A DNA stretch of 57,165 bases from an uncultured virus (IMG/VR IMGVR_UViG_3300042453_003546) (taxonomy: Duplodnaviria; Heunggongvirae; Uroviricota; Caudoviricetes): the IMG/VR virus record IMGVR_UViG_3300042453_003546. The stretch is one strand, 5' to 3'. Each line of letters starts with the position of its first letter. Position 1 is the stretch's first letter. Of the stretch, positions 1 to 57,165 are shown piece after piece. The translations under genes and the position numbers were made by a program. The notes under the pieces were generated by a model. The model was not told the DNA's origin. It was given only the letters and a program-made list of their open reading frames with translations, and did no database searches.

Positions 1-312
1 CTTTGCAGTACATTCGTCAGCATATATATCCAATGCTGAGGAGATGATACTATCTGTATCCATTGCCTCATAGTCTCTAAACAACTCCAAACGAGTGTAT
101 AGTTGTAATTGACCTGCATGATATGAGTAGCCTGGAATAGAAGAAAATAATCTTGAGAATCTGTCTATTCTTCTATTTGTGACGATGTTGCCGTCTGATT
201 GAATTCTTGCTGTGTCTATGACCTTTAGTTGATTACCACCCACATTACGAATAATTACATCCGTACTGAATAGTTTTCTTAATCTACTAAAAAGTGTTTT
301 GTTTTCGGCCAT
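1..312 (-). CDS. Portal protein, T4 gp20-like (5' part; runs off window)
   Basis: Manual translation MAENKTLFSRLRKLFSTDV...LFRDYEAMDTDSIISSALDIYADECTAK matches the gp20 N-terminal 'Y..M......A.D....E' pattern; directly downstream of terminase. Confidence 0.85.
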   Translation of the reverse strand, partial: MAENKTLFSRLRKLFSTDVIIRNVGGNQLKVIDTARIQSDGNIVTNRRIDRFSRLFSSIPGYSYHAGQLQLYTRLELFRDYEAMDTDSIISSALDIYADECTAK

Positions 313-342
313 TAGTGTTTATTTATAAATAGTCTTGAAAGT

Positions 343-1914
343 TTATATAAGCCAATTAAGGTCCTCACTATTGCCTTTTTGATCTTGCATCTGCCATGGA
401 TTATTATCCATTCTTGGTTTGTAAATTGTTGCTGACGATTTAATTCCTGATAAGGCAGCTCTGTTGATTTCAATTCCTGCCTGTCTAAGTTTTAAAGCCG
501 TATCTCTAACCCACAAACCTTGAGCAAAACTCATTACCAAGTCGTCATTATACCCTTGTGCTGCTTCTGCCCTACCGTTTTTCCAAATGAATACAAAAAG
601 TTCGTCTAGTAATCGCTTACTTCTAATAGTACAGCTTTTTTCACGTATATACAACTCCATCTTAGATATAACTAACGGTCTAGTTTTATGGCTCATTGTA
701 AATCCTGCAACCATATCGGTCTTGCTTGTGAGATCATACCCCTTTGTTAAAAACTTATCGGAGTCAAGTACATCATTCTTGTATGTGTAATATAGGTTTG
801 AATAACCCCTGTCGATTATCTGTTGTATTGTTGCCCAACCCACATTAGCATTCTCTGGTACAAGTAGTGCATCGTTATATTCTGTTGCTACTGCCACAAG
901 CAAATTACCAAAATCCTTTGTCGTTAGCTGACCTTTATATTCGGCCACTTGTCTACACGACTCAACTTCCATTACATGAAATGCCGAATAATCGCTTCCA
1001 TCACCTCTTGCAACGTCCGCTGTTAGTATATAGTTTTTAGTGTAGTCGGGAACTTCCCAAATCCACAAATTATTATCAAACCCTCTTTTTTCTAAAGGCT
1101 CTTGTACGAATGTTTGACTATAATATGCTACTAATTCTGGAGAAACAACTGTATTACCCGAAGTACTAAAATCACAATCACACTCCTGTGCTGCTAATCT
1201 AAGCCCCAATTCGGCATCTTGCCTATCTCTCCATTCTTGATTACGTTCTGGATGTACTTGCCATGGAAGTCTTAAAGTTTTAAACTTGTTTTCACCTCCT
1301 TCTGCCTTTGTCCACATTTTATGGAAAAAGTTACCAGTACCATTTGGTGTTGATAATAATATACCTTGACCCCCAGTAGATAATGTTTGTTGTAGTGATG
1401 CCCATAATTCTTCAGCTCCATCTACGAATGCAGCCTCGTCTATAATGACTAGTGATAATGCTTCCGAACGTCCTGATGTTCCAGTACTTGATACAGCTTT
1501 AATTTGTGATCCATTTGACAGACGAATGGAGAGTTTATTGCTCTCCACAGCTTTTATCTTTAGCCAACTTGGTAAGTGTTCAAACATTACCTTAACCTTT
1601 GTCACAAGGTTTTTAGACGTGTTTTGATCAATCGCTACAACCAAGCAGTTTTTGTCATTTTGGAATAGTATCATCCATAACGCATACCCTGCTATCAAAG
1701 TTGAGATACCTAACTGTCTAGATTTTAAAATAATTACCCTGTCGTTTTCTTGAAACTCAAACAGAGTATCTTCTTGGTATGGGTATAAGTGGAAGGGAAT
1801 TTTACCTTTGGTTGGGTGCTGAATCATACAATATTTTTTCATAAAGTATGATGCTGATTTAGCACATTTTACATATTCCTCACGAATAATGTCTTTTAAG
1901 CTTTTTTCTTGCAT
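343..1914 (-). CDS. terL: Terminase large subunit, T4 gp17-like
   Basis: LYPYQ adenine-binding motif, KSRQLGIST Walker A, IIDEAAF Walker B, STPNG, nuclease DVARG.G.DYSA and NDDLVMS; start placed at MQEKS. Confidence 0.95.
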   Translation of the reverse strand: MQEKSLKDIIREEYVKCAKSASYFMKKYCMIQHPTKGKIPFHLYPYQEDTLFEFQENDRVIILKSRQLGISTLIAGYALWMILFQNDKNCLVVAIDQNTSKNLVTKVKVMFEHLPSWLKIKAVESNKLSIRLSNGSQIKAVSSTGTSGRSEALSLVIIDEAAFVDGAEELWASLQQTLSTGGQGILLSTPNGTGNFFHKMWTKAEGGENKFKTLRLPWQVHPERNQEWRDRQDAELGLRLAAQECDCDFSTSGNTVVSPELVAYYSQTFVQEPLEKRGFDNNLWIWEVPDYTKNYILTADVARGDGSDYSAFHVMEVESCRQVAEYKGQLTTKDFGNLLVAVATEYNDALLVPENANVGWATIQQIIDRGYSNLYYTYKNDVLDSDKFLTKGYDLTSKTDMVAGFTMSHKTRPLVISKMELYIREKSCTIRSKRLLDELFVFIWKNGRAEAAQGYNDDLVMSFAQGLWVRDTALKLRQAGIEINRAALSGIKSSATIYKPRMDNNPWQMQDQKGNSEDLNWLI

Positions 1915-1924
1915 ATGTAACCTT

Positions 1925-2341
1925 TTAGCGTAATAAGAATCCAACTATGGTTGTGATCGTAACAACACCAACCGAAATTCCTAAAAACTTGACTGTTCTC
2001 TTTAAAGCCTTTTTATCTTTTTCTAAGCCAAGAACAATATTATTGTATAGTGCCTCTTTTTGCTCATACATACGTATTTGCTCATTATAGGCCTGAACTT
2101 TGATTCTGTGGGAAGTAATGATGTCGTTTTGAGAGCTAACTATTTGGTCTGTTAGACGCAGCTTTTCTTGGAAGAGCTCCAATTCCTTTTTTGCTAAATC
2201 TCCTTCAAGAAGGTCTACTACAACTCTTCTTGAGATATCACACGGCAAGCGTGTTTCGCAACTATCTAATGTAACGGTTTGCGAAAAAGCTGTCGAGTTG
2301 AGAAGGAGTGTAATTATAAGCGTCTTTAATCCTATCTTCAT
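1925..2341 (-). CDS. Secreted coiled-coil protein with C-terminal TM helix (spanin-like)
   Basis: Signal peptide MKIGLKTLIITLLLNSTAFSQ, coiled coil, C-terminal hydrophobic helix; overlaps upstream gene by 80 nt. Confidence 0.5.
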   Translation of the reverse strand: MKIGLKTLIITLLLNSTAFSQTVTLDSCETRLPCDISRRVVVDLLEGDLAKKELELFQEKLRLTDQIVSSQNDIITSHRIKVQAYNEQIRMYEQKEALYNNIVLGLEKDKKALKRTVKFLGISVGVVTITTIVGFLLR

Positions 2342-2615
2342 ACTCTTTGCGTATTGTTGCAATCTTTTTATCAACTTTGTTTATTTCTGATTTATAATAG
2401 ACTATACGACTTTCGTAAGTATTTATCAAGGAATCTTGCTTTAATTGCACTTTACGTAAATCACTTATCTTTGCAGTAAGGCTGTCAATTTTATCCTTAT
2501 CGTCTTTATATTTGTCTACGTAATCATTTTTACCTTTATCAAAAAATATTACATACACAGACAAACCAACTATGATTGATGCAAGTATAACAATTATAAC
2601 TCGTTCCAATTTCAT
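2262..2615 (-). CDS. i-spanin (Rz)-like membrane-anchored coiled-coil protein
   Basis: N-terminal TM helix followed by long coiled coil; overlapping gene pair architecture. Confidence 0.55.
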   Translation of the reverse strand: MKLERVIIVILASIIVGLSVYVIFFDKGKNDYVDKYKDDKDKIDSLTAKISDLRKVQLKQDSLINTYESRIVYYKSEINKVDKKIATIRKEYEDRIKDAYNYTPSQLDSFFANRYIR

Positions 2616-2794
2616 TAGAATCGTGTTTCAGTTTTAGCTTTGTAGTTTGTATCTACGTAGTTAAAAAAATCCTTTTTCTTTTCACCACTTAATTCAGCTG
2701 GTGACGAAATATCAAATTTTTTCATTGCTTTTTTAAAAAACTCCTGATACTCTGTATCTTCTTTTAGTCGTTTAATGATGTGTGATGTTTTCAT
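2615..2794 (-). CDS. Small conserved T4-like phage protein, 59 aa (not in ORF track)
   Basis: MKTSHIIKRLKEDTEYQEFFKKAMKKFDISSPAELSGEKKKDFFNYVDTNYKAKTETRF; TAATG overlaps with both neighbours. Confidence 0.8.
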   Translation of the reverse strand: MKTSHIIKRLKEDTEYQEFFKKAMKKFDISSPAELSGEKKKDFFNYVDTNYKAKTETRF

Positions 2795-3111
2795 TATCGT
2801 ACAGTGTTGTTTCTTACCTGCTTAAGTATATTTAATTTTGACTCGTTTGATGATGTAAAAGTGTCTACAATGGTACTAAGCATTTCTACTAGATCATCAT
2901 CACCTACATTATCAGTACTACTTCTCAGCTTTCTGATAAAATAGTTAAGTGCTTCCTCAAAATCAGCACTCATTCCCTCTTCTTCCGGTTGTGGCTCTTC
3001 TTGAGGTACCTCTTCGGTTTCTTCAGCTTCCATCAGTCTAGTGATCTCTTTTCTAATTAACTGACGTAGTTTATTTTCTACTAGTGGTTTTTTGATTGTA
3101 TTCTTTTTCAT
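2794..3111 (-). CDS. Acidic protein with LRQLIRKEI..LME leader, probable head core/internal protein
   Basis: Leader motif followed by Glu-rich linker; TAATG coupling. Confidence 0.65.
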   Translation of the reverse strand: MKKNTIKKPLVENKLRQLIRKEITRLMEAEETEEVPQEEPQPEEEGMSADFEEALNYFIRKLRSSTDNVGDDDLVEMLSTIVDTFTSSNESKLNILKQVRNNTVR

Positions 3112-3527
3112 TATTGTTTATCTAAAAGGTCAACAAAATTAGTTGTTTTTGCATCAAAGTTTTTCTTATCTTTATTGTCAAACATCATACGTTCAATTTG
3201 ACCATTCTTTTGTTTCATTTTACACACTGTAGCATCAAATTGTTCAAGACCTGATAAAGTGTAAACGATTCCAAATGTAGCTTCTTTTTCTGTTACCTTA
3301 GCAAATAACTTTGCATCTGTGATAATCATATCCAGCATACCAAAATCATTTACATCAGCTACAAAAATCATTTGTTCGCCCTTGTTGCCAATATATTTGA
3401 ATACTGGTCTATATCCATGTACAGCTTGAAATTCACGGAAGTATGGAGTTGCGATCATTTCTGGTTCAGTAGCCGATACATCCTCAACTGCAAGCTCTTT
3501 TAATGGTATTAGGTTTATAAGTTTCAT
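3111..3527 (-). CDS. Hypothetical protein with MKLINLIPLKE leader
   Basis: ORF track; TATTTATA motif upstream. Confidence 0.75.
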   Translation of the reverse strand: MKLINLIPLKELAVEDVSATEPEMIATPYFREFQAVHGYRPVFKYIGNKGEQMIFVADVNDFGMLDMIITDAKLFAKVTEKEATFGIVYTLSGLEQFDATVCKMKQKNGQIERMMFDNKDKKNFDAKTTNFVDLLDKQ

Positions 3528-3554
3528 TGTTATTATTTTATATAAATATACACG

Positions 3555-3968
3555 TTAATCTTTAATTGGTCCTCCAACTACCCAAGCATCACAAGTTCTC
3601 TTAGCTGCGCACTTAAATTTTAAAAACCTACAGTAACCTAATTGACCCGCTTTAATTACGTCAAATGGATCCTCACTACCCTCATCATTACCTATTCCTG
3701 TTGCAATGCAGTTTAGTGTTTTTTTAGTAATATCAAACGCAGCACAGTTTCCACACAAAGCCTCTTTTGCTTCTTCTACCGAATCCAATTGCCACATCTC
3801 CACTTTTTTATTCCAAAACTTTTCATTTGGCTCATTAGGATTCAATGGACCATAGCCATACTCTTGAATACCCTTTTGTCTATTTTTTAAATTTAGACCA
3901 ATATCTTGAGTGGCTGGTGGGCATTTTGCTTTTTCAGCTTCCAATAATAAATCAACTAGTCTTATCAT
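3555..3968 (-). CDS. Cys-rich metal-binding phage protein with MIRLVDLLLE leader
   Basis: CPPATQD, CGNC, GYC, C...RTCDAW. Confidence 0.75.
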   Translation of the reverse strand: MIRLVDLLLEAEKAKCPPATQDIGLNLKNRQKGIQEYGYGPLNPNEPNEKFWNKKVEMWQLDSVEEAKEALCGNCAAFDITKKTLNCIATGIGNDEGSEDPFDVIKAGQLGYCRFLKFKCAAKRTCDAWVVGGPIKD

Positions 3969-4168
3969 AATGATCTAAGTATTTTACGAATTTCTAGACG
4001 CAAAATTTCACGCAAGGTTGGTTGGGTACTTTCGTTTGCTTGGATATGCAAAGCTGCTAAGTACTTACGCAATGCTTCTTTGTTGCCATCAGTACATCCA
4101 ACTTTTTTTTCTGTGTCTTTCTTATATACACAGTATTTGTCTCCTACTTTTTTGTGTGTATATGGCAT
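3965..4168 (-). CDS. Small basic phage protein
   Basis: MPY..KK.GDKYCVYKK...GC; C-terminal LREILRLEIRKIL. Confidence 0.7.
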   Translation of the reverse strand: MPYTHKKVGDKYCVYKKDTEKKVGCTDGNKEALRKYLAALHIQANESTQPTLREILRLEIRKILRSL

Positions 4169-4170
4169 TA

Positions 4171-4653
4171 TTATTTTCCTTTTAGTATTTGACTTACTGG
4201 TTTAGTTGACCACATTCTACAGCTCCAATATCCTGCAGAAGTTCTATCCTTCTTTTGTGAGCATTTGTGACGTGCTCTAAAGGATCTTCTACGTTCTGGA
4301 TCATCTCTTTTGATAGATAATCCTTTATCACCAAAATTCACCTTAACTACATTACCGGCATCGTTCTTAACATAAACTTTATACTTTTTCACATCACCTT
4401 TCATTGGCTTACCTAACTTCACTTCACGGCCTTGATATTCAGCCTCACTCAACATAAACTTACCTGCCACAATATCCTCTAATAACGCTAATGCACATAT
4501 CTCACATAGGGTTACCTCTTCGTTGGCAGCATTGATTTTTTTTGCAGCTGCAACTGCCTTTTTATACGCTTCTGAACCTTTGCGAGCTGGCTTCTCACCT
4601 CTCGCTTTTTTTGCTCTAATATTATGCCAAAGGCCTTTTGATTCTTCGTTCAT
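4171..4653 (-). CDS. Conserved basic phage protein (RARHKC...YWSC family)
   Basis: GLWHNIRAKKARGE module plus AEYQG...VNFGD...RRSFRARHKC...AGYWSCRMW; start placed at MNEESK. Confidence 0.75.
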   Translation of the reverse strand: MNEESKGLWHNIRAKKARGEKPARKGSEAYKKAVAAAKKINAANEEVTLCEICALALLEDIVAGKFMLSEAEYQGREVKLGKPMKGDVKKYKVYVKNDAGNVVKVNFGDKGLSIKRDDPERRRSFRARHKCSQKKDRTSAGYWSCRMWSTKPVSQILKGK

Positions 4654-4654
4654 C

Positions 4655-5266
4655 TTAGTGTTTATGTAAATGTGCATTCAATACACCACCTATTGCAGTA
4701 GCATGATTACTTATTGTGTGTAGAAAGTCTGCGTTTAGTTTAATTCTCTTTCTTGTATAATCCACCGCCAAAACTCCAATAAACTTATCATCTACTGTTT
4801 TGATTGCAAACAAATAACTAGATTTTGTACCTGCCTCTTCTGCTATGTACTTCAACCCATAAGTTGCTACAGTTTCATCTTTGTAATCTGGGATTTCAAT
4901 AATCTCTTTATCAAGTAGCTCATTGATTGGTTTACTAAACAAGCTAACTGGAATATTTTGGAAGTTACCTTGAATTGATTTCACATTAGCCTCTACCGTC
5001 TCATACACCATACTAAACTTTGCTATTGACTTCCCAGTTGGATAAAAGTGACCTCCGTTATGAAATTGTGCCAACCATACACGATCCGCTGCAAATTCAT
5101 GTTTAATGAAGTCTAACTTATTAGTAACTTTTTCACTGATGTTTAGTGCATCGGTTACCATATCACCCTTCACTCTTCGTCTATCAATACCATACTTAAT
5201 TAGAAGCAATAATACTGGCCCTAACACCCCAGTAATAAAAGCTACAAGAATAGTCGAATCAATCAT
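4655..5266 (-). CDS. Single-TM plus GAF-like domain protein, candidate T4 T-type holin
   Basis: N-terminal TM helix; ADRVWLAQFHNG...KSSYLFAI...FIGVLAVDY GAF pattern. Confidence 0.55.
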   Translation of the reverse strand: MIDSTILVAFITGVLGPVLLLLIKYGIDRRRVKGDMVTDALNISEKVTNKLDFIKHEFAADRVWLAQFHNGGHFYPTGKSIAKFSMVYETVEANVKSIQGNFQNIPVSLFSKPINELLDKEIIEIPDYKDETVATYGLKYIAEEAGTKSSYLFAIKTVDDKFIGVLAVDYTRKRIKLNADFLHTISNHATAIGGVLNAHLHKH

Positions 5267-5271
5267 TAGTT

Positions 5272-5766
5272 TTAAAAATTTTCAACGTTTTGTTTTATTT
5301 CGGCGATTACATCTTCCCCAATTTGTTTCAGATAACCTTGATCAGCATCTTTCCATTTTTCAATCAAACCATCTTCTGTGACGTGTGATTTGGATGTTTG
5401 ATCTTGAACAAACTCCTGCACATAATCTTCTAAATCTTTTATAAAACTATTTGCGTTTGCTAATATTTTGCCCTTTTCATACTCTTCCCAATTTCCAGCT
5501 TTCATGATCTCATGCTCCATATCAATAACACAGTTAAAACATCTTTTATGTATTGCCCACATTTTTTCATCTAAATGGTGTTTCATTGGGGATCCACATT
5601 CTGGACATGCTAATGGAGTTAAAAACTCTTTTCGTGCATGGTCCATTTTTGTAACCGTTCTCTTTATACCATTCTTAATAGTCCATAACTTACCACCTTC
5701 TTCCCATTCATCTCCTTCAACACGTTTAGTAGTAATTTTTCCAGTCGTAACATGTAAATTTTTCAT
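5272..5766 (-). CDS. Zinc-finger phage protein
   Basis: CPEC...CFNC. Confidence 0.7.
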   Translation of the reverse strand: MKNLHVTTGKITTKRVEGDEWEEGGKLWTIKNGIKRTVTKMDHARKEFLTPLACPECGSPMKHHLDEKMWAIHKRCFNCVIDMEHEIMKAGNWEEYEKGKILANANSFIKDLEDYVQEFVQDQTSKSHVTEDGLIEKWKDADQGYLKQIGEDVIAEIKQNVENF

Positions 5767-6059
5767 CTTGCTTGTAAGTGATATTTTTCGATAATTTGTT
5801 GAACATTTTTGTCAAATCTACGCAAGGCTCTTCTAAGCTCCAATCTCACACCTTCAGCCATTTTTGCACTTTCTTCACTATCAGCTACACCTCTAAAGAA
5901 CTCTTTTCCTCCAGTTGATGATACACTTATGGTAAAATTAAATTCTGGTGTTCCATCTTCACCAACACTATCAAATCCTGAGTCGTAATGAAGAGTCATA
6001 TTTGTGCTTGGTGATGTGGCAATGGCCTCTTTTTTCTCCAATAATTTTTTTAGTTTCAT
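5763..6059 (-). CDS. Hypothetical protein with MKLKKLLE leader
   Basis: ORF track; ATGA overlap with the downstream gene. Confidence 0.7.
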   Translation of the reverse strand: MKLKKLLEKKEAIATSPSTNMTLHYDSGFDSVGEDGTPEFNFTISVSSTGGKEFFRGVADSEESAKMAEGVRLELRRALRRFDKNVQQIIEKYHLQAR

Positions 6060-6060
6060 G

Positions 6061-7944
6061 TTATCTTTCGAATTTTATATATCCTATAATTTGGTTAATT
6101 GGTGCAAATGCCCCTGTAAGTTTATATAGCTTACCACCGTACTTAAACACAATACCTTCGAGTGGTACGATAGCGTCAAACCCACCCAAATCCTTTAGTC
6201 TCTCCAACTCCCTTTTTAAGAATTTTAATGATGCGTCATCATCACTCATATCTTTCGTAGTCGCTGCTTGCTTAATTTGTGCAATCGCATTATCCAAATC
6301 CTTTCTCATTTGTCTAACACTTTGATCGGGATTGAGTGATACCAGTTGTGATATGTTTTTTAGAACATTGACACCCAATTTAAGGAATAAGTTTTCAAAT
6401 GGTTTAATTGCAATTTTCTTTTGAGTTGCATAATCGGACTTATCAAAACTTAGTACCCAGTTTTTAAAATCCTCATTTGTGATTGCATCACGAACAGCTT
6501 TAATGTTTGTACTTTTATCTGAAAATGCCCAACGATTGGTTAGCTGTTCTATATTCTGTGGTGTAATTTCATAACCATATGCTTTTGCACTAGCCTTTAA
6601 AAAACGCTCCCACCAACGTTGAAGATATGTTGATAAAGTGTCTGAATCTTTTAAATTAAATTTTGATTTAATTTCTCGAACAGCCCTAATCAACTCCTCT
6701 TTTTGTTTTTCGTAATCCTTTGTTTTATTTAAGGTGATAGGATCTGTAACACGAATCTCGTATGTTTTTTGGTTTTGTGCTTCTACTTGACGTATAGCAT
6801 TGTCTAACTGTTTTACTAAATCCGTATTTGTATCCACCACATTACCACTCTCATCATATTCTGTAATGTTATGCAACCTTAGTTGAGCTGCTCCATAAGG
6901 AACAACATTCGCTGTCTCTGGATATAATACTTCAAAGTTGACAAACTTGGAACCATTACCAAAAAATTCTTGTTTTTGTTGTGGAGTTAGTCTATTAATT
7001 GCAGTTTCCATATCCCTCATTGCTTCAGTAAAAGCTGTTTGGATTGGTCCTCTATTAGCAAACATATCCTCTACTTGTTTTAGTGTTAGCGAGGTTTCTC
7101 CAGCATTTTTTAAATGTCCTTTATTTCTTGCTGCTCGCACCTGACCATCCTTATAAGTGACCATTAAGTTTTGACCATCCAACTTTTCTTGAGCAAATTC
7201 TACTTTTCCACTTAGAGCTGCATCAATCATACTTTCCATATCTTTGAAGGACATATCGTAATCTTCGTACGGATGTGTCATATGACCAGCAGCACCACCT
7301 TCCGTCAATATTGTCCTTTCACTGAGGGTCTTTTTTGTCAATATGTTAAAAATTGCTTTCGTTACGGATTCAGGTATGTTTGGATAGTTTGTCTTGAAGT
7401 TGGTATAATCGTTCGCAGCTAAGTCTGCTCTGAGTGTTGATGCACTTATTCCCTTACCGTTTGTACCATCTGTTCTTCCCTTATAATATATTGGAGCTGT
7501 GTCTACAGATAACTCAATTACTTCAACTCCAGGTCTATGATATTTTGCACCTAAAGCATGTCCATCAACAAAGCCTTTTACTCTTGCATAATCCTCTCCT
7601 TTTGAACTAGCACCCAATGCATATGTTCCAGGTTCTGCCGTTTCAATATATTTGTAAGCTGCTCTCATTGGGTTGTCATCAGCTACACTTTCTACGACAA
7701 TATTTGGTGTGTTGCCAAGTAATAACTTCCACACTGCAACACTTTGATCTCTAGTTATTCCATCTCTCTCTTTTGGACCAATTAGCACTCTTACCTCCGA
7801 AACATTTGCTTGACTCGCATATCTTTTGGCTAGCTCTAAATGTCCTGCATGTGGTGGCTTAAATCCTCCAGGCAATAAAACTACAACACTCGATTGCAGC
7901 TCCTTTATAATACTTTCGACTAAATATTTAGATAGTAAATTCAT
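6061..7944 (-). CDS. HxGH (cytidylyltransferase/NMNAT-like) domain fused to ATP-dependent ligase-like nucleotidyltransferase domain
   Basis: GGFKPPHAGH and GISASTLR in N-half; EKLDGQN (motif I), NFEV (III), EGIVFK (IV), LYKLTG (V) in C-half. Confidence 0.75.
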   Translation of the reverse strand: MNLLSKYLVESIIKELQSSVVVLLPGGFKPPHAGHLELAKRYASQANVSEVRVLIGPKERDGITRDQSVAVWKLLLGNTPNIVVESVADDNPMRAAYKYIETAEPGTYALGASSKGEDYARVKGFVDGHALGAKYHRPGVEVIELSVDTAPIYYKGRTDGTNGKGISASTLRADLAANDYTNFKTNYPNIPESVTKAIFNILTKKTLSERTILTEGGAAGHMTHPYEDYDMSFKDMESMIDAALSGKVEFAQEKLDGQNLMVTYKDGQVRAARNKGHLKNAGETSLTLKQVEDMFANRGPIQTAFTEAMRDMETAINRLTPQQKQEFFGNGSKFVNFEVLYPETANVVPYGAAQLRLHNITEYDESGNVVDTNTDLVKQLDNAIRQVEAQNQKTYEIRVTDPITLNKTKDYEKQKEELIRAVREIKSKFNLKDSDTLSTYLQRWWERFLKASAKAYGYEITPQNIEQLTNRWAFSDKSTNIKAVRDAITNEDFKNWVLSFDKSDYATQKKIAIKPFENLFLKLGVNVLKNISQLVSLNPDQSVRQMRKDLDNAIAQIKQAATTKDMSDDDASLKFLKRELERLKDLGGFDAIVPLEGIVFKYGGKLYKLTGAFAPINQIIGYIKFER

Positions 7945-8479
7945 TGTTAACGGTACCTTGTGTATAAATATGGCTCGAATTAAGTTGACGACGTAAATTT
8001 ATTACTTCAGCTTGTAGTTTTTCAACTTTATTCGTTAGGTTTACTATTAGCTGGGTAATCGATTGGTTTTGATCTATGTTTGTTAAGTGTAGATCTTGCA
8101 TAACAGCCTTACCATCAACAAACAATCGATAATCACTATACTCCTTTTCTTGAATAGATTGACCGATATATAATTTTTCCATATTACGATATGGAATTAA
8201 TTCACGTTTTTCAATATCCTTTGTAATTGGATTGTATGATAAATAATGTAAGATAAAATAAATAGAATCGTTTTTTAATTCTCTGTCCGTTGTTGGAGTA
8301 CCAATCCTCATAGTATACGGATTGTCATTATGTTTTTGCTTTATTTGTAGTATGCTTTCACCATTCCAACTTTGGTATATATTTTTTATCAATATTGTTC
8401 CAAGTACATGCTCATTTCTCAATCCTTTAATGGCTGAGAATGGTTTCTTAGCGTTCTGTATTGCTTTATTGTTTATCAT
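7928..8479 (-). CDS. Tail-associated protein with C-terminal coiled coil
   Basis: RLFVDGK...LTNKVEKLQAEVINLRRQL resembles fibre chaperone ends; start placed at MINNK. Confidence 0.5.
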   Translation of the reverse strand: MINNKAIQNAKKPFSAIKGLRNEHVLGTILIKNIYQSWNGESILQIKQKHNDNPYTMRIGTPTTDRELKNDSIYFILHYLSYNPITKDIEKRELIPYRNMEKLYIGQSIQEKEYSDYRLFVDGKAVMQDLHLTNIDQNQSITQLIVNLTNKVEKLQAEVINLRRQLNSSHIYTQGTVNNEFTI

Positions 8480-8480
8480 G

Positions 8481-9863
8481 CTATGATTCTTCTCCTGGTG
8501 GTTCGTATACGTCTGGTATGAAGGTTCCGCCTCCCACAACAGTACCAACTGTTGTTGGTTTGATAAATCTAGGATCGGTTGTTACCCCAATCTTACAAAT
8601 TTTTATATCGTCTATAATGATTCCAAAATATTTATTATCTGCCAAAGATCCACTCACCTCTATACACAGCTGTGCTGGATATCCATATTGGATAGCTGTG
8701 AAATTAAATTGTTCTGTTTTATGGTTTGATTGTGGTTCTAGAAAAGTCATTTGTGGCGCTAGCCCATAATTGTTTCCAATTACAACTATGTTATTGTCGG
8801 GTGGATACCAACCAGCCGCTCCAATCACTCTTTCTGATGGTATTGGAGCTTCCGTTTGTACATCGTGAATAAACACGGTCATAAAGGTGCCGTTATCTGG
8901 AGCGTAGTTGTTGTCCGATAGTCTTTTTAATGTAAACTGTATGTTATATATTCCGCCATTTGTATCAAAGATTTCATTAGCGGCATAGCTAGTGTTTGTT
9001 CTGAACCAATAATCTGTACCCTGAGTTGTACCACTGCTTGTTACTGGTGTTGGACAAAAAAGTCTTCTCTGCTTTAATGCTCGTCTGAAATCTCTTAATC
9101 CATCACCCGATACGGCTGACTGACTCATTGACATTGTTACTAATGATTGACTAACCGCAATTGTAGTGATTCCAATTCCAGAACCAATATCAAAATACCT
9201 ATTATCAATTGCACTAAGTGCATTTCCAGTTGTAGATGGCCACGTAATGTCATATGCGATCTCATCGCTACGATCTGGTTCCGCTGGAGATATATATTGG
9301 CTTCCTATGTATGTTGGATAGATTGGCTGACTTGCTGTGCTATGCAAGTATCTAAATACAGCTCCTGAGTAACCGGTATCAACTGCTGTTGCAAAAAATT
9401 TTGCATCTACAGCTGTCCAACTTGAGGTAACTGAGTATGATACCACACCAAATGATGACACATTTGTTAAGTTGTCTCGATAAAAGCTTCGAGAGGAATA
9501 CATATTAACTTTCCAATATCTATCCACAACCGTTTCATCAGGGCCTGCTCCCTCCCAGTTAGGCAACACTGATGATAAGTCTTCATATGACCAAGATGGC
9601 ACCGTACAATTCCATAAAAAATCACATGCAGCACTTCCCCAAGGAAACGCTCTATAGAATTGATTGCTCCCAGAATCTCTTGTTGTTAGGTATGTAGTTG
9701 CTAATGTGTCTTTTGGAAAGTTGAGAAATGAACTCGATATATTAGCACTATCCACATCCCACCAAGTTTGGACAAGATTACCATTCCATGGTTCATTTAT
9801 GATTACTGAACCACTTTGAAATCGCTTATAGTACATGCTAAATGCTCCGGTTATTGCTGCCAT
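8481..9863 (-). CDS. Putative tail/virion structural protein
   Basis: S/T/aromatic-rich beta composition; 1-nt spacing in late operon. Confidence 0.55.
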   Translation of the reverse strand: MAAITGAFSMYYKRFQSGSVIINEPWNGNLVQTWWDVDSANISSSFLNFPKDTLATTYLTTRDSGSNQFYRAFPWGSAACDFLWNCTVPSWSYEDLSSVLPNWEGAGPDETVVDRYWKVNMYSSRSFYRDNLTNVSSFGVVSYSVTSSWTAVDAKFFATAVDTGYSGAVFRYLHSTASQPIYPTYIGSQYISPAEPDRSDEIAYDITWPSTTGNALSAIDNRYFDIGSGIGITTIAVSQSLVTMSMSQSAVSGDGLRDFRRALKQRRLFCPTPVTSSGTTQGTDYWFRTNTSYAANEIFDTNGGIYNIQFTLKRLSDNNYAPDNGTFMTVFIHDVQTEAPIPSERVIGAAGWYPPDNNIVVIGNNYGLAPQMTFLEPQSNHKTEQFNFTAIQYGYPAQLCIEVSGSLADNKYFGIIIDDIKICKIGVTTDPRFIKPTTVGTVVGGGTFIPDVYEPPGEES

Positions 9864-9864
9864 G

Positions 9865-12012
9865 TTATCCTTTTATGGGTGGTAAACCTTGCGTTGGTGT
9901 ACTACCTCCACTAGTTGAATTATAAATAAAATATAACTTATCATCTTGACAAGTGTTTGATGGTATTTGTGTTTCAAAATTTAAAACTACGTCATTTAAA
10001 AACGTAACATACTCTGACTGATTACCAGTATAGTCAAGATACTCGATCTTAAAATCTATAGACTGTGACAATGTAGCCGCTATTATGAGATCCTGAGGTA
10101 GTGGTACTGCATACTGAACTATGCTTGGTGTGAATCCATTAATTGCATACGGTTTTATACTGATCTCACTAAGATAAGCACTTCCAGTCATATTCATTTC
10201 ATCTACAACACGAGCTCTAAATAATGGATTACCAAATCCACTTGCGTCTGTCTCGAAATCGAACATCACCTTACCATAGTATTTAGCAATCGGTCTATCA
10301 TTTACAATTTTTCCAATATACTTTCCAAACCTACTAAAGTCTCCTCTGTAACGTGTTCGCTCCTGGTTTTGTGATTTAGTAAAGGCTTTTGGATATGCTT
10401 GTGGTACCGTAACGTAAGTATTGAGTACGTCACTATTCATATAAACTTCTAGCTCTGTATATGGAGCTAGTGTTACATATGCGCTTAAGGTATATGTCTG
10501 CTTTTCGTTGTAGTTTTGATTAAATCTAGTTGTGAGTACTATTGATCTTGTAGTTTGAGGTTTTAATAACGCTGCTTCTGATTGAACGATGCTACTAAGC
10601 GATGCACTCACGGGACTAAATCCAGTTGACGACTCGTTTAGTACTTGCCAATACGTATCAACAATGGATTGAGTCGTAAAATGCCCAATTAATCTATAGT
10701 CCGAATCTCGTCGTGTGTAATAAATTCCATTGGGATATTCAGCGTCCGTCAGGTATTCTACTGGTTTCACAACTTGATCATTGAGCAGCTTATAATCACC
10801 AACCGTATCGCTAAATCTAGTTGAGGTTCTAATTCGATAAACCTCTCCACTTATTGGTTTTAGATCTGTAAACGTAAACTCAACATATGAATCATTTACA
10901 GTAGAGCTGGTTATAAAGCTCGTAACTGTTGGAACATACGTAAAACTACCAGTAAACCTACTCGCGTTTTTGTATGTGAATTGGATATTTTTATTTTGGC
11001 TTAGTGTTGTATTATCAGAAGCGGTTACAGTAAGTTTTGTATCTAGAATTGCCTGTGTTGCACTTACTACTTCCACTACAGTAGCTCTATACTTTTGTAA
11101 TTGGTTAACAAGACTTCCTGAGATTGTATATCCGGTTGGCAAGGATGGTCCTAGTGTTAATGGAGTACTTGCTGAGCTAAAAAATTCAAAATAAGATCCT
11201 ATTAGTTGTTTAGTAAAAAATGAGGATGTTGATTGTATTCTTGTAGTAAAGCGTGTTGTATTATTGATATAGAATCCGTTATCTATATCCGTATCTCTTG
11301 ATCTTCTTGCTGTTGGAACTGAGTTAATTGTTGAGGGTTGTCCTAATGGATCAATCCTGATTGTCTGAGTTCTTGCATCTAAGATATCAGTACTTGATGC
11401 AAAATCTCGATCATACCCTCCAAAACTAGTATCTGTAATTGTAAACTGACTAATACTTCCTGTGATGATTGTGAATCTATAAGATCCACTGTTTGTTGTA
11501 CGTACTCTTGCTGGTACCGTAACTTGTGCAACTTCTATCTGAGGTGGTAAATCAAAAATCAACTCAGCGTTGTTTCGTTCAAATGGTTGTACACTAAATT
11601 GCTTTGTCCATCTGACATTATAGGTGTCACGATACTGGGACGGTACTGGAGTTCCTTTCTGATCATACAGAGCTTCTCCAACAAAATAGGCTGTTGCAAC
11701 ACCTCTAGCGGTTATATCATAAATTTCAAAAGCTATGTAATAGTTATTAAATCGATCAATATAATTTAATACTTCTGTGTAGATACGCTGACCATCTGCA
11801 TCAACAAACTCCACATCAAAAGAGGAATTCAGTCTCATATTCAGACCATTTCCTTTAAATCTTATCACATGCTTTCCACCTCCCACTACTAGAGGAAAGT
11901 CTTGTATATCAAAATAAAATGGTGATGCTGGGGACGTATCTTCTATATAATACGTCCTATTAGCGTAGCCTCTTGGTTGAGGTATTTTGTATGAGGATTG
12001 TAAGATTGCCAT
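9865..12012 (-). CDS. Putative tail/baseplate-associated structural protein
   Basis: IEDTS..SPFYF...GGGKH..RFKG N-terminus; S/T-rich; TATTTATA motif upstream. Confidence 0.6.
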   Translation of the reverse strand: MAILQSSYKIPQPRGYANRTYYIEDTSPASPFYFDIQDFPLVVGGGKHVIRFKGNGLNMRLNSSFDVEFVDADGQRIYTEVLNYIDRFNNYYIAFEIYDITARGVATAYFVGEALYDQKGTPVPSQYRDTYNVRWTKQFSVQPFERNNAELIFDLPPQIEVAQVTVPARVRTTNSGSYRFTIITGSISQFTITDTSFGGYDRDFASSTDILDARTQTIRIDPLGQPSTINSVPTARRSRDTDIDNGFYINNTTRFTTRIQSTSSFFTKQLIGSYFEFFSSASTPLTLGPSLPTGYTISGSLVNQLQKYRATVVEVVSATQAILDTKLTVTASDNTTLSQNKNIQFTYKNASRFTGSFTYVPTVTSFITSSTVNDSYVEFTFTDLKPISGEVYRIRTSTRFSDTVGDYKLLNDQVVKPVEYLTDAEYPNGIYYTRRDSDYRLIGHFTTQSIVDTYWQVLNESSTGFSPVSASLSSIVQSEAALLKPQTTRSIVLTTRFNQNYNEKQTYTLSAYVTLAPYTELEVYMNSDVLNTYVTVPQAYPKAFTKSQNQERTRYRGDFSRFGKYIGKIVNDRPIAKYYGKVMFDFETDASGFGNPLFRARVVDEMNMTGSAYLSEISIKPYAINGFTPSIVQYAVPLPQDLIIAATLSQSIDFKIEYLDYTGNQSEYVTFLNDVVLNFETQIPSNTCQDDKLYFIYNSTSGGSTPTQGLPPIKG

Positions 12013-12028
12013 ATGATATAAATATGGC

Positions 12029-15000
12029 CTAACAATTTATGTAGCTTAAATCATCCTTTCTGTCTATTGTTAATATATTATCAACCATATCTCTTACCAC
12101 ATCAATATGCGAAATGACCAACGAAAACCTAAATATATCTTTCATATAGTTAAATAAAGTGTGCATTGAGTTTAAGTTAGATGAGTCTAATACTCCTAAT
12201 CCTTCATCAATTGCAATGAAATCTGGTTTAGGTAAATTTGTTATTTTTATTAGCGCAATACGAATTGCTAACGATGATAAAAACCTTTCCATTCCCGAAC
12301 TCAATTCTAATGGCCATCTATTATCATCATAACAGATAAACACATTTATATTCTTCCCATCCGTCTCTAGATCAACTGTAAAGTCGATAATTTGATTGAG
12401 TATATTGTTAACATATTGTTGAATATATGGAACAGCCTTACTAATTAACACATATGGAATTCCATCCTTACACATAGCTTTGCAATAGAGATCATACGCT
12501 ACTTGCTTATCAGCAAGTTGTTGCATATGTTGGATTGATTTGTTACAATCGTTTATAGTTTGCTCTGCCACCTTGATCTTTCCATGAAGATCCTTTACAA
12601 CGTTGTTTAGTTTTGATAATTCTATTTTCTTATGACCAATCTTAACATCTATTTCTTTTATCTGGGTGTGTATTTTTTTGTTGTTTTCTAAGATTGTTAC
12701 ATTATCGTTATATGTAATAATATCTTTCTCAATTCTATCAATCTTATGTTGTTCTATGTCTCTATCTCTAGAGTAACGATCACATACACTCTGTGCTCTT
12801 TCTACATCATTTTTAGCATTTTGTAGTTGCTTTAGTAGAGCTTGTATCTCATCCGCTTGAACTTGAATAAAGTTATTTTGCTCAATAAAATCACTTACAC
12901 CTTTTAACTTTTGTAAGAAGTCGTGTACTGTTTTTTTATCGTCTTCCAATTGGGATTTTGTATCAATGGCGTCCTTAACAAACACGTTTGATACGCAGTA
13001 TTTACAATTAGGGTCATATTCATGTTGCTGAAGTTTTTCCAGCTTCTCAAGTTTATTTTTGATAGTGACCTTGAGTGTAGATAGTGTACTATCAAGCTGT
13101 GTTTTCTCTTGTATCTTAGTTGTATAGGTTTTATATAATTCAGCATCAAATGTACTTTTATGTTGTGTGAGTTCTTGTGTTATATGTTGCAAATTGTTTT
13201 CAGCATCTTGCAAGTTTCTTTGTGCTTGTTGTATTAAATCAACCAATTCACTTTGACGATTAATCGATATTTGTAGATCCTTTTGTAGCTTATTAATATC
13301 AAGACCGTCCGCATTACAAGGTTGCAATTGTTTATTAAAACCAACCAGATTGTTTGTTAGTTGTTGTAGCTCATCCTCAACTCTATCAACATCAATCTGA
13401 GCTTGCTCATGTTTATCTTCGTTAAGCTCTTTTAATCTTTCAGCATCTCCAAGTCTTGTTTCGAAATCTTGTTTTTGATATTCTTCTAACACTACAACTG
13501 CAGCTCTATTTTCCTTATTTGCTGAGTCATGTAATGCATCGAATATTTTTAGATCTAAAAAGTTAGCTAGTAGATCCTTACGCTCACCTTGCGTCTTATC
13601 AATAAAGTTTGAGTTATTTTGCTGAAGAGATAATGCTGTTAAGATGAAATCATCAAACGTACCAACATACGATTGTATGCAGTAATTAGTATCTCTACGT
13701 TGCTCTCCATTCAAAGACACTCTCTCACCATCACTATTAATCATCCAGAAATCCACATCGACTCTCAACTTTCCCTTCAGAGCCCCACTCTTATAACGAT
13801 AAGCCTTCTTCTCAACATAATAATCCAAGCCACCTAATTCAAAATTAAACTTACACCAAAACTCATCTTTCTTTCTATTAAGAACTTGCTCTGCCTTACT
13901 TGCTCTGAATGATTGATCAAATAAACAAAAACACAATGCATCAAGTATTGCTGACTTTCCTGCATGATTTGGTGCAAATAATCCACAAGTACCTTCAAAG
14001 GTATCAAAGCTTACTACGTTATCCTCACCATAGCTAAACATGTTTGAAAACTCAAACTTCTTTGGTTTCCATATAACATTACGAGCTGTTTCTCCTAAGT
14101 TCAAAGACTGGTTTAATGAGGCATTTATACCCAAAACAGCTTGCAAAGTATCTTCATCTAATCCCTCATTTTGTAAATACTCTGTAATGAGTTGGTTTTG
14201 ATATTGTAGGTTTCTCACATCACCTTGATGCAAAGACTCACCAAACAACCTACTATCATCCAAACCTACACTTTTATCTAACTTTTGTACTATTACATCG
14301 TTATTTCTGTACTGTTTTCTGATAGTTGCTAATACTCGTTTAAGGTCAGCTGGTGATGTGTTTCGTGTTCTTAGTCTGACATTAGTATGTTGTGTTATGG
14401 GTAGTTTGTTTGGCAACACTCCATCTATAATATCAAGAGTATAAAAGCCGTAATCGTTATCTATATCCTTAAATTCATACTTTATGTCTCCCTTCTCTCC
14501 CAGATCAACTAACGCATATCCATGACCATCAAACGCTTCTCCAAAGTTTTGTTGAACTAATGATCCAGGATAGAAGATAATTGGATCTTCTTTCGATAGT
14601 ACTTGACGTTTATGTATATCACCTAACAATACTAGATCGTAGCCAGCAAACGTATCCCAATCCAATCCATGAGATAAAGTTAATCCACTATCAACTTCAC
14701 TATTAGCTATTGTACCATGATACATTGCTATCGTATGTCTATAGGTTTTTTTCTTTGGAATCTTATCAAAAGTAATATAATTTTCTTTTGCATCCAATAA
14801 TGACATTACACTAATTGCTACATCACCTACCTCATACAAACCCGAATTACGTAGGTAATATAAATTTGGATGATTAATTGCTTCAACAATGGGTGTAAGT
14901 GCATCTAATCGATTATTATTGTTTAAATTTGCATCATGATTACCAGTGATTACGATTGTAGGTACTCTATCTGCTAACTCAGTAAACAAGTAGGAGACCA

Positions 15001-15214
15001 TTTTTATAAGTTCTGGACTCATATCCGTTTTGGCATGAACAATATCACCACCAATCGTAACAATACTCTCCTCAGGTAGTTGATCAACTGCTAAAAACAG
15101 TTTTTCAAACACATCCTTAAACTCCTTATGTCTTTTCCAATTACGTAAATGAATATCAGCAATGTGTAGAATTTTTTCAACTTTTTCTACTTTACAGTTT
15201 AGTTTGTTTATCAT
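12029..15214 (-). CDS. Mre11/SbcD nuclease - Rad50/SbcC ATPase fusion (T4 gp47+gp46-like)
   Basis: ADIH, GGD, GNHD, GDIH phosphoesterase motifs; APNHAGKS Walker A, CKYC zinc hook, LSSGME signature, IDEG Walker B, ISH. Confidence 0.92.
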   Translation of the reverse strand: MINKLNCKVEKVEKILHIADIHLRNWKRHKEFKDVFEKLFLAVDQLPEESIVTIGGDIVHAKTDMSPELIKMVSYLFTELADRVPTIVITGNHDANLNNNNRLDALTPIVEAINHPNLYYLRNSGLYEVGDVAISVMSLLDAKENYITFDKIPKKKTYRHTIAMYHGTIANSEVDSGLTLSHGLDWDTFAGYDLVLLGDIHKRQVLSKEDPIIFYPGSLVQQNFGEAFDGHGYALVDLGEKGDIKYEFKDIDNDYGFYTLDIIDGVLPNKLPITQHTNVRLRTRNTSPADLKRVLATIRKQYRNNDVIVQKLDKSVGLDDSRLFGESLHQGDVRNLQYQNQLITEYLQNEGLDEDTLQAVLGINASLNQSLNLGETARNVIWKPKKFEFSNMFSYGEDNVVSFDTFEGTCGLFAPNHAGKSAILDALCFCLFDQSFRASKAEQVLNRKKDEFWCKFNFELGGLDYYVEKKAYRYKSGALKGKLRVDVDFWMINSDGERVSLNGEQRRDTNYCIQSYVGTFDDFILTALSLQQNNSNFIDKTQGERKDLLANFLDLKIFDALHDSANKENRAAVVVLEEYQKQDFETRLGDAERLKELNEDKHEQAQIDVDRVEDELQQLTNNLVGFNKQLQPCNADGLDINKLQKDLQISINRQSELVDLIQQAQRNLQDAENNLQHITQELTQHKSTFDAELYKTYTTKIQEKTQLDSTLSTLKVTIKNKLEKLEKLQQHEYDPNCKYCVSNVFVKDAIDTKSQLEDDKKTVHDFLQKLKGVSDFIEQNNFIQVQADEIQALLKQLQNAKNDVERAQSVCDRYSRDRDIEQHKIDRIEKDIITYNDNVTILENNKKIHTQIKEIDVKIGHKKIELSKLNNVVKDLHGKIKVAEQTINDCNKSIQHMQQLADKQVAYDLYCKAMCKDGIPYVLISKAVPYIQQYVNNILNQIIDFTVDLETDGKNINVFICYDDNRWPLELSSGMERFLSSLAIRIALIKITNLPKPDFIAIDEGLGVLDSSNLNSMHTLFNYMKDIFRFSLVISHIDVVRDMVDNILTIDRKDDLSYINC

Positions 15215-16137
15215 AACATTATTTTGTATTTCACCAGATCAAAAAAGTCTACTTGCTTGGCTTTGTTGATAGTATCTATCATAGAAATATAGCCAATATC
15301 ACTCGGATCTTTGCCTGGTAAGTCAATTATATAAACTTGAACACCATTATTCATAAAGTACTCTACTTCCTTAATACAATCACCAAAAGCATCCCTATCT
15401 AATGCAAGATACAGCTTTTCAACCTTTGATGTAAGTATTTTACTCCTTAGACTTGGTAAGATTTTTTTTCCAAATAATGGTATTGCATTCCGTTTTGTTG
15501 CAATAGCATCGAAAGCACCCTCAACAATTATAATAGGCTCGTTCCAGTTAATTTGATTCTCAAAACCGATAACATCTTTAGAGACTGGTGGGTTCTTATG
15601 TTTGATTTGTGCGTTACTATAGTAGCTTCTACCTACATAATAGTTGATGGAATTATCCTCACCATAGCTGGGTATAATGATCATGCCAGCATAAGGTCCT
15701 TCTTCACAATAACCCACCTGATAACGTAATATATCAATAGGTGTGAGCCTTCTTACGTTTAAAGCATAATGGAGTGCATTACGATAGTCCGGAGTATTTT
15801 GCTGCATGTATAAAGGTTTATATCCTTCAGGTAATCCAACCAACTCTCTACCATAATCTGGTTTTGAATTAAAGCGAGTGTCTCCGTAAATCTCCCTTAT
15901 CTTCGTAAAAACTGGTACTGGAGCATTGCTCTTTTTTAGTAATGATAGGATTGTTTGTCCCTTACTATCACATACCCAACAATGCCACTTCTGTGTTGTA
16001 AGATTAACTTGTAGTTTTGGTTTGTAGTGATTGCAAAAAGGGCAGTGATAGCTCATCTCACCCTCTTTTCTATGTTGTATGCTCGATCCTAAATGCTCAT
16101 CGAGAATATGTTTGGCTTGTAGTATGTTTGTATTCAT
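15211..16137 (-). CDS. DNA primase (zinc finger + TOPRIM)
   Basis: CPFC...HCWVC, VEGAFDA, LDRDA, KDPSD; start placed at MNTN behind a promoter. Confidence 0.92.
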   Translation of the reverse strand: MNTNILQAKHILDEHLGSSIQHRKEGEMSYHCPFCNHYKPKLQVNLTTQKWHCWVCDSKGQTILSLLKKSNAPVPVFTKIREIYGDTRFNSKPDYGRELVGLPEGYKPLYMQQNTPDYRNALHYALNVRRLTPIDILRYQVGYCEEGPYAGMIIIPSYGEDNSINYYVGRSYYSNAQIKHKNPPVSKDVIGFENQINWNEPIIIVEGAFDAIATKRNAIPLFGKKILPSLRSKILTSKVEKLYLALDRDAFGDCIKEVEYFMNNGVQVYIIDLPGKDPSDIGYISMIDTINKAKQVDFFDLVKYKIML

Positions 16138-16141
16138 ACTG

Positions 16142-16171
16142 CAAATATACAACATATATTCCTTATTTCAA
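16142..16171 (-). promoter_or_regulatory. Bacteroidota-type primary sigma promoter for primase/recombination genes
   Basis: TTG-19 nt-TATATTTG matches the -33 TTG / -7 TANNTTTG consensus; ends 4 nt before ATG. Confidence 0.7.
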
Positions 16172-16564
16172 CCATTCTTGTGGAATAGTCTTATCGGCAT
16201 ATAAAAATCCATGTTTTATACACCAATCAGCATAAGTTGTCTTTGATCCCTTGCGAAGTTTGCCTTTTGAATTTTGAAAAATAAATCTAATATCAAGATG
16301 TGGGTATTGTTCCTTGATTAGGATATGCTTTTTTCTATCGTCTAATACGAATCTACCTTTGGTCTCTATATAAATGCCATTTGGTAGCTTAAAATCTGGA
16401 GTGTAGGTATGTTCGGAAGCTGGAATTATATACTTGATCGTATGCTGTTCGTACTGACCATCAACTCCATGAGTCTTTAGTGTATTATCCAACTGCTCTT
16501 CTAACCCACTTCTATAACCATGTTTGACAGTTGTCTGTCTTTTTGTAAACTTTGCTTTTGCCAT
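16163..16564 (-). CDS. T7 endonuclease I-like Holliday junction resolvase
   Basis: GYRSGLEE...YTPDF.LPNGI.IETKGRF...DR.KH...DIRFIF...TTYADWC.KHGF. Confidence 0.92.
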   Translation of the reverse strand: MAKAKFTKRQTTVKHGYRSGLEEQLDNTLKTHGVDGQYEQHTIKYIIPASEHTYTPDFKLPNGIYIETKGRFVLDDRKKHILIKEQYPHLDIRFIFQNSKGKLRKGSKTTYADWCIKHGFLYADKTIPQEWLK

Positions 16565-16565
16565 A

Positions 16566-18218
16566 TTATCTATCGAACCTTACTATAAATGTTGTGTCAA
16601 CGTTGTTTGGTGTTTGGATTGGTGTATTAAGTTTTCCAATTGCAAGTAGGTTACCATAATCATCATACAATCCAACTGATGTTACATATGGTTTAAAATA
16701 AGAGCTTGTAACAAACGATCTATAAACAAAATCGTTATAGATTGGGTCATACTCTTGTAGAGTTGGATTACAGCTCATTCCAAATTCTCCCGGACCCACT
16801 GTACAACTAATTTCGGTTTCCCATATTGTGTGTGTTCCTCTTGATGTTACTGATAATATTTCACCAAACTTGGCTGGAATAGATGTAAGTATCATCATAC
16901 CATGATTGTAGAATACATTACCAATATGTAAATTTCCAACCCCCATTGTATGTCTGAGTACATTAATATTATCTAACGTGAGTGTATCTTTAAATATTTT
17001 TAAATTATCAATGACTCCATCAAAACCCTGCGTACCAGTGTAAGAATTACCTACATATATATCCGACAAGTTAGCACACAAATTATCAGCTATCGTAGCT
17101 GATCCTGAATCCGTTGATGATTCTAACGCATTCCACACATACAAAGAGTAAAGAGATCCTGATCGTGTAAGAGTTATGTGATTGAGCTCATCTACCTTCA
17201 CAGCTATACTACTGGTAAGTATAAACTTCTCTATTCCCGTATCCTTTTCAAACTGTACCTTTAAGCTTTCTGATGTATGTAATAACCTGTATGGTGATTT
17301 ATTTGGTATATCGTAAGTGTATGGATTACCATTGAGATCGATTCTAATATCTTCAACTGGTCCTTGCTTTGATATAAGCACTGAGCCTGATGGATGTGTT
17401 GGTGCTTGTGATGGTATCACCACCATGTTTATTGAGTAATTATCGTTTTGGAAGTTATACTTTTGATTATATTCCTTAACGACATTGGGCTTTATTCTTA
17501 TACTTGAACTGAGAGACGATGTAAAATTCCAAATTGCTCCAAGAAAATCCTTTTCTTCTAATGGCCCAGTACCCGATCCACTTAAATAAGAAGCTTTGAC
17601 ATTATTATACAAGGACTCCATTTGCCATAAACCTTTGTTAAAACTTTGGGTAAGGTTTACATAGGATGCATTAACGTATTTGTATAAGTCATCTTGAGGC
17701 CACATACCCACAAGAGTCTTATCGACCGATGAACTATAATTGAAGAAAGAACTACCAACAAACTCACCATAAGGTGAATAAAAGGAACTTCCTGTGATAA
17801 CTAAGTTACCTAACCCATCATCCTCAATACCCCAAACACCTGCTACAAAACTTCCAGCATATGTACCTGATACTGGAGCCAGTGTATAGCTCATCGATAT
17901 TAGGATTGATTCTGGCATAAGTGCTTCGCCAAATTTAGATTGAGGAACACTGATTATGTAGGCTTGATCTTCTAACCACCTCTCTTGGCTGTTTATATTA
18001 CCACTACCAAACGATGCTTTATTATTACTTATAAAATCTCTATAATAAAGATGATCAACGGACTTATGTACTATACGCTGATACTTACCATTTGCTGTAA
18101 TAATTTCGGTAGAGGTTATGGCATCGTTTCCTTGATCAAAACTCACTTGTAATGGATTTGATGTTGGTTGACTTGATACTGGATTATAATCCGCTCTATA
18201 TATCGTGTATGTACTCAT
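16566..18218 (-). CDS. Tail/baseplate protein with LamG-like domain and tail-collar-type C-terminus
   Basis: HITLTRSG...YVGN...FDGVIDNLKIF (LamG); PYVTSVGLYDD.GNLLAIGKL..P C-terminus. Confidence 0.7.
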   Translation of the reverse strand: MSTYTIYRADYNPVSSQPTSNPLQVSFDQGNDAITSTEIITANGKYQRIVHKSVDHLYYRDFISNNKASFGSGNINSQERWLEDQAYIISVPQSKFGEALMPESILISMSYTLAPVSGTYAGSFVAGVWGIEDDGLGNLVITGSSFYSPYGEFVGSSFFNYSSSVDKTLVGMWPQDDLYKYVNASYVNLTQSFNKGLWQMESLYNNVKASYLSGSGTGPLEEKDFLGAIWNFTSSLSSSIRIKPNVVKEYNQKYNFQNDNYSINMVVIPSQAPTHPSGSVLISKQGPVEDIRIDLNGNPYTYDIPNKSPYRLLHTSESLKVQFEKDTGIEKFILTSSIAVKVDELNHITLTRSGSLYSLYVWNALESSTDSGSATIADNLCANLSDIYVGNSYTGTQGFDGVIDNLKIFKDTLTLDNINVLRHTMGVGNLHIGNVFYNHGMMILTSIPAKFGEILSVTSRGTHTIWETEISCTVGPGEFGMSCNPTLQEYDPIYNDFVYRSFVTSSYFKPYVTSVGLYDDYGNLLAIGKLNTPIQTPNNVDTTFIVRFDR

Positions 18219-19594
18219 TATGTGTTGAATGTGTATATTTGGCTATAAGCGTTTCCATTAGCTATATCAACGGTTTCTGTCTGTAACATTAATCCCACCA
18301 CTTTATTAATGCTATTATCTCCTATAAAATTAATACCTACTGTTCCATCATCTCCAAAAAATGGACTACTACCTTCTGTACTATGATAACCTAGGTGTAT
18401 TGGATCTGATATCTCTTGTGTTACAAGATTTATTGTGAATACTGTAATAGGACCTTTACCACCAGGATTAGCAACAGAATAGACTGTTATTGTGAGAGGT
18501 TCTGTTGCTGATAATAGATCAACATTTTTATTAATTGTAGCGGCAATAATTTGACCACTACCTACCCACCGTCTGGCATCAATAGAGTCTCCCCAACCAT
18601 AACCTCTATTATCTGCATATAAATCTAATAAGATTGTTCCATCTCTTAATACAGCAAATGTGCGAGCTGTATTATATGAGTTATTTCGATATAGATCCTT
18701 ATCTTGTAGTAATCGAACTACATCATATTCATATTTTGTGTATTGTAAAGTATTACTTCCACTAATTAACCACAAACCTATACCATCTTTTACGGTAGCA
18801 AAAGCACTTAAACTCGTTAAGCTTCCATTACTAACAAAATCCTTTATGGCAGTTGGTGTATATGATAATGATGATACTGATGTTGGATTGCCTATTAGTG
18901 AGCCACTCTGATTTTTATATTCAAAATATACTTCATCTAAGTTAGCTGTATCTGTATAGGCAGCAAAAAAGTTTGAACTGCTTCCACTTCTTACCGCGAA
19001 CGTTGTTCCTAAGTAGTTCGTGTCTGTATTCGTATTCATAAAACTATGTGATGCGAATTTAGCGATACCCTCATTCCAAAACACACTCGTTAAGCCAAAT
19101 GCTGGAGGGGTTTCTGCAGCTGATAATAATATTATATTTCCACCAGGAAGCCAAGTGATATGTCGCGGATCTATAGTAGGTACTGAAAACGTATCTACAT
19201 CCACATCGCTTAGGTCTGATGCTAAGTGTGCGCACATAGCAGGCACAGCTGTATTATAGTACATTATGTAATTTTGGTTTGGACCTGCCGAACCTAAGTA
19301 GGTTGGTCTTAGATTTGGTGAATTGGTTGTTTGTGCCAGTAACGCATAATCATCGTTACCATCGACCAAATACAAATTTGCTTCTTTACCTCTATAATAA
19401 TAGTAATTATTTTTTACATTTATGCTCTGAGAGAAGTTTGTTTGCAAATATAGTAGCGAATTACTACCTAATGTAACCGATGCGGTTGGTGTTGGTGTGA
19501 GAGTGTAACTGAGATCATTTACCCACTGTTTGTGCGCACGAAATGGAACTACTCTAATATCGGATTTGTCTAAACTTTTAAATACTCCTGCCAT
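18218..19594 (-). CDS. Putative virion protein, beta-rich (possible receptor-binding module)
   Basis: MAGVFKSLDKSDIRVVPFRAHKQW N-terminus; TAATG-coupled to next gene. Confidence 0.55.
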   Translation of the reverse strand: MAGVFKSLDKSDIRVVPFRAHKQWVNDLSYTLTPTPTASVTLGSNSLLYLQTNFSQSINVKNNYYYYRGKEANLYLVDGNDDYALLAQTTNSPNLRPTYLGSAGPNQNYIMYYNTAVPAMCAHLASDLSDVDVDTFSVPTIDPRHITWLPGGNIILLSAAETPPAFGLTSVFWNEGIAKFASHSFMNTNTDTNYLGTTFAVRSGSSSNFFAAYTDTANLDEVYFEYKNQSGSLIGNPTSVSSLSYTPTAIKDFVSNGSLTSLSAFATVKDGIGLWLISGSNTLQYTKYEYDVVRLLQDKDLYRNNSYNTARTFAVLRDGTILLDLYADNRGYGWGDSIDARRWVGSGQIIAATINKNVDLLSATEPLTITVYSVANPGGKGPITVFTINLVTQEISDPIHLGYHSTEGSSPFFGDDGTVGINFIGDNSINKVVGLMLQTETVDIANGNAYSQIYTFNT

Positions 19595-19612
19595 ATGAAT
19601 ATAATTATCACC

Positions 19613-19644
19613 AAAAAAGAAACCCTCTATAATAAATAGAGGGT
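19613..19644 (-). terminator. Intrinsic terminator hairpin containing the TATTTAT motif
   Basis: ACCCTCTAT-TTATT-ATAGAGGGT then TTCTTTTTT on minus strand. Confidence 0.75.
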
Positions 19645-19672
19645 CGGTCTATAGATACTATCTAAAGGGATG

Positions 19673-20722
19673 TTAATAATCTAACTTAACTTTTATTAAA
19701 GCTTCGCGATTAAATGACTTTAACAACGGCTTGCTAAGTTTTGCAACTGCCACTAGACGATTTCTATCATCGAATAATCCAATTGTGGTAATGTAAACAC
19801 TTGGATTACGAAGCATACTCGAGTGTAAGAATGTTCCAGTACTACCAGTTACAAAGGTTGGGTTGTTTGAGAAGTTGAATTGTCTGTTTGTTACACGAAC
19901 AAAGTAATGTGTTGATGTTACTTTCTCCTCACTTCTTGCTGCAAAATATCCTGATGCAGAAATGTGACGAGACATTGTTACGTGATTTCTCGGTTGTGTT
20001 CCTGTTGATGATAAAGTTGTTGCAGATGCACTATTAAATGGAATACCTAAGTTTGATCTCAACAAGCCAGCATGGAATACAAACACTCCTTGATCTGGAT
20101 AAAATAATCCATATTGTGTTGAAGATGCAGTTACACCACCAGAACCAGAATAAATTCCAAATATACGACCTGCTTCGTTAATTGATGGATTGACACCAGC
20201 ACCACTTGCATCAATAAAGCTTGAGTAAGCTGCTGTACTACCTCCCGTAGATCCACTACCGATTCGCAATTCCCAGTTTCCTGGATCTATTTTTTGACGG
20301 AATCTTGAACGAGCTACATTTATTACAATAATTTCATCTGAATTAGTACCTCCAAACGTAAACACTTGATCTGTTGGCGGAAGTAACATGTTTCTATATT
20401 GTGAATAGATTGCTCTTGTTGGTGTATCGTTAGCATTGTTTCCAACTGTATTAGCATCACCATACGATCCACTACCTAAACGATGACCATATGCAAGCGC
20501 AAATTGAATTGCTGCATTGGTTGCAGTGGATGGATTCCTATGGTATATATTTAGGTAATAATCTCCTGATTGCGATGCTTGCGCAGATGATGTAAAGTAC
20601 CCAACTCCAGATATAGATGATGATAGTGGGTTAAGATTCTCCGACCAAATTGGTTGAGATATCGTTTGTACGTCCCCTTGAACTATATCATCAGGTGTAA
20701 AGAGTTTATAAATTTCAGCCAT
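19673..20722 (-). CDS. Tail/baseplate structural protein, paralogous C-terminus to 16566..18218
   Basis: YITTIGLFDD.NRLVAVAKLSKPLLK...LIKVKLDY. Confidence 0.7.
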   Translation of the reverse strand: MAEIYKLFTPDDIVQGDVQTISQPIWSENLNPLSSSISGVGYFTSSAQASQSGDYYLNIYHRNPSTATNAAIQFALAYGHRLGSGSYGDANTVGNNANDTPTRAIYSQYRNMLLPPTDQVFTFGGTNSDEIIVINVARSRFRQKIDPGNWELRIGSGSTGGSTAAYSSFIDASGAGVNPSINEAGRIFGIYSGSGGVTASSTQYGLFYPDQGVFVFHAGLLRSNLGIPFNSASATTLSSTGTQPRNHVTMSRHISASGYFAARSEEKVTSTHYFVRVTNRQFNFSNNPTFVTGSTGTFLHSSMLRNPSVYITTIGLFDDRNRLVAVAKLSKPLLKSFNREALIKVKLDY

Positions 20723-20742
20723 TTTTATTTTAAGTTTTTATT

Positions 20743-21516
20743 TTATGATGCTGTTGCAGAACCACCTAAACCAGTTGCGCCAGTTTGAACGTCTAATGTA
20801 TTAAATTGACTTGGATCAACTGTAATAGATACTGTCTTAAATCCACCCGTTTCATTACCTATAATAGTCAACAATGCACGTCTTATAGTTGTTAAGTTTG
20901 CTTGTGGTCTTGCTCTTATTGTAAACTTAGTGCCAATTCTTACCACTGTTCTACCAGCTGTTGTTACACTTGTTACCTCATCATCCAAGAATCCAGTTAC
21001 ACCACCTACGTTTGCAGCTTCTACAACTGCCGCTGCATTTTGTGATGCAAGTGCGCCTTGTGATGTGATCGCCACAGCACCATCTGGAGCTACTTCTAAA
21101 GTGGCTACTGTGTCATCTGAAAGAACCGCTGTATAACCTAAACCACTATTACCACCCTGTAAATTTAATGTAGAAGGTGTTATAGTTACGGTTTGTGTTA
21201 ATGAGGTTAGTGACACTGATGCTGGTGCCACACTTATTACTGGGATACCAATAACATCTTTTGGTAGTGTTACTAACTTGTAGCGAAGCATCTGAGTTTC
21301 ATCTGGTAATGCTTCTAATACTGGCATGTTTTCAATTACAGCACCATAGTAGTTTGTTCCTAAGGTGTGTGCTGGATTCCAAAGATCGTAATCGATCTCA
21401 TCATCGCTTAAAGCAAATTTTGTAATGTTTAATCTGCCACCAGCTGCAAGGATCTCACGACCTTTGTTAGTAAGAATTGCATCTACTGTGACGGTTGAAT
21501 TGTCTAAATATCCCAT
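20743..21516 (-). CDS. Tail/baseplate structural protein (tail-collar-like N-terminus)
   Basis: MGYLDN...VDAILTNKGRE.LA...ITKFALSDDEIDY. Confidence 0.7.
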   Translation of the reverse strand: MGYLDNSTVTVDAILTNKGREILAAGGRLNITKFALSDDEIDYDLWNPAHTLGTNYYGAVIENMPVLEALPDETQMLRYKLVTLPKDVIGIPVISVAPASVSLTSLTQTVTITPSTLNLQGGNSGLGYTAVLSDDTVATLEVAPDGAVAITSQGALASQNAAAVVEAANVGGVTGFLDDEVTSVTTAGRTVVRIGTKFTIRARPQANLTTIRRALLTIIGNETGGFKTVSITVDPSQFNTLDVQTGATGLGGSATAS

Positions 21517-21557
21517 GGATTAATTGTTTTATATAAATATATCGTGTTTAGTAAATA

Positions 21558-24500
21558 TTATAATACTTGTAAATTTCCTCCTGAATTTGGACTAACATTT
21601 ACTTGTAATCCACCTCCTATTGTTACTTCAACTACTGGGCCATTATCAACTGTGTCTGTGCTTGGTACATTCCAATCTGCCGAAGTGAGCTTGCATCCAT
21701 CGTATCGAGCATTCCTCATACCATAACTATCATGCAAATGAAAATCTTGTATTTGCGCTCTGTAATTTAAGCACTTAATTGATAAATTTTTTATTGCGTA
21801 AAAATTACTTGATAAAGATGAATCTATTCCACCACTTATTATTAGATGTGGTCCATTTGGTTGTACCGTATATGTATAAGTTTGGTAAGTAGTGCCTATA
21901 CTTGATAAATCTTCTGTAGATGATAATGATAATCCTCCAAACGCAAGTTTAAAATACGAGTCAGCCTCCATTGTAGTAGAATCTCGTTTTGCAACCACCT
22001 TCACTTCATATAGTAAGTTTTGTGTCCATGGTTCGTCAACATCGTAAAAAAATGCATTAAGTAATGCTCTCTGTTGTATAGCAGAACCAGCTAGACCACT
22101 TCCTGTCCAGTATAACATCAGTCCATTTGTATTTGACATTTTCCAGTAAGCGTTAGTATAACTAGATGTAAGCAATCTTAATCCATAATATTCTAACCAT
22201 GGATCACCTATAACACCAGACCCAGTTAAAGCAACATCGTATGATGCCGTAAAATAATTTGCAAACGCTTTATTAAAGAAAATATCACTATCGTATGTTG
22301 ACAATCCATTATTACTAATAGCGCTTCTGGAATTATCTAAGATAACTGGATTGATAGCTTCGTGATAATCATAACGGCTACTAGTATAACCTAACCATTG
22401 ACTACCGCTTTGATAGTAGCTGTAGAATATATACTGAGATCCATCAACTCTCACATCCCTACCGTATGCCGTTATTCCCAAATCCAGTTGAGCAGCCATG
22501 CTACCACTAGTTGATGGATTATCGTCAATGCCCGTTCTGTTAAATTCGTTAGCGTAACTATCTAATAAAGAGGTAGCGCTACCATTTAATGCAGTACCAT
22601 CTATCACAACCATATTATATGATTGTGTTGGAATAGTTGGTGTAATGTTTATGTTTACGCTAGTATCTTGTGTTGGTTGTATGATTTGCTGTGGTTCGCT
22701 TTGGATGCCAATCAAATAGGTTGCATTAACCACCCCCTCATCAACGTAATCTGGTCCATTTCTGAAAGGCTCGCCATCTCCATCTTGAACAAACCCACCT
22801 GGCATAATATATTCCATAGCAGGTCTTAAATCTATAGACGATGAATATTGTAAATCCTCAAAAGTTGGTAACTTGACTGGTAACTTAGCTCTTGTTAATA
22901 GGTGTGGTTCAATAACTAGACCAACTTGAGTGTTTGCACGATATGGTACAAACTTTTTAATTAATTTGAATAATGCTGAATCGTAGTGTCTTAATAACCT
23001 TATATAATTTTGAGGTGTTCTTCTTCCAGTTGTGAATTTTTTAAAGTATTCATATTGGAGTTCATGCAAGTCTGGATAATGATCTAGTGATAACGCTGAT
23101 GGATCTCCAATATAATCATCAATACTAATACCACCAAACTGCTCAGCGATGTCTTGATTAACTTCGTTTGTTGGGGATAGGTAAATACCCAATCTTGAAC
23201 TCTCTGGTGGATAATTGTCTGTTAATGATCGTACTACACTACTATCTCTACGTAATTGGTTTTGTCCTGCTAAGAAGGTTTCATCAATACGTATTTTATT
23301 ACTTATACTTCTATTTGCTCCAAGATCTGGCCATTCCATTGAGTGAATTTCCGTTACTGGCTCAAAGAATAGCGATAAACTTCCACTATAATTTGATAAA
23401 CTACCACTTTGCAAAATAGATGCACTGATTGGAAAACTACCCGTATAGGTTAGCTTACTTTGATCAGGGTGTCTCGATTGTATGCTAGACGATATATTAT
23501 AGTTTTGTCTTATGTTATCACTTCCTAAAGTAAATCTGGCACCTAAGGTATAGAAGCTGGAAGTACTTCCAGTAAAAACACCATCTGTATTACCTTGGAA
23601 GCTTGTAGGTGCTAGAGCATGATTATCTAATATGCTATTATTCAGCGTCTCTGACCAGAACTTTATTTCTTGAATACTACCTGTCCATGATGAACTTGGA
23701 TAGAAAGTTGTTGGAAAACCCGTTGGATCGGTTGTTACTAATCTTATACCAGCATTATGAGATGATCCACTCAAAAAGCTTCTATTATATGCAACACCTG
23801 CAGGTGTCGATCCCGTAACTGTGAACGATGCAGAGTAGGTAGCTACTACCTTTTCGTAGTTAACACGCTTTGCAACTAACTTATAAACTTGATTCTGAGT
23901 TGCTACATCAGTTTTATTTTCTCTATGTAATGCAATATGATACCAGTTACCATCATACACTGAGCAACTAAAGCTTGAAGTTACCCACACACTACTACCA
24001 CTTTGTTTTAGAAAAAATCCTAAATGATCACCACTACCACTTTGAAATGCTTTAATTAACCACTGATCTTTTACTCCCATTAACACTTTATCACCAGTCT
24101 GGTTTTTAGCCATCTTAGCTCTTACCTCAATGGTCATTGGTTTAAGAGAATTTTGTGGTAAACTCTCCCATGGTGTAGACAAATATTGAAATGCTGATCC
24201 TGTTATTTGCCCTAATCTAGTTGCATAGAAAAACCTCTCATGTACATAATCAGTCTTTGTATCAAAGTCTGGTTCTGCACCTCCAAATTCACGAATACGT
24301 AAGATTGTTTGTGGAATACCAAAGCAATTAATTAATGCTCTAACACCACGCTCCGTTCCTTTTGTTTTCAGTAGATACGGAAGATTATTAATAATACGTT
24401 TCCAAGTCTCTCGTGTTTTGTCTTGAGTTGTTATTCCATATGTTGATGAAAGCGATCCAGTCACATCAGTCCCTAATGCATAATTCCACAATTCCTCTAA

Positions 24501-26075
24501 TGACGTACCATTTTCAAAATCAACACCTAAGTTTTGCGCAACATGAAATACAAGCTCTTTACTAAATCCCTCAAGTAATGATTGATCTCTATTGTTAATA
24601 TCGCTCATTGCTTTCACATAAGCAAACACCAAATCGAAGTAGTGTCCAATCATATGTGTGAAGAGCACATATCCTTCATTTGCGTCGTTTTCTTGTATGT
24701 GTGCTGGGATCAGCTTGTATAAAGCCTTCTCATTATTTTGGTCATATAAACTTGCAGATGTCAATATTCCTTCAAACCAAGTTTCTACTTGTGATGACGT
24801 ATACGAGTAATTAACGTATGGTAATGTTGATGTTGATTTTGGCCAAGTTGATGGATAAAACTCACCAAAGCTATTTGTTACATAACTACTAGATTCATAG
24901 TATAGATACTTCTCATATCCATCCAGCGATCCTATAAGTGCTGCTTTTTTTGTTGTAGCGTCATTTACATTATTTAGAAAATAGACACTACTAGAAACAC
25001 TACTACTTGGTAACCCATTTAGGTTTGTCGTTAGAGTTGCAATACGTGCATTATAACCCTCTAACAATTGTATCTTGTATTTAAAATTCAACAATCGCTC
25101 ATATGCTGAGCTAAAGTTGATAAAATTCTTAAACTCTTTATAATCTATGTTTAATGGGACACCCTCTAAGAAAGAACTACTCAATAGAGTATTTACAATG
25201 TCTTGTGATGTTTGTGTGTTGGTTGATAGTAAGTCTTCCCAATCTCTATACTGTGTTGCAAATGCAGTTTGCTCTTTGTTTATAGCATCCCAGTTTGGTC
25301 CTGCGATTGCTCTTGTTCTTGCTCTTCTTTTTGGTGGTACTATGGTTATAGTATCAACTAGATCATCACTTACTTGCTGTGCTAACCATAAAAAGTCCCC
25401 CAGTATAACTCCATCAGGTGCTGGTGCAGATAACTTAAAAATTATGCTATATGGGGTTGTTGGAAAAGTAAACTTATCTTGTACATAATCAAATACTCGC
25501 ATTGCAGTATTTGCATCCTTAAACAAAACAAGATTAGATAACACTTGCGATTTAGGAATTGCAAAAAAGCTTTCTCCAAAGTTTTGTAAAAAACTAGTAT
25601 TATCAAGTGTTGTAGAAACAGCAGGTATAACTCTTATTTCAAGACCATCAGCACTAATTTCTTGAATTTGTAATTTATGTCCATCACCTGATCCAAGGTA
25701 GTTTCTGTGAAATTTATAAATAACTCTATATTTTCCGGAAATATAACCTAAGTTGAAAAGGTCTCTTTCTGGATCTACAGTAACTCTTGTTAAGACTTGT
25801 TCAAAAGTAGTTACTCTATAGTTAGATTCAAGATATTGATTATTGGCATTAATTACATCCAAACGAACTACATCATTTGGATAGTTAGCAATCGTGTTGT
25901 TATATAATCCCCATGGGGTAACGAGTGATTGCTGGGTTGCTTGAGTTAGCACTGTTTGTAGTGTCTCTCGTACTATGCCAGTAGTAGCACCTCTCTCAAC
26001 AGCTTCCGGTAATGCACTTTGTGGTCCATTACTAAGGTTCGTGTTATTGACGTTAAGTATATTTCTATTAGGCAC
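21558..26075 (-). CDS. Large baseplate wedge-like protein with LamG domain (GTG start)
   Basis: LPYLLKTKGTERGVRALINCFG (gp7/P2 gpI-like), DGNWYHIAL...WTGSIQEIKFW LamG, LIKKFVPYRA. Confidence 0.7.
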   Translation of the reverse strand: MPNRNILNVNNTNLSNGPQSALPEAVERGATTGIVRETLQTVLTQATQQSLVTPWGLYNNTIANYPNDVVRLDVINANNQYLESNYRVTTFEQVLTRVTVDPERDLFNLGYISGKYRVIYKFHRNYLGSGDGHKLQIQEISADGLEIRVIPAVSTTLDNTSFLQNFGESFFAIPKSQVLSNLVLFKDANTAMRVFDYVQDKFTFPTTPYSIIFKLSAPAPDGVILGDFLWLAQQVSDDLVDTITIVPPKRRARTRAIAGPNWDAINKEQTAFATQYRDWEDLLSTNTQTSQDIVNTLLSSSFLEGVPLNIDYKEFKNFINFSSAYERLLNFKYKIQLLEGYNARIATLTTNLNGLPSSSVSSSVYFLNNVNDATTKKAALIGSLDGYEKYLYYESSSYVTNSFGEFYPSTWPKSTSTLPYVNYSYTSSQVETWFEGILTSASLYDQNNEKALYKLIPAHIQENDANEGYVLFTHMIGHYFDLVFAYVKAMSDINNRDQSLLEGFSKELVFHVAQNLGVDFENGTSLEELWNYALGTDVTGSLSSTYGITTQDKTRETWKRIINNLPYLLKTKGTERGVRALINCFGIPQTILRIREFGGAEPDFDTKTDYVHERFFYATRLGQITGSAFQYLSTPWESLPQNSLKPMTIEVRAKMAKNQTGDKVLMGVKDQWLIKAFQSGSGDHLGFFLKQSGSSVWVTSSFSCSVYDGNWYHIALHRENKTDVATQNQVYKLVAKRVNYEKVVATYSASFTVTGSTPAGVAYNRSFLSGSSHNAGIRLVTTDPTGFPTTFYPSSSWTGSIQEIKFWSETLNNSILDNHALAPTSFQGNTDGVFTGSTSSFYTLGARFTLGSDNIRQNYNISSSIQSRHPDQSKLTYTGSFPISASILQSGSLSNYSGSLSLFFEPVTEIHSMEWPDLGANRSISNKIRIDETFLAGQNQLRRDSSVVRSLTDNYPPESSRLGIYLSPTNEVNQDIAEQFGGISIDDYIGDPSALSLDHYPDLHELQYEYFKKFTTGRRTPQNYIRLLRHYDSALFKLIKKFVPYRANTQVGLVIEPHLLTRAKLPVKLPTFEDLQYSSSIDLRPAMEYIMPGGFVQDGDGEPFRNGPDYVDEGVVNATYLIGIQSEPQQIIQPTQDTSVNINITPTIPTQSYNMVVIDGTALNGSATSLLDSYANEFNRTGIDDNPSTSGSMAAQLDLGITAYGRDVRVDGSQYIFYSYYQSGSQWLGYTSSRYDYHEAINPVILDNSRSAISNNGLSTYDSDIFFNKAFANYFTASYDVALTGSGVIGDPWLEYYGLRLLTSSYTNAYWKMSNTNGLMLYWTGSGLAGSAIQQRALLNAFFYDVDEPWTQNLLYEVKVVAKRDSTTMEADSYFKLAFGGLSLSSTEDLSSIGTTYQTYTYTVQPNGPHLIISGGIDSSLSSNFYAIKNLSIKCLNYRAQIQDFHLHDSYGMRNARYDGCKLTSADWNVPSTDTVDNGPVVEVTIGGGLQVNVSPNSGGNLQVL

Positions 26076-26108
26076 CTATTTTAATATAAATATATTAAAA
26101 AAAACTTC

Positions 26109-28598
26109 TTATTGATATCTCTCTGCCTGCTGGCTTGTTATTCCTAGCGAATTGTTTAATTCTCCTGCAACAAAGCTTCTATCTTCGGTTTCTGTAATTG
26201 TATTATTTCCTGGCATGTTTGGTGTCTCTTGTGCATCAGGTGGTACATCTACATTAGCTTGGTTAAGTAGGTTTTGTTGTTGTGCTTCATACGCTGATAG
26301 ATCTTGTAAAGATAGGAATGGACTTGCCACTTGAGGCGGTTGTGGAACACTTATATATGGATTCACAAGTATATATCTAAAGTATTGTTGATTAGCAGTG
26401 TTAAATTCATCACGCAATTGCAGTCTAGCTTTTTGCCATCCTAATACAGTTGATGCTAATGGTGGTATATTATAAGTAACATACTGATCCGATATCTGTA
26501 TATTATTTGGAGCTAGAATAAACTTCATCTTAGTTATTCCACATCTAGGATTACCATATTCAACTACTCTTGCACTAGTGTTTGATGTATTGCCATATAT
26601 ATCGCTGTATATTTCTTGACTCGTCCAACCCTTTAATCTACTATCAACATCCTTTATGACTTGGGACGTATGAATAAAATCAACTTTTATTCTAACAGAT
26701 CGTGTTTGTGATGGTATGATGATATCCTTTCCTACCCCAATCATTGCAGCTCCTCCGTAATCAGGCAAAGCTTTGTAATACCAATACGGATTGTTTACTG
26801 GCGGAACTGCATCTGAACGGGACTTTTCTCCATACCATATATAACCTGGATATACAGTTCCTTTTCGCCAATCATCATCACTTCCAGTAATTGGTGTGTA
26901 TCTATATTTGTTTAAAAAATGTTTTGCAGTAACGTCTGTTAAATTTGCTGGTAAAGCATTTTGTGTTCTATAATATTCTCTTCCAAATAATCCGGATCCA
27001 GCTGCAAAGAACGCTTGCATTGCATTTGTGTCTGTAAACTTCTGTCCAAATACTCTTATTGCATTATTTCCGTTTGGAATAAGATATTCATAAACAGCAT
27101 ATAATGTTAGTACAAAATAAACCTTTTCCTTTAATGCCCAAATATCCTCAACAGTAGGTCCTGGAATAACTTCTTCTTTTAATATTTTACTAAGAGAATC
27201 GAGATATGAAATTGTTATATTTGTTAAATCGTTACATTGAGGTATGATTTCAATATCGGTATTTGGTAAAAGTGTATATTTTGAATCTCCTCGCTGTTCA
27301 ACTCGTACATCGGGAAAGTACTCATTACTCTTTCTTACAATGCTATCATATACCTCTTCACTGTCTTTTATAAAATAATTGAAGGTTTTTTCACCTTCGG
27401 TTGTTTGGCACTTTATTTTATAATCGGTAATACCAATTCCAACATAAGCAAAGAATTGAGATGTCATATACTTTACTCCATACACATAACCATCAACGTA
27501 ATCAGCAACATCATTCAAATCGATTGTTTGATTCATTGACGTTATTTCTCTACCACCAAATTTTTCAAATTTAATTTTTCTTCTCGTAAAATAGTTTGGA
27601 GTCTGATTTTCAATCTCTGCTCGAAGACCTATTAAAGCCGATCCAGTATTTTGGTTATATAAATCCATCCATCTAACACCTGGAAAAAAGGCTGCTGGTA
27701 GTTTATTTTGAATATCATACGGACCTCCATTTGCATAAAAATCCTCGTTTGGTACTAGATGCGGTTGTGTATTATAGGCTACCCATTCTGGAAAAGATGT
27801 ATTTGGAATTGATTTGGTATTTATATCAGTAAAATTAGTGCCTTCTAATCTAGATCTCTCTCGATGCCACAAGTAAAAAGCCCCTTGTTGTCCAGCTGCG
27901 CTAAACCGGAATTGCGGTAATACAGCTTCTTGAAAAGCTTCGTTATAATCTGCTGTATTAAACCTACCTAAATTAAAACTACCAAATTTTCGACTAGTTG
28001 TAATATCCATTTGGAAGGTGTCTACAACAATCTGACCATCTCCTATCCAGTTATCTAAACCACCCTCACCATCTCCATTTAAGATAAGATTCTTAAACAT
28101 TTTTGGATGTTGCAGAGGATCTACAATTTCTAACTCTAGCGGTTGGGTAGTAGTGGTTCCAAAATTATTTGAAACTTCACAAGTATAAACACCACTAAGA
28201 TCTGGTTTACTATTTTGCTGTGACACTGACAATCCAGATACCCCAACTCCCCCATTTAATCTGTTTAGAGAATAAACCGTAGCACCATCTTTTTTCCATA
28301 CAAATGATATATTATCTAAACTGTTACGGTCGTTAACATTAGATGGATCTGTCACCCTTACCTCAAAGCTAAACGCAGTATTTTGTAATGCACGAACAAC
28401 ATTAAACTTTGGTTTGATTTCTTGATACAATGGTAATCCATTATCAAAACCTATAATCCAGCTATACTGAACAAAGTTATTAATTGGTTGTGATGCAATA
28501 AATGGTAGGGCAGGAGGAGATGGTAGTAATTGAAACTCTCCTGCTCTTATAGCTGTATCCTGTGCGGATGATGATAATCGTATACTTCTACGTGCCAT
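26109..28598 (-). CDS. Virion protein with Ig-like and carbohydrate-binding-like domains
   Basis: FVWKKDG...SGVYTCEVSN (Ig I-set); NLILNGDGEGGLDNW...QTIDL. Confidence 0.65.
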   Translation of the reverse strand: MARRSIRLSSSAQDTAIRAGEFQLLPSPPALPFIASQPINNFVQYSWIIGFDNGLPLYQEIKPKFNVVRALQNTAFSFEVRVTDPSNVNDRNSLDNISFVWKKDGATVYSLNRLNGGVGVSGLSVSQQNSKPDLSGVYTCEVSNNFGTTTTQPLELEIVDPLQHPKMFKNLILNGDGEGGLDNWIGDGQIVVDTFQMDITTSRKFGSFNLGRFNTADYNEAFQEAVLPQFRFSAAGQQGAFYLWHRERSRLEGTNFTDINTKSIPNTSFPEWVAYNTQPHLVPNEDFYANGGPYDIQNKLPAAFFPGVRWMDLYNQNTGSALIGLRAEIENQTPNYFTRRKIKFEKFGGREITSMNQTIDLNDVADYVDGYVYGVKYMTSQFFAYVGIGITDYKIKCQTTEGEKTFNYFIKDSEEVYDSIVRKSNEYFPDVRVEQRGDSKYTLLPNTDIEIIPQCNDLTNITISYLDSLSKILKEEVIPGPTVEDIWALKEKVYFVLTLYAVYEYLIPNGNNAIRVFGQKFTDTNAMQAFFAAGSGLFGREYYRTQNALPANLTDVTAKHFLNKYRYTPITGSDDDWRKGTVYPGYIWYGEKSRSDAVPPVNNPYWYYKALPDYGGAAMIGVGKDIIIPSQTRSVRIKVDFIHTSQVIKDVDSRLKGWTSQEIYSDIYGNTSNTSARVVEYGNPRCGITKMKFILAPNNIQISDQYVTYNIPPLASTVLGWQKARLQLRDEFNTANQQYFRYILVNPYISVPQPPQVASPFLSLQDLSAYEAQQQNLLNQANVDVPPDAQETPNMPGNNTITETEDRSFVAGELNNSLGITSQQAERYQ

Positions 28599-28612
28599 TT
28601 ATTTTAAATATA

Positions 28613-31600
28613 CTAGTCTTGTGAACTTGGAATATAATTACCTTCGTTTGTGTCTTGTAGTGGTGTATAATATATTTTATAATTTGTACCATCCGCTGTA
28701 GAACCAGCAGCTGGAGATCCAGGACCAAAGTTAATATCTGAGGGTCTGATTGATAATAATTCGATTTTTTGTATTGATGTCCTCATATTCAAGAGATGTG
28801 GTGGTACTTCTCTAAATAAATTTAAGTTTGATGGAAATACATTAGTACCGCCTGCAAACTGCAATCCTAAAGTCGTATTTGTGTAATCAGTGACTTGTGC
28901 GTCGTTGAATATTCTAGAATTGAGAGTTTGATATTGAGGAGTTCCTGATGATCCTCCAACCGTATCTCGAATATATCGATCAATAACACGAAGTTGTGTT
29001 TGTGGATTACTTAAATCAGCCTGTGACGGGTAGAAAGCTGGATTGAATATATTAATTGAAAACCTAGAACTCTGACCTCCCTCAAAAATATTTAAAATAG
29101 TTGCATATTGTGTTTCACTCGGTACTCTTGTTTTATCATAGGCATATACTTCTAACGAACTAGAAAAAGATCTAAGATCACTAAGAGTTACACCAAAGTT
29201 ATTATAAAAAGCTGCAACATTAGGTTGATTTACAACCGATGTTATCTCTTGGTTAATTAATGTAAAGGCTTGTTGAACCCTTCCATTATAGTATCTATTT
29301 TGTGTAAGCGGTACTCGAGAAAAATCACCTAAGTTTGCATGTAAAGCTCGTATTAGTTTTATAGGCGATCTCTCTCTAACTTCAAACTGATATGGATAGC
29401 CACCCAATCCAAAGCCACCATTGGTCATGGAGGTAAACTTAAACTCAGCTGGTATTGTGGATTGTAATACACCATATGGATCAATTGAGTGTTCTAATTC
29501 AATTGGATTAGTTGTAGTACCCTTACCAATATACTTACTGCCAGAAGATCCTGCTACTACGGAAGTAGAAAATAAATTACCTACATTGATAGATTGTGAA
29601 ATAAAACTAGCTGGTCTAGCCAATGTTACCTTTGTATCTGCTGGATTTGTAAAATCAAAGTCTAAATAATACGACTGGATGGCTTGTGTATCATTTTGAG
29701 ACCCTCCTATCTGACTAGTGGTTAATCTTGTTTGTGTACCAGGAGGGGTTGATGGATTGGAAGCATTTACTATCCCAAAAGTTATTATATACCTTGCTCT
29801 ATTTATCCATGGTCTTTCTATCTCTGGATATTGTGATGGTGATATGCTACCACTCATTCCCCAAACTACATAACCATTATCAGCTAAAGTATTTGCAGTT
29901 GTGCTAAAATTAGGTGTACGTGAATTTCTATCTGATTGATATGGATCTAATAACCTATATCTAACATAATCAAAAAATGGTGTAAATGATTGTATATCGT
30001 TTGGAGTAATAGCATTTTCTATAGCTCCTTCATAGGAAATAACTGAGTTTTGCACAAATGGAAATAATGCGCCATTGGTGATTTGATAGTCTACAAATGA
30101 CGATGCATTTTGTGTATTTGGTGATCCTGGCTGACTTGATAATTTTAATCGCAATTCTATCCTATCTCGTGTTTGTAAGTAACCTAGATTATCTAGTGTT
30201 GGTACTCCTTCACTATAATATTTGAATGTCACCGTTAATGCTTTTGAGAGTGTTCCTAATGGATCATATATTCGAGTGCCAGTTAATCCAGAAGGGAACG
30301 ATGAAGTCGGAGTTAGATTTCTTACTAAAGATATTCCAGTATAATAATCTGTGACTTGGTTTTGTTGTGTTAATATTGGTAATAGAGCCAAGTTTAATCC
30401 AGTCACCATCACTCGTGGATCTTGTGCAGTAGGGAAAAATTCTGAAGGCGTCTTATCTAGACTTCCAGAATACTCCTTTATACGTTGATATATCGGTTTA
30501 TATGTTGGACTAAGTGGTGGCTTACTAAATTTATTTTTTTTGTACGGTGTCTCCCAACTCAATACTTCAAAAATTTCATCCGCATCATTTACTAAGTCCG
30601 TATACGTTTCAAAAATTCTCCAGTCAGTAGAATCAAAATTTAACGAAATTCGAACCTTAGTTGTCTTAGGATTAAGTCTCTCAATAATTTGTTTATTAAA
30701 TTCCACATACTGTCCATATGTGTATCGATATCGCTGATCTGGATACAAATTATTCGCTACATTTAATATCAGGTCTCTAGGGTCGTTTGACGATGTTTCT
30801 TCAAGTCCATATATATCAATAGGATATACACTATTCTGATAGGAGGATTGATTAATCCTTTCTTGCCATGGATCTAAAAGAGTGATGCGTGAATTATATG
30901 TTTGGGTGGCGCCTTGATTACTAACTAATAGTGTTGTTGGCACTCTCGTTTCATTATCAAATTCTTCAATTGTTACATATGCTTTTTCTGCAACTTTATC
31001 TGCAGGACCTGCTGTAAGGAAGTTTACTAAACTTAACCTTGCATACGATTGATAGTAGCTTAATGGATCTAATCTGCGTCTTGGATCAACTAATTCTTCT
31101 ACCGGAATATATTGGGATAAACCATTACCAATGTAGCAACTAAACAATGCCCTAACACCTTCCACACCATATATACCTCCTTTTATTAAAGGTATAATAT
31201 CCGTAAGGTCAATATCCTGATACGCTCTTACTTGGAATGTACCACCCTTACGATCAAATTTATATCTTGTACGAGTAAAGTAGTAAGGGTTATTAAGATA
31301 TGTTTGAGTCATGTCAAAATTTTGAATAGCACCCATATCAATTTGATAAGGTCTTGGATGCATCATATCCATTGTATATCCAAATAAATCTACTCTATTA
31401 GGTCGTATAAAATCTTGTGATGGTATTTTTGAAAATGGTTTCGATATAAAATCAGAATTATTTGCATTCCATTCGTTTACTCCATCAGCTCCTGTTGGAT
31501 TTTTAACAAGATTTCTATAGAATAATGTATCAAAATCTAGATTAAGTACTTCTAATGTGATTGTCTCACTTATTGTTGTACCTATATCATTTGAAATTTC

Positions 31601-32101
31601 ACATAAGTATGTTCCTGCAGAAGATGGTTGTACACTATTGAATTCAATTACACTACCACTCACAACTACTGATGATTGTAGTGAGTCGCTTGTTGATGTG
31701 TTTAAAATTTCACTATCTTTCCTCCAGATAAATGTTAAACTAGAGCTTGGTGGTATGAGTTTTAAAATACCATTTTCTACATTTAGTATATTTGGTTGCT
31801 CGGCTTCAATAGCAATTTTAAAAGTTGAACCTATATTAACTTTCACTGTACCATCTGGAAAGAGGTACATAAAGTCTCCAGTTGCATTAGCAGTTGAATA
31901 TGGTTTTATCTGTGGTGTTGAAGCTTCTGTTATTGGTTTAGTAATGACTGGTGGTCGATTTATGATTACGGGTAGTAAATCATAAACTGTATCATTTTCG
32001 TCTGTTGTTGATGTAGGTATAGACGGAAATACACCAGTAGTTATTCTTGGTGTTGTGTTGTCGTTTAAATCGCCTATTAAGGATTGATCGGGAAATCTCA
32101 T
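28613..32101 (-). CDS. Virion protein with Ig-like and carbohydrate-binding-like domains, paralogue of neighbour
   Basis: FIWRKDS...AGTYLCEISN; NLVKNPTGADGVNEW...QDIDL. Confidence 0.65.
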   Translation of the reverse strand: MRFPDQSLIGDLNDNTTPRITTGVFPSIPTSTTDENDTVYDLLPVIINRPPVITKPITEASTPQIKPYSTANATGDFMYLFPDGTVKVNIGSTFKIAIEAEQPNILNVENGILKLIPPSSSLTFIWRKDSEILNTSTSDSLQSSVVVSGSVIEFNSVQPSSAGTYLCEISNDIGTTISETITLEVLNLDFDTLFYRNLVKNPTGADGVNEWNANNSDFISKPFSKIPSQDFIRPNRVDLFGYTMDMMHPRPYQIDMGAIQNFDMTQTYLNNPYYFTRTRYKFDRKGGTFQVRAYQDIDLTDIIPLIKGGIYGVEGVRALFSCYIGNGLSQYIPVEELVDPRRRLDPLSYYQSYARLSLVNFLTAGPADKVAEKAYVTIEEFDNETRVPTTLLVSNQGATQTYNSRITLLDPWQERINQSSYQNSVYPIDIYGLEETSSNDPRDLILNVANNLYPDQRYRYTYGQYVEFNKQIIERLNPKTTKVRISLNFDSTDWRIFETYTDLVNDADEIFEVLSWETPYKKNKFSKPPLSPTYKPIYQRIKEYSGSLDKTPSEFFPTAQDPRVMVTGLNLALLPILTQQNQVTDYYTGISLVRNLTPTSSFPSGLTGTRIYDPLGTLSKALTVTFKYYSEGVPTLDNLGYLQTRDRIELRLKLSSQPGSPNTQNASSFVDYQITNGALFPFVQNSVISYEGAIENAITPNDIQSFTPFFDYVRYRLLDPYQSDRNSRTPNFSTTANTLADNGYVVWGMSGSISPSQYPEIERPWINRARYIITFGIVNASNPSTPPGTQTRLTTSQIGGSQNDTQAIQSYYLDFDFTNPADTKVTLARPASFISQSINVGNLFSTSVVAGSSGSKYIGKGTTTNPIELEHSIDPYGVLQSTIPAEFKFTSMTNGGFGLGGYPYQFEVRERSPIKLIRALHANLGDFSRVPLTQNRYYNGRVQQAFTLINQEITSVVNQPNVAAFYNNFGVTLSDLRSFSSSLEVYAYDKTRVPSETQYATILNIFEGGQSSRFSINIFNPAFYPSQADLSNPQTQLRVIDRYIRDTVGGSSGTPQYQTLNSRIFNDAQVTDYTNTTLGLQFAGGTNVFPSNLNLFREVPPHLLNMRTSIQKIELLSIRPSDINFGPGSPAAGSTADGTNYKIYYTPLQDTNEGNYIPSSQD

Positions 32102-33210
32102 TAGCTTCTAGTAACTTTGAAAATCCATTTATCGTCATATACCTGATAAGTATTCACTGATCCAGAATTTGGTACTCTAATCAACATTCTATAATATCTT
32201 TCAGGTTGAAAACTATCCAAATGAAGTTTCACGTAGTTACTTGTTCCATCATCACTAATCTTAGTATAATCACTAAAGTTGATTATTATATCATCATTAT
32301 GAGCACTATAAACAGCATACTGTGATCCAGTTGGTAGTCTGTATGATGTTAGATAGAGTGACGAGGTTTGAAAAACTGGAGTGGGATATCTATATCTTGG
32401 TGCTATGCGAATTTTTGGTGTTGAGCTCTCACTATAAGAAGATTTTAAATTTGTAAACACCAAGTTAAAATCATCTTCTGTATTAATTTGGGTTAGTGTA
32501 GCAGTTGATACACTATCATCGTATTTAGCTTCTATAACTGGTAGATAGACGGTATGGGTATCCTTACTAAAAAATTTAAGACTATTGAATACGTTTGTTG
32601 ATGACTCGTCAGCGTCTGATTTTTTAATTATAATACCATTGAAGCTTATAGACCCAGATTGCACTAGATTAACAATTGGTGTGATATCCATATCCACATC
32701 GGATGTGGTATAATTAAAGGACTGGCTGGCTACACTTGATGTAAACCATGTACCACCACCTGCTGTTGTTGACCATGACGCTGTGACTGTTGTTGCATGT
32801 GAACTAGTAGGCCATGCTGAGTTTAGATCGTCAAGCGATTCTCTATATCTCCAACTTACTCCTGCTGTTGTTTGTGGAATGTTACCATAGCGACCAATTC
32901 CCATATTCCAACTGCCACTAATTGGATATGCATAAAGAGTATAATTGACAGGTACCTCCTTTGCTTCTGCCACATACATTTTTAAACTATACTTGAAGCT
33001 ATTGGGATTGTATCCTAAGCTCACAATACTTGATGATATTGCCGTATAATCAAAATCCAATAAGACTCTAGAATTATAACTACCCGATGTAGCACTACCA
33101 GTAGCAATGATATTTTTGCTAATTTCTAGAATAGCATCCAACCCAGTATTTCTATTTGGATACTGTTCATAAATTGTAGCGTCTCTTGTAGGATAGAATT
33201 TTAATATCAT
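32101..33210 (-). CDS. DNRLRE-like domain baseplate-region protein
   Basis: PTRDATIYE..P..NTG.D..LEI...SRVLLDFD...NGIIIK...FFSKDT. Confidence 0.6.
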   Translation of the reverse strand: MILKFYPTRDATIYEQYPNRNTGLDAILEISKNIIATGSATSGSYNSRVLLDFDYTAISSSIVSLGYNPNSFKYSLKMYVAEAKEVPVNYTLYAYPISGSWNMGIGRYGNIPQTTAGVSWRYRESLDDLNSAWPTSSHATTVTASWSTTAGGGTWFTSSVASQSFNYTTSDVDMDITPIVNLVQSGSISFNGIIIKKSDADESSTNVFNSLKFFSKDTHTVYLPVIEAKYDDSVSTATLTQINTEDDFNLVFTNLKSSYSESSTPKIRIAPRYRYPTPVFQTSSLYLTSYRLPTGSQYAVYSAHNDDIIINFSDYTKISDDGTSNYVKLHLDSFQPERYYRMLIRVPNSGSVNTYQVYDDKWIFKVTRS

Positions 33211-33212
33211 AG

Positions 33213-35105
33213 TTAGAATGTTACTACACGACCTTTAATATCGTTGTTAGGGTATTTGACTTCAAACATTGCTGGATCCAAGCTAGGATATACAATGCCA
33301 TTTCTTGTTGCCTCACTAATGCTATAAGCTATATTACTATAACCAGCTAATTCATCATTAAGATTTTTAACTCGCACATCTACAACCGTCTGAACTCCTT
33401 TGATTGTTAAGATTGTATTAATTATATCACTGTAGATAATTGGTTGGTTAATTTGCCACTTATCATTATCAAAAAAGCTTTTTAGGGCGTTAATGCAATT
33501 TAATAATACCTCATTTGCATTGAAGTTTGGTAAAGTTACAATATCAAAATCAACTCCAATATTAACAACATAAGCATCTCTTAAATTAATACTATCCGTC
33601 AACATTCTATACTGACTAAGGTAATTTTTTAAATTTTCCTTTACAGCTCTATTGACGGTGGTTAGGTTTTTATTATTATCATAACCTAACAAGTACATGT
33701 TTAATGCTAATGGGTTTGCAACAGTATCATTCACCTCAGATGTACCAATATTATTTTGTTCATCGGGAGTAATAAACACCTTTGCTACGCTACCAAATAC
33801 ATTTGGCATGCCATATGCTCTTACTATATAATCTTCTCTTGTTACCGCTCTATTTTGCGATGCAAGTTGTGCAATTGCATTTTGACGAATTTCTTCTAAT
33901 GTTTCCGACCCTCTACCTCCAGTTGCCGATGTAGGATTATTTACTGCAACTGAATTTAATATAGTCGAATTAAGTGCAGGATTTGTAGTTGGTAAATTAG
34001 ATGCACTAGTATCAATGGCTGTAATTTCTGTGATCGTATTACTTGGTACATTTGCTGAAATTCCACCACCTACTAAATACGTTACCGTTAGTGTCGTATT
34101 ACTTGGTACAATACCATACGCACCCGTAATTACTGGAGCAGCTGGATCAATAGACCAATCGATATCATCCTTTCCAGTTGGTAGTGATAATCCAATATTC
34201 TCTGGAGTGGCTAGTAACTCTTCATCAGCGTTAGAACTTATCCCAGATCCAAACTGAACCTCAATACCCCTATCTGTTACCCTTGTTATAAATCTTCTTG
34301 GAACTCTCTTTAATTTTAAAAGATATGGTGTATCATTACTATATACAGCAGCATCCGGATCATTAAAAGCTGTGTTTTGTACCTGCTCAAATATAGTATC
34401 CTGAGCTAAATATGGTACCTCATACCAAGTATTTCCGTCAGAGTCGATGATGGATTGGATTCCTATTAGGTTTTCTGCTTCAACTAAAAACTTATAAAAC
34501 TTAGTCACTCCAGTAATCTCAACCGTAGTTGTAACTGGAATAGCTGAGATAGCTTTTACTGTTTTTTTAGCTAAAAAATAATTTGGTGCGCCACTCCCAT
34601 CAATGCTGTATACAGAGATGGTTGTTGGATCAAAAATATTATTAATAGAGAAGTCTACTTTATTCTGTATTATGAATTCGATATTGCCTGCCGAGCTTCT
34701 AGCACGCATTCCTGGATTAATTTTTACCGCATACCTTGTGTCAGGTACAACCGCAGTACTACTTCCAGATGGTGGTAGTAGTTGAAAAATATCGATATCT
34801 ACGATAGATGGTACGCTTACTTTTGGTTTATATCCCATTGCAGCTGCAATAGATAAAACACTCCGTCTTTCAGTAGCGTGTAGTAATAAATTTTCTTTGA
34901 ATTGAGAGTCAATATAGTAATTCAAAACATCACCAACATAAGCAGCCATTTCAACAAACATCATTCCTGGGGAAGCTTCATTGAAGTCGTTGTATGTATT
35001 TGGATAGTATATTCTAGCAAAATCGATTAGACCCTTTTTGAGTGAATCAAAATCTCTACCAAAATACTTAATATCCTTAGATGTTGTTTTTGAAATATTG
35101 GCCAT
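33213..35105 (-). CDS. Baseplate wedge protein, T4 gp6/J-like
   Basis: RDFDSLK..L...YNDFNEASPG...AYVGDVL.YY.D; GGRGSETLEEIR...QNRAVTREDY. Confidence 0.92.
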   Translation of the reverse strand: MANISKTTSKDIKYFGRDFDSLKKGLIDFARIYYPNTYNDFNEASPGMMFVEMAAYVGDVLNYYIDSQFKENLLLHATERRSVLSIAAAMGYKPKVSVPSIVDIDIFQLLPPSGSSTAVVPDTRYAVKINPGMRARSSAGNIEFIIQNKVDFSINNIFDPTTISVYSIDGSGAPNYFLAKKTVKAISAIPVTTTVEITGVTKFYKFLVEAENLIGIQSIIDSDGNTWYEVPYLAQDTIFEQVQNTAFNDPDAAVYSNDTPYLLKLKRVPRRFITRVTDRGIEVQFGSGISSNADEELLATPENIGLSLPTGKDDIDWSIDPAAPVITGAYGIVPSNTTLTVTYLVGGGISANVPSNTITEITAIDTSASNLPTTNPALNSTILNSVAVNNPTSATGGRGSETLEEIRQNAIAQLASQNRAVTREDYIVRAYGMPNVFGSVAKVFITPDEQNNIGTSEVNDTVANPLALNMYLLGYDNNKNLTTVNRAVKENLKNYLSQYRMLTDSINLRDAYVVNIGVDFDIVTLPNFNANEVLLNCINALKSFFDNDKWQINQPIIYSDIINTILTIKGVQTVVDVRVKNLNDELAGYSNIAYSISEATRNGIVYPSLDPAMFEVKYPNNDIKGRVVTF

Positions 35106-35106
35106 G

Positions 35107-35532
35107 TTATGCTGCGTTATTTATCACCTCTACCTGAATTGATCTAGTATCGAATTTATTACCTTCTAAGCTTATTCTCATTGTTATGAAAACTCGATTA
35201 CGATCTGGATCAGTTGTGATAGTGAGCTCATTAATAAATATGTAAGGTAACCAATAATCAAAGCTACTTCTTATAGTATCCTCTATCTTTGGAAGTAGAT
35301 CATCTGAAATATTCTCAAATAGTAACGAACGTAAATCACAACCAAAGTCTGGCTGCATAATTCTCTCACCTTTATTTGTGTAAAGTAGGTTTTTTGAATT
35401 TGCTACTGCCTGATCGATTGTAGTATACGTTTGCTGAAATCCAGCCCCTGTACTAGTCATCATTGGTAGATCAACACCAATAGCTATATCAGGTTCAAAA
35501 TCTAATGGATGTATTTTAATTTCGATTGCCAT
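35107..35532 (-). CDS. Baseplate wedge subunit, T4 gp25-like
   Basis: NLLYTNKGERIMQPDFGCDL..LLFE...YWLPYI. Confidence 0.92.
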   Translation of the reverse strand: MAIEIKIHPLDFEPDIAIGVDLPMMTSTGAGFQQTYTTIDQAVANSKNLLYTNKGERIMQPDFGCDLRSLLFENISDDLLPKIEDTIRSSFDYWLPYIFINELTITTDPDRNRVFITMRISLEGNKFDTRSIQVEVINNAA

Positions 35533-35990
35533 TAAATTCTTGTATTATTTGCAATTGCATCAGCCTTTTTTAAGAGGCTAGAATAATCCTTCATTAACGC
35601 TTGAGTTGGATCTCCCGTCATAGTAGCTCTAACTTCGTTTTGTGATATAGTTTGCTGAGGCATAAAGCTGGGAGGAATGTGCTTTGATGTAAACATTTCG
35701 TCCATACTTGGCCATTCTGCTTCAGGATCTTCGTACGGAGCTTCTTGTTGCATAGCCATATAGGTCTCAGCTAGGATATCGGCTAATGGACCTTTAATTC
35801 CTTTGATTTGTGGAGGTATAACCTTCTTCTTGACCGGTTGTGGTGCCTGCTTAGTTATAGCATTTATTTGTGTTGTTGCAGTTTTACCCTCAACCATAAG
35901 CTTCAGAGGTTTTAGTTCTTCTTTTACTATTGATCGAACTTCCTCACGAATAACCTTACGCATGATGTTTACAAATTCAGTCGCCTTCAT
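35532..35990 (-). CDS. Hypothetical protein with RKVIREEVRSIVKEE leader
   Basis: ORF track; TATTTATA upstream; KDYSSLLKK C-terminus. Confidence 0.7.
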   Translation of the reverse strand: MKATEFVNIMRKVIREEVRSIVKEELKPLKLMVEGKTATTQINAITKQAPQPVKKKVIPPQIKGIKGPLADILAETYMAMQQEAPYEDPEAEWPSMDEMFTSKHIPPSFMPQQTISQNEVRATMTGDPTQALMKDYSSLLKKADAIANNTRI

Positions 35991-36021
35991 AATCGGTTTT
36001 ATATATAAATAGTTAAATAAA

Positions 36022-39015
36022 TTAATTGTATCCGGTAAATGGGATAGGAGGTATTCCAGTATTTGCCGGAGGAGTTAATAATCCGGTCATCGATGGTAGT
36101 TGGTTTTCAAAACCTTTTGCTATTTCACGAATCATTGCGGATGCCCCATCAGTTGATTTAGCTTTGATAGGTGTAAATGGACCAATAGTGAATACAACAT
36201 GTTGAGTTCCAGTTTGCCCAGTCCAAGTAGCCCCAGTCCAAAATAATCTTGCCGCTAAGTCAAATGTAAATGTCATAATAGGAGCTTCGATATTAATTTT
36301 CTTTTCTTTAATTTTATCTAATTCTAATTTTGATCTCTCTTCAACTTTCTCTCTTTTCTTCTGAAGCTTCTTTTTTATATTATCAGTAATTTTTTTCAAT
36401 TTTGACCCAATAAACCTAAATAATTTTTTTAATTGTTCTTGTAGCAATTTTATTCCAGTCAAAATAAAGGATTGATTTTTCTCAAGTACGTCCTTGATCT
36501 TTAAAAGAGCTTTTTCTGTTTTTGTACCTTCAAGTCTTTTTATATCACATAGAGATTTAATTGCCTCTCTACTTCTTCTAAGATAACGTGTTTCTAAATC
36601 TACTAACTTAGTTAAAATATTAACATCATTCAATAAATCTAGAGTGAGTGTATTTGCTAAATCAACAACTTGCTTAATACTAGTTGGTGGTTGTTTGAAA
36701 ATATTGAGTATCCTTTCCCATGAACGCTTACCTGGATAATTTTGTTCTAGGGTATTAACAAACTCTTCTAGTTCTTTTAAAAAATCACTCTGTTCAAAAT
36801 CTTTATAAGTTTCTATAACACCAAAAGCTACTGTTTCAATTATTATTAAACCATTAAGATCATCCCGAACTTTAGCTTTTTCTTGTTGTAATTGCTCTTG
36901 CACTGCTGGAGGTTGTCCATCTGATCTATAAGAATAATAACCATCGAGAAAATTTTGTATACTTGATTGGTTATCGGAAAACTTATATCTTCCAGCTATA
37001 ATATTAGATACAAAACCAAAACCTCCAACAGACATCTTAACTATAAACGACACCTTAGTAATTAGACTCTTTACTTGCTCGATCTTATCTTTTAATTTAT
37101 TTAACTTATCTTCTGCTACAGCAACTTTGTCTTTAGGATCTTGCACATCACTCTTTAGTGGAATAAGATTGAGTGCAAATATTTTCAAGTCGTTACCAAA
37201 TTTCTTTAACTTTTCAGTTATAAAAGTTTTAAGCTCTTTTACTTTCTTTTTAAACCACTTCTCAACTTTTTTAAGTTTTGGTTTCAACCATTTAATCACA
37301 AACTTTAAAAATTCAAATACTGAATCAACACGATCTGATAGCCAATTAGCAACACGCGTATTATCAACATCCAACTGATTCTTTTTTTCAGGATCTTGAA
37401 ACTCTTTTATTATATTAATAATTTTTTTAAAATCACGCTCTAAGTCAGTAATCTCCTTTACATACTGTTTAATAGTATCTCTCTTTGCTTCAAAAAATTT
37501 CTTAAAGGTTTGAAATGTGCATTTAGCTTGCGTCATTACTAATGCTACAAGGTTTGCAAATTCTCCCAATCCAGATTGCTCAAAGTAATCTTTTGCTTTT
37601 TTTACTTCTACAATTAATTTTTTTACATCCAACTGACCTAAGATACTATTAAACTGACTAATGTTTTGAGGTAAGCTGGTTGGAAGGTTGGTGATTGATG
37701 GTGCTGTAGGTGGTTGTATAGCAGCCACATTTGAGATAATATTTTGACCAGCTTGACTTATTGTCTGTATTTGTTGTTCAATAGATTTTTGGAAATCTAA
37801 AATTTCTTTCTTAATCGTTTCGAATTCTAACTTAGCTCCCTCTACTAAAGAGGTTACTTTACCAACCATAGTAGTTGTTAATTGTATACCCTTAATACCT
37901 AAACGAATACTAGATTGGACTTTTTTAATCTTTTCCTTGTTCTGTTTTTTTAAATCATCAATATTCTTTTTAGCGTTCTTATATAGATTTTGTGCTTTAC
38001 TATCCTTTTTCTTTTTAAGAGACTCTGCAATCTTATCCTGCACTTTTTTCTGAACATCCATGAGTTTCTTTTGTAACTTATCGCGGATTTCTTTAATTTT
38101 ATCTTTAACGCGTTTTTCTAATAGTTTTAATTTAGGTTGAATATATCGTATAAAAAAATCAAATCGTCTTACTTTTTCATAAACACGTTTTATCCTATCT
38201 CTTCCAGAAGCTAACCCTTTCAAAAAATCGATAATTTTTGTAGGATCGATAACGGCTTCTGCAAACTTTAAAAATTCCTTTGCTATAGCAAATAAGCGAT
38301 CTCTAAGATACTTTTTAGCAATCTGTTGAGGAGTATTTACAGATAACCTTCTCTCTACTTGTTGTGCGTGTTGTACTACAAACAAAGTAAGATCACGAAT
38401 AGCAGCAACATTAGTTAACTTAAAATTTTTAAAAGTCTCAAACAATCTTAGCTCTTCTGCAAATATAGTACGAAACTCTTGTTCGCCAAACTCAACTTTA
38501 TAGCCATCAATTACACGAAAGATACCCTTTACATTTTCTATTTGCTCTTTTATTTCATCCTCTATATCTTTTATAATTTCAGCAATACGTCTTGGTAATT
38601 CAGCAACTTCTTTGGTAATGAGTTGAACTTGTGTAATTAGGGCTCTAACTTGACTATATCTTACTTTGATCTTTTCAATAAGCTGCTTGACAGTTACAAT
38701 CAAACCTTCAATTGAAGCTTTATCTAATGAAAACTCTTTTGCTAGATAGTAGGCTCTAATTATGTTATACATAACTTGCTTTTTACTATCTGCAGTGTTA
38801 AAAGATGAAGCACCAATTGGAAAAGGGGGCGGTGCTGTTGGATTGAGGCCTGGTGCTGGGAGTGTAACTGGAACACCTTGTGGTAAGCCTGTTTTAATTG
38901 TATTCACATATGCTTCAGTTATGGCTTCTGCCCAACTATCTGCCCCATCGATAAGTCCATTATCAAGCTGAGTTAATAGAGGTTGAGTAAATGTGCTTTC
39001 AAAGTTGTATGGCAT
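36022..39015 (-). CDS. Large Lys-rich helical/coiled-coil protein in baseplate hub module
   Basis: 997 aa, Pro-rich termini flanking long amphipathic helices. Confidence 0.6.
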   Translation of the reverse strand: MPYNFESTFTQPLLTQLDNGLIDGADSWAEAITEAYVNTIKTGLPQGVPVTLPAPGLNPTAPPPFPIGASSFNTADSKKQVMYNIIRAYYLAKEFSLDKASIEGLIVTVKQLIEKIKVRYSQVRALITQVQLITKEVAELPRRIAEIIKDIEDEIKEQIENVKGIFRVIDGYKVEFGEQEFRTIFAEELRLFETFKNFKLTNVAAIRDLTLFVVQHAQQVERRLSVNTPQQIAKKYLRDRLFAIAKEFLKFAEAVIDPTKIIDFLKGLASGRDRIKRVYEKVRRFDFFIRYIQPKLKLLEKRVKDKIKEIRDKLQKKLMDVQKKVQDKIAESLKKKKDSKAQNLYKNAKKNIDDLKKQNKEKIKKVQSSIRLGIKGIQLTTTMVGKVTSLVEGAKLEFETIKKEILDFQKSIEQQIQTISQAGQNIISNVAAIQPPTAPSITNLPTSLPQNISQFNSILGQLDVKKLIVEVKKAKDYFEQSGLGEFANLVALVMTQAKCTFQTFKKFFEAKRDTIKQYVKEITDLERDFKKIINIIKEFQDPEKKNQLDVDNTRVANWLSDRVDSVFEFLKFVIKWLKPKLKKVEKWFKKKVKELKTFITEKLKKFGNDLKIFALNLIPLKSDVQDPKDKVAVAEDKLNKLKDKIEQVKSLITKVSFIVKMSVGGFGFVSNIIAGRYKFSDNQSSIQNFLDGYYSYRSDGQPPAVQEQLQQEKAKVRDDLNGLIIIETVAFGVIETYKDFEQSDFLKELEEFVNTLEQNYPGKRSWERILNIFKQPPTSIKQVVDLANTLTLDLLNDVNILTKLVDLETRYLRRSREAIKSLCDIKRLEGTKTEKALLKIKDVLEKNQSFILTGIKLLQEQLKKLFRFIGSKLKKITDNIKKKLQKKREKVEERSKLELDKIKEKKINIEAPIMTFTFDLAARLFWTGATWTGQTGTQHVVFTIGPFTPIKAKSTDGASAMIREIAKGFENQLPSMTGLLTPPANTGIPPIPFTGYN

Positions 39016-39016
39016 A

Positions 39017-40384
39017 CTATATAGGAAACTGTCCTTGTGCTAAACCTAAATCTGTATAAAATCTATTTGCATTTGTACCTTGTATTGATGCATACGGACC
39101 ATTTCTTGCTCTATCTGGTAAGTATTCAAAATGCCACTCCTCAGATCTTACCGTACGGATAAATCCAAACTTATATGAGTTTTTGATAAGCCATGAGTAT
39201 ATTGTCGAGTTCAAGGCTGGAAAGCCTGGAGTGTTTCGACTACCAGTGTTTAAGTCAATCGCAATACCACTACCATGATTTGATGTACCTGGTGCTGCTG
39301 TTGCAGCATTATATTGACTGGCTCCTGCTCTAAATATAAAGTCCTCATCAGTACCGGCATAAGTAGTTCTACCAACCCATCGACTCCTATCCCTACGCAA
39401 TGATTCTTGTGTAACAATTGTTATAGTATTTCCAGCCGAAGTACGAGCAGTAGTATTTGGACCAAACGCAGGACGAAAACCAGAAACTACAACTAAGTTT
39501 ATTCCTTGTCTACTTGCTTCATCTTTCATATCCAGAAAAGCAAGTGCAACTGGTCTCCACACCGGTTGTCTATTAACAACAACTAAATCGAGAACCCTTC
39601 TATCATTTGAAAGAATGTTATTTGCACCAATTACAGTTTCGAGGTTACCACGATCAGAGGAGCTATTTACAGTTGGTTGGGTGACCGCAAGTACTTGCTC
39701 CGCTGTCGTACTAAAACTTGATGGCGTTAAAGCACCTTTGAGATGTCGAGAAACAATCTTTCTCAATTCCTCTTGTTTATTAGCTGCTGATATTATTTGA
39801 TTTCTAACTTCATTTGTACCTAAATAGTATAAGCCTTTATCTAAATAGATCACAAAACCATACTTCACACTATTATTTAATAGCCATTTCTGAACTTCAG
39901 TACTTCGAAATACCTCTGCAGAGTCTGGAATTATTAATCGTCCAGTTCTGCGAGGATCTGTGTCAATTTTAGTTGGTATATCGTACGATATCACTCTACC
40001 AGGCCAAGTCTGAAGTGCTGCTAAAGCAGGAATGGGTGAAATGGTTGGAAGAGGTGTTAGTGGTGGTTCATAATCAGTATCCGATAAACTATCTAAGTAA
40101 GTTTTGAGATCGTCAAAACTACCAGTAGCGCTTACAATATCCGCAATAGGCTTTGATGGATCTAGCAATCCTTTAATCTCTACCGGTGGTTTATCCGTTT
40201 TATCCTTCACCCTTTTTCTCAATTCATCTGCTACTTCGTACTTTGATAGATAACTAGTTTTAATTGTTAACAATACTCCTTTATCGTTTTGTAAAGCACG
40301 AGCCATTTGATCAAAATCTCGTTGAGCATTTTCAAATACAACTGCTTGTCCAACTTGCACACATCTGTTTTTTATACTTGCCAT
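39017..40384 (-). CDS. M15 (VanY-like) D-Ala-D-Ala peptidase / peptidoglycan hydrolase
   Basis: SGFR...AAPGTSNHGSGIAIDL...YSWL..NSYKFGF...EEWHFEY. Confidence 0.88.
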   Translation of the reverse strand: MASIKNRCVQVGQAVVFENAQRDFDQMARALQNDKGVLLTIKTSYLSKYEVADELRKRVKDKTDKPPVEIKGLLDPSKPIADIVSATGSFDDLKTYLDSLSDTDYEPPLTPLPTISPIPALAALQTWPGRVISYDIPTKIDTDPRRTGRLIIPDSAEVFRSTEVQKWLLNNSVKYGFVIYLDKGLYYLGTNEVRNQIISAANKQEELRKIVSRHLKGALTPSSFSTTAEQVLAVTQPTVNSSSDRGNLETVIGANNILSNDRRVLDLVVVNRQPVWRPVALAFLDMKDEASRQGINLVVVSGFRPAFGPNTTARTSAGNTITIVTQESLRRDRSRWVGRTTYAGTDEDFIFRAGASQYNAATAAPGTSNHGSGIAIDLNTGSRNTPGFPALNSTIYSWLIKNSYKFGFIRTVRSEEWHFEYLPDRARNGPYASIQGTNANRFYTDLGLAQGQFPI

Positions 40385-40387
40385 AAC

Positions 40388-41296
40388 TTATAGTGTATCG
40401 TTATATAATGTTTGTGTTTCAAAAAAGTCCGGCTGATTAGCTAATGGACTTGCAATTGTAGTTGATGCTCCGCTACCTGTAGTATTATCACCAGAAGCCG
40501 TACCAGTAAACGTACCAGCCACAGTTCCGGTAATAGTGGTTGGAGGTTCAGTTACTATCTTAGGTGGTGTTGGTGGTGGATCAACAGCCTCATGACTAAT
40601 ACCATCTACATACCCATATGTACTAAGCATTTCTGGTATTCTTGATTGAAGACAAGCTAATTCATACATGGTATCTTCGCGAAAATAAGCCTTTCCAACT
40701 GGAGTTAATATTGTTGCATTTTTTATAATCACAAGCAAGTCTTCGAGTATATTAGCGAGCTTAGTACCTAATACTAAAGGTTCATATTCATTATCGATTG
40801 TGGCTTCTGCCTTTGTACTCGGAGATTTTGTATTACCAGTCGATGCACCTTTTCCAGGCACTCCTAAAAACAAACCATCATCACCATATATTGTTATAGC
40901 ATCATCCGCATCAATATTCACATTACCAGGAGATGAAATAGCAATACCTGATTCACCGAAGAGCATTAAATAATCAGCGCGTGAGTTTAATATAATTCTA
41001 TCGGAATTGATTAAAACCTGACTACCACCAAAGTTATTTTGTTTAACACCCTTCCCATCCTTTAAACTAAGCAATACATTCAAATCTTGTTTAGCTCCTG
41101 GTAAGGTAGTAGAAAAAGTTAAATCCTCTAAAGGAAACTCAATCTTAGGTAATTGTGGTACACTTATGTTTACATTACCAGCAAAGGTACCTTGTACTGG
41201 AGTTCCAGCTGGATTAGCCTGATCAGTTGGTGCTTGCGCTAAACCACCATTAGATTCAAGTGCTTGCTTATATTGACCATAATTTATTTCTGCCAT
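40388..41296 (-). CDS. Baseplate spike, gp5 C-terminal (beta-helix)-like
   Basis: SQVLINSDRIILNSR...GIAISS.GNVNIDA...EPLVLGTKL. Confidence 0.65.
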   Translation of the reverse strand: MAEINYGQYKQALESNGGLAQAPTDQANPAGTPVQGTFAGNVNISVPQLPKIEFPLEDLTFSTTLPGAKQDLNVLLSLKDGKGVKQNNFGGSQVLINSDRIILNSRADYLMLFGESGIAISSPGNVNIDADDAITIYGDDGLFLGVPGKGASTGNTKSPSTKAEATIDNEYEPLVLGTKLANILEDLLVIIKNATILTPVGKAYFREDTMYELACLQSRIPEMLSTYGYVDGISHEAVDPPPTPPKIVTEPPTTITGTVAGTFTGTASGDNTTGSGASTTIASPLANQPDFFETQTLYNDTL

Positions 41297-42225
41297 TATC
41301 CAGGTATTTGAATTGAGAGAGTTTTATATATCTCAGCTTTTACTTTTAGATGCTGTAATTCTGCTTGTGATAATTGATACTCCCCTTTCGAGTTTAAACA
41401 AAAAGTTTCATTTATTTTTACTAAAGTAGCTACGTTTGAATACTTTGGATCATTCACTAATCGCCTCAACCACCCAGTTCGAAAAACAGCATTTTTACTT
41501 CCAGGCTTACTTATATCTAATATATATTGAACTCGTCTTTCGATTAACTTTACGGCAAATTCTGGAGTACGATCTCCTAAACTAATACACCAAGTTGGAA
41601 ACTGACCAATATTACCATTCCAACCAAAAGACCTCGCCACCTCATCAAACCCACCATTACTAAATAAACCAGCACCAGAACCCCAAACTCCTTCCGAAAT
41701 AAACCACCCTAAAAAGGGATCCTCAGTCATTATGGCTAATGGAAATCTACAGTACTTGTCTGAGAGGAATTTATATAACCACAAGCCAGCAATCTTCTCA
41801 TCTGAGAGTAGTGCATATAACACTTGTTTGCCAACTTGTTTATCTTTTTTCCAAGTTGGCTGCCTATTATTGAAATTTATAGCTGCATTTGAAACAGCAG
41901 GAATACCAGTATTGATTAGCACATCGTCAAATGTTGACCATAGGGTTACAAGAATTACACCTCTCATTGTAGCACCTCCAGAATCGCTAGGATGATCACT
42001 CCAAGTTCCTTCCCAATAATGGGTTGTTGGTATAATAATATTTTCTATAAGTCTAGTCAGTGGTGGTATGCTTATTGTTGGTACCGATACAATTCCTGCA
42101 GAGGTGATAGCTCTCTCTACCATCTTTTGTGAAATAGCCGTTACATTAGCCTTAACTACTGATACTAGTGTATCAAGGTCTTGCTTTAAGCTGGGATTAA
42201 GTGATGGTGGGGTTGTATATGACAT
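41296..42225 (-). CDS. Glycoside hydrolase family 108-like lysozyme
   Basis: EGTWSDHPSDSGGATMRGV (EGG...HP.D.GG.T..GI pattern); F..GWLRR peptidoglycan-binding-like end. Confidence 0.8.
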   Translation of the reverse strand: MSYTTPPSLNPSLKQDLDTLVSVVKANVTAISQKMVERAITSAGIVSVPTISIPPLTRLIENIIIPTTHYWEGTWSDHPSDSGGATMRGVILVTLWSTFDDVLINTGIPAVSNAAINFNNRQPTWKKDKQVGKQVLYALLSDEKIAGLWLYKFLSDKYCRFPLAIMTEDPFLGWFISEGVWGSGAGLFSNGGFDEVARSFGWNGNIGQFPTWCISLGDRTPEFAVKLIERRVQYILDISKPGSKNAVFRTGWLRRLVNDPKYSNVATLVKINETFCLNSKGEYQLSQAELQHLKVKAEIYKTLSIQIPG

Positions 42226-42231
42226 ATAAGG

Positions 42232-43203
42232 TTATTGTGCTCCTGATGGATTTTGATAAGAGTTAGCAATCGGTTGTGTAGAGTCAACAACTTTTTGCCA
42301 TAGTTGTGATGTATCCTTTGTTGTACCCACAATTCCCTCAGCTTCACTAGTTCCTTGATCAGGTAAATCATAACGAGCTCTCCAGCTGAGTAATTTTTTA
42401 GAACATGCTAAAGACATTTCGACTTTTTGGGATGTACACACATAGATCGATGAATCATCTGTATCAATGTTTTCGTTTGTTAGCATTGATTTTTCTTCAG
42501 TTGTAAAATCACGATCTGCTCGAAGAACAATAATACCATCTCCTGACACTCCTGATGGATTATTACTATTCCATGGAGTCTGACCATCTGCTGATGGGGT
42601 TGTTGAACTGAACCTTAAACTTGTACCAAATCGGCCCTGAATGATGTAATCACCTTCCTGTGGTTCAAGCTGTTTATAAATCTTTATTCTATTAGATCCA
42701 TCCTTAACAGAATTAACATCGCTTGTTCTTTTATCAAAGCGTGATTTTGCATTGTCGTAACTAACAAAAGGATTATCTGGATCCAAGTGCTTCACATCCA
42801 CACCTAAAAAAGGATGTTGGTTGTAGGATATATTATGGAAAGAGCTAACCACAAAGGAATAGAAAAATGCATTCTGCATTACAGTACTACTTGGATCAAG
42901 TGTCTCACTAAACGCATAAAATATCATAACCTGCTCTCCAGGATATGGGTATCTAATAAACGATCTATCTAATGGGTAAGCGACACTAGTAAGCTTGCTT
43001 TCTGGAATATTGATATCATAATTCAAATCTCGAAATCGAATCTTTCCAATATCCCTTATTGTTTCAAATAGTGGTGAATTTGTATCTGTACATACTTCGA
43101 GTACATGCGCAGGAAATACTAACGGTGGTTGCTGTTGACTACCACCCCCTCCAGTCGATCGGGGTCCGTAATTATCACCTAAGCCTTTAAATAATGTACT
43201 CAT
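42232..43203 (-). CDS. Baseplate hub, gp5 N-terminal OB-fold-like
   Basis: IGKIRF...AYPL...YPYPGEQVMI; EGDYIIQGRFGTSLRFSST. Confidence 0.65.
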   Translation of the reverse strand: MSTLFKGLGDNYGPRSTGGGGSQQQPPLVFPAHVLEVCTDTNSPLFETIRDIGKIRFRDLNYDINIPESKLTSVAYPLDRSFIRYPYPGEQVMIFYAFSETLDPSSTVMQNAFFYSFVVSSFHNISYNQHPFLGVDVKHLDPDNPFVSYDNAKSRFDKRTSDVNSVKDGSNRIKIYKQLEPQEGDYIIQGRFGTSLRFSSTTPSADGQTPWNSNNPSGVSGDGIIVLRADRDFTTEEKSMLTNENIDTDDSSIYVCTSQKVEMSLACSKKLLSWRARYDLPDQGTSEAEGIVGTTKDTSQLWQKVVDSTQPIANSYQNPSGAQ

Positions 43204-43544
43204 TTGCTATTGTCTAATATTGCATTTGCCTCTTCAAGTAGTTGCTTTCTTTCCGCTTCAGATAAACCTAATTCCCCTTCGGTAGGAGTTTTTGAACTCA
43301 CAATTAATAATCGTTGAACAATTCCAGTTAATCTTACGAGATTATCATCATTCTTTACGGAAACTTCTAGATACTCTTTAATCAATGGTACCATAAGAGA
43401 AGCATCCGTCATATTTCTTATTAACGGTTTAAGCTGATCAATTAAACCATTAATCTGATTTTCCTTTTTTTTAGTGTTTGCGTATACATCGCGTAGTAAA
43501 TCACTAAACGATTTGTCATCAAAGAGTAATGAATCTTTATCCAT
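43200..43544 (-). CDS. Conserved helical phage protein (possible small terminase-like)
   Basis: All-helical 114 aa, VPLIKEYLEVSVKNDD; function not established. Confidence 0.4.
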   Translation of the reverse strand: MDKDSLLFDDKSFSDLLRDVYANTKKKENQINGLIDQLKPLIRNMTDASLMVPLIKEYLEVSVKNDDNLVRLTGIVQRLLIVSSKTPTEGELGLSEAERKQLLEEANAILDNSK

Positions 43545-43573
43545 ATAACAGGTTTTCTAATAAATATACAGGT

Positions 43574-43603
43574 AAAAAAAACAACCCCCACACAAGGTGG
43601 GGG
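43574..43603 (-). terminator. Intrinsic terminator
   Basis: CCCCCAC-5 nt-GTGGGGG then TTGTTTTTTTT on minus strand. Confidence 0.8.
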
Positions 43604-43608
43604 CTAAC

Positions 43609-45279
43609 TTACTTGACAATCTTTATAAGTCTTGTAATATTTGATGCCTTGTGTAAGATTTTCAATGTGTAGTGTCCTGGTAAAATATCATGTGTATCCA
43701 AATGCACTACATTATAACAACCTGGACATGGTACAGTTTTATAATATACTTCTTGTCCAATATCGTTTATAATAAAAATATCCAAATCCTCCGGTACCTC
43801 CTCATAGTAAACATAAGTAATAATGTCACCAAAGGGATTGGGGTATACTCTAAAATCATTTGAAAGAGGTTCAACATCTATTGCAATGATATTAGAAAAA
43901 TCATACGTAAAATCTAAATCAACCATTTTTAGTCTATAATAGTTAGTACCAATATATGGTGTCTCGTCAACGTACATATATGGATTATTTTGATCAGCGA
44001 TAATAGAACCTATATAGTTAAAGTCAATACCATTCTTACTTCGTTCAACATCAAAATGAGAGCTGTTATGCTCACTATCTGTTACCCAATATAACGTATT
44101 AGTGTTTCCTTCATTCTCTCCAGTAAACGATCTTAGTTGAATTGGTAATATACATCCATCAATTGTAATATCAACTTGCGATCTTAAACTCACACAGCCT
44201 AAAGCTTCTGATTGAGCAAAGAATGAAGCATTGGTAAGTAATGGACTTGTTGTATAACTTGTCCCAGTACCTAATAAGTTACCTCCTGATAGTGCATCAT
44301 ACCACTGTATAGTGCCGATATTAGAACCAGCTAAAAGAACTGCAAACTCACCATAACATAAAGTAGTATCTGCTGAGAGATTGGGTATGTTAGGTATAGG
44401 TTTTACAGTTATAGTGGTTGATTGTGTAGAGCTACATGTGTTTGTAGTACCAACACCACTTACCATACCAACATTAGTCCCAGTTACGGTGTATGAGGTT
44501 GTAGCAGTTGGTACAAAGGAAACTCCATTAGAAACTCCATTATTCCAGCTATATGTTTGAGCACCAGTAGCAGTTAGGGTTGTTGACTCACCACTACATA
44601 CACTAGTAGTACCGCCAATAGTTACTGAAGGAGTTGGAATTGTCTCAATCAATTCAACATTATCTATCCAAAACTCCTCACCTGCAGAATTACACCTCAT
44701 ATATAAATCAATAGCTACACTAGTTGTACCAGGCTGTAAGGTCAATTCTACAGTTGAAAACCCATCGGTTCTTGCACCACCTACTGTTATTTGATAGTTC
44801 GTATTTGTTCCGTTAGCTGTTTTTGCTGCAATACCAGTTGCATTATATGTCCAGGTTTGGTTATTGAAGCCAAAGATAGTCATCTCAGTAACATAGGCAC
44901 CCCCATTCCGACTAAGCTGAACTTGTATATAATCGGCAGCGTCAACACCTCTGGTTGTTGCAGTAGGAGCTGTGATTGTGTAGGAAGCTAGACGAAATTT
45001 TACTTTATAGGTGTAGTTTGGATTAAGACCAGTGATAGTCGGCATAGTATACCAGTCTTGCTCAATCCCAGAAGTACCGGTACCACTACCGTAATGGACT
45101 GCACTAACAGATGGACTTACTGAAAAGTTTGTATAAAAATTAGAAAAGTTATACAACCACCAATCTCCAAACCAAGTATAGGTTTCCATATTATCGTAGT
45201 AAGTGGTTGATGTACAAGACTGAGCGTAGGAGGTTGTTGTAAGGATGAATAGCGCAATGGATAATAAAACTTGTTTCAT
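43609..45279 (-). CDS. Secreted Ig-like protein with type IX secretion (T9SS type A) C-terminal sorting domain
   Basis: Sec signal; Ig-like repeats; LPIQLRSFTG..W.T.SE.NS.HF.VERS module; VYPNPF...IGQEV...LPGHYTLKI...KIVK CTD. Confidence 0.88.
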   Translation of the reverse strand: MKQVLLSIALFILTTTSYAQSCTSTTYYDNMETYTWFGDWWLYNFSNFYTNFSVSPSVSAVHYGSGTGTSGIEQDWYTMPTITGLNPNYTYKVKFRLASYTITAPTATTRGVDAADYIQVQLSRNGGAYVTEMTIFGFNNQTWTYNATGIAAKTANGTNTNYQITVGGARTDGFSTVELTLQPGTTSVAIDLYMRCNSAGEEFWIDNVELIETIPTPSVTIGGTTSVCSGESTTLTATGAQTYSWNNGVSNGVSFVPTATTSYTVTGTNVGMVSGVGTTNTCSSTQSTTITVKPIPNIPNLSADTTLCYGEFAVLLAGSNIGTIQWYDALSGGNLLGTGTSYTTSPLLTNASFFAQSEALGCVSLRSQVDITIDGCILPIQLRSFTGENEGNTNTLYWVTDSEHNSSHFDVERSKNGIDFNYIGSIIADQNNPYMYVDETPYIGTNYYRLKMVDLDFTYDFSNIIAIDVEPLSNDFRVYPNPFGDIITYVYYEEVPEDLDIFIINDIGQEVYYKTVPCPGCYNVVHLDTHDILPGHYTLKILHKASNITRLIKIVK

Positions 45280-45282
45280 AGA

Positions 45283-45528
45283 TTATTTTTTATATTGTGG
45301 AAGGGATTCTAGTTCGTTAATAAGCTCAACCAATTGTTTTATACGCGCTCCAGCAATCCAAGAGTCTCTATTATCGTAATAACCAAGCTCACGTAATACA
45401 GCTGGATCAGTATTTTTAGGATCAAACGAAAAAGCGTTGAGGTTTGGACCACCACCAACGCTTTCCCAACATTTTATCTCCTCTTGTAAAAATTGTTGCA
45501 ACTTTTCTTTAGAGAATAAAACTAACAT
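45283..45528 (-). CDS. Hypothetical protein
   Basis: ORF track; TAATG-coupled to sigma factor gene. Confidence 0.65.
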   Translation of the reverse strand: MLVLFSKEKLQQFLQEEIKCWESVGGGPNLNAFSFDPKNTDPAVLRELGYYDNRDSWIAGARIKQLVELINELESLPQYKK

Positions 45529-46253
45529 TAATATTTTTTATTAGGTGGTATACAATTGTACTTGAGATAATCCATAAACATTGCACGATATTTATCCTTC
45601 ATGGTCTTAACCATCTTGGTGATTTGCTGAGTATTTGCATCAGTCATTTCACGTATATAAATATACAATGCTTTTTTATTAAAAAGTTCAATCTTTTCTC
45701 GCTTTCTAAAGAGTTCAATAATTGCACCTGCCAACTCACGATCTCCTTTTTTGGTAAAAGTGTTTTCGAGATTGTCATCCCAATAGATAACATATCGATC
45801 AATAAAATCTGTAAGGTTAATAACCTCTTCCTCAACACTATCAGGACATTCTAAACTAACCTCATCCATAACATCAACTCTATCGTGAGAGGTTAGTTTT
45901 TTGTAGTTGTTTTTGTTTTTTAATATGCAGTAGTTTTTTGCTACAATACTAAAGTAACTAAATGCTTTACCATTATCCTGTTTAAATTTAGGCAGTTTTT
46001 CAACGAGAAAACTTACAACCTCGTGTTGCACTTGTTTAAACGATTGTCCGTCTGTGTAGTAAAATTTGAATGTGTGAATAATGTTCTCAACTAACTTTTC
46101 AAAAGCTGGGCGAATTTCATGTTGATAAATCAAACTACGTTCTGTTTCACTATCTGTAGCATTGTACTTTACAATACTCAAATCTACTTCGGGACCGAAG
46201 TACATTCTTTTAGTTTTCGGTTTTCTTGTTTTCTTCGGTTTCTGTGTTGACAT
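45528..46253 (-). CDS. Phage sigma factor, T4 gp55-like (late transcription)
   Basis: YF...KLVENII..FKFY...FKQDNGKAFSYFSIVAKNY (sigma region 2 of gp55 type); start placed at MSTQK. Confidence 0.75.
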   Translation of the reverse strand: MSTQKPKKTRKPKTKRMYFGPEVDLSIVKYNATDSETERSLIYQHEIRPAFEKLVENIIHTFKFYYTDGQSFKQVQHEVVSFLVEKLPKFKQDNGKAFSYFSIVAKNYCILKNKNNYKKLTSHDRVDVMDEVSLECPDSVEEEVINLTDFIDRYVIYWDDNLENTFTKKGDRELAGAIIELFRKREKIELFNKKALYIYIREMTDANTQQITKMVKTMKDKYRAMFMDYLKYNCIPPNKKY

Positions 46254-46521
46254 ATCTTGTAATAAACTCATAAAGATCTTCAATTGAATTATCTAACTCC
46301 TTAAAAATGGAACCTACCTCATCATCAGCCTGAAATGCTCCTAAACGATCGATCTCTTTCATTTGATCTCTAGTAGATTGAAATCGGAAAAATAAAGCTG
46401 ATACAAAGCGAACATAAGCTTCGCAATAATCTTCTGCACGTTCTGCTCTTCTAAAGTTAATATACAACAAATAGCTGAGGAAAGCTATTATCAGTACTAA
46501 TATTATAACTACTACAATCAT
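46210..46521 (-). CDS. Single-TM membrane protein
   Basis: N-terminal hydrophobic helix; F..DDEVG motif. Confidence 0.7.
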   Translation of the reverse strand: MIVVVIILVLIIAFLSYLLYINFRRAERAEDYCEAYVRFVSALFFRFQSTRDQMKEIDRLGAFQADDEVGSIFKELDNSIEDLYEFITRYVNTETEENKKTEN

Positions 46522-47276
46522 TTGAATAAATTATTAAACACGTTAATTAAATCATCTTTCTCTGTCTGACTAAGATCTGCTGGAATGGTTGGTTTTGTAC
46601 GCTTTTCAACTGGCTTAGGTTTTTCTGTACTGCCATTGTTACGATCCCACATCTCGAACTCTATACGAGATGCCATATGATCGGCATGGTGAAGTATGAT
46701 GGGTAGATTTGTTCGTAATTTAGATTCTTTTGTGGATGATATAAAATAAGGTCGGTTACTTTCATCATACAAGCCATCGTGAGTCTTAATTGCTACATAC
46801 TCATTGAATGAAACTTGAATACCTCTTTGCTGCAATAAAAACAAGCTTCTATCAGGTACTGGCATAAAAGGGTTACTTGCATTGTATTTGTACAACTTAC
46901 CGAGATTTTTTCTATGCCATTCTGAATCATTAGGTATATATTGTTCAGCTTCTTCTGTACCTATTTTACCTAAGTCGTGATTCATAGCTGCAAATACTAA
47001 CTCTTCATCAGTATAGTTAATATAAGCACCCATATTAGCCCATAAAGCTTTGAGTTGAAGAGCACACTCAATAACACGATTGATATGGTCAACATATCCA
47101 CCTGGAAAAGCGTTATGATGATGATCCACACTAGAGGCTGGCATAAGCATTATACGCTCAGCATGATCTACATAGAGTTGTTTGAGTTGATCTTTTCTTA
47201 TACCTGTAATGTGCTTGTCTATATAACCTAAAAGTTGGTCATAGTTTTCTTGCAATAATTCTGCTGTGTAATTCAT
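46518..47276 (-). CDS. HD-domain phosphohydrolase (YhaM-like)
   Basis: PAS...HHNAFPGGYVDH, HDLGKIG, HDG, HHAD. Confidence 0.88.
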   Translation of the reverse strand: MNYTAELLQENYDQLLGYIDKHITGIRKDQLKQLYVDHAERIMLMPASSVDHHHNAFPGGYVDHINRVIECALQLKALWANMGAYINYTDEELVFAAMNHDLGKIGTEEAEQYIPNDSEWHRKNLGKLYKYNASNPFMPVPDRSLFLLQQRGIQVSFNEYVAIKTHDGLYDESNRPYFISSTKESKLRTNLPIILHHADHMASRIEFEMWDRNNGSTEKPKPVEKRTKPTIPADLSQTEKDDLINVFNNLFK

Positions 47277-47277
47277 A

Positions 47278-47706
47278 TTAGATGTGTTTTTGTAACTTTT
47301 TTAATTGAGACTCAATCTTACGGATTACTGTCTTTCGAGTCTCTTTCTGTAACTGTTTTTTCAGATCGGCATATTGTTTTGCTATCTCAGCTTTTTCCTT
47401 TGCTTTCTGAACTTTGGATTTTTTAACCTTTGGTGTTTTTGGTTGTAGTGGTGTTGGTGTCAATGTATCTTTAAGATCCGGTTGCTCAACACCTTTATGA
47501 TACACCGTACCATTAGCATGAACAAACTCTTTCATAAACCTCCAACCCTTTGGAAAACCTTGCGCAGGCGCCTGTTTTGTTTTGATGGGCTGATTAAACT
47601 CCTTCATAGATTCATTAACGCATTGCCAGCATATTGCGGCAGTAGCACCCGTGCTTCTATTAGGCATTGTCACCCCACATTTCATACATTCTAATGTTAT
47701 ACCCAT
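47278..47706 (-). CDS. Zinc-ribbon basic phage protein
   Basis: CMKC...CWQC, PKGW.FMKEFV; start placed at MGITLEC. Confidence 0.7.
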   Translation of the reverse strand: MGITLECMKCGVTMPNRSTGATAAICWQCVNESMKEFNQPIKTKQAPAQGFPKGWRFMKEFVHANGTVYHKGVEQPDLKDTLTPTPLQPKTPKVKKSKVQKAKEKAEIAKQYADLKKQLQKETRKTVIRKIESQLKKLQKHI

Positions 47707-47763
47707 ACTTTGATATATTTTATTATTCGATAAATATAGGTATAAAAATACAAACAAGCAACT

Positions 47764-48186
47764 TTAGTTAGGGGAGGCTGGAATAAATTCAAAACGTGTA
47801 TCTAATAATACTGCGTGAATAGTTACAGAGCCAAATCGATGTCTTGCTTTGTAGATCGGCCAATCACCGTTTAGATTGTATGCATACACAATAGCATCCT
47901 TGACTAGCTGTTGATTTTGGCTATATACAAATAGAAACTGATCAGCCTGCATATAGTAAACAAACTTAGGATCCATACCTTCGAGTATAGTGTCCTCTAT
48001 CTCTTCCAGCAACATAAGCTCATAAACATACTCATCGTATAGAGCTTTTCTATCTTTTTTGTTTGGTAATATTTGGGGTGGGAGATGAGTTAGGCTCATG
48101 GACTTAACAGCCTCACGAGCCATATCTAACTCTTTGGAGATGTTTGTTAAAAACTTCGATTTGACTAATTTTTCAAAGCATCCCAT
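47764..48186 (-). CDS. Hypothetical protein
   Basis: ORF track, fills operon. Confidence 0.65.
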   Translation of the reverse strand: MGCFEKLVKSKFLTNISKELDMAREAVKSMSLTHLPPQILPNKKDRKALYDEYVYELMLLEEIEDTILEGMDPKFVYYMQADQFLFVYSQNQQLVKDAIVYAYNLNGDWPIYKARHRFGSVTIHAVLLDTRFEFIPASPN

Positions 48187-48198
48187 AATCCAGTGTGT

Positions 48199-48492
48199 TT
48201 AATTATTATCATTGCGAGGTGGTGTAGATGCTATCGATTTCATAGCCTTTTTTACCTCTTCTTTTCCAGCTTCGTATTTAGTTATAATTCGATCTTTTTC
48301 AATAAGCTTTGCAGCCATTTCAGATTTTACTGCTTCTAGCTCTAGAATCTTTTTTGCAGCATTTTCGGCAAAATCCTTTGTTGAGTTGTATTTGATTTTA
48401 CAATCAATTGCTTTATTGCGATAATCATAAACACAGAAGCCTAAAATACAAAATCCAATAAAGGACAGAACACTAATGGTAATAGATAACAT
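48199..48492 (-). CDS. TM plus coiled-coil protein
   Basis: N-terminal hydrophobic helix, coiled coil. Confidence 0.65.
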   Translation of the reverse strand: MLSITISVLSFIGFCILGFCVYDYRNKAIDCKIKYNSTKDFAENAAKKILELEAVKSEMAAKLIEKDRIITKYEAGKEEVKKAMKSIASTPPRNDNN

Positions 48493-48564
48493 AACTTTTA
48501 TTTTAAAATTGTAAAAAATTTATAATATGTAACATACGGTTTTTTGCGCAAAAAGTCAACTCCT

Positions 48565-48708
48565 TTAACCCTGACCTACACTAACTTTGACATAATTTTT
48601 ATTTGATTTGTTAGTACTCTGTTTGGTTTTAGCGTGTATTCCTGGTCGTCTTTTTTTAGATTTGAGTTTGAATTTAACTGTAGTTTGAACTTTTGTTTTT
48701 GCTGACAT
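48565..48708 (-). CDS. Small very basic protein, 47 aa (not in ORF track)
   Basis: MSAKTKVQTTVKFKLKSKKRRPGIHAKTKQSTNKSNKNYVKVSVGQG; own TATTTATA motif upstream. Confidence 0.75.
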   Translation of the reverse strand: MSAKTKVQTTVKFKLKSKKRRPGIHAKTKQSTNKSNKNYVKVSVGQG

Positions 48709-48752
48709 GACGTATGATATTTAATTGTTACTGCATATAAATATCATATAAC

Positions 48753-48779
48753 AAAAAAGGCCGATCATAAAGACCGGCC
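48753..48779 (-). terminator. Intrinsic terminator
   Basis: GGCCGGTC-TTTAT-GATCGGCC then TTTTTT. Confidence 0.75.
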
Positions 48780-48820
48780 AAATTTAACACACACACAAGC
48801 TACAAAATGTAACATAAAAG

Positions 48821-48979
48821 TTACTTGCTGATTGTAGTAGTAGCTGTTGAATCAGTAACCACTGTAACAGAATCAACAGAGGTTGAATCAGTTGTTGTAG
48901 TTGTTGTTTCTTCGGTAGCTTTAGAACTACAGCTTGCTAAAAGAGCTACTACCAATGCAGCGAACATAAATCTTTTCAT
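48821..48979 (-). CDS. Small Thr/Ser-rich lipoprotein, 52 aa (not in ORF track)
   Basis: MKRFMFAALVVALLASCSSKATEETTTTTTDSTSVDSVTVVTDSTATTTISK; lipobox LASC. Confidence 0.8.
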   Translation of the reverse strand: MKRFMFAALVVALLASCSSKATEETTTTTTDSTSVDSVTVVTDSTATTTISK

Positions 48980-49062
48980 TTTAAAAAATTGTTTTGTTAA
49001 TTAACTAATAATAATAAATATACTACCTTTTTTTTGTGTAGGCAACACGTTTGCTTTTTTTG

Positions 49063-49435
49063 TGGAGATGGTGGGATTCGAACCCACGTCCAGTCTAGTC
49101 GATCAAGTAAAATTCATTCACAAGTTTAGTACGTTTTTCTTAACGAACAAAATATCAAGTTTGTATTGCTACTCCTACTTGCAAACTGTAGGCTATTTGA
49201 TAAGCTCAAATTACAAAAGCGGTTGGTTCACTTCATTTTATAGGTCTCGTGAGTGATACGAGAGAGACTAAGCTGCAATTGCTAAATCTGCACCTACGAA
49301 TGCCATAGCATCTTCCCAGGTCCAATCAGAAAGTTCGTTGCCGAATATTTTTGTGATAGGTCGTCAAAGGTTTCCATCTAACCTTACTTGCATCATTTCA
49401 AAGAGCGCATCTATCTGTCGATTCCATTCATCCCC
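49063..49435 (-). ncRNA. ssrA: tmRNA
   Basis: 5' GGGGATGAATGGAATCGAC; 3' GTGGGTTCGAATCCCACCATCTCCA; acceptor stem GGGGATG/CATCTCC with G3.U70; internal ORF ending AIAA-stop; 373 nt. Confidence 0.95.
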
Positions 49436-49569
49436 TTATAATATAAATATACACCAACTTAAAACAAAAAACAACAACTATTATAAAATCTATTTTAACA
49501 GAATATAATTTGTATTTCAACGAAAAAGGTCTATATTTATGATATATAATTCACTAAAACTTATAATTT

Positions 49570-49956
49570 ATGAAAAAGTTTATTTTAGGAGGACTTTTGC
49601 TTTTTGCTTCGGTGACTGGTCAAGCCCAATCAAGCAAGACGTTTATTAAATCTTTTGTTAACTCTTCAAACCAGGTTGCTATTGAAACTGAATGCTCGAA
49701 GGTTATAAAGAACTGGAATAATAGCTATCTACGTATTTATCTTACAATTGAGTCAAATGTTAGCGAATCTATATTAGGTTCATTGGCTACCGCAGGAAGA
49801 TATGATCACGTAGCAAAATTGGAAAATGGAGTGTTAGTAATTACCATGCCAAATTTGGTGAGACAAGTTAGTATTGGTGGTGTGCCCATTATTGAAAAAC
49901 TAACTATGGAGGTGTTTCTTCCGGATTCAATAACCATCCTACAACCAAGCATTTAA
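49570..49956 (+). CDS. Secreted protein (signal peptide); only credible plus-strand gene
   Basis: MKKFILGGLLLFASVTGQAQ; own promoter TTTG...TATATTTA and terminator. Confidence 0.8.
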   Translation: MKKFILGGLLLFASVTGQAQSSKTFIKSFVNSSNQVAIETECSKVIKNWNNSYLRIYLTIESNVSESILGSLATAGRYDHVAKLENGVLVITMPNLVRQVSIGGVPIIEKLTMEVFLPDSITILQPSI

Positions 49957-49985
49957 AAAAAGAACCCTCGAAAGAGGGTTTTTTT
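49955..49985. terminator. Bidirectional intrinsic terminator
   Basis: A7...AACCCTC-GAAA-GAGGGTT-T5 between convergent genes. Confidence 0.88.
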
Positions 49986-50337
49986 ATATCATCTGGATTG
50001 TTAATAATATAGTGGCTAATATTAAACTCACAGCAGCTCTTGAATCGATGCCCTCACCTAGAAACACGTTTGTAAAAATGGTAAACACGAGAATGCCAAC
50101 TGCAAAAGCCATAAGTCTTCCAGGCCAAATTTTACCATTCATGCCCTCATATGCATAGTCAGTTGCTATCATTAAAAGGTAGCTAATTGGCACTCCTGAC
50201 AAGCTAATAAGAAATTTATAATTCTTCATCCAAGGCCAAACAAACTGGCCATTAATCTGGATCCATGCTATCATTTGGGCAATGAAAAATAGCACAAGAG
50301 ATATTAAAACTAACATGTTGAAATTGTGTTTTTTCAT
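49984..50337 (-). CDS. Small 4-TM membrane protein (SMR/DMT-like size)
   Basis: Four hydrophobic segments; ATGA overlap with HPRT stop. Confidence 0.65.
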   Translation of the reverse strand: MKKHNFNMLVLISLVLFFIAQMIAWIQINGQFVWPWMKNYKFLISLSGVPISYLLMIATDYAYEGMNGKIWPGRLMAFAVGILVFTIFTNVFLGEGIDSRAAVSLILATILLTIQMI

Positions 50338-50840
50338 TTGCAAAAAATAGCATTTAGAAGTCTTCCTCTTCCATCAGGAGCATCCATTCCATATCCCCAA
50401 ACCCATTCATCATTCATAGGAAAGCCATAAAGATCTACTGGAAAAGGACAGTGATTTTTCTTTAGAAGAACACATGTTTTAACCTCTTTAGCACCTAGCG
50501 ATAGAAGTAGGTTTTTCAAGAATTCGAGTGTCTTGCCTGAATCAGCAATATCATCAAATAACCATACAACCTTATCCTTAATAATATTCGGATCTGGAGC
50601 TTTGTAAAGATTAAATTCCGTTTGCTGTTCACCATCATAGGAACTTACTCCTACAAAATCCACGTATGGATTAAATAATAAGTTTCTACTGATATCGGAG
50701 AAAAAAGGCACAGCTCCTTGAAGGATTGGTGCAAAAACTACTTTGTCTTCGTTTTCTTGATTGTAGAGGGTGTTAAGATGTGTAGCAATACCATCAACTA
50801 CATCCTCGATTTGCCATGGTGTATATAATATTTTATTCAT
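50334..50840 (-). CDS. hpt: Hypoxanthine phosphoribosyltransferase
   Basis: ILQGAVPF, VSSY, LFDDIADSGKTL PRPP-binding motif, LLKK, WVWGYGMD. Confidence 0.9.
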   Translation of the reverse strand: MNKILYTPWQIEDVVDGIATHLNTLYNQENEDKVVFAPILQGAVPFFSDISRNLLFNPYVDFVGVSSYDGEQQTEFNLYKAPDPNIIKDKVVWLFDDIADSGKTLEFLKNLLLSLGAKEVKTCVLLKKNHCPFPVDLYGFPMNDEWVWGYGMDAPDGRGRLLNAIFCK

Positions 50841-50877
50841 ACTATTAATATAGTAAAATAAAATTATTTAGACAACG

Positions 50878-51174
50878 TTATCCTAAAGATTCGGGAGATT
50901 TTTCCTCTTGGGTGTTGTCAATAAAGCTATTGGCTGTGGTAAACTTTCTTAATCCAAGTAAGCTGGCTCCTATACCAACAAAGATAATACTTTGCGTAAT
51001 GATGTCAATATCCTTACTCACAAATACCTTATCGAGACATCCAATTAAAAAACATAGTGTCCCAATAGTGCAAATAATAACGCCCATTGTACCTGATGCA
51101 GAGGTTTTTCCAGATTCGTTTGAGGTCATCTGAGCAAAAGAAAATTTATCAATGCGCTCGAGTAATTTTTTCAT
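50878..51174 (-). CDS. Small 2-TM membrane protein (holin-like)
   Basis: Two TM helices, charged termini. Confidence 0.55.
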   Translation of the reverse strand: MKKLLERIDKFSFAQMTSNESGKTSASGTMGVIICTIGTLCFLIGCLDKVFVSKDIDIITQSIIFVGIGASLLGLRKFTTANSFIDNTQEEKSPESLG

Positions 51175-51177
51175 AGA

Positions 51178-51339
51178 TTATAGTTTTAAGTTAAGTTCTG
51201 CAAAGGCCTTGGTGTAAGCTTCTAAGCGAGTTAGCTTTTCAATTCGGATATATTGTCCAGCTGCTTCTGCTAACTCAACTCCAACACCATTCTTAAAAGC
51301 AACCCATAGCATCTCTTCGATTAAATCTTTATTATTCAT
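51178..51339 (-). CDS. Hypothetical protein, 53 aa (not in ORF track)
   Basis: MNNKDLIEEMLWVAFKNGVGVELAEAAGQYIRIEKLTRLEAYTKAFAELNLKL; TATTTAT upstream. Confidence 0.65.
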   Translation of the reverse strand: MNNKDLIEEMLWVAFKNGVGVELAEAAGQYIRIEKLTRLEAYTKAFAELNLKL

Positions 51340-51391
51340 AATACGTTATGATGGTGTTAGATTAGCAATGTTACTATAATAAATAGGTAAC

Positions 51392-51463
51392 AAAAAAATA
51401 ACCACCCAGGTAGCGACACTTGAGTGGTTAAAAATTGCCGTAACGGCAAACGGTCCTAACCGT
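51392..51463 (-). other. Three-hairpin structured element ending in terminator-like stem
   Basis: ACGGT-TAGG-ACCGT, TTGCCG-TTA-CGGCAA, TAACCACTCA...TGGGTGGTTA-T7. Confidence 0.6.
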
Positions 51464-51474
51464 ATCTTTGATGG

Positions 51475-52074
51475 CTATGATTCTCTTATTAAGACAAATT
51501 CATGCCGATCAATACGCACTCTCCAATTACCTTCAAAACGTGATAGTTGTTTATTGATATAAGCTAAATATAAGCGACCACGTTTTGTTTCATCAGCATT
51601 ATGTAAGCCTTCACCTTTTTCCTTTTTAGGCCCAATGTGAACCTCTTTTACCCACACATTCTTATCCTGTACTAGTTTTTTCACTGTATCAACTACACAC
51701 TCGGTTACTGTAGATATAACACGAAACTGCTCACCAAAGTTGGTGAGTTTTTGTTCTCCGGAGCCCTTAACATCAAAAGCTACTTCAAGTCTAATTTCAT
51801 ACTGATGATCGAGTGTTGCATCCTCAGGAACTTTTCCCATATCTTTGAGAAAGCTTTCACTAGCTGCATCACCATTTATGTAGACTATATAATCTGCCTG
51901 ATCACTACTAAACAAATAAGCGATTGGTGGCTCTAATCCAAGTCGATTTAGCATATCGTCTGCGTAGATTTTTTTCAGCCATGATTCAGGAGTTGAACTA
52001 CCAGTCCATACTTTAAAAGGGAATGGCTTAACACCTTCTCCGATTTCGTTTAATATGTTTGTAAGTCTTATCAT
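51475..52074 (-). CDS. MIRLTNILNE-leader protein, alpha/beta (possibly GNAT-like) domain
   Basis: Leader; FRVISTV...KRGRLY..YI pattern. Confidence 0.65.
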   Translation of the reverse strand: MIRLTNILNEIGEGVKPFPFKVWTGSSTPESWLKKIYADDMLNRLGLEPPIAYLFSSDQADYIVYINGDAASESFLKDMGKVPEDATLDHQYEIRLEVAFDVKGSGEQKLTNFGEQFRVISTVTECVVDTVKKLVQDKNVWVKEVHIGPKKEKGEGLHNADETKRGRLYLAYINKQLSRFEGNWRVRIDRHEFVLIRES

Positions 52075-52613
52075 ACCTTTGGAATACCAACTAATACTTT
52101 TGTATGTTTATGTGTGCCTGATACCAATCTTGTATAACTACCATCAGGATTCATTGTAAGATCTTTATTAATTACTTTACGTATAGTAGCCTCATCATCA
52201 ACATGCGGTAAGCCTAGTTTCTCAGCTAAATCTGGATCCATCTCAGCATAAAAGCCTCTTTGTTTCATTAACCTAATCATCTTCACAATAGCCTCTTTTT
52301 TTGCTTCTGCCGAACCATCTTGACCTAACATTGTCATCTTTGTTCCAGCTGGAGTTTTCTTACCACCCACCACAACATCAGCATCTGGATCTTGATCTAA
52401 ATCATTAGCAACCCAGTAAGTGACATCTGAATTTTTAAGGTCAGCTCCGCTTTGGATTTCAAAATTCCCACCTTTAGCAGCATACGCGTTTGAGATCAAA
52501 TCAGCAATATTATCAGCATAATCTAATACCTTTTGATTAGGTAATTCAACCCACACCTTCTTACCATAATCGTCTGCAAAAGCCTCTCTAAGAAGCGACA
52601 TTAATTTTATCAC
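52071..52613 (-). CDS. MIKLMSLLRE-leader protein (GTG start), possibly GNAT-like
   Basis: Leader; NAYAAKGG...GQDGS..AK. Confidence 0.65.
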   Translation of the reverse strand: MIKLMSLLREAFADDYGKKVWVELPNQKVLDYADNIADLISNAYAAKGGNFEIQSGADLKNSDVTYWVANDLDQDPDADVVVGGKKTPAGTKMTMLGQDGSAEAKKEAIVKMIRLMKQRGFYAEMDPDLAEKLGLPHVDDEATIRKVINKDLTMNPDGSYTRLVSGTHKHTKVLVGIPKV

Positions 52614-52999
52614 ACTGTTAGTTTTTGGTTTGATGTTTGAAAATTCTTTTTACGCATCACTGTCTTGGAAATCAACTCCAGTTGTTGCGTTTTATTATTG
52701 TATTGTAATACAAAGGGAATGTTGATATCTTTTTGCATATCTACAATTACGGCTTCAGCATCTGGTCCTAATTGCATAATTTTTTTGCCGTATTTTTCAT
52801 AAGTTTTTTGAAACACGTTTGTAAGCTCTTGATCTGAGATCGGTTTTAAATTACGCGGATCATTTACTCGGTCAAAAAAGTGTTTTGAAAACTCTATATC
52901 AATTCCTACCGCAGCAAATAATCTATCAGCATACACCTCTAAAGACTCTAACTGAGCCTGCGTTACAACTTCTAGTAATATGTGTTTAAGTTTAATCAT
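52610..52999 (-). CDS. MIKLKHILLE-leader protein, candidate RelE/BECR-fold RNase
   Basis: IEFSKHFFDRVND.R helix motif and terminal ISKTVMRK strand. Confidence 0.55.
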   Translation of the reverse strand: MIKLKHILLEVVTQAQLESLEVYADRLFAAVGIDIEFSKHFFDRVNDPRNLKPISDQELTNVFQKTYEKYGKKIMQLGPDAEAVIVDMQKDINIPFVLQYNNKTQQLELISKTVMRKKNFQTSNQKLTV

Positions 53000-53649
53000 G
53001 TAAACTTTTTAATCTTATCTTTGTTTGCCTGAGCCCAATCCATCCACACTTTTTTAATAGGTGGCCAGCTAACATTATGGAACTCGAACTGTCTTATGTT
53101 ATCTTGATGCCATTGTTCCATTGTTGCATCAAGAGATTGTTTGACCACTTTAGAACGCTTAATCAGTCCCTTAACAAAGGCAGGAACTTCCTCAGGATCC
53201 ACTAAATATTTAGCATAATCATGATGATTGCGACCAGCAACTACAAACATATCCTCAAAGTTTTGCTGACCTACGTGTTCTAATTCATGCACAATTGTTT
53301 CTTTAATTTCAGCAATTAATTTATTCATTGCAGCTGGAAACATCTTAGGATTGTATTCAATAATTAACTCTAGATATTCAGAACTACCACCACCCTCAAT
53401 CGAGTGGCTATACTCTTGTTTTGGACGTTTTATAAAGCGAGCTTTGACTTGAAATTCAGCATAGTCTCCAGCTCTATCCAAGTATATTTCTTTATAATAT
53501 TTCTTATCACCACTCTTAAAAGCATTAACAATATCACGGGAAATAAGTAGTCCAAACTCATCATTACTACGAGCAAAGACCTTATCAGGATCTTCACTGG
53601 TAAGGTCATAATATGCGAGTTCTTTGAGTAATTTTTTGAGCTTTATCAT
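52996..53649 (-). CDS. MIKLKKLLKE-leader HExxH metallopeptidase-like protein
   Basis: TIVHELEHVGQ...YLVDPEEVPAF (HExxH plus downstream E). Confidence 0.7.
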   Translation of the reverse strand: MIKLKKLLKELAYYDLTSEDPDKVFARSNDEFGLLISRDIVNAFKSGDKKYYKEIYLDRAGDYAEFQVKARFIKRPKQEYSHSIEGGGSSEYLELIIEYNPKMFPAAMNKLIAEIKETIVHELEHVGQQNFEDMFVVAGRNHHDYAKYLVDPEEVPAFVKGLIKRSKVVKQSLDATMEQWHQDNIRQFEFHNVSWPPIKKVWMDWAQANKDKIKKFT

Positions 53650-54404
53650 TATTGTTTTTTAGCAGCTAATTGCTGGGATACCCATTGTTTTCCAACTGGA
53701 TTTTGTATTGGTTTACGCATGAAAGAACGCGCAAATTTATCCACTTGAGGATCGATTGAAATAGGTTGGCCAGGTGCAGAATCTTTGTCATTTATAGCTT
53801 CTATAAACGCGTTTCCAAAGTAGCTTTCGTACTCCTTTTTAGCGGCTTGAGCAGCATTCCAAATCTCATCAACAAGACTGGCAGGTAACTTTCTCTCACG
53901 CTTACTATTACGCTCCTGAGCCTTCTCTAAAGGAGTGTTGACAAACACCATAGACGTATCATATCCAAACGTATTTTTCAGCTCTTCTGACTGTCTAATA
54001 ATCTTTTGTGGATCGTCTCCAGTACCATCAATCAATAAGCCTAAACGACCATTGAGATAGATTGCATAAGTGTTCTTGAACAACTCTTTTGCACGTAATC
54101 TTGGAGATCCAGCACCTTGTGTTACCTTCTCAAAATCCTCTGGTGAAAGCGATGCTAAATCTGAAGAAAAACCACCCTTTTTTAGAAGGAATTCAAAGAA
54201 TTTATCACTATTAACATTCTTTAGACCTTCCATAGAAAACCCTGCTTTTGTCACTCCAAAAAGAGCATTTCCTACTGTGGATTTTCCACTTCCAGGACCT
54301 CCAGCCAAGAACACAGCTTTGAGTATTCCTGGGTCGTAAACACCTTCTTGCATCACGTTTGCAATCTCTTCTTTAATAATCCTTTTTAATTGTGATAATT
54401 TCAT
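53649..54404 (-). CDS. MKLSQLKRIIKEE-leader P-loop kinase (zeta toxin/AAA_33-like)
   Basis: AVFLAGGPGSGKS, NSD, IDGTG, FVNTPLE.A.ERN..RER. Confidence 0.85.
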   Translation of the reverse strand: MKLSQLKRIIKEEIANVMQEGVYDPGILKAVFLAGGPGSGKSTVGNALFGVTKAGFSMEGLKNVNSDKFFEFLLKKGGFSSDLASLSPEDFEKVTQGAGSPRLRAKELFKNTYAIYLNGRLGLLIDGTGDDPQKIIRQSEELKNTFGYDTSMVFVNTPLEKAQERNSKRERKLPASLVDEIWNAAQAAKKEYESYFGNAFIEAINDKDSAPGQPISIDPQVDKFARSFMRKPIQNPVGKQWVSQQLAAKKQ

Positions 54405-54655
54405 TGTTTGCTATATTTTATAAAGTATACCGAATCTCCAATTTTACTATAACGAGTGCAAGTTACCGTATCACTTTCATGTGTAATTGCATAAAATTTT
54501 GGACTAATTTCCTCATGAATTCCGCAAGGATTTTTACGAAAAATCTTAACAATTACGCCTTTTTTTACGTCACGAGTATACTCTTCAAGTTGGGAAGATT
54601 TACCACATGAAATAAGTAATAAAGTGATAGTGATAAATGCAAAAAACTTAGTCAT
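54401..54655 (-). CDS. Lipoprotein
   Basis: MTKFFAFITITLLLISCGKS lipobox; TATTTATA immediately upstream of this ATG. Confidence 0.7.
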   Translation of the reverse strand: MTKFFAFITITLLLISCGKSSQLEEYTRDVKKGVIVKIFRKNPCGIHEEISPKFYAITHESDTVTCTRYSKIGDSVYFIKYSKQ

Positions 54656-54686
54656 ATATAAATATTTGTGTGTGTGAAAAAAAGAG

Positions 54687-54899
54687 TTATTCGGGTACGT
54701 ATTCGTCTTTGTAAGAGTCATTTTCCAAGAATCTTAATAAGGAACCAGGAGGAACCAGATAGCCATTTTTTGCGATATGCTCCGCATCATATGTCTCATT
54801 TACTCCCTGTGCAACACCCACTAAAACTTTCGTTTCAAAGTTGTTACTAACCTTAACAAAACCAATGTTTCCAAGCCAAAAAGCATCTACAATTTTCAT
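54687..54899 (-). CDS. Hypothetical protein
   Basis: ORF track; IG.V...K..VG...G.NE..D...IA..G pattern. Confidence 0.7.
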   Translation of the reverse strand: MKIVDAFWLGNIGFVKVSNNFETKVLVGVAQGVNETYDAEHIAKNGYLVPPGSLLRFLENDSYKDEYVPE

Positions 54900-54934
54900 A
54901 AAAATACAAGTTTAAAGAGTTAAAAAATATTATA

Positions 54935-55279
54935 TTATTGGTTATCAGGATTAACCATATTATGTGTAAAGACAGGTATCATTTTTGCAATTTGCTCCTT
55001 GGTTCTAATGCAGATAAGTGAATATTGATAACCTGCTCCCATGACCAAATCCAACGTAATTCTGGCTGCAATCTCATCAGTGTATACAAGCATTACTCTA
55101 TAGTATGTAATGTTGTTAATAATCACCATTTCGAAAAAGGCAGGATCACCAGTAAACTCCACATGCTCTTTGGTTAGTAGTTGTGGATTTTGAGTACTCA
55201 TGATTTGTACACAGTAGTAGTTTTGAGCAGATAAAACAGTACTTACAAAAAGTAAAAAAGCGATGATTAAGTTTTTCAT
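54935..55279 (-). CDS. Secreted SPOR-like (peptidoglycan-binding) protein
   Basis: Signal MKNLIIAFLLFVSTVLSAQ; YCVQI...YYRVM..Y....AA...L.....GY..S.I. Confidence 0.65.
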   Translation of the reverse strand: MKNLIIAFLLFVSTVLSAQNYYCVQIMSTQNPQLLTKEHVEFTGDPAFFEMVIINNITYYRVMLVYTDEIAARITLDLVMGAGYQYSLICIRTKEQIAKMIPVFTHNMVNPDNQ

Positions 55280-55290
55280 GTGTGTTAAAT

Positions 55291-55545
55291 TTATATGTGA
55301 GATAATGGATGTAAATAACAAATTCCAAATTTCGTGTATTCATAACCGAGCTTATTTAATAACTCTCTCATTGGAGCATTACCCTCGGAAGACATAATAT
55401 AAAAGTCGTCATTTGAAGGTACGTCCTCCTTACATTCTAACTGGTAATCATAGTTAAGAAGACGTGCGAAAGTGGTAGAACTTACACCCTCTCTAAACAG
55501 CCTATCGGCAGTTCTTTTAAGCGATTCAAATTGTTGAGTTGTCAT
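55291..55545 (-). CDS. Hypothetical (early) protein
   Basis: ORF track; repeated promoter upstream. Confidence 0.7.
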   Translation of the reverse strand: MTTQQFESLKRTADRLFREGVSSTTFARLLNYDYQLECKEDVPSNDDFYIMSSEGNAPMRELLNKLGYEYTKFGICYLHPLSHI

Positions 55546-55562
55546 AATTGTGTCATTTTTGA

Positions 55563-55606
55563 TTATATCTAAAGGTCCTCCTTTTTTACCGTTGAGGCAA
55601 CGGTTT
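55563..55606 (-). promoter_or_regulatory. Putative early promoter, copy 1
   Basis: AAACCGTTG-20 nt-GACCTTTAGATATAA; near-duplicate of 55853..55895. Confidence 0.6.
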
Positions 55607-55618
55607 GTGTAATTTTTT

Positions 55619-55822
55619 TTATCCTTTCCACCAAGATTGTGACTTTAACCAAATACGATAAGACATTGGAGTTTCGGACAATCTCTGTCCTTGATATTTA
55701 CCAAAACGTAAAACAGGGTCAGAAGATTTTACCTTAGTTTCATGCCCTAATTCAAACTCTAATTCTTTGGATTTGAAATCATAGTGACTTGATTTGTTGT
55801 AGTTGGATTTGAAAGTTCTCAT
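55619..55822 (-). CDS. Small FGKY-motif protein (DUF3820-like)
   Basis: LRFGKYQGQRLSETPMSYRIWL. Confidence 0.75.
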   Translation of the reverse strand: MRTFKSNYNKSSHYDFKSKELEFELGHETKVKSSDPVLRFGKYQGQRLSETPMSYRIWLKSQSWWKG

Positions 55823-55852
55823 GTGATTGTTTTTATTATTGTTATCTTTTAA

Positions 55853-55895
55853 TTATATTTAAAGATCCCCCTTTCTAAACAATAGACAACAGTTT
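55853..55895 (-). promoter_or_regulatory. Putative early promoter, copy 2
   Basis: AAACTGTTG-19 nt-GATCTTTAAATATAA. Confidence 0.6.
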
Positions 55896-55992
55896 ACACA
55901 ATTTATTTTATATTTTTTTTCGGCGCGACCCTCCTCCGCAATCTTAACATTTTTAACTCACAGCCTCGCATTTTTAATAACAAAGAGAAACC

Positions 55993-56017
55993 AAAAAAAC
56001 CCGCTAAAGAGCGGGTT
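55993..56017 (-). terminator. Intrinsic terminator
   Basis: AACCCGCT-CTTT-AGCGGGTT-TTTTT. Confidence 0.85.
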
Positions 56018-56045
56018 AAATTGTTGACAGGGCGTCGGGGTTTTG

Positions 56046-56183
56046 TTACTTGACTGTTATTATGATTTTGTTATCTTTACGTGTAATTGTGAATGATGAT
56101 GGTAGCAAATTGCGTATGTGTTTTTCATAATACTTTGCACGATCAAAGTGTTTAACTTTAATATAGCCTTGCAATATGTCCAT
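56046..56183 (-). CDS. Small hypothetical protein, 45 aa (not in ORF track)
   Basis: MDILQGYIKVKHFDRAKYYEKHIRNLLPSSFTITRKDNKIIITVK; 4 nt after previous stop, ends before terminator. Confidence 0.5.
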   Translation of the reverse strand: MDILQGYIKVKHFDRAKYYEKHIRNLLPSSFTITRKDNKIIITVK

Positions 56184-56187
56184 GAGT

Positions 56188-56433
56188 TTAGTCACGTGAT
56201 TCAAATTGTACACTCGGTGCTAACATGACACCGGCACCACTTTGTTTTATGAGCTCAGCTATGGTTTGTATCACGGATTTTACTTGGTCGTTTGTTGGGT
56301 TTTTAATACCAATTTTACTAAGTAGATCCATTGCATCTTGCTCCAATTCACGAAGTGTGAATGCACGTGTTTCTTCGATGGCATCCGGTTCTAAACCAGC
56401 GATTTCTTGTAGTCTGTCTCTTGTTAGTTTCAT
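56188..56433 (-). CDS. Hypothetical protein with MKLTRDRLQEIAGL leader
   Basis: ORF track. Confidence 0.7.
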   Translation of the reverse strand: MKLTRDRLQEIAGLEPDAIEETRAFTLRELEQDAMDLLSKIGIKNPTNDQVKSVIQTIAELIKQSGAGVMLAPSVQFESRD

Positions 56434-56437
56434 GGTG

Positions 56438-56569
56438 TTACTTACAGCATTTAGGTTTTTCGGATGTATGGCATTTGTCAGCTTCGTTCTTGAAAGAAGG
56501 ACATTTTTGTGTCGTTTTGCATGCAGTTAATAATGCAGCTACTAAGACGATTACTAAAACGTGTTTCAT
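56438..56569 (-). CDS. Small Cys-rich lipoprotein, 43 aa (not in ORF track)
   Basis: MKHVLVIVLVAALLTACKTTQKCPSFKNEADKCHTSEKPKCCK; lipobox LTAC. Confidence 0.75.
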   Translation of the reverse strand: MKHVLVIVLVAALLTACKTTQKCPSFKNEADKCHTSEKPKCCK

Positions 56570-56580
56570 GTTATTATTGT

Positions 56581-56937
56581 TTATTTTTTAATGTAAAATG
56601 CACCAACTATACCACCACCATCTAGTATACTGGCTTTGATTACTTTGCCGTCAGGAGATACGCTAGCGTAGCCTTGATAGTTGCTAGAACGATAGATCTG
56701 TTCCCAATCCTTTGTTACACTATCAGGATACTTAGCTTTCATTTGATTATACTCCGGATCTTTAAACATGATGTAAGCATTGTAGTTAGGTCCGAGTGTT
56801 GGTTCAACAACCTTCTTTCTCATTTCGAAATCTTGCATTGGATGTTCACCACCTAGTGTACCCATTAGTCCGCCTGCTTCGTTGAGAGCCTTACGAACTT
56901 CTTCTTTAATGATTTGTTTGAATTGTGATAGTTTCAT
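56581..56937 (-). CDS. Hypothetical protein with MKLSQFKQIIKEEVRKALNE leader
   Basis: ORF track; TATTTATA upstream. Confidence 0.75.
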   Translation of the reverse strand: MKLSQFKQIIKEEVRKALNEAGGLMGTLGGEHPMQDFEMRKKVVEPTLGPNYNAYIMFKDPEYNQMKAKYPDSVTKDWEQIYRSSNYQGYASVSPDGKVIKASILDGGGIVGAFYIKK

Positions 56938-56952
56938 TGTGATTTATGTTTA

Positions 56953-57165
56953 TTATAAATAGTTAGTTGCTCGAAGAAAATCCCATAAGATTGGAGGTAA
57001 ATCATCTTCAAACTTATCCTCAAGATCACTTGGCGAGCCTAAGTTAGTAAATGCCATTGGAGGCGCAATGAGTATTTTATCGCATGGGATCTTGGTATCA
57101 AAGTAAAAAGTCTCATTTTCCCCATACCCACTAATGGCATCTAAAAACGATGGGGTAAATAGTAG
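56953..57165 (-). CDS. C-terminal part of a gene starting outside the window
   Basis: Open frame ...LLFTPSFLDAISGYGENETFYF...WDFLRATNYL-stop. Confidence 0.65.
   Translation of the reverse strand, partial: LLFTPSFLDAISGYGENETFYFDTKIPCDKILIAPPMAFTNLGSPSDLEDKFEDDLPPILWDFLRATNYL

Follow-up and report, generated by a model that had tools for sequence, protein, structure and literature searches.

An array of leader-tagged, enzyme-like genes in an uncultured T4-type lake phage as a probable cassette of head-packaged, protease-trimmed enzymes

Organization of the array

The window, by which we mean the whole stretch of 57,165 nt that was analysed, comes from an uncultured T4-type lake phage with a genome GC content of 35%, and carries on its minus strand five consecutive ORFs, A-E, between positions 51475 and 54404 (Table 1). 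An earlier sequence-only reading had described these as overlapping genes with no antitoxin or immunity gene between them, and both the ORFs and the four junctions (TAATG at A/B, ATGA at B/C, GTGA at C/D, ATGA at D/E) were found as described; the lack of an intervening gene is trivial, because overlapping genes leave no room for one. The coupled chain actually comprises six genes, given that a lipoprotein-like gene overlaps A via ATGA. This gene is a conserved upstream neighbor, and its homologues precede A in the loci L090 and L095. Coupling as such is commonplace in the window, where overlaps of -1 or -4 occur in 19 of 62 adjacent minus-strand gene pairs, and at that rate about 0.5 runs of four would be expected by chance.

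The array is likely closed by an intrinsic terminator, a near-identical copy of which lies directly after D in the related locus L110; this terminator-side pattern was seen in 1 of 217 loci. The candidate late-promoter motif TATTTATA occurs in 14 copies on the coding strand versus 2 on the other, with eight copies 12-35 bases ahead of a gene start, and the copy at position 331 precedes the portal start by 19 bases. ARAGORN found neither tRNA nor tmRNA, though a tmRNA was detected by Rfam.

Table 1. Positions of the array genes, their flanking elements and other leader-bearing genes in the window.
Feature	Position	Strand	Description or basis
Gene A, 251 aa	53649..54404	-	20-residue leader + P-loop kinase, Pnk/zeta/AAA_33 group
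Leader of A, long form	54345..54404	-	VMQE end before conserved kinase start; homologue alignment
Gene B, 217 aa	52996..53649	-	10-residue leader + HExxH zincin-like metallopeptidase domain
Gene C, 129 aa	52610..52999	-	10-residue leader + probable BECR-fold (RegB/RelE-like) RNase, from model
Gene D, 180 aa, GTG start	52071..52613	-	10-residue leader + GNAT-fold domain
Gene E, 199 aa	51475..52074	-	10-residue leader + DUF6934/GNAT-like domain
Lipoprotein-like gene, without leader	54401..54655	-	Signal-peptide-plus-Cys pattern; sequence reading, no database basis
TATTTATA, candidate late-promoter motif	54657..54664	-	2 bases before lipoprotein ATG, hence doubtful at this spot
Hairpin + U tract, likely intrinsic terminator	51391..51430	-	Fold z -2.6
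118-aa gene, same long leader as A	56581..56937	-	Homologue in L009
81-aa gene, third leader form (MKLTRDRLQEIAGL type)	56188..56433	-	Similar starts in L009, immuto gp41/gp188
152-aa gene, long-form leader, in baseplate region	35532..35990	-	Like start in immuto gp157, same place
Second leader-gene cluster, beside terminase	2615..7944	-	Starts 7944, 6059, 3968, 3527, 3111, 2794
T4-type large terminase + portal start	1..1944	-	PHROG terminase

Folds of the encoded proteins

The fold guesses of the sequence-only reading (a P-loop kinase, an HExxH peptidase, an RNase-like protein and two alpha/beta domains) hold, weakly in the case of the RNase, with the two alpha/beta domains being GNAT in D and DUF6934/GNAT-like in E. 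The results support the view that the cargos are unrelated enzyme-like folds.

Protein A matched the Pfam families Zeta_toxin (1.7e-7) and AAA_33 (2.6e-6), the zeta score beating the cut-off with a best stretch of 68 of 199 positions, and was aligned to T4 Pnk by hhalign (95.9%, E 6e-9); the scores for T4 Pnk (E 0.014) and zeta (E 0.023) are about equal. The marks of T4 Pnk are the P-loop, the acidic residue of NxD and the Arg that follows. A lines up with T4 Pnk in the P-loop, the Asp (D67 to D35) and RNSKR, and Arg38 is replaced by Phe. A C-terminal HAD phosphatase is absent from A; the relative in L001 has an NT5C phosphatase fusion, and the homologues in L090 and L095, judged by their length, probably carry a HAD domain as well. 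In PADLOC the only match for A was a weak one to VakA (1e-4), and PDB sequence searches with A alone and with profiles of D and E gave nothing useful.

The HExxH motif of B is present in 142 of 150 unselected matches. In an alignment of 127 sequences selected on the motif, H121, E122 and H125 occur in every one and E154 in 98%, so that B has the conserved HExxH and downstream Glu by which a zincin is recognized. Pfam held no match for B, and tblastn against cultured phages returned none for B or E.

The model of C (pLDDT 65) points to an RNase of the BECR type: its topology and the invariant H40 and T113 fit the BECR pattern of an N-terminal helix that bears a His, then a sheet of 4-5 strands, and it matched a 'site-specific RNA endonuclease' in BFVD (E 3e-4, TM 0.57). 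Its best PDB matches, T4 RegB (Z 6.0) and RelE (Z 5.4), both lie under the safe range of the tool; Foldseek against the PDB gave nothing below 1e-3, and an Atlas structure search with C yielded unnamed clusters only. The model of D (pLDDT 92) has the GNAT fold, with a best Foldseek E of 8e-5 and 22 Foldseek matches below 1e-3, those listed being all acetyltransferases; the structure matches with a Z of 8.8 cover residues 17-180. In the Atlas structure comparison E matched DUF6934 (TM 0.54/0.74) and GNAT (0.44-0.48).

The leader peptides

Each of A-E opens with a basic/hydrophobic peptide that terminates in hydrophobic-x-Glu. It had been proposed that all five share the same leader, and while all do have one, there are two forms: B-E carry a 10-residue MI(K/R)LxxLLxE, ending at residue 10 in LLKE, ILLE, LLRE and ILNE, respectively, and A carries a 20-residue form, with IIKE at 12 and VMQE at 20, that it has in common with the gene starting at 56937.

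In homologues it is the junction that is conserved. Glu10 is present in every one of 71 D and 62 E sequences, with residues 1-9 variable, and E20-G21 of A is invariant in all six aligned homologues, with the preceding residues varying in length and sequence. Among 120 homologues of C, 17 have a T4-style MKTFxxF leader and 63 the MIKL form, usually with the same junction end. The cargo is thus kept and the leader exchanged at the Glu, in some homologues for a T4-style capsid-targeting sequence. The site also recurs inside polyproteins, where it was found at the domain junction in 18 of 20 anchored fusions of B homologues (background 12%) and 15 of 24 distinct fusions of C homologues (background 11%). 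In both predicted models (C and D) the leader residues (1-8 and 1-10) have pLDDT below 50 and are not part of the fold matches, which supports the earlier proposal of a propeptide separable from the cargo fold and speaks against the leader as an integral part of that fold.

A leader of this kind might also hold a toxic cargo inactive until it is cut, so that the array would be a set of antitoxin-free toxins armed in the maturing head. The folds are indeed related to those of zeta, RelE/RegB and GNAT toxins, internal polyprotein sites would permit release on maturation, and the cognate antitoxin or immunity gene that stands beside each toxin in toxin-antitoxin and polymorphic-toxin systems is absent here. 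However, leaders this short (10 residues), modelled without confidence in both cases and interchangeable over five folds make fold-specific inhibition unlikely; moreover, A is as Pnk-like as it is zeta-like and is phosphatase-fused in relatives, and late-made injected proteins would require no antitoxin. We consider autoinhibition distinctly improbable.

Elsewhere in the window some nine further genes begin with a leader, which makes about 14 tagged genes over the 57 kb. One of these, the 627-aa gene starting at 7944, is cytidylyltransferase-like in its N-terminal domain. In Flavobacterium phage immuto 2-6A (immuto), about 20 genes bear a leader as judged by eye, and its gp183 and gp191 contain B and C domains.

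Variation among relatives and the leader DNA

The expectation that cargo would vary among relatives was borne out, gene content not being fixed. In L110 gene E is absent, the stop codon of D being followed by the terminator, and the empty site carries no leader; by comparison of these loci E is gained or lost as a whole gene. In sequencing run X8 the contigs leave most of C uncovered while its neighbors are deep, but no contig spans C, so that this pattern says nothing about a loss of C (runs with small shares were left out).

The sequence-only reading had called the 5' DNA at 54404 and 56937 nearly identical and suggested that leaders act as recombination handles for swapping cargo. The similarity is real, with 32 of the 38 quoted bases agreeing, but its longest exact run is 11 bases, as the peptides predict: over the leader DNA 32 of 39 bases are identical, and codon use alone predicts 29.0-29.6 (P 0.12-0.18). 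Given that pooled identical-residue codon pairs share their codon in 21 of 50 cases versus 20.1 expected, that the empty E site is leaderless, and that the sites are retained within polyproteins, which have no use for a start there, the DNA-handle proposal is not supported, and we rate it as very unlikely. This is so even though A and the gene at 56937 have 41 of 52 bases in common near their starts, C/E, alone among 11 leader pairs, is more alike than under the codon null (23 of 30 bases, P 0.008 uncorrected), identical cargo occurs behind different leaders, and one contig (X14 record 8) agrees with the window up to and including 15 bases of the leader at 56937 before it diverges; crossovers in leaders may occur occasionally. 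Cassettes would rather be gained and lost as whole genes, the leaders being kept similar by selection that acts on the peptide and not by homology of the DNA.

The head module of the phage

The contig L137 is 100% identical to positions 1-6100 of the window and continues the head module, adding the portal, a gp21-type protease, a scaffold-like protein and a gp23-type capsid protein. Pfam recognized the protease (L137 9258-9875; PF03420, 4.5e-26) as well as PF07230 and PF07068, and the protease matched the T4 gp21 structure 5jbl. Motifs of the leader-end type lie near the N-termini of the capsid protein (QLLKE-54) and the protease itself (QINE-22). By its gene content the phage thus has a head module of T4 type together with a prohead protease of the gp21 type; this protease gene, like the array genes, their separable leaders, variable content and folds, is observed in this phage itself.

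Since the same kind of leader stands on head-module genes in this phage, in immuto and in Atu_ph07 (gp199-213), and the T4 core proteins gp22, gp67 and gp68 are chopped up, it was not unreasonable to consider that the tagged proteins are targeted to the prohead and cut, but serve as core or assembly factors or are passive passengers. The folds of the cargos, however, are compact and enzyme-like, with conserved residues that look catalytic, and the cargos vary between relatives, unlike core genes, and their domain classes are those typical of polyvalent proteins proposed to be injected (PMC5512222). A role of this kind, without injection, is unlikely, though the least so of the alternatives weighed here.

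Particle proteins of Agrobacterium phage Atu_ph07

The particle data considered here come from Atu_ph07, whose gp53 is 38% identical to A (E 2e-32; a value of 3.7e-87 was left out as circular, gp53 itself being in the alignment). Besides a leader, it has sites of the hydrophobic-x-Glu type at all four of its apparent domain borders, the candidate cut positions being residues 9, 253, 459, 583 and 734. In Table S5 of the proteome, gp53 (87 kDa, 31 peptides) reaches its highest abundance in band 9, whose listed proteins are mostly of 18-23 kDa (PMC6102473); the predicted gp53 kinase fragment has 23 kDa. All of gp53-65 are listed in the particle proteome, from a preparation described as PEG purification only (PMC6102473), and the members inspected have a shared leader at their start and mostly overlap or abut. 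Rows of Table S5 were mapped to ORFs by mass and order (134 of 140), and some assignments may be wrong.

With a leader score from whose training Atu sequences were excluded, 16 of 27 high-scoring Atu_ph07 genes encode detected particle proteins versus 118 of 756 others (P 6e-7), and with the paralogous array removed 7 of 18 versus 115 of 752 (P 0.015; 0.044-0.056 at other thresholds); related sequences being non-independent, these P values are overstated. High-scoring Atu_ph07 genes absent from the detected particle proteins amounted to 11 of 27, and the score was also high on non-head genes, namely the one at 45283-45528 of the window and several of immuto.

Presence in particles and a low apparent mass are thus seen only in a homologue (gp53), and A is the only array protein with a solid homologue in the data, there being none for B, D or E. 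The match of C to Atu gp561 is weak (hhalign 16%, hmmsearch E 0.22), as is its Foldseek match (E 0.09) to a 159-aa Atu protein taken as gp561 by its length. A suspected resemblance of the C-terminal domains of gp53 to E received no support on comparison. The available part of the PANV1 paper yielded no proteomics.

These data also bear on the notion that A-rich 5' codon bias and translational coupling produce the shared starts incidentally, with no function at the protein level. A genome of 35% GC with 19 of 62 pairs coupled would favor such an effect, but most coupled genes lack a leader, the Glu is invariant when its codons are not, and the motif persists at internal junctions and tracks particle proteins; we regard this explanation as scarcely credible.

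Proposed function and relation to known systems

We propose that the array is probably a variable cassette of head-packaged, protease-trimmed and probably injected enzymes, a variant of the T4 internal-protein system. The leader, resembling a T4 capsid-targeting sequence, would dock the protein on the prohead core, and the gp21-type protease would cleave after hydrophobic-x-Glu; the trimmed enzyme would remain in the head, probably be ejected with the DNA and do its work during the first minutes after infection. Cleavage or end-healing of RNA, proteolysis and acylation might then serve host takeover or counter-defence. Leader targeting, the cut site, ejection and all targets are what we infer. 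Capsid targeting with protease removal is the simplest function for the leader, one that the sequence-only reading missed, and would explain why immunity genes are missing.

The principle is already known from T4. There gp21 cuts after L/I-x-E, and propeptides of 10-19 residues target the core (PMC9026906). As in T4, where gp21 removes the leaders of IPI, IPII, IPIII and Alt, a basic/hydrophobic peptide of about 10 residues with a hydrophobic-x-Glu end is carried by unrelated, dispensable proteins; a gp21-type protease, gp20 and gp23 are encoded in the same phage, and C homologues of other phages have T4-style leaders at the same junction. Unlike T4, the array phage has several forms in one genome (MIKLxxLLxE, longer helical, others). 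T4 IPII and IPIII start MKTYQEFIAE and IPI starts MKTFKEF, a consensus that the window leaders do not share, T4-style starts occurring only on homologues from other phages, and the array leader departs at positions 4 and 7, which carry targeting in T4. The cargos have predicted enzyme folds and are not small inhibitors. Counter-defence factors are found among the T4 internal proteins (IPI; IPIII), and a review suggests that, through the tag, T4-like phages can load a variety of proteins.

Another close parallel is gp53-gp65 of Atu_ph07 (Attai et al. 2018, PMC6102473), which share the close or overlapping genes, a common Glu-ending leader and a kinase homologue, and which in addition were all detected in particles, with gp53 running far under its mass. 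Their leader, however, is of MRWEQLTE type, the members look paralogous and the kinase forms a single domain within a polyprotein of 778 aa; leaders and processing go unmentioned in the accessible text of that paper (PMC6102473).

Packaging and injection have likewise been proposed for the polyvalent proteins (Iyer et al. 2017, PMC5512222), which combine zincin HExxH, BECR RNase, GNAT and kinase domains, and A, B and C are also found as modules of large polyproteins. The array differs in that its modules are separate tagged genes instead of several domains per polypeptide, its kinase is of the P-loop and not the Ser/Thr type, and processing is ascribed to the head protease instead of the zincin; no Pfam MPTase, PBECR or LPD match was found in the array. 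In the phiKZ/SPN3US ejection proteins (PMC5694885, PMC9026906) cleavage after Glu and shared N-termini on diverged head proteins recur, but with a motif of their own (A/S-x-E), propeptides mostly of more than 100 residues and another phage lineage.

If the tag works as proposed in this abundant lake-phage lineage, it would provide a sequence handle for virion-delivered enzymes, with five testable candidates, and would account for a published particle protein running at a quarter of its mass. More tentatively, and with the balance against it, the head protease of T4-like phages may double as a general processor of injected enzymes, with shared modules (nuclease, peptidase, acyltransferase, kinase) crossing distant lineages, taking the local leader and standing singly or in polyproteins cut at the same site. 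Were this so, the injected enzyme set of uncultured phages would be readable from sequence, and some modules may be activated only by the cut.

The array and its predicted cargos

The five genes A to E, with the overlaps and leaders that the sequence-only reading had claimed for them, were all borne out in the sequence, and the array is a real feature. A sixth gene, lipoprotein-like and leaderless, overlaps A, and a probable terminator follows E. Because coupling is common in the window (19/62 pairs), the run of overlaps is in itself unremarkable. The leaders, short N-terminal peptides ending in hydrophobic-x-Glu, comprise 10 residues on B-E and 20 on A and the gene starting at 56937, and such starts were found on about nine more window genes, six of these beside the terminase.

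The cargos have enzyme-like folds and are predicted enzymes on that basis. A is a P-loop kinase whose alignment with T4 Pnk spans 138 columns, Pnk and zeta scoring alike, and in one related contig (L001) it is fused to an NT5C phosphatase. B carries HExxH with a Glu downstream. The structure model of C is middling, its best matches being T4 RegB, RelE-family proteins and a phage site-specific RNA endonuclease, while D is confidently modeled as a GNAT fold. E resembles DUF6934 and, weakly, GNATs; among 62 members one matches DUF6934 at E 0.012. These domain classes are those described for injected polyvalent proteins in passages of PMC5512222 and PMC7824862.

Several minor features were also observed. 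TATTTATA was counted 14 times on the coding strand versus 2 on the opposite strand. The 75-base hairpin/terminator element at 51380-51475 had no match in Rfam, and is nearly unchanged in the related locus L110 although the flanking genes differ. Relatives of the 627-aa protein range from 628 to 884 aa, and B or C is present as an extra module in proteins similar to it. The tmRNA at 49060-49435 was missed by ARAGORN.

Features of the window and of related loci
Sequence	Position (strand)	Feature	Gene order at array locus
Window	343-1944	Large terminase	
Window	6061-7944 (-)	627-aa protein: leader, cytidylyltransferase-like domain, internal ILTE before second domain	
Window	12029-15214 (-)	One 1061-aa protein, SbcD-like and SbcC-like domains fused	
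Window	43609-45279 (-)	556-aa protein with signal peptide; C-terminal part without database match in PHROGs	
Window	49060-49435 (-)	Phage-encoded tmRNA, Rfam RF00023, 72.7 bits	
Window	49449	TATTTATA, just upstream of tmRNA	
Window	51380-51475 (-)	Two small hairpins upstream of terminator hairpin	
Window	54404-53649 (-)	A	Lipoprotein-A-B-C-D-E
Window	53649-52996 (-)	B	
Window	52999-52610 (-)	C	
Window	52613-52071 (-)	D	
Window	52074-51475 (-)	E	
L009	429-4613	Second array: about nine small genes, RLMELAGL- or IIREEV-type leaders, including homologue of 56937 gene	
L090	4568-5356	MEVRGY-start gene	Lipoprotein-A (longer)-D, then homologue of 53-aa gene
L092 (same contig as L009)	10640-11431	MEVRGY-start gene	B-C, three other leader genes, D
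L093	2732-3520	MEVRGY-start gene	B-C-D
L095	9878-10666	MEVRGY-start gene	Lipoprotein-A (longer)-D, then homologue of 53-aa gene
L108	2914-3702	MEVRGY-start gene	B alone
L110 (HPRT 93%)	309-1109	MEVRGY-start gene	D, then leaderless gene
L112 (Paraglaciecola phage PANV1 gp31-50)	358-8210	About ten small genes with T4-style MK(S/T)F leaders, including C homologue gp42	
L114 (Atu_ph07 gp53-63)	39484-50000	Published particle proteins with common leader	

Leader DNA and recombination

It had been proposed that the leaders act as recombination handles for swapping cargo. The leader DNA of A and the 56937 gene matches at 32 of 39 bases, where codon use predicts 29.0-29.6 (P 0.12-0.18), and among B-E and the leader gene starting at 3968 the same codon was used in 21 of 50 identical-residue codon pairs, versus 20.1 expected; only one of 11 leader pairs, C/E, exceeded the codon null. 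Contigs of other phages match leader DNA with unlike sequence on either side, and one contig tracks the window until, inside the 56937 leader, it diverges, so that occasional crossovers are possible. Identity is close to the codon expectation, and nothing shows that crossover is the purpose of the leaders.

The leader as a detachable module

The leader is a detachable module. Of 313 C homologues, the first 120 were classed with our own regular expressions: 63 leaders are of the MIKL form, 17 of the T4-style MKTFxxF form and 40 of other forms; T4 IPII and IPIII start with MKTYQEFIAE. Glu at position 10 is invariant in D (71 aligned, from 77 hits plus the query) and in E (62 aligned, from 63 hits plus the query), and the residues preceding it vary in length and form. 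A homologues likewise keep E20-G21 behind differing leaders. Leader pLDDT was below 50 in both predicted models. Passages of PMC9026906 and PMC5694885 describe T4 gp21 as cleaving after L/I-x-E, with propeptides of 10-19 residues directing proteins to the core.

The site also occurs inside polyproteins. Of 80 C loci examined, the anchor motif was present in 76; fusions numbered 31, and hydrophobic-x-Glu stood at the border in 15 of 24 distinct fused junctions versus 11% of random windows. Anchoring was possible for 45 of the 150 B hits, and the site was present in 18/20 fused and 21/25 stand-alone forms against a background of 12%, the relatives in both the B and C counts not being independent. 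These fusions may be read-throughs of formerly coupled genes; their internal sites cannot come from a start-codon effect.

Leader proteins in the Atu_ph07 particle proteome

A matches AUZ94865.1 of the cultured Agrobacterium phage Atu_ph07 (38%, E 2e-32), which is gp53, as assigned by gene order and mass. Besides its leader, this protein carries the site at each of four apparent domain borders; cuts at these positions would give fragments of 27, 23 (kinase), 14, 17 and 4.5 kDa. It is recorded in Table S5 of PMC6102473 with 31 peptides and peak abundance in band 9, where, of nine proteins represented by at least two peptides, six have masses of 18-23 kDa. Every member of gp53-65 is in that particle list (PMC6102473).

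A leader position score trained on 126 leaders of C, D and E homologues, Atu sequences excluded, picked 27 of 783 called Atu_ph07 genes, 16 of which are in Table S5 versus 118 of 756 others (P 6e-7); 854 genes were called here versus 714 annotated. With the paralogous array removed the figures were 7/18 versus 115/752 (P 0.015; 0.044 and 0.056 at other thresholds), and the identical score on internal residues picked only 4 genes. A regular expression fixed beforehand, allowing one residue fewer, matched four Atu_ph07 genes, all four in Table S5. Among listed proteins of at least 28 kDa, 10/23 with a leader ran low versus 3/44 without (P 7e-4), by a pattern devised after some Atu starts were known. 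Leader proteins running far below their mass were gp44, gp53, gp200, gp213, gp482, gp483 and gp544, which suggests unreported head-protease processing. According to PMC6102473, the particle preparation was purified with PEG only.

Capsid targeting of the leader proteins, with protease trimming, is the probable role, and the array is best read as a variant of the T4 internal-protein system, whose principle is already known. Among titles and abstract openings of mostly open-access literature we found no paper on such leaders in this lineage or on gp53 processing. New here are cargos that recur across lineages under different leaders, the switch falling at a single junction, a site retained internally, the link of one cargo to a particle proteome, and the negative test of the DNA-handle idea.

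Phage, host and head module

The window comes from the genome of a T4-type myovirus and carries baseplate, primase and SbcCD genes in addition to the large terminase. The C-terminal part of the 556-aa protein resembles the type IX secretion sorting domains of Bacteroidota, which hints at the host. Among cultured phages, Flavobacterium phage immuto and Microcystis phage Mel-JY01 have the closest terminases (55% identical each); immuto, together with passages on similar lake phages (PMC9723584), may point to a Bacteroidota host. Half or more of the array words were present in five sequencing runs, all from lake water, and two of these runs are possible origins of the window DNA. One contig, L137, is 100% identical to window 1-6100 and runs on into a head module with a T4-type portal, a PF03420 prohead protease (E 4.5e-26), an acidic scaffold-like protein and a gp23-type capsid protein.

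Variation between relatives

Comparison across relatives, which the sequence-only reading had recommended, covered 18 D loci and 4 HPRT loci, with C loci surveyed separately (n=80); gene order is kept and content changes. Three of the 80 C loci immediately precede HPRT and have further leader genes on their upstream side; in more distant phages, several C loci form part of arrays of T4-style leader genes, some adjoining the terminase. E was found in none of 81 loci counted, nor among the listed neighbors of D and HPRT loci. In L110 the terminator directly follows the D stop, whereas in the window E sits between the two, so E was gained or lost whole, at a leader-free site. In the six relatives so marked in the table, the array is followed by a conserved gene without a leader, roughly 262 aa long and starting MEVRGY, which the window lacks. 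In sequencing run X8, one contig differs from gene E at 3/635 bases (window 51440-52074) and another, over window 50300-51286, at 101/987; if both contigs represent one strain, E moved recently.
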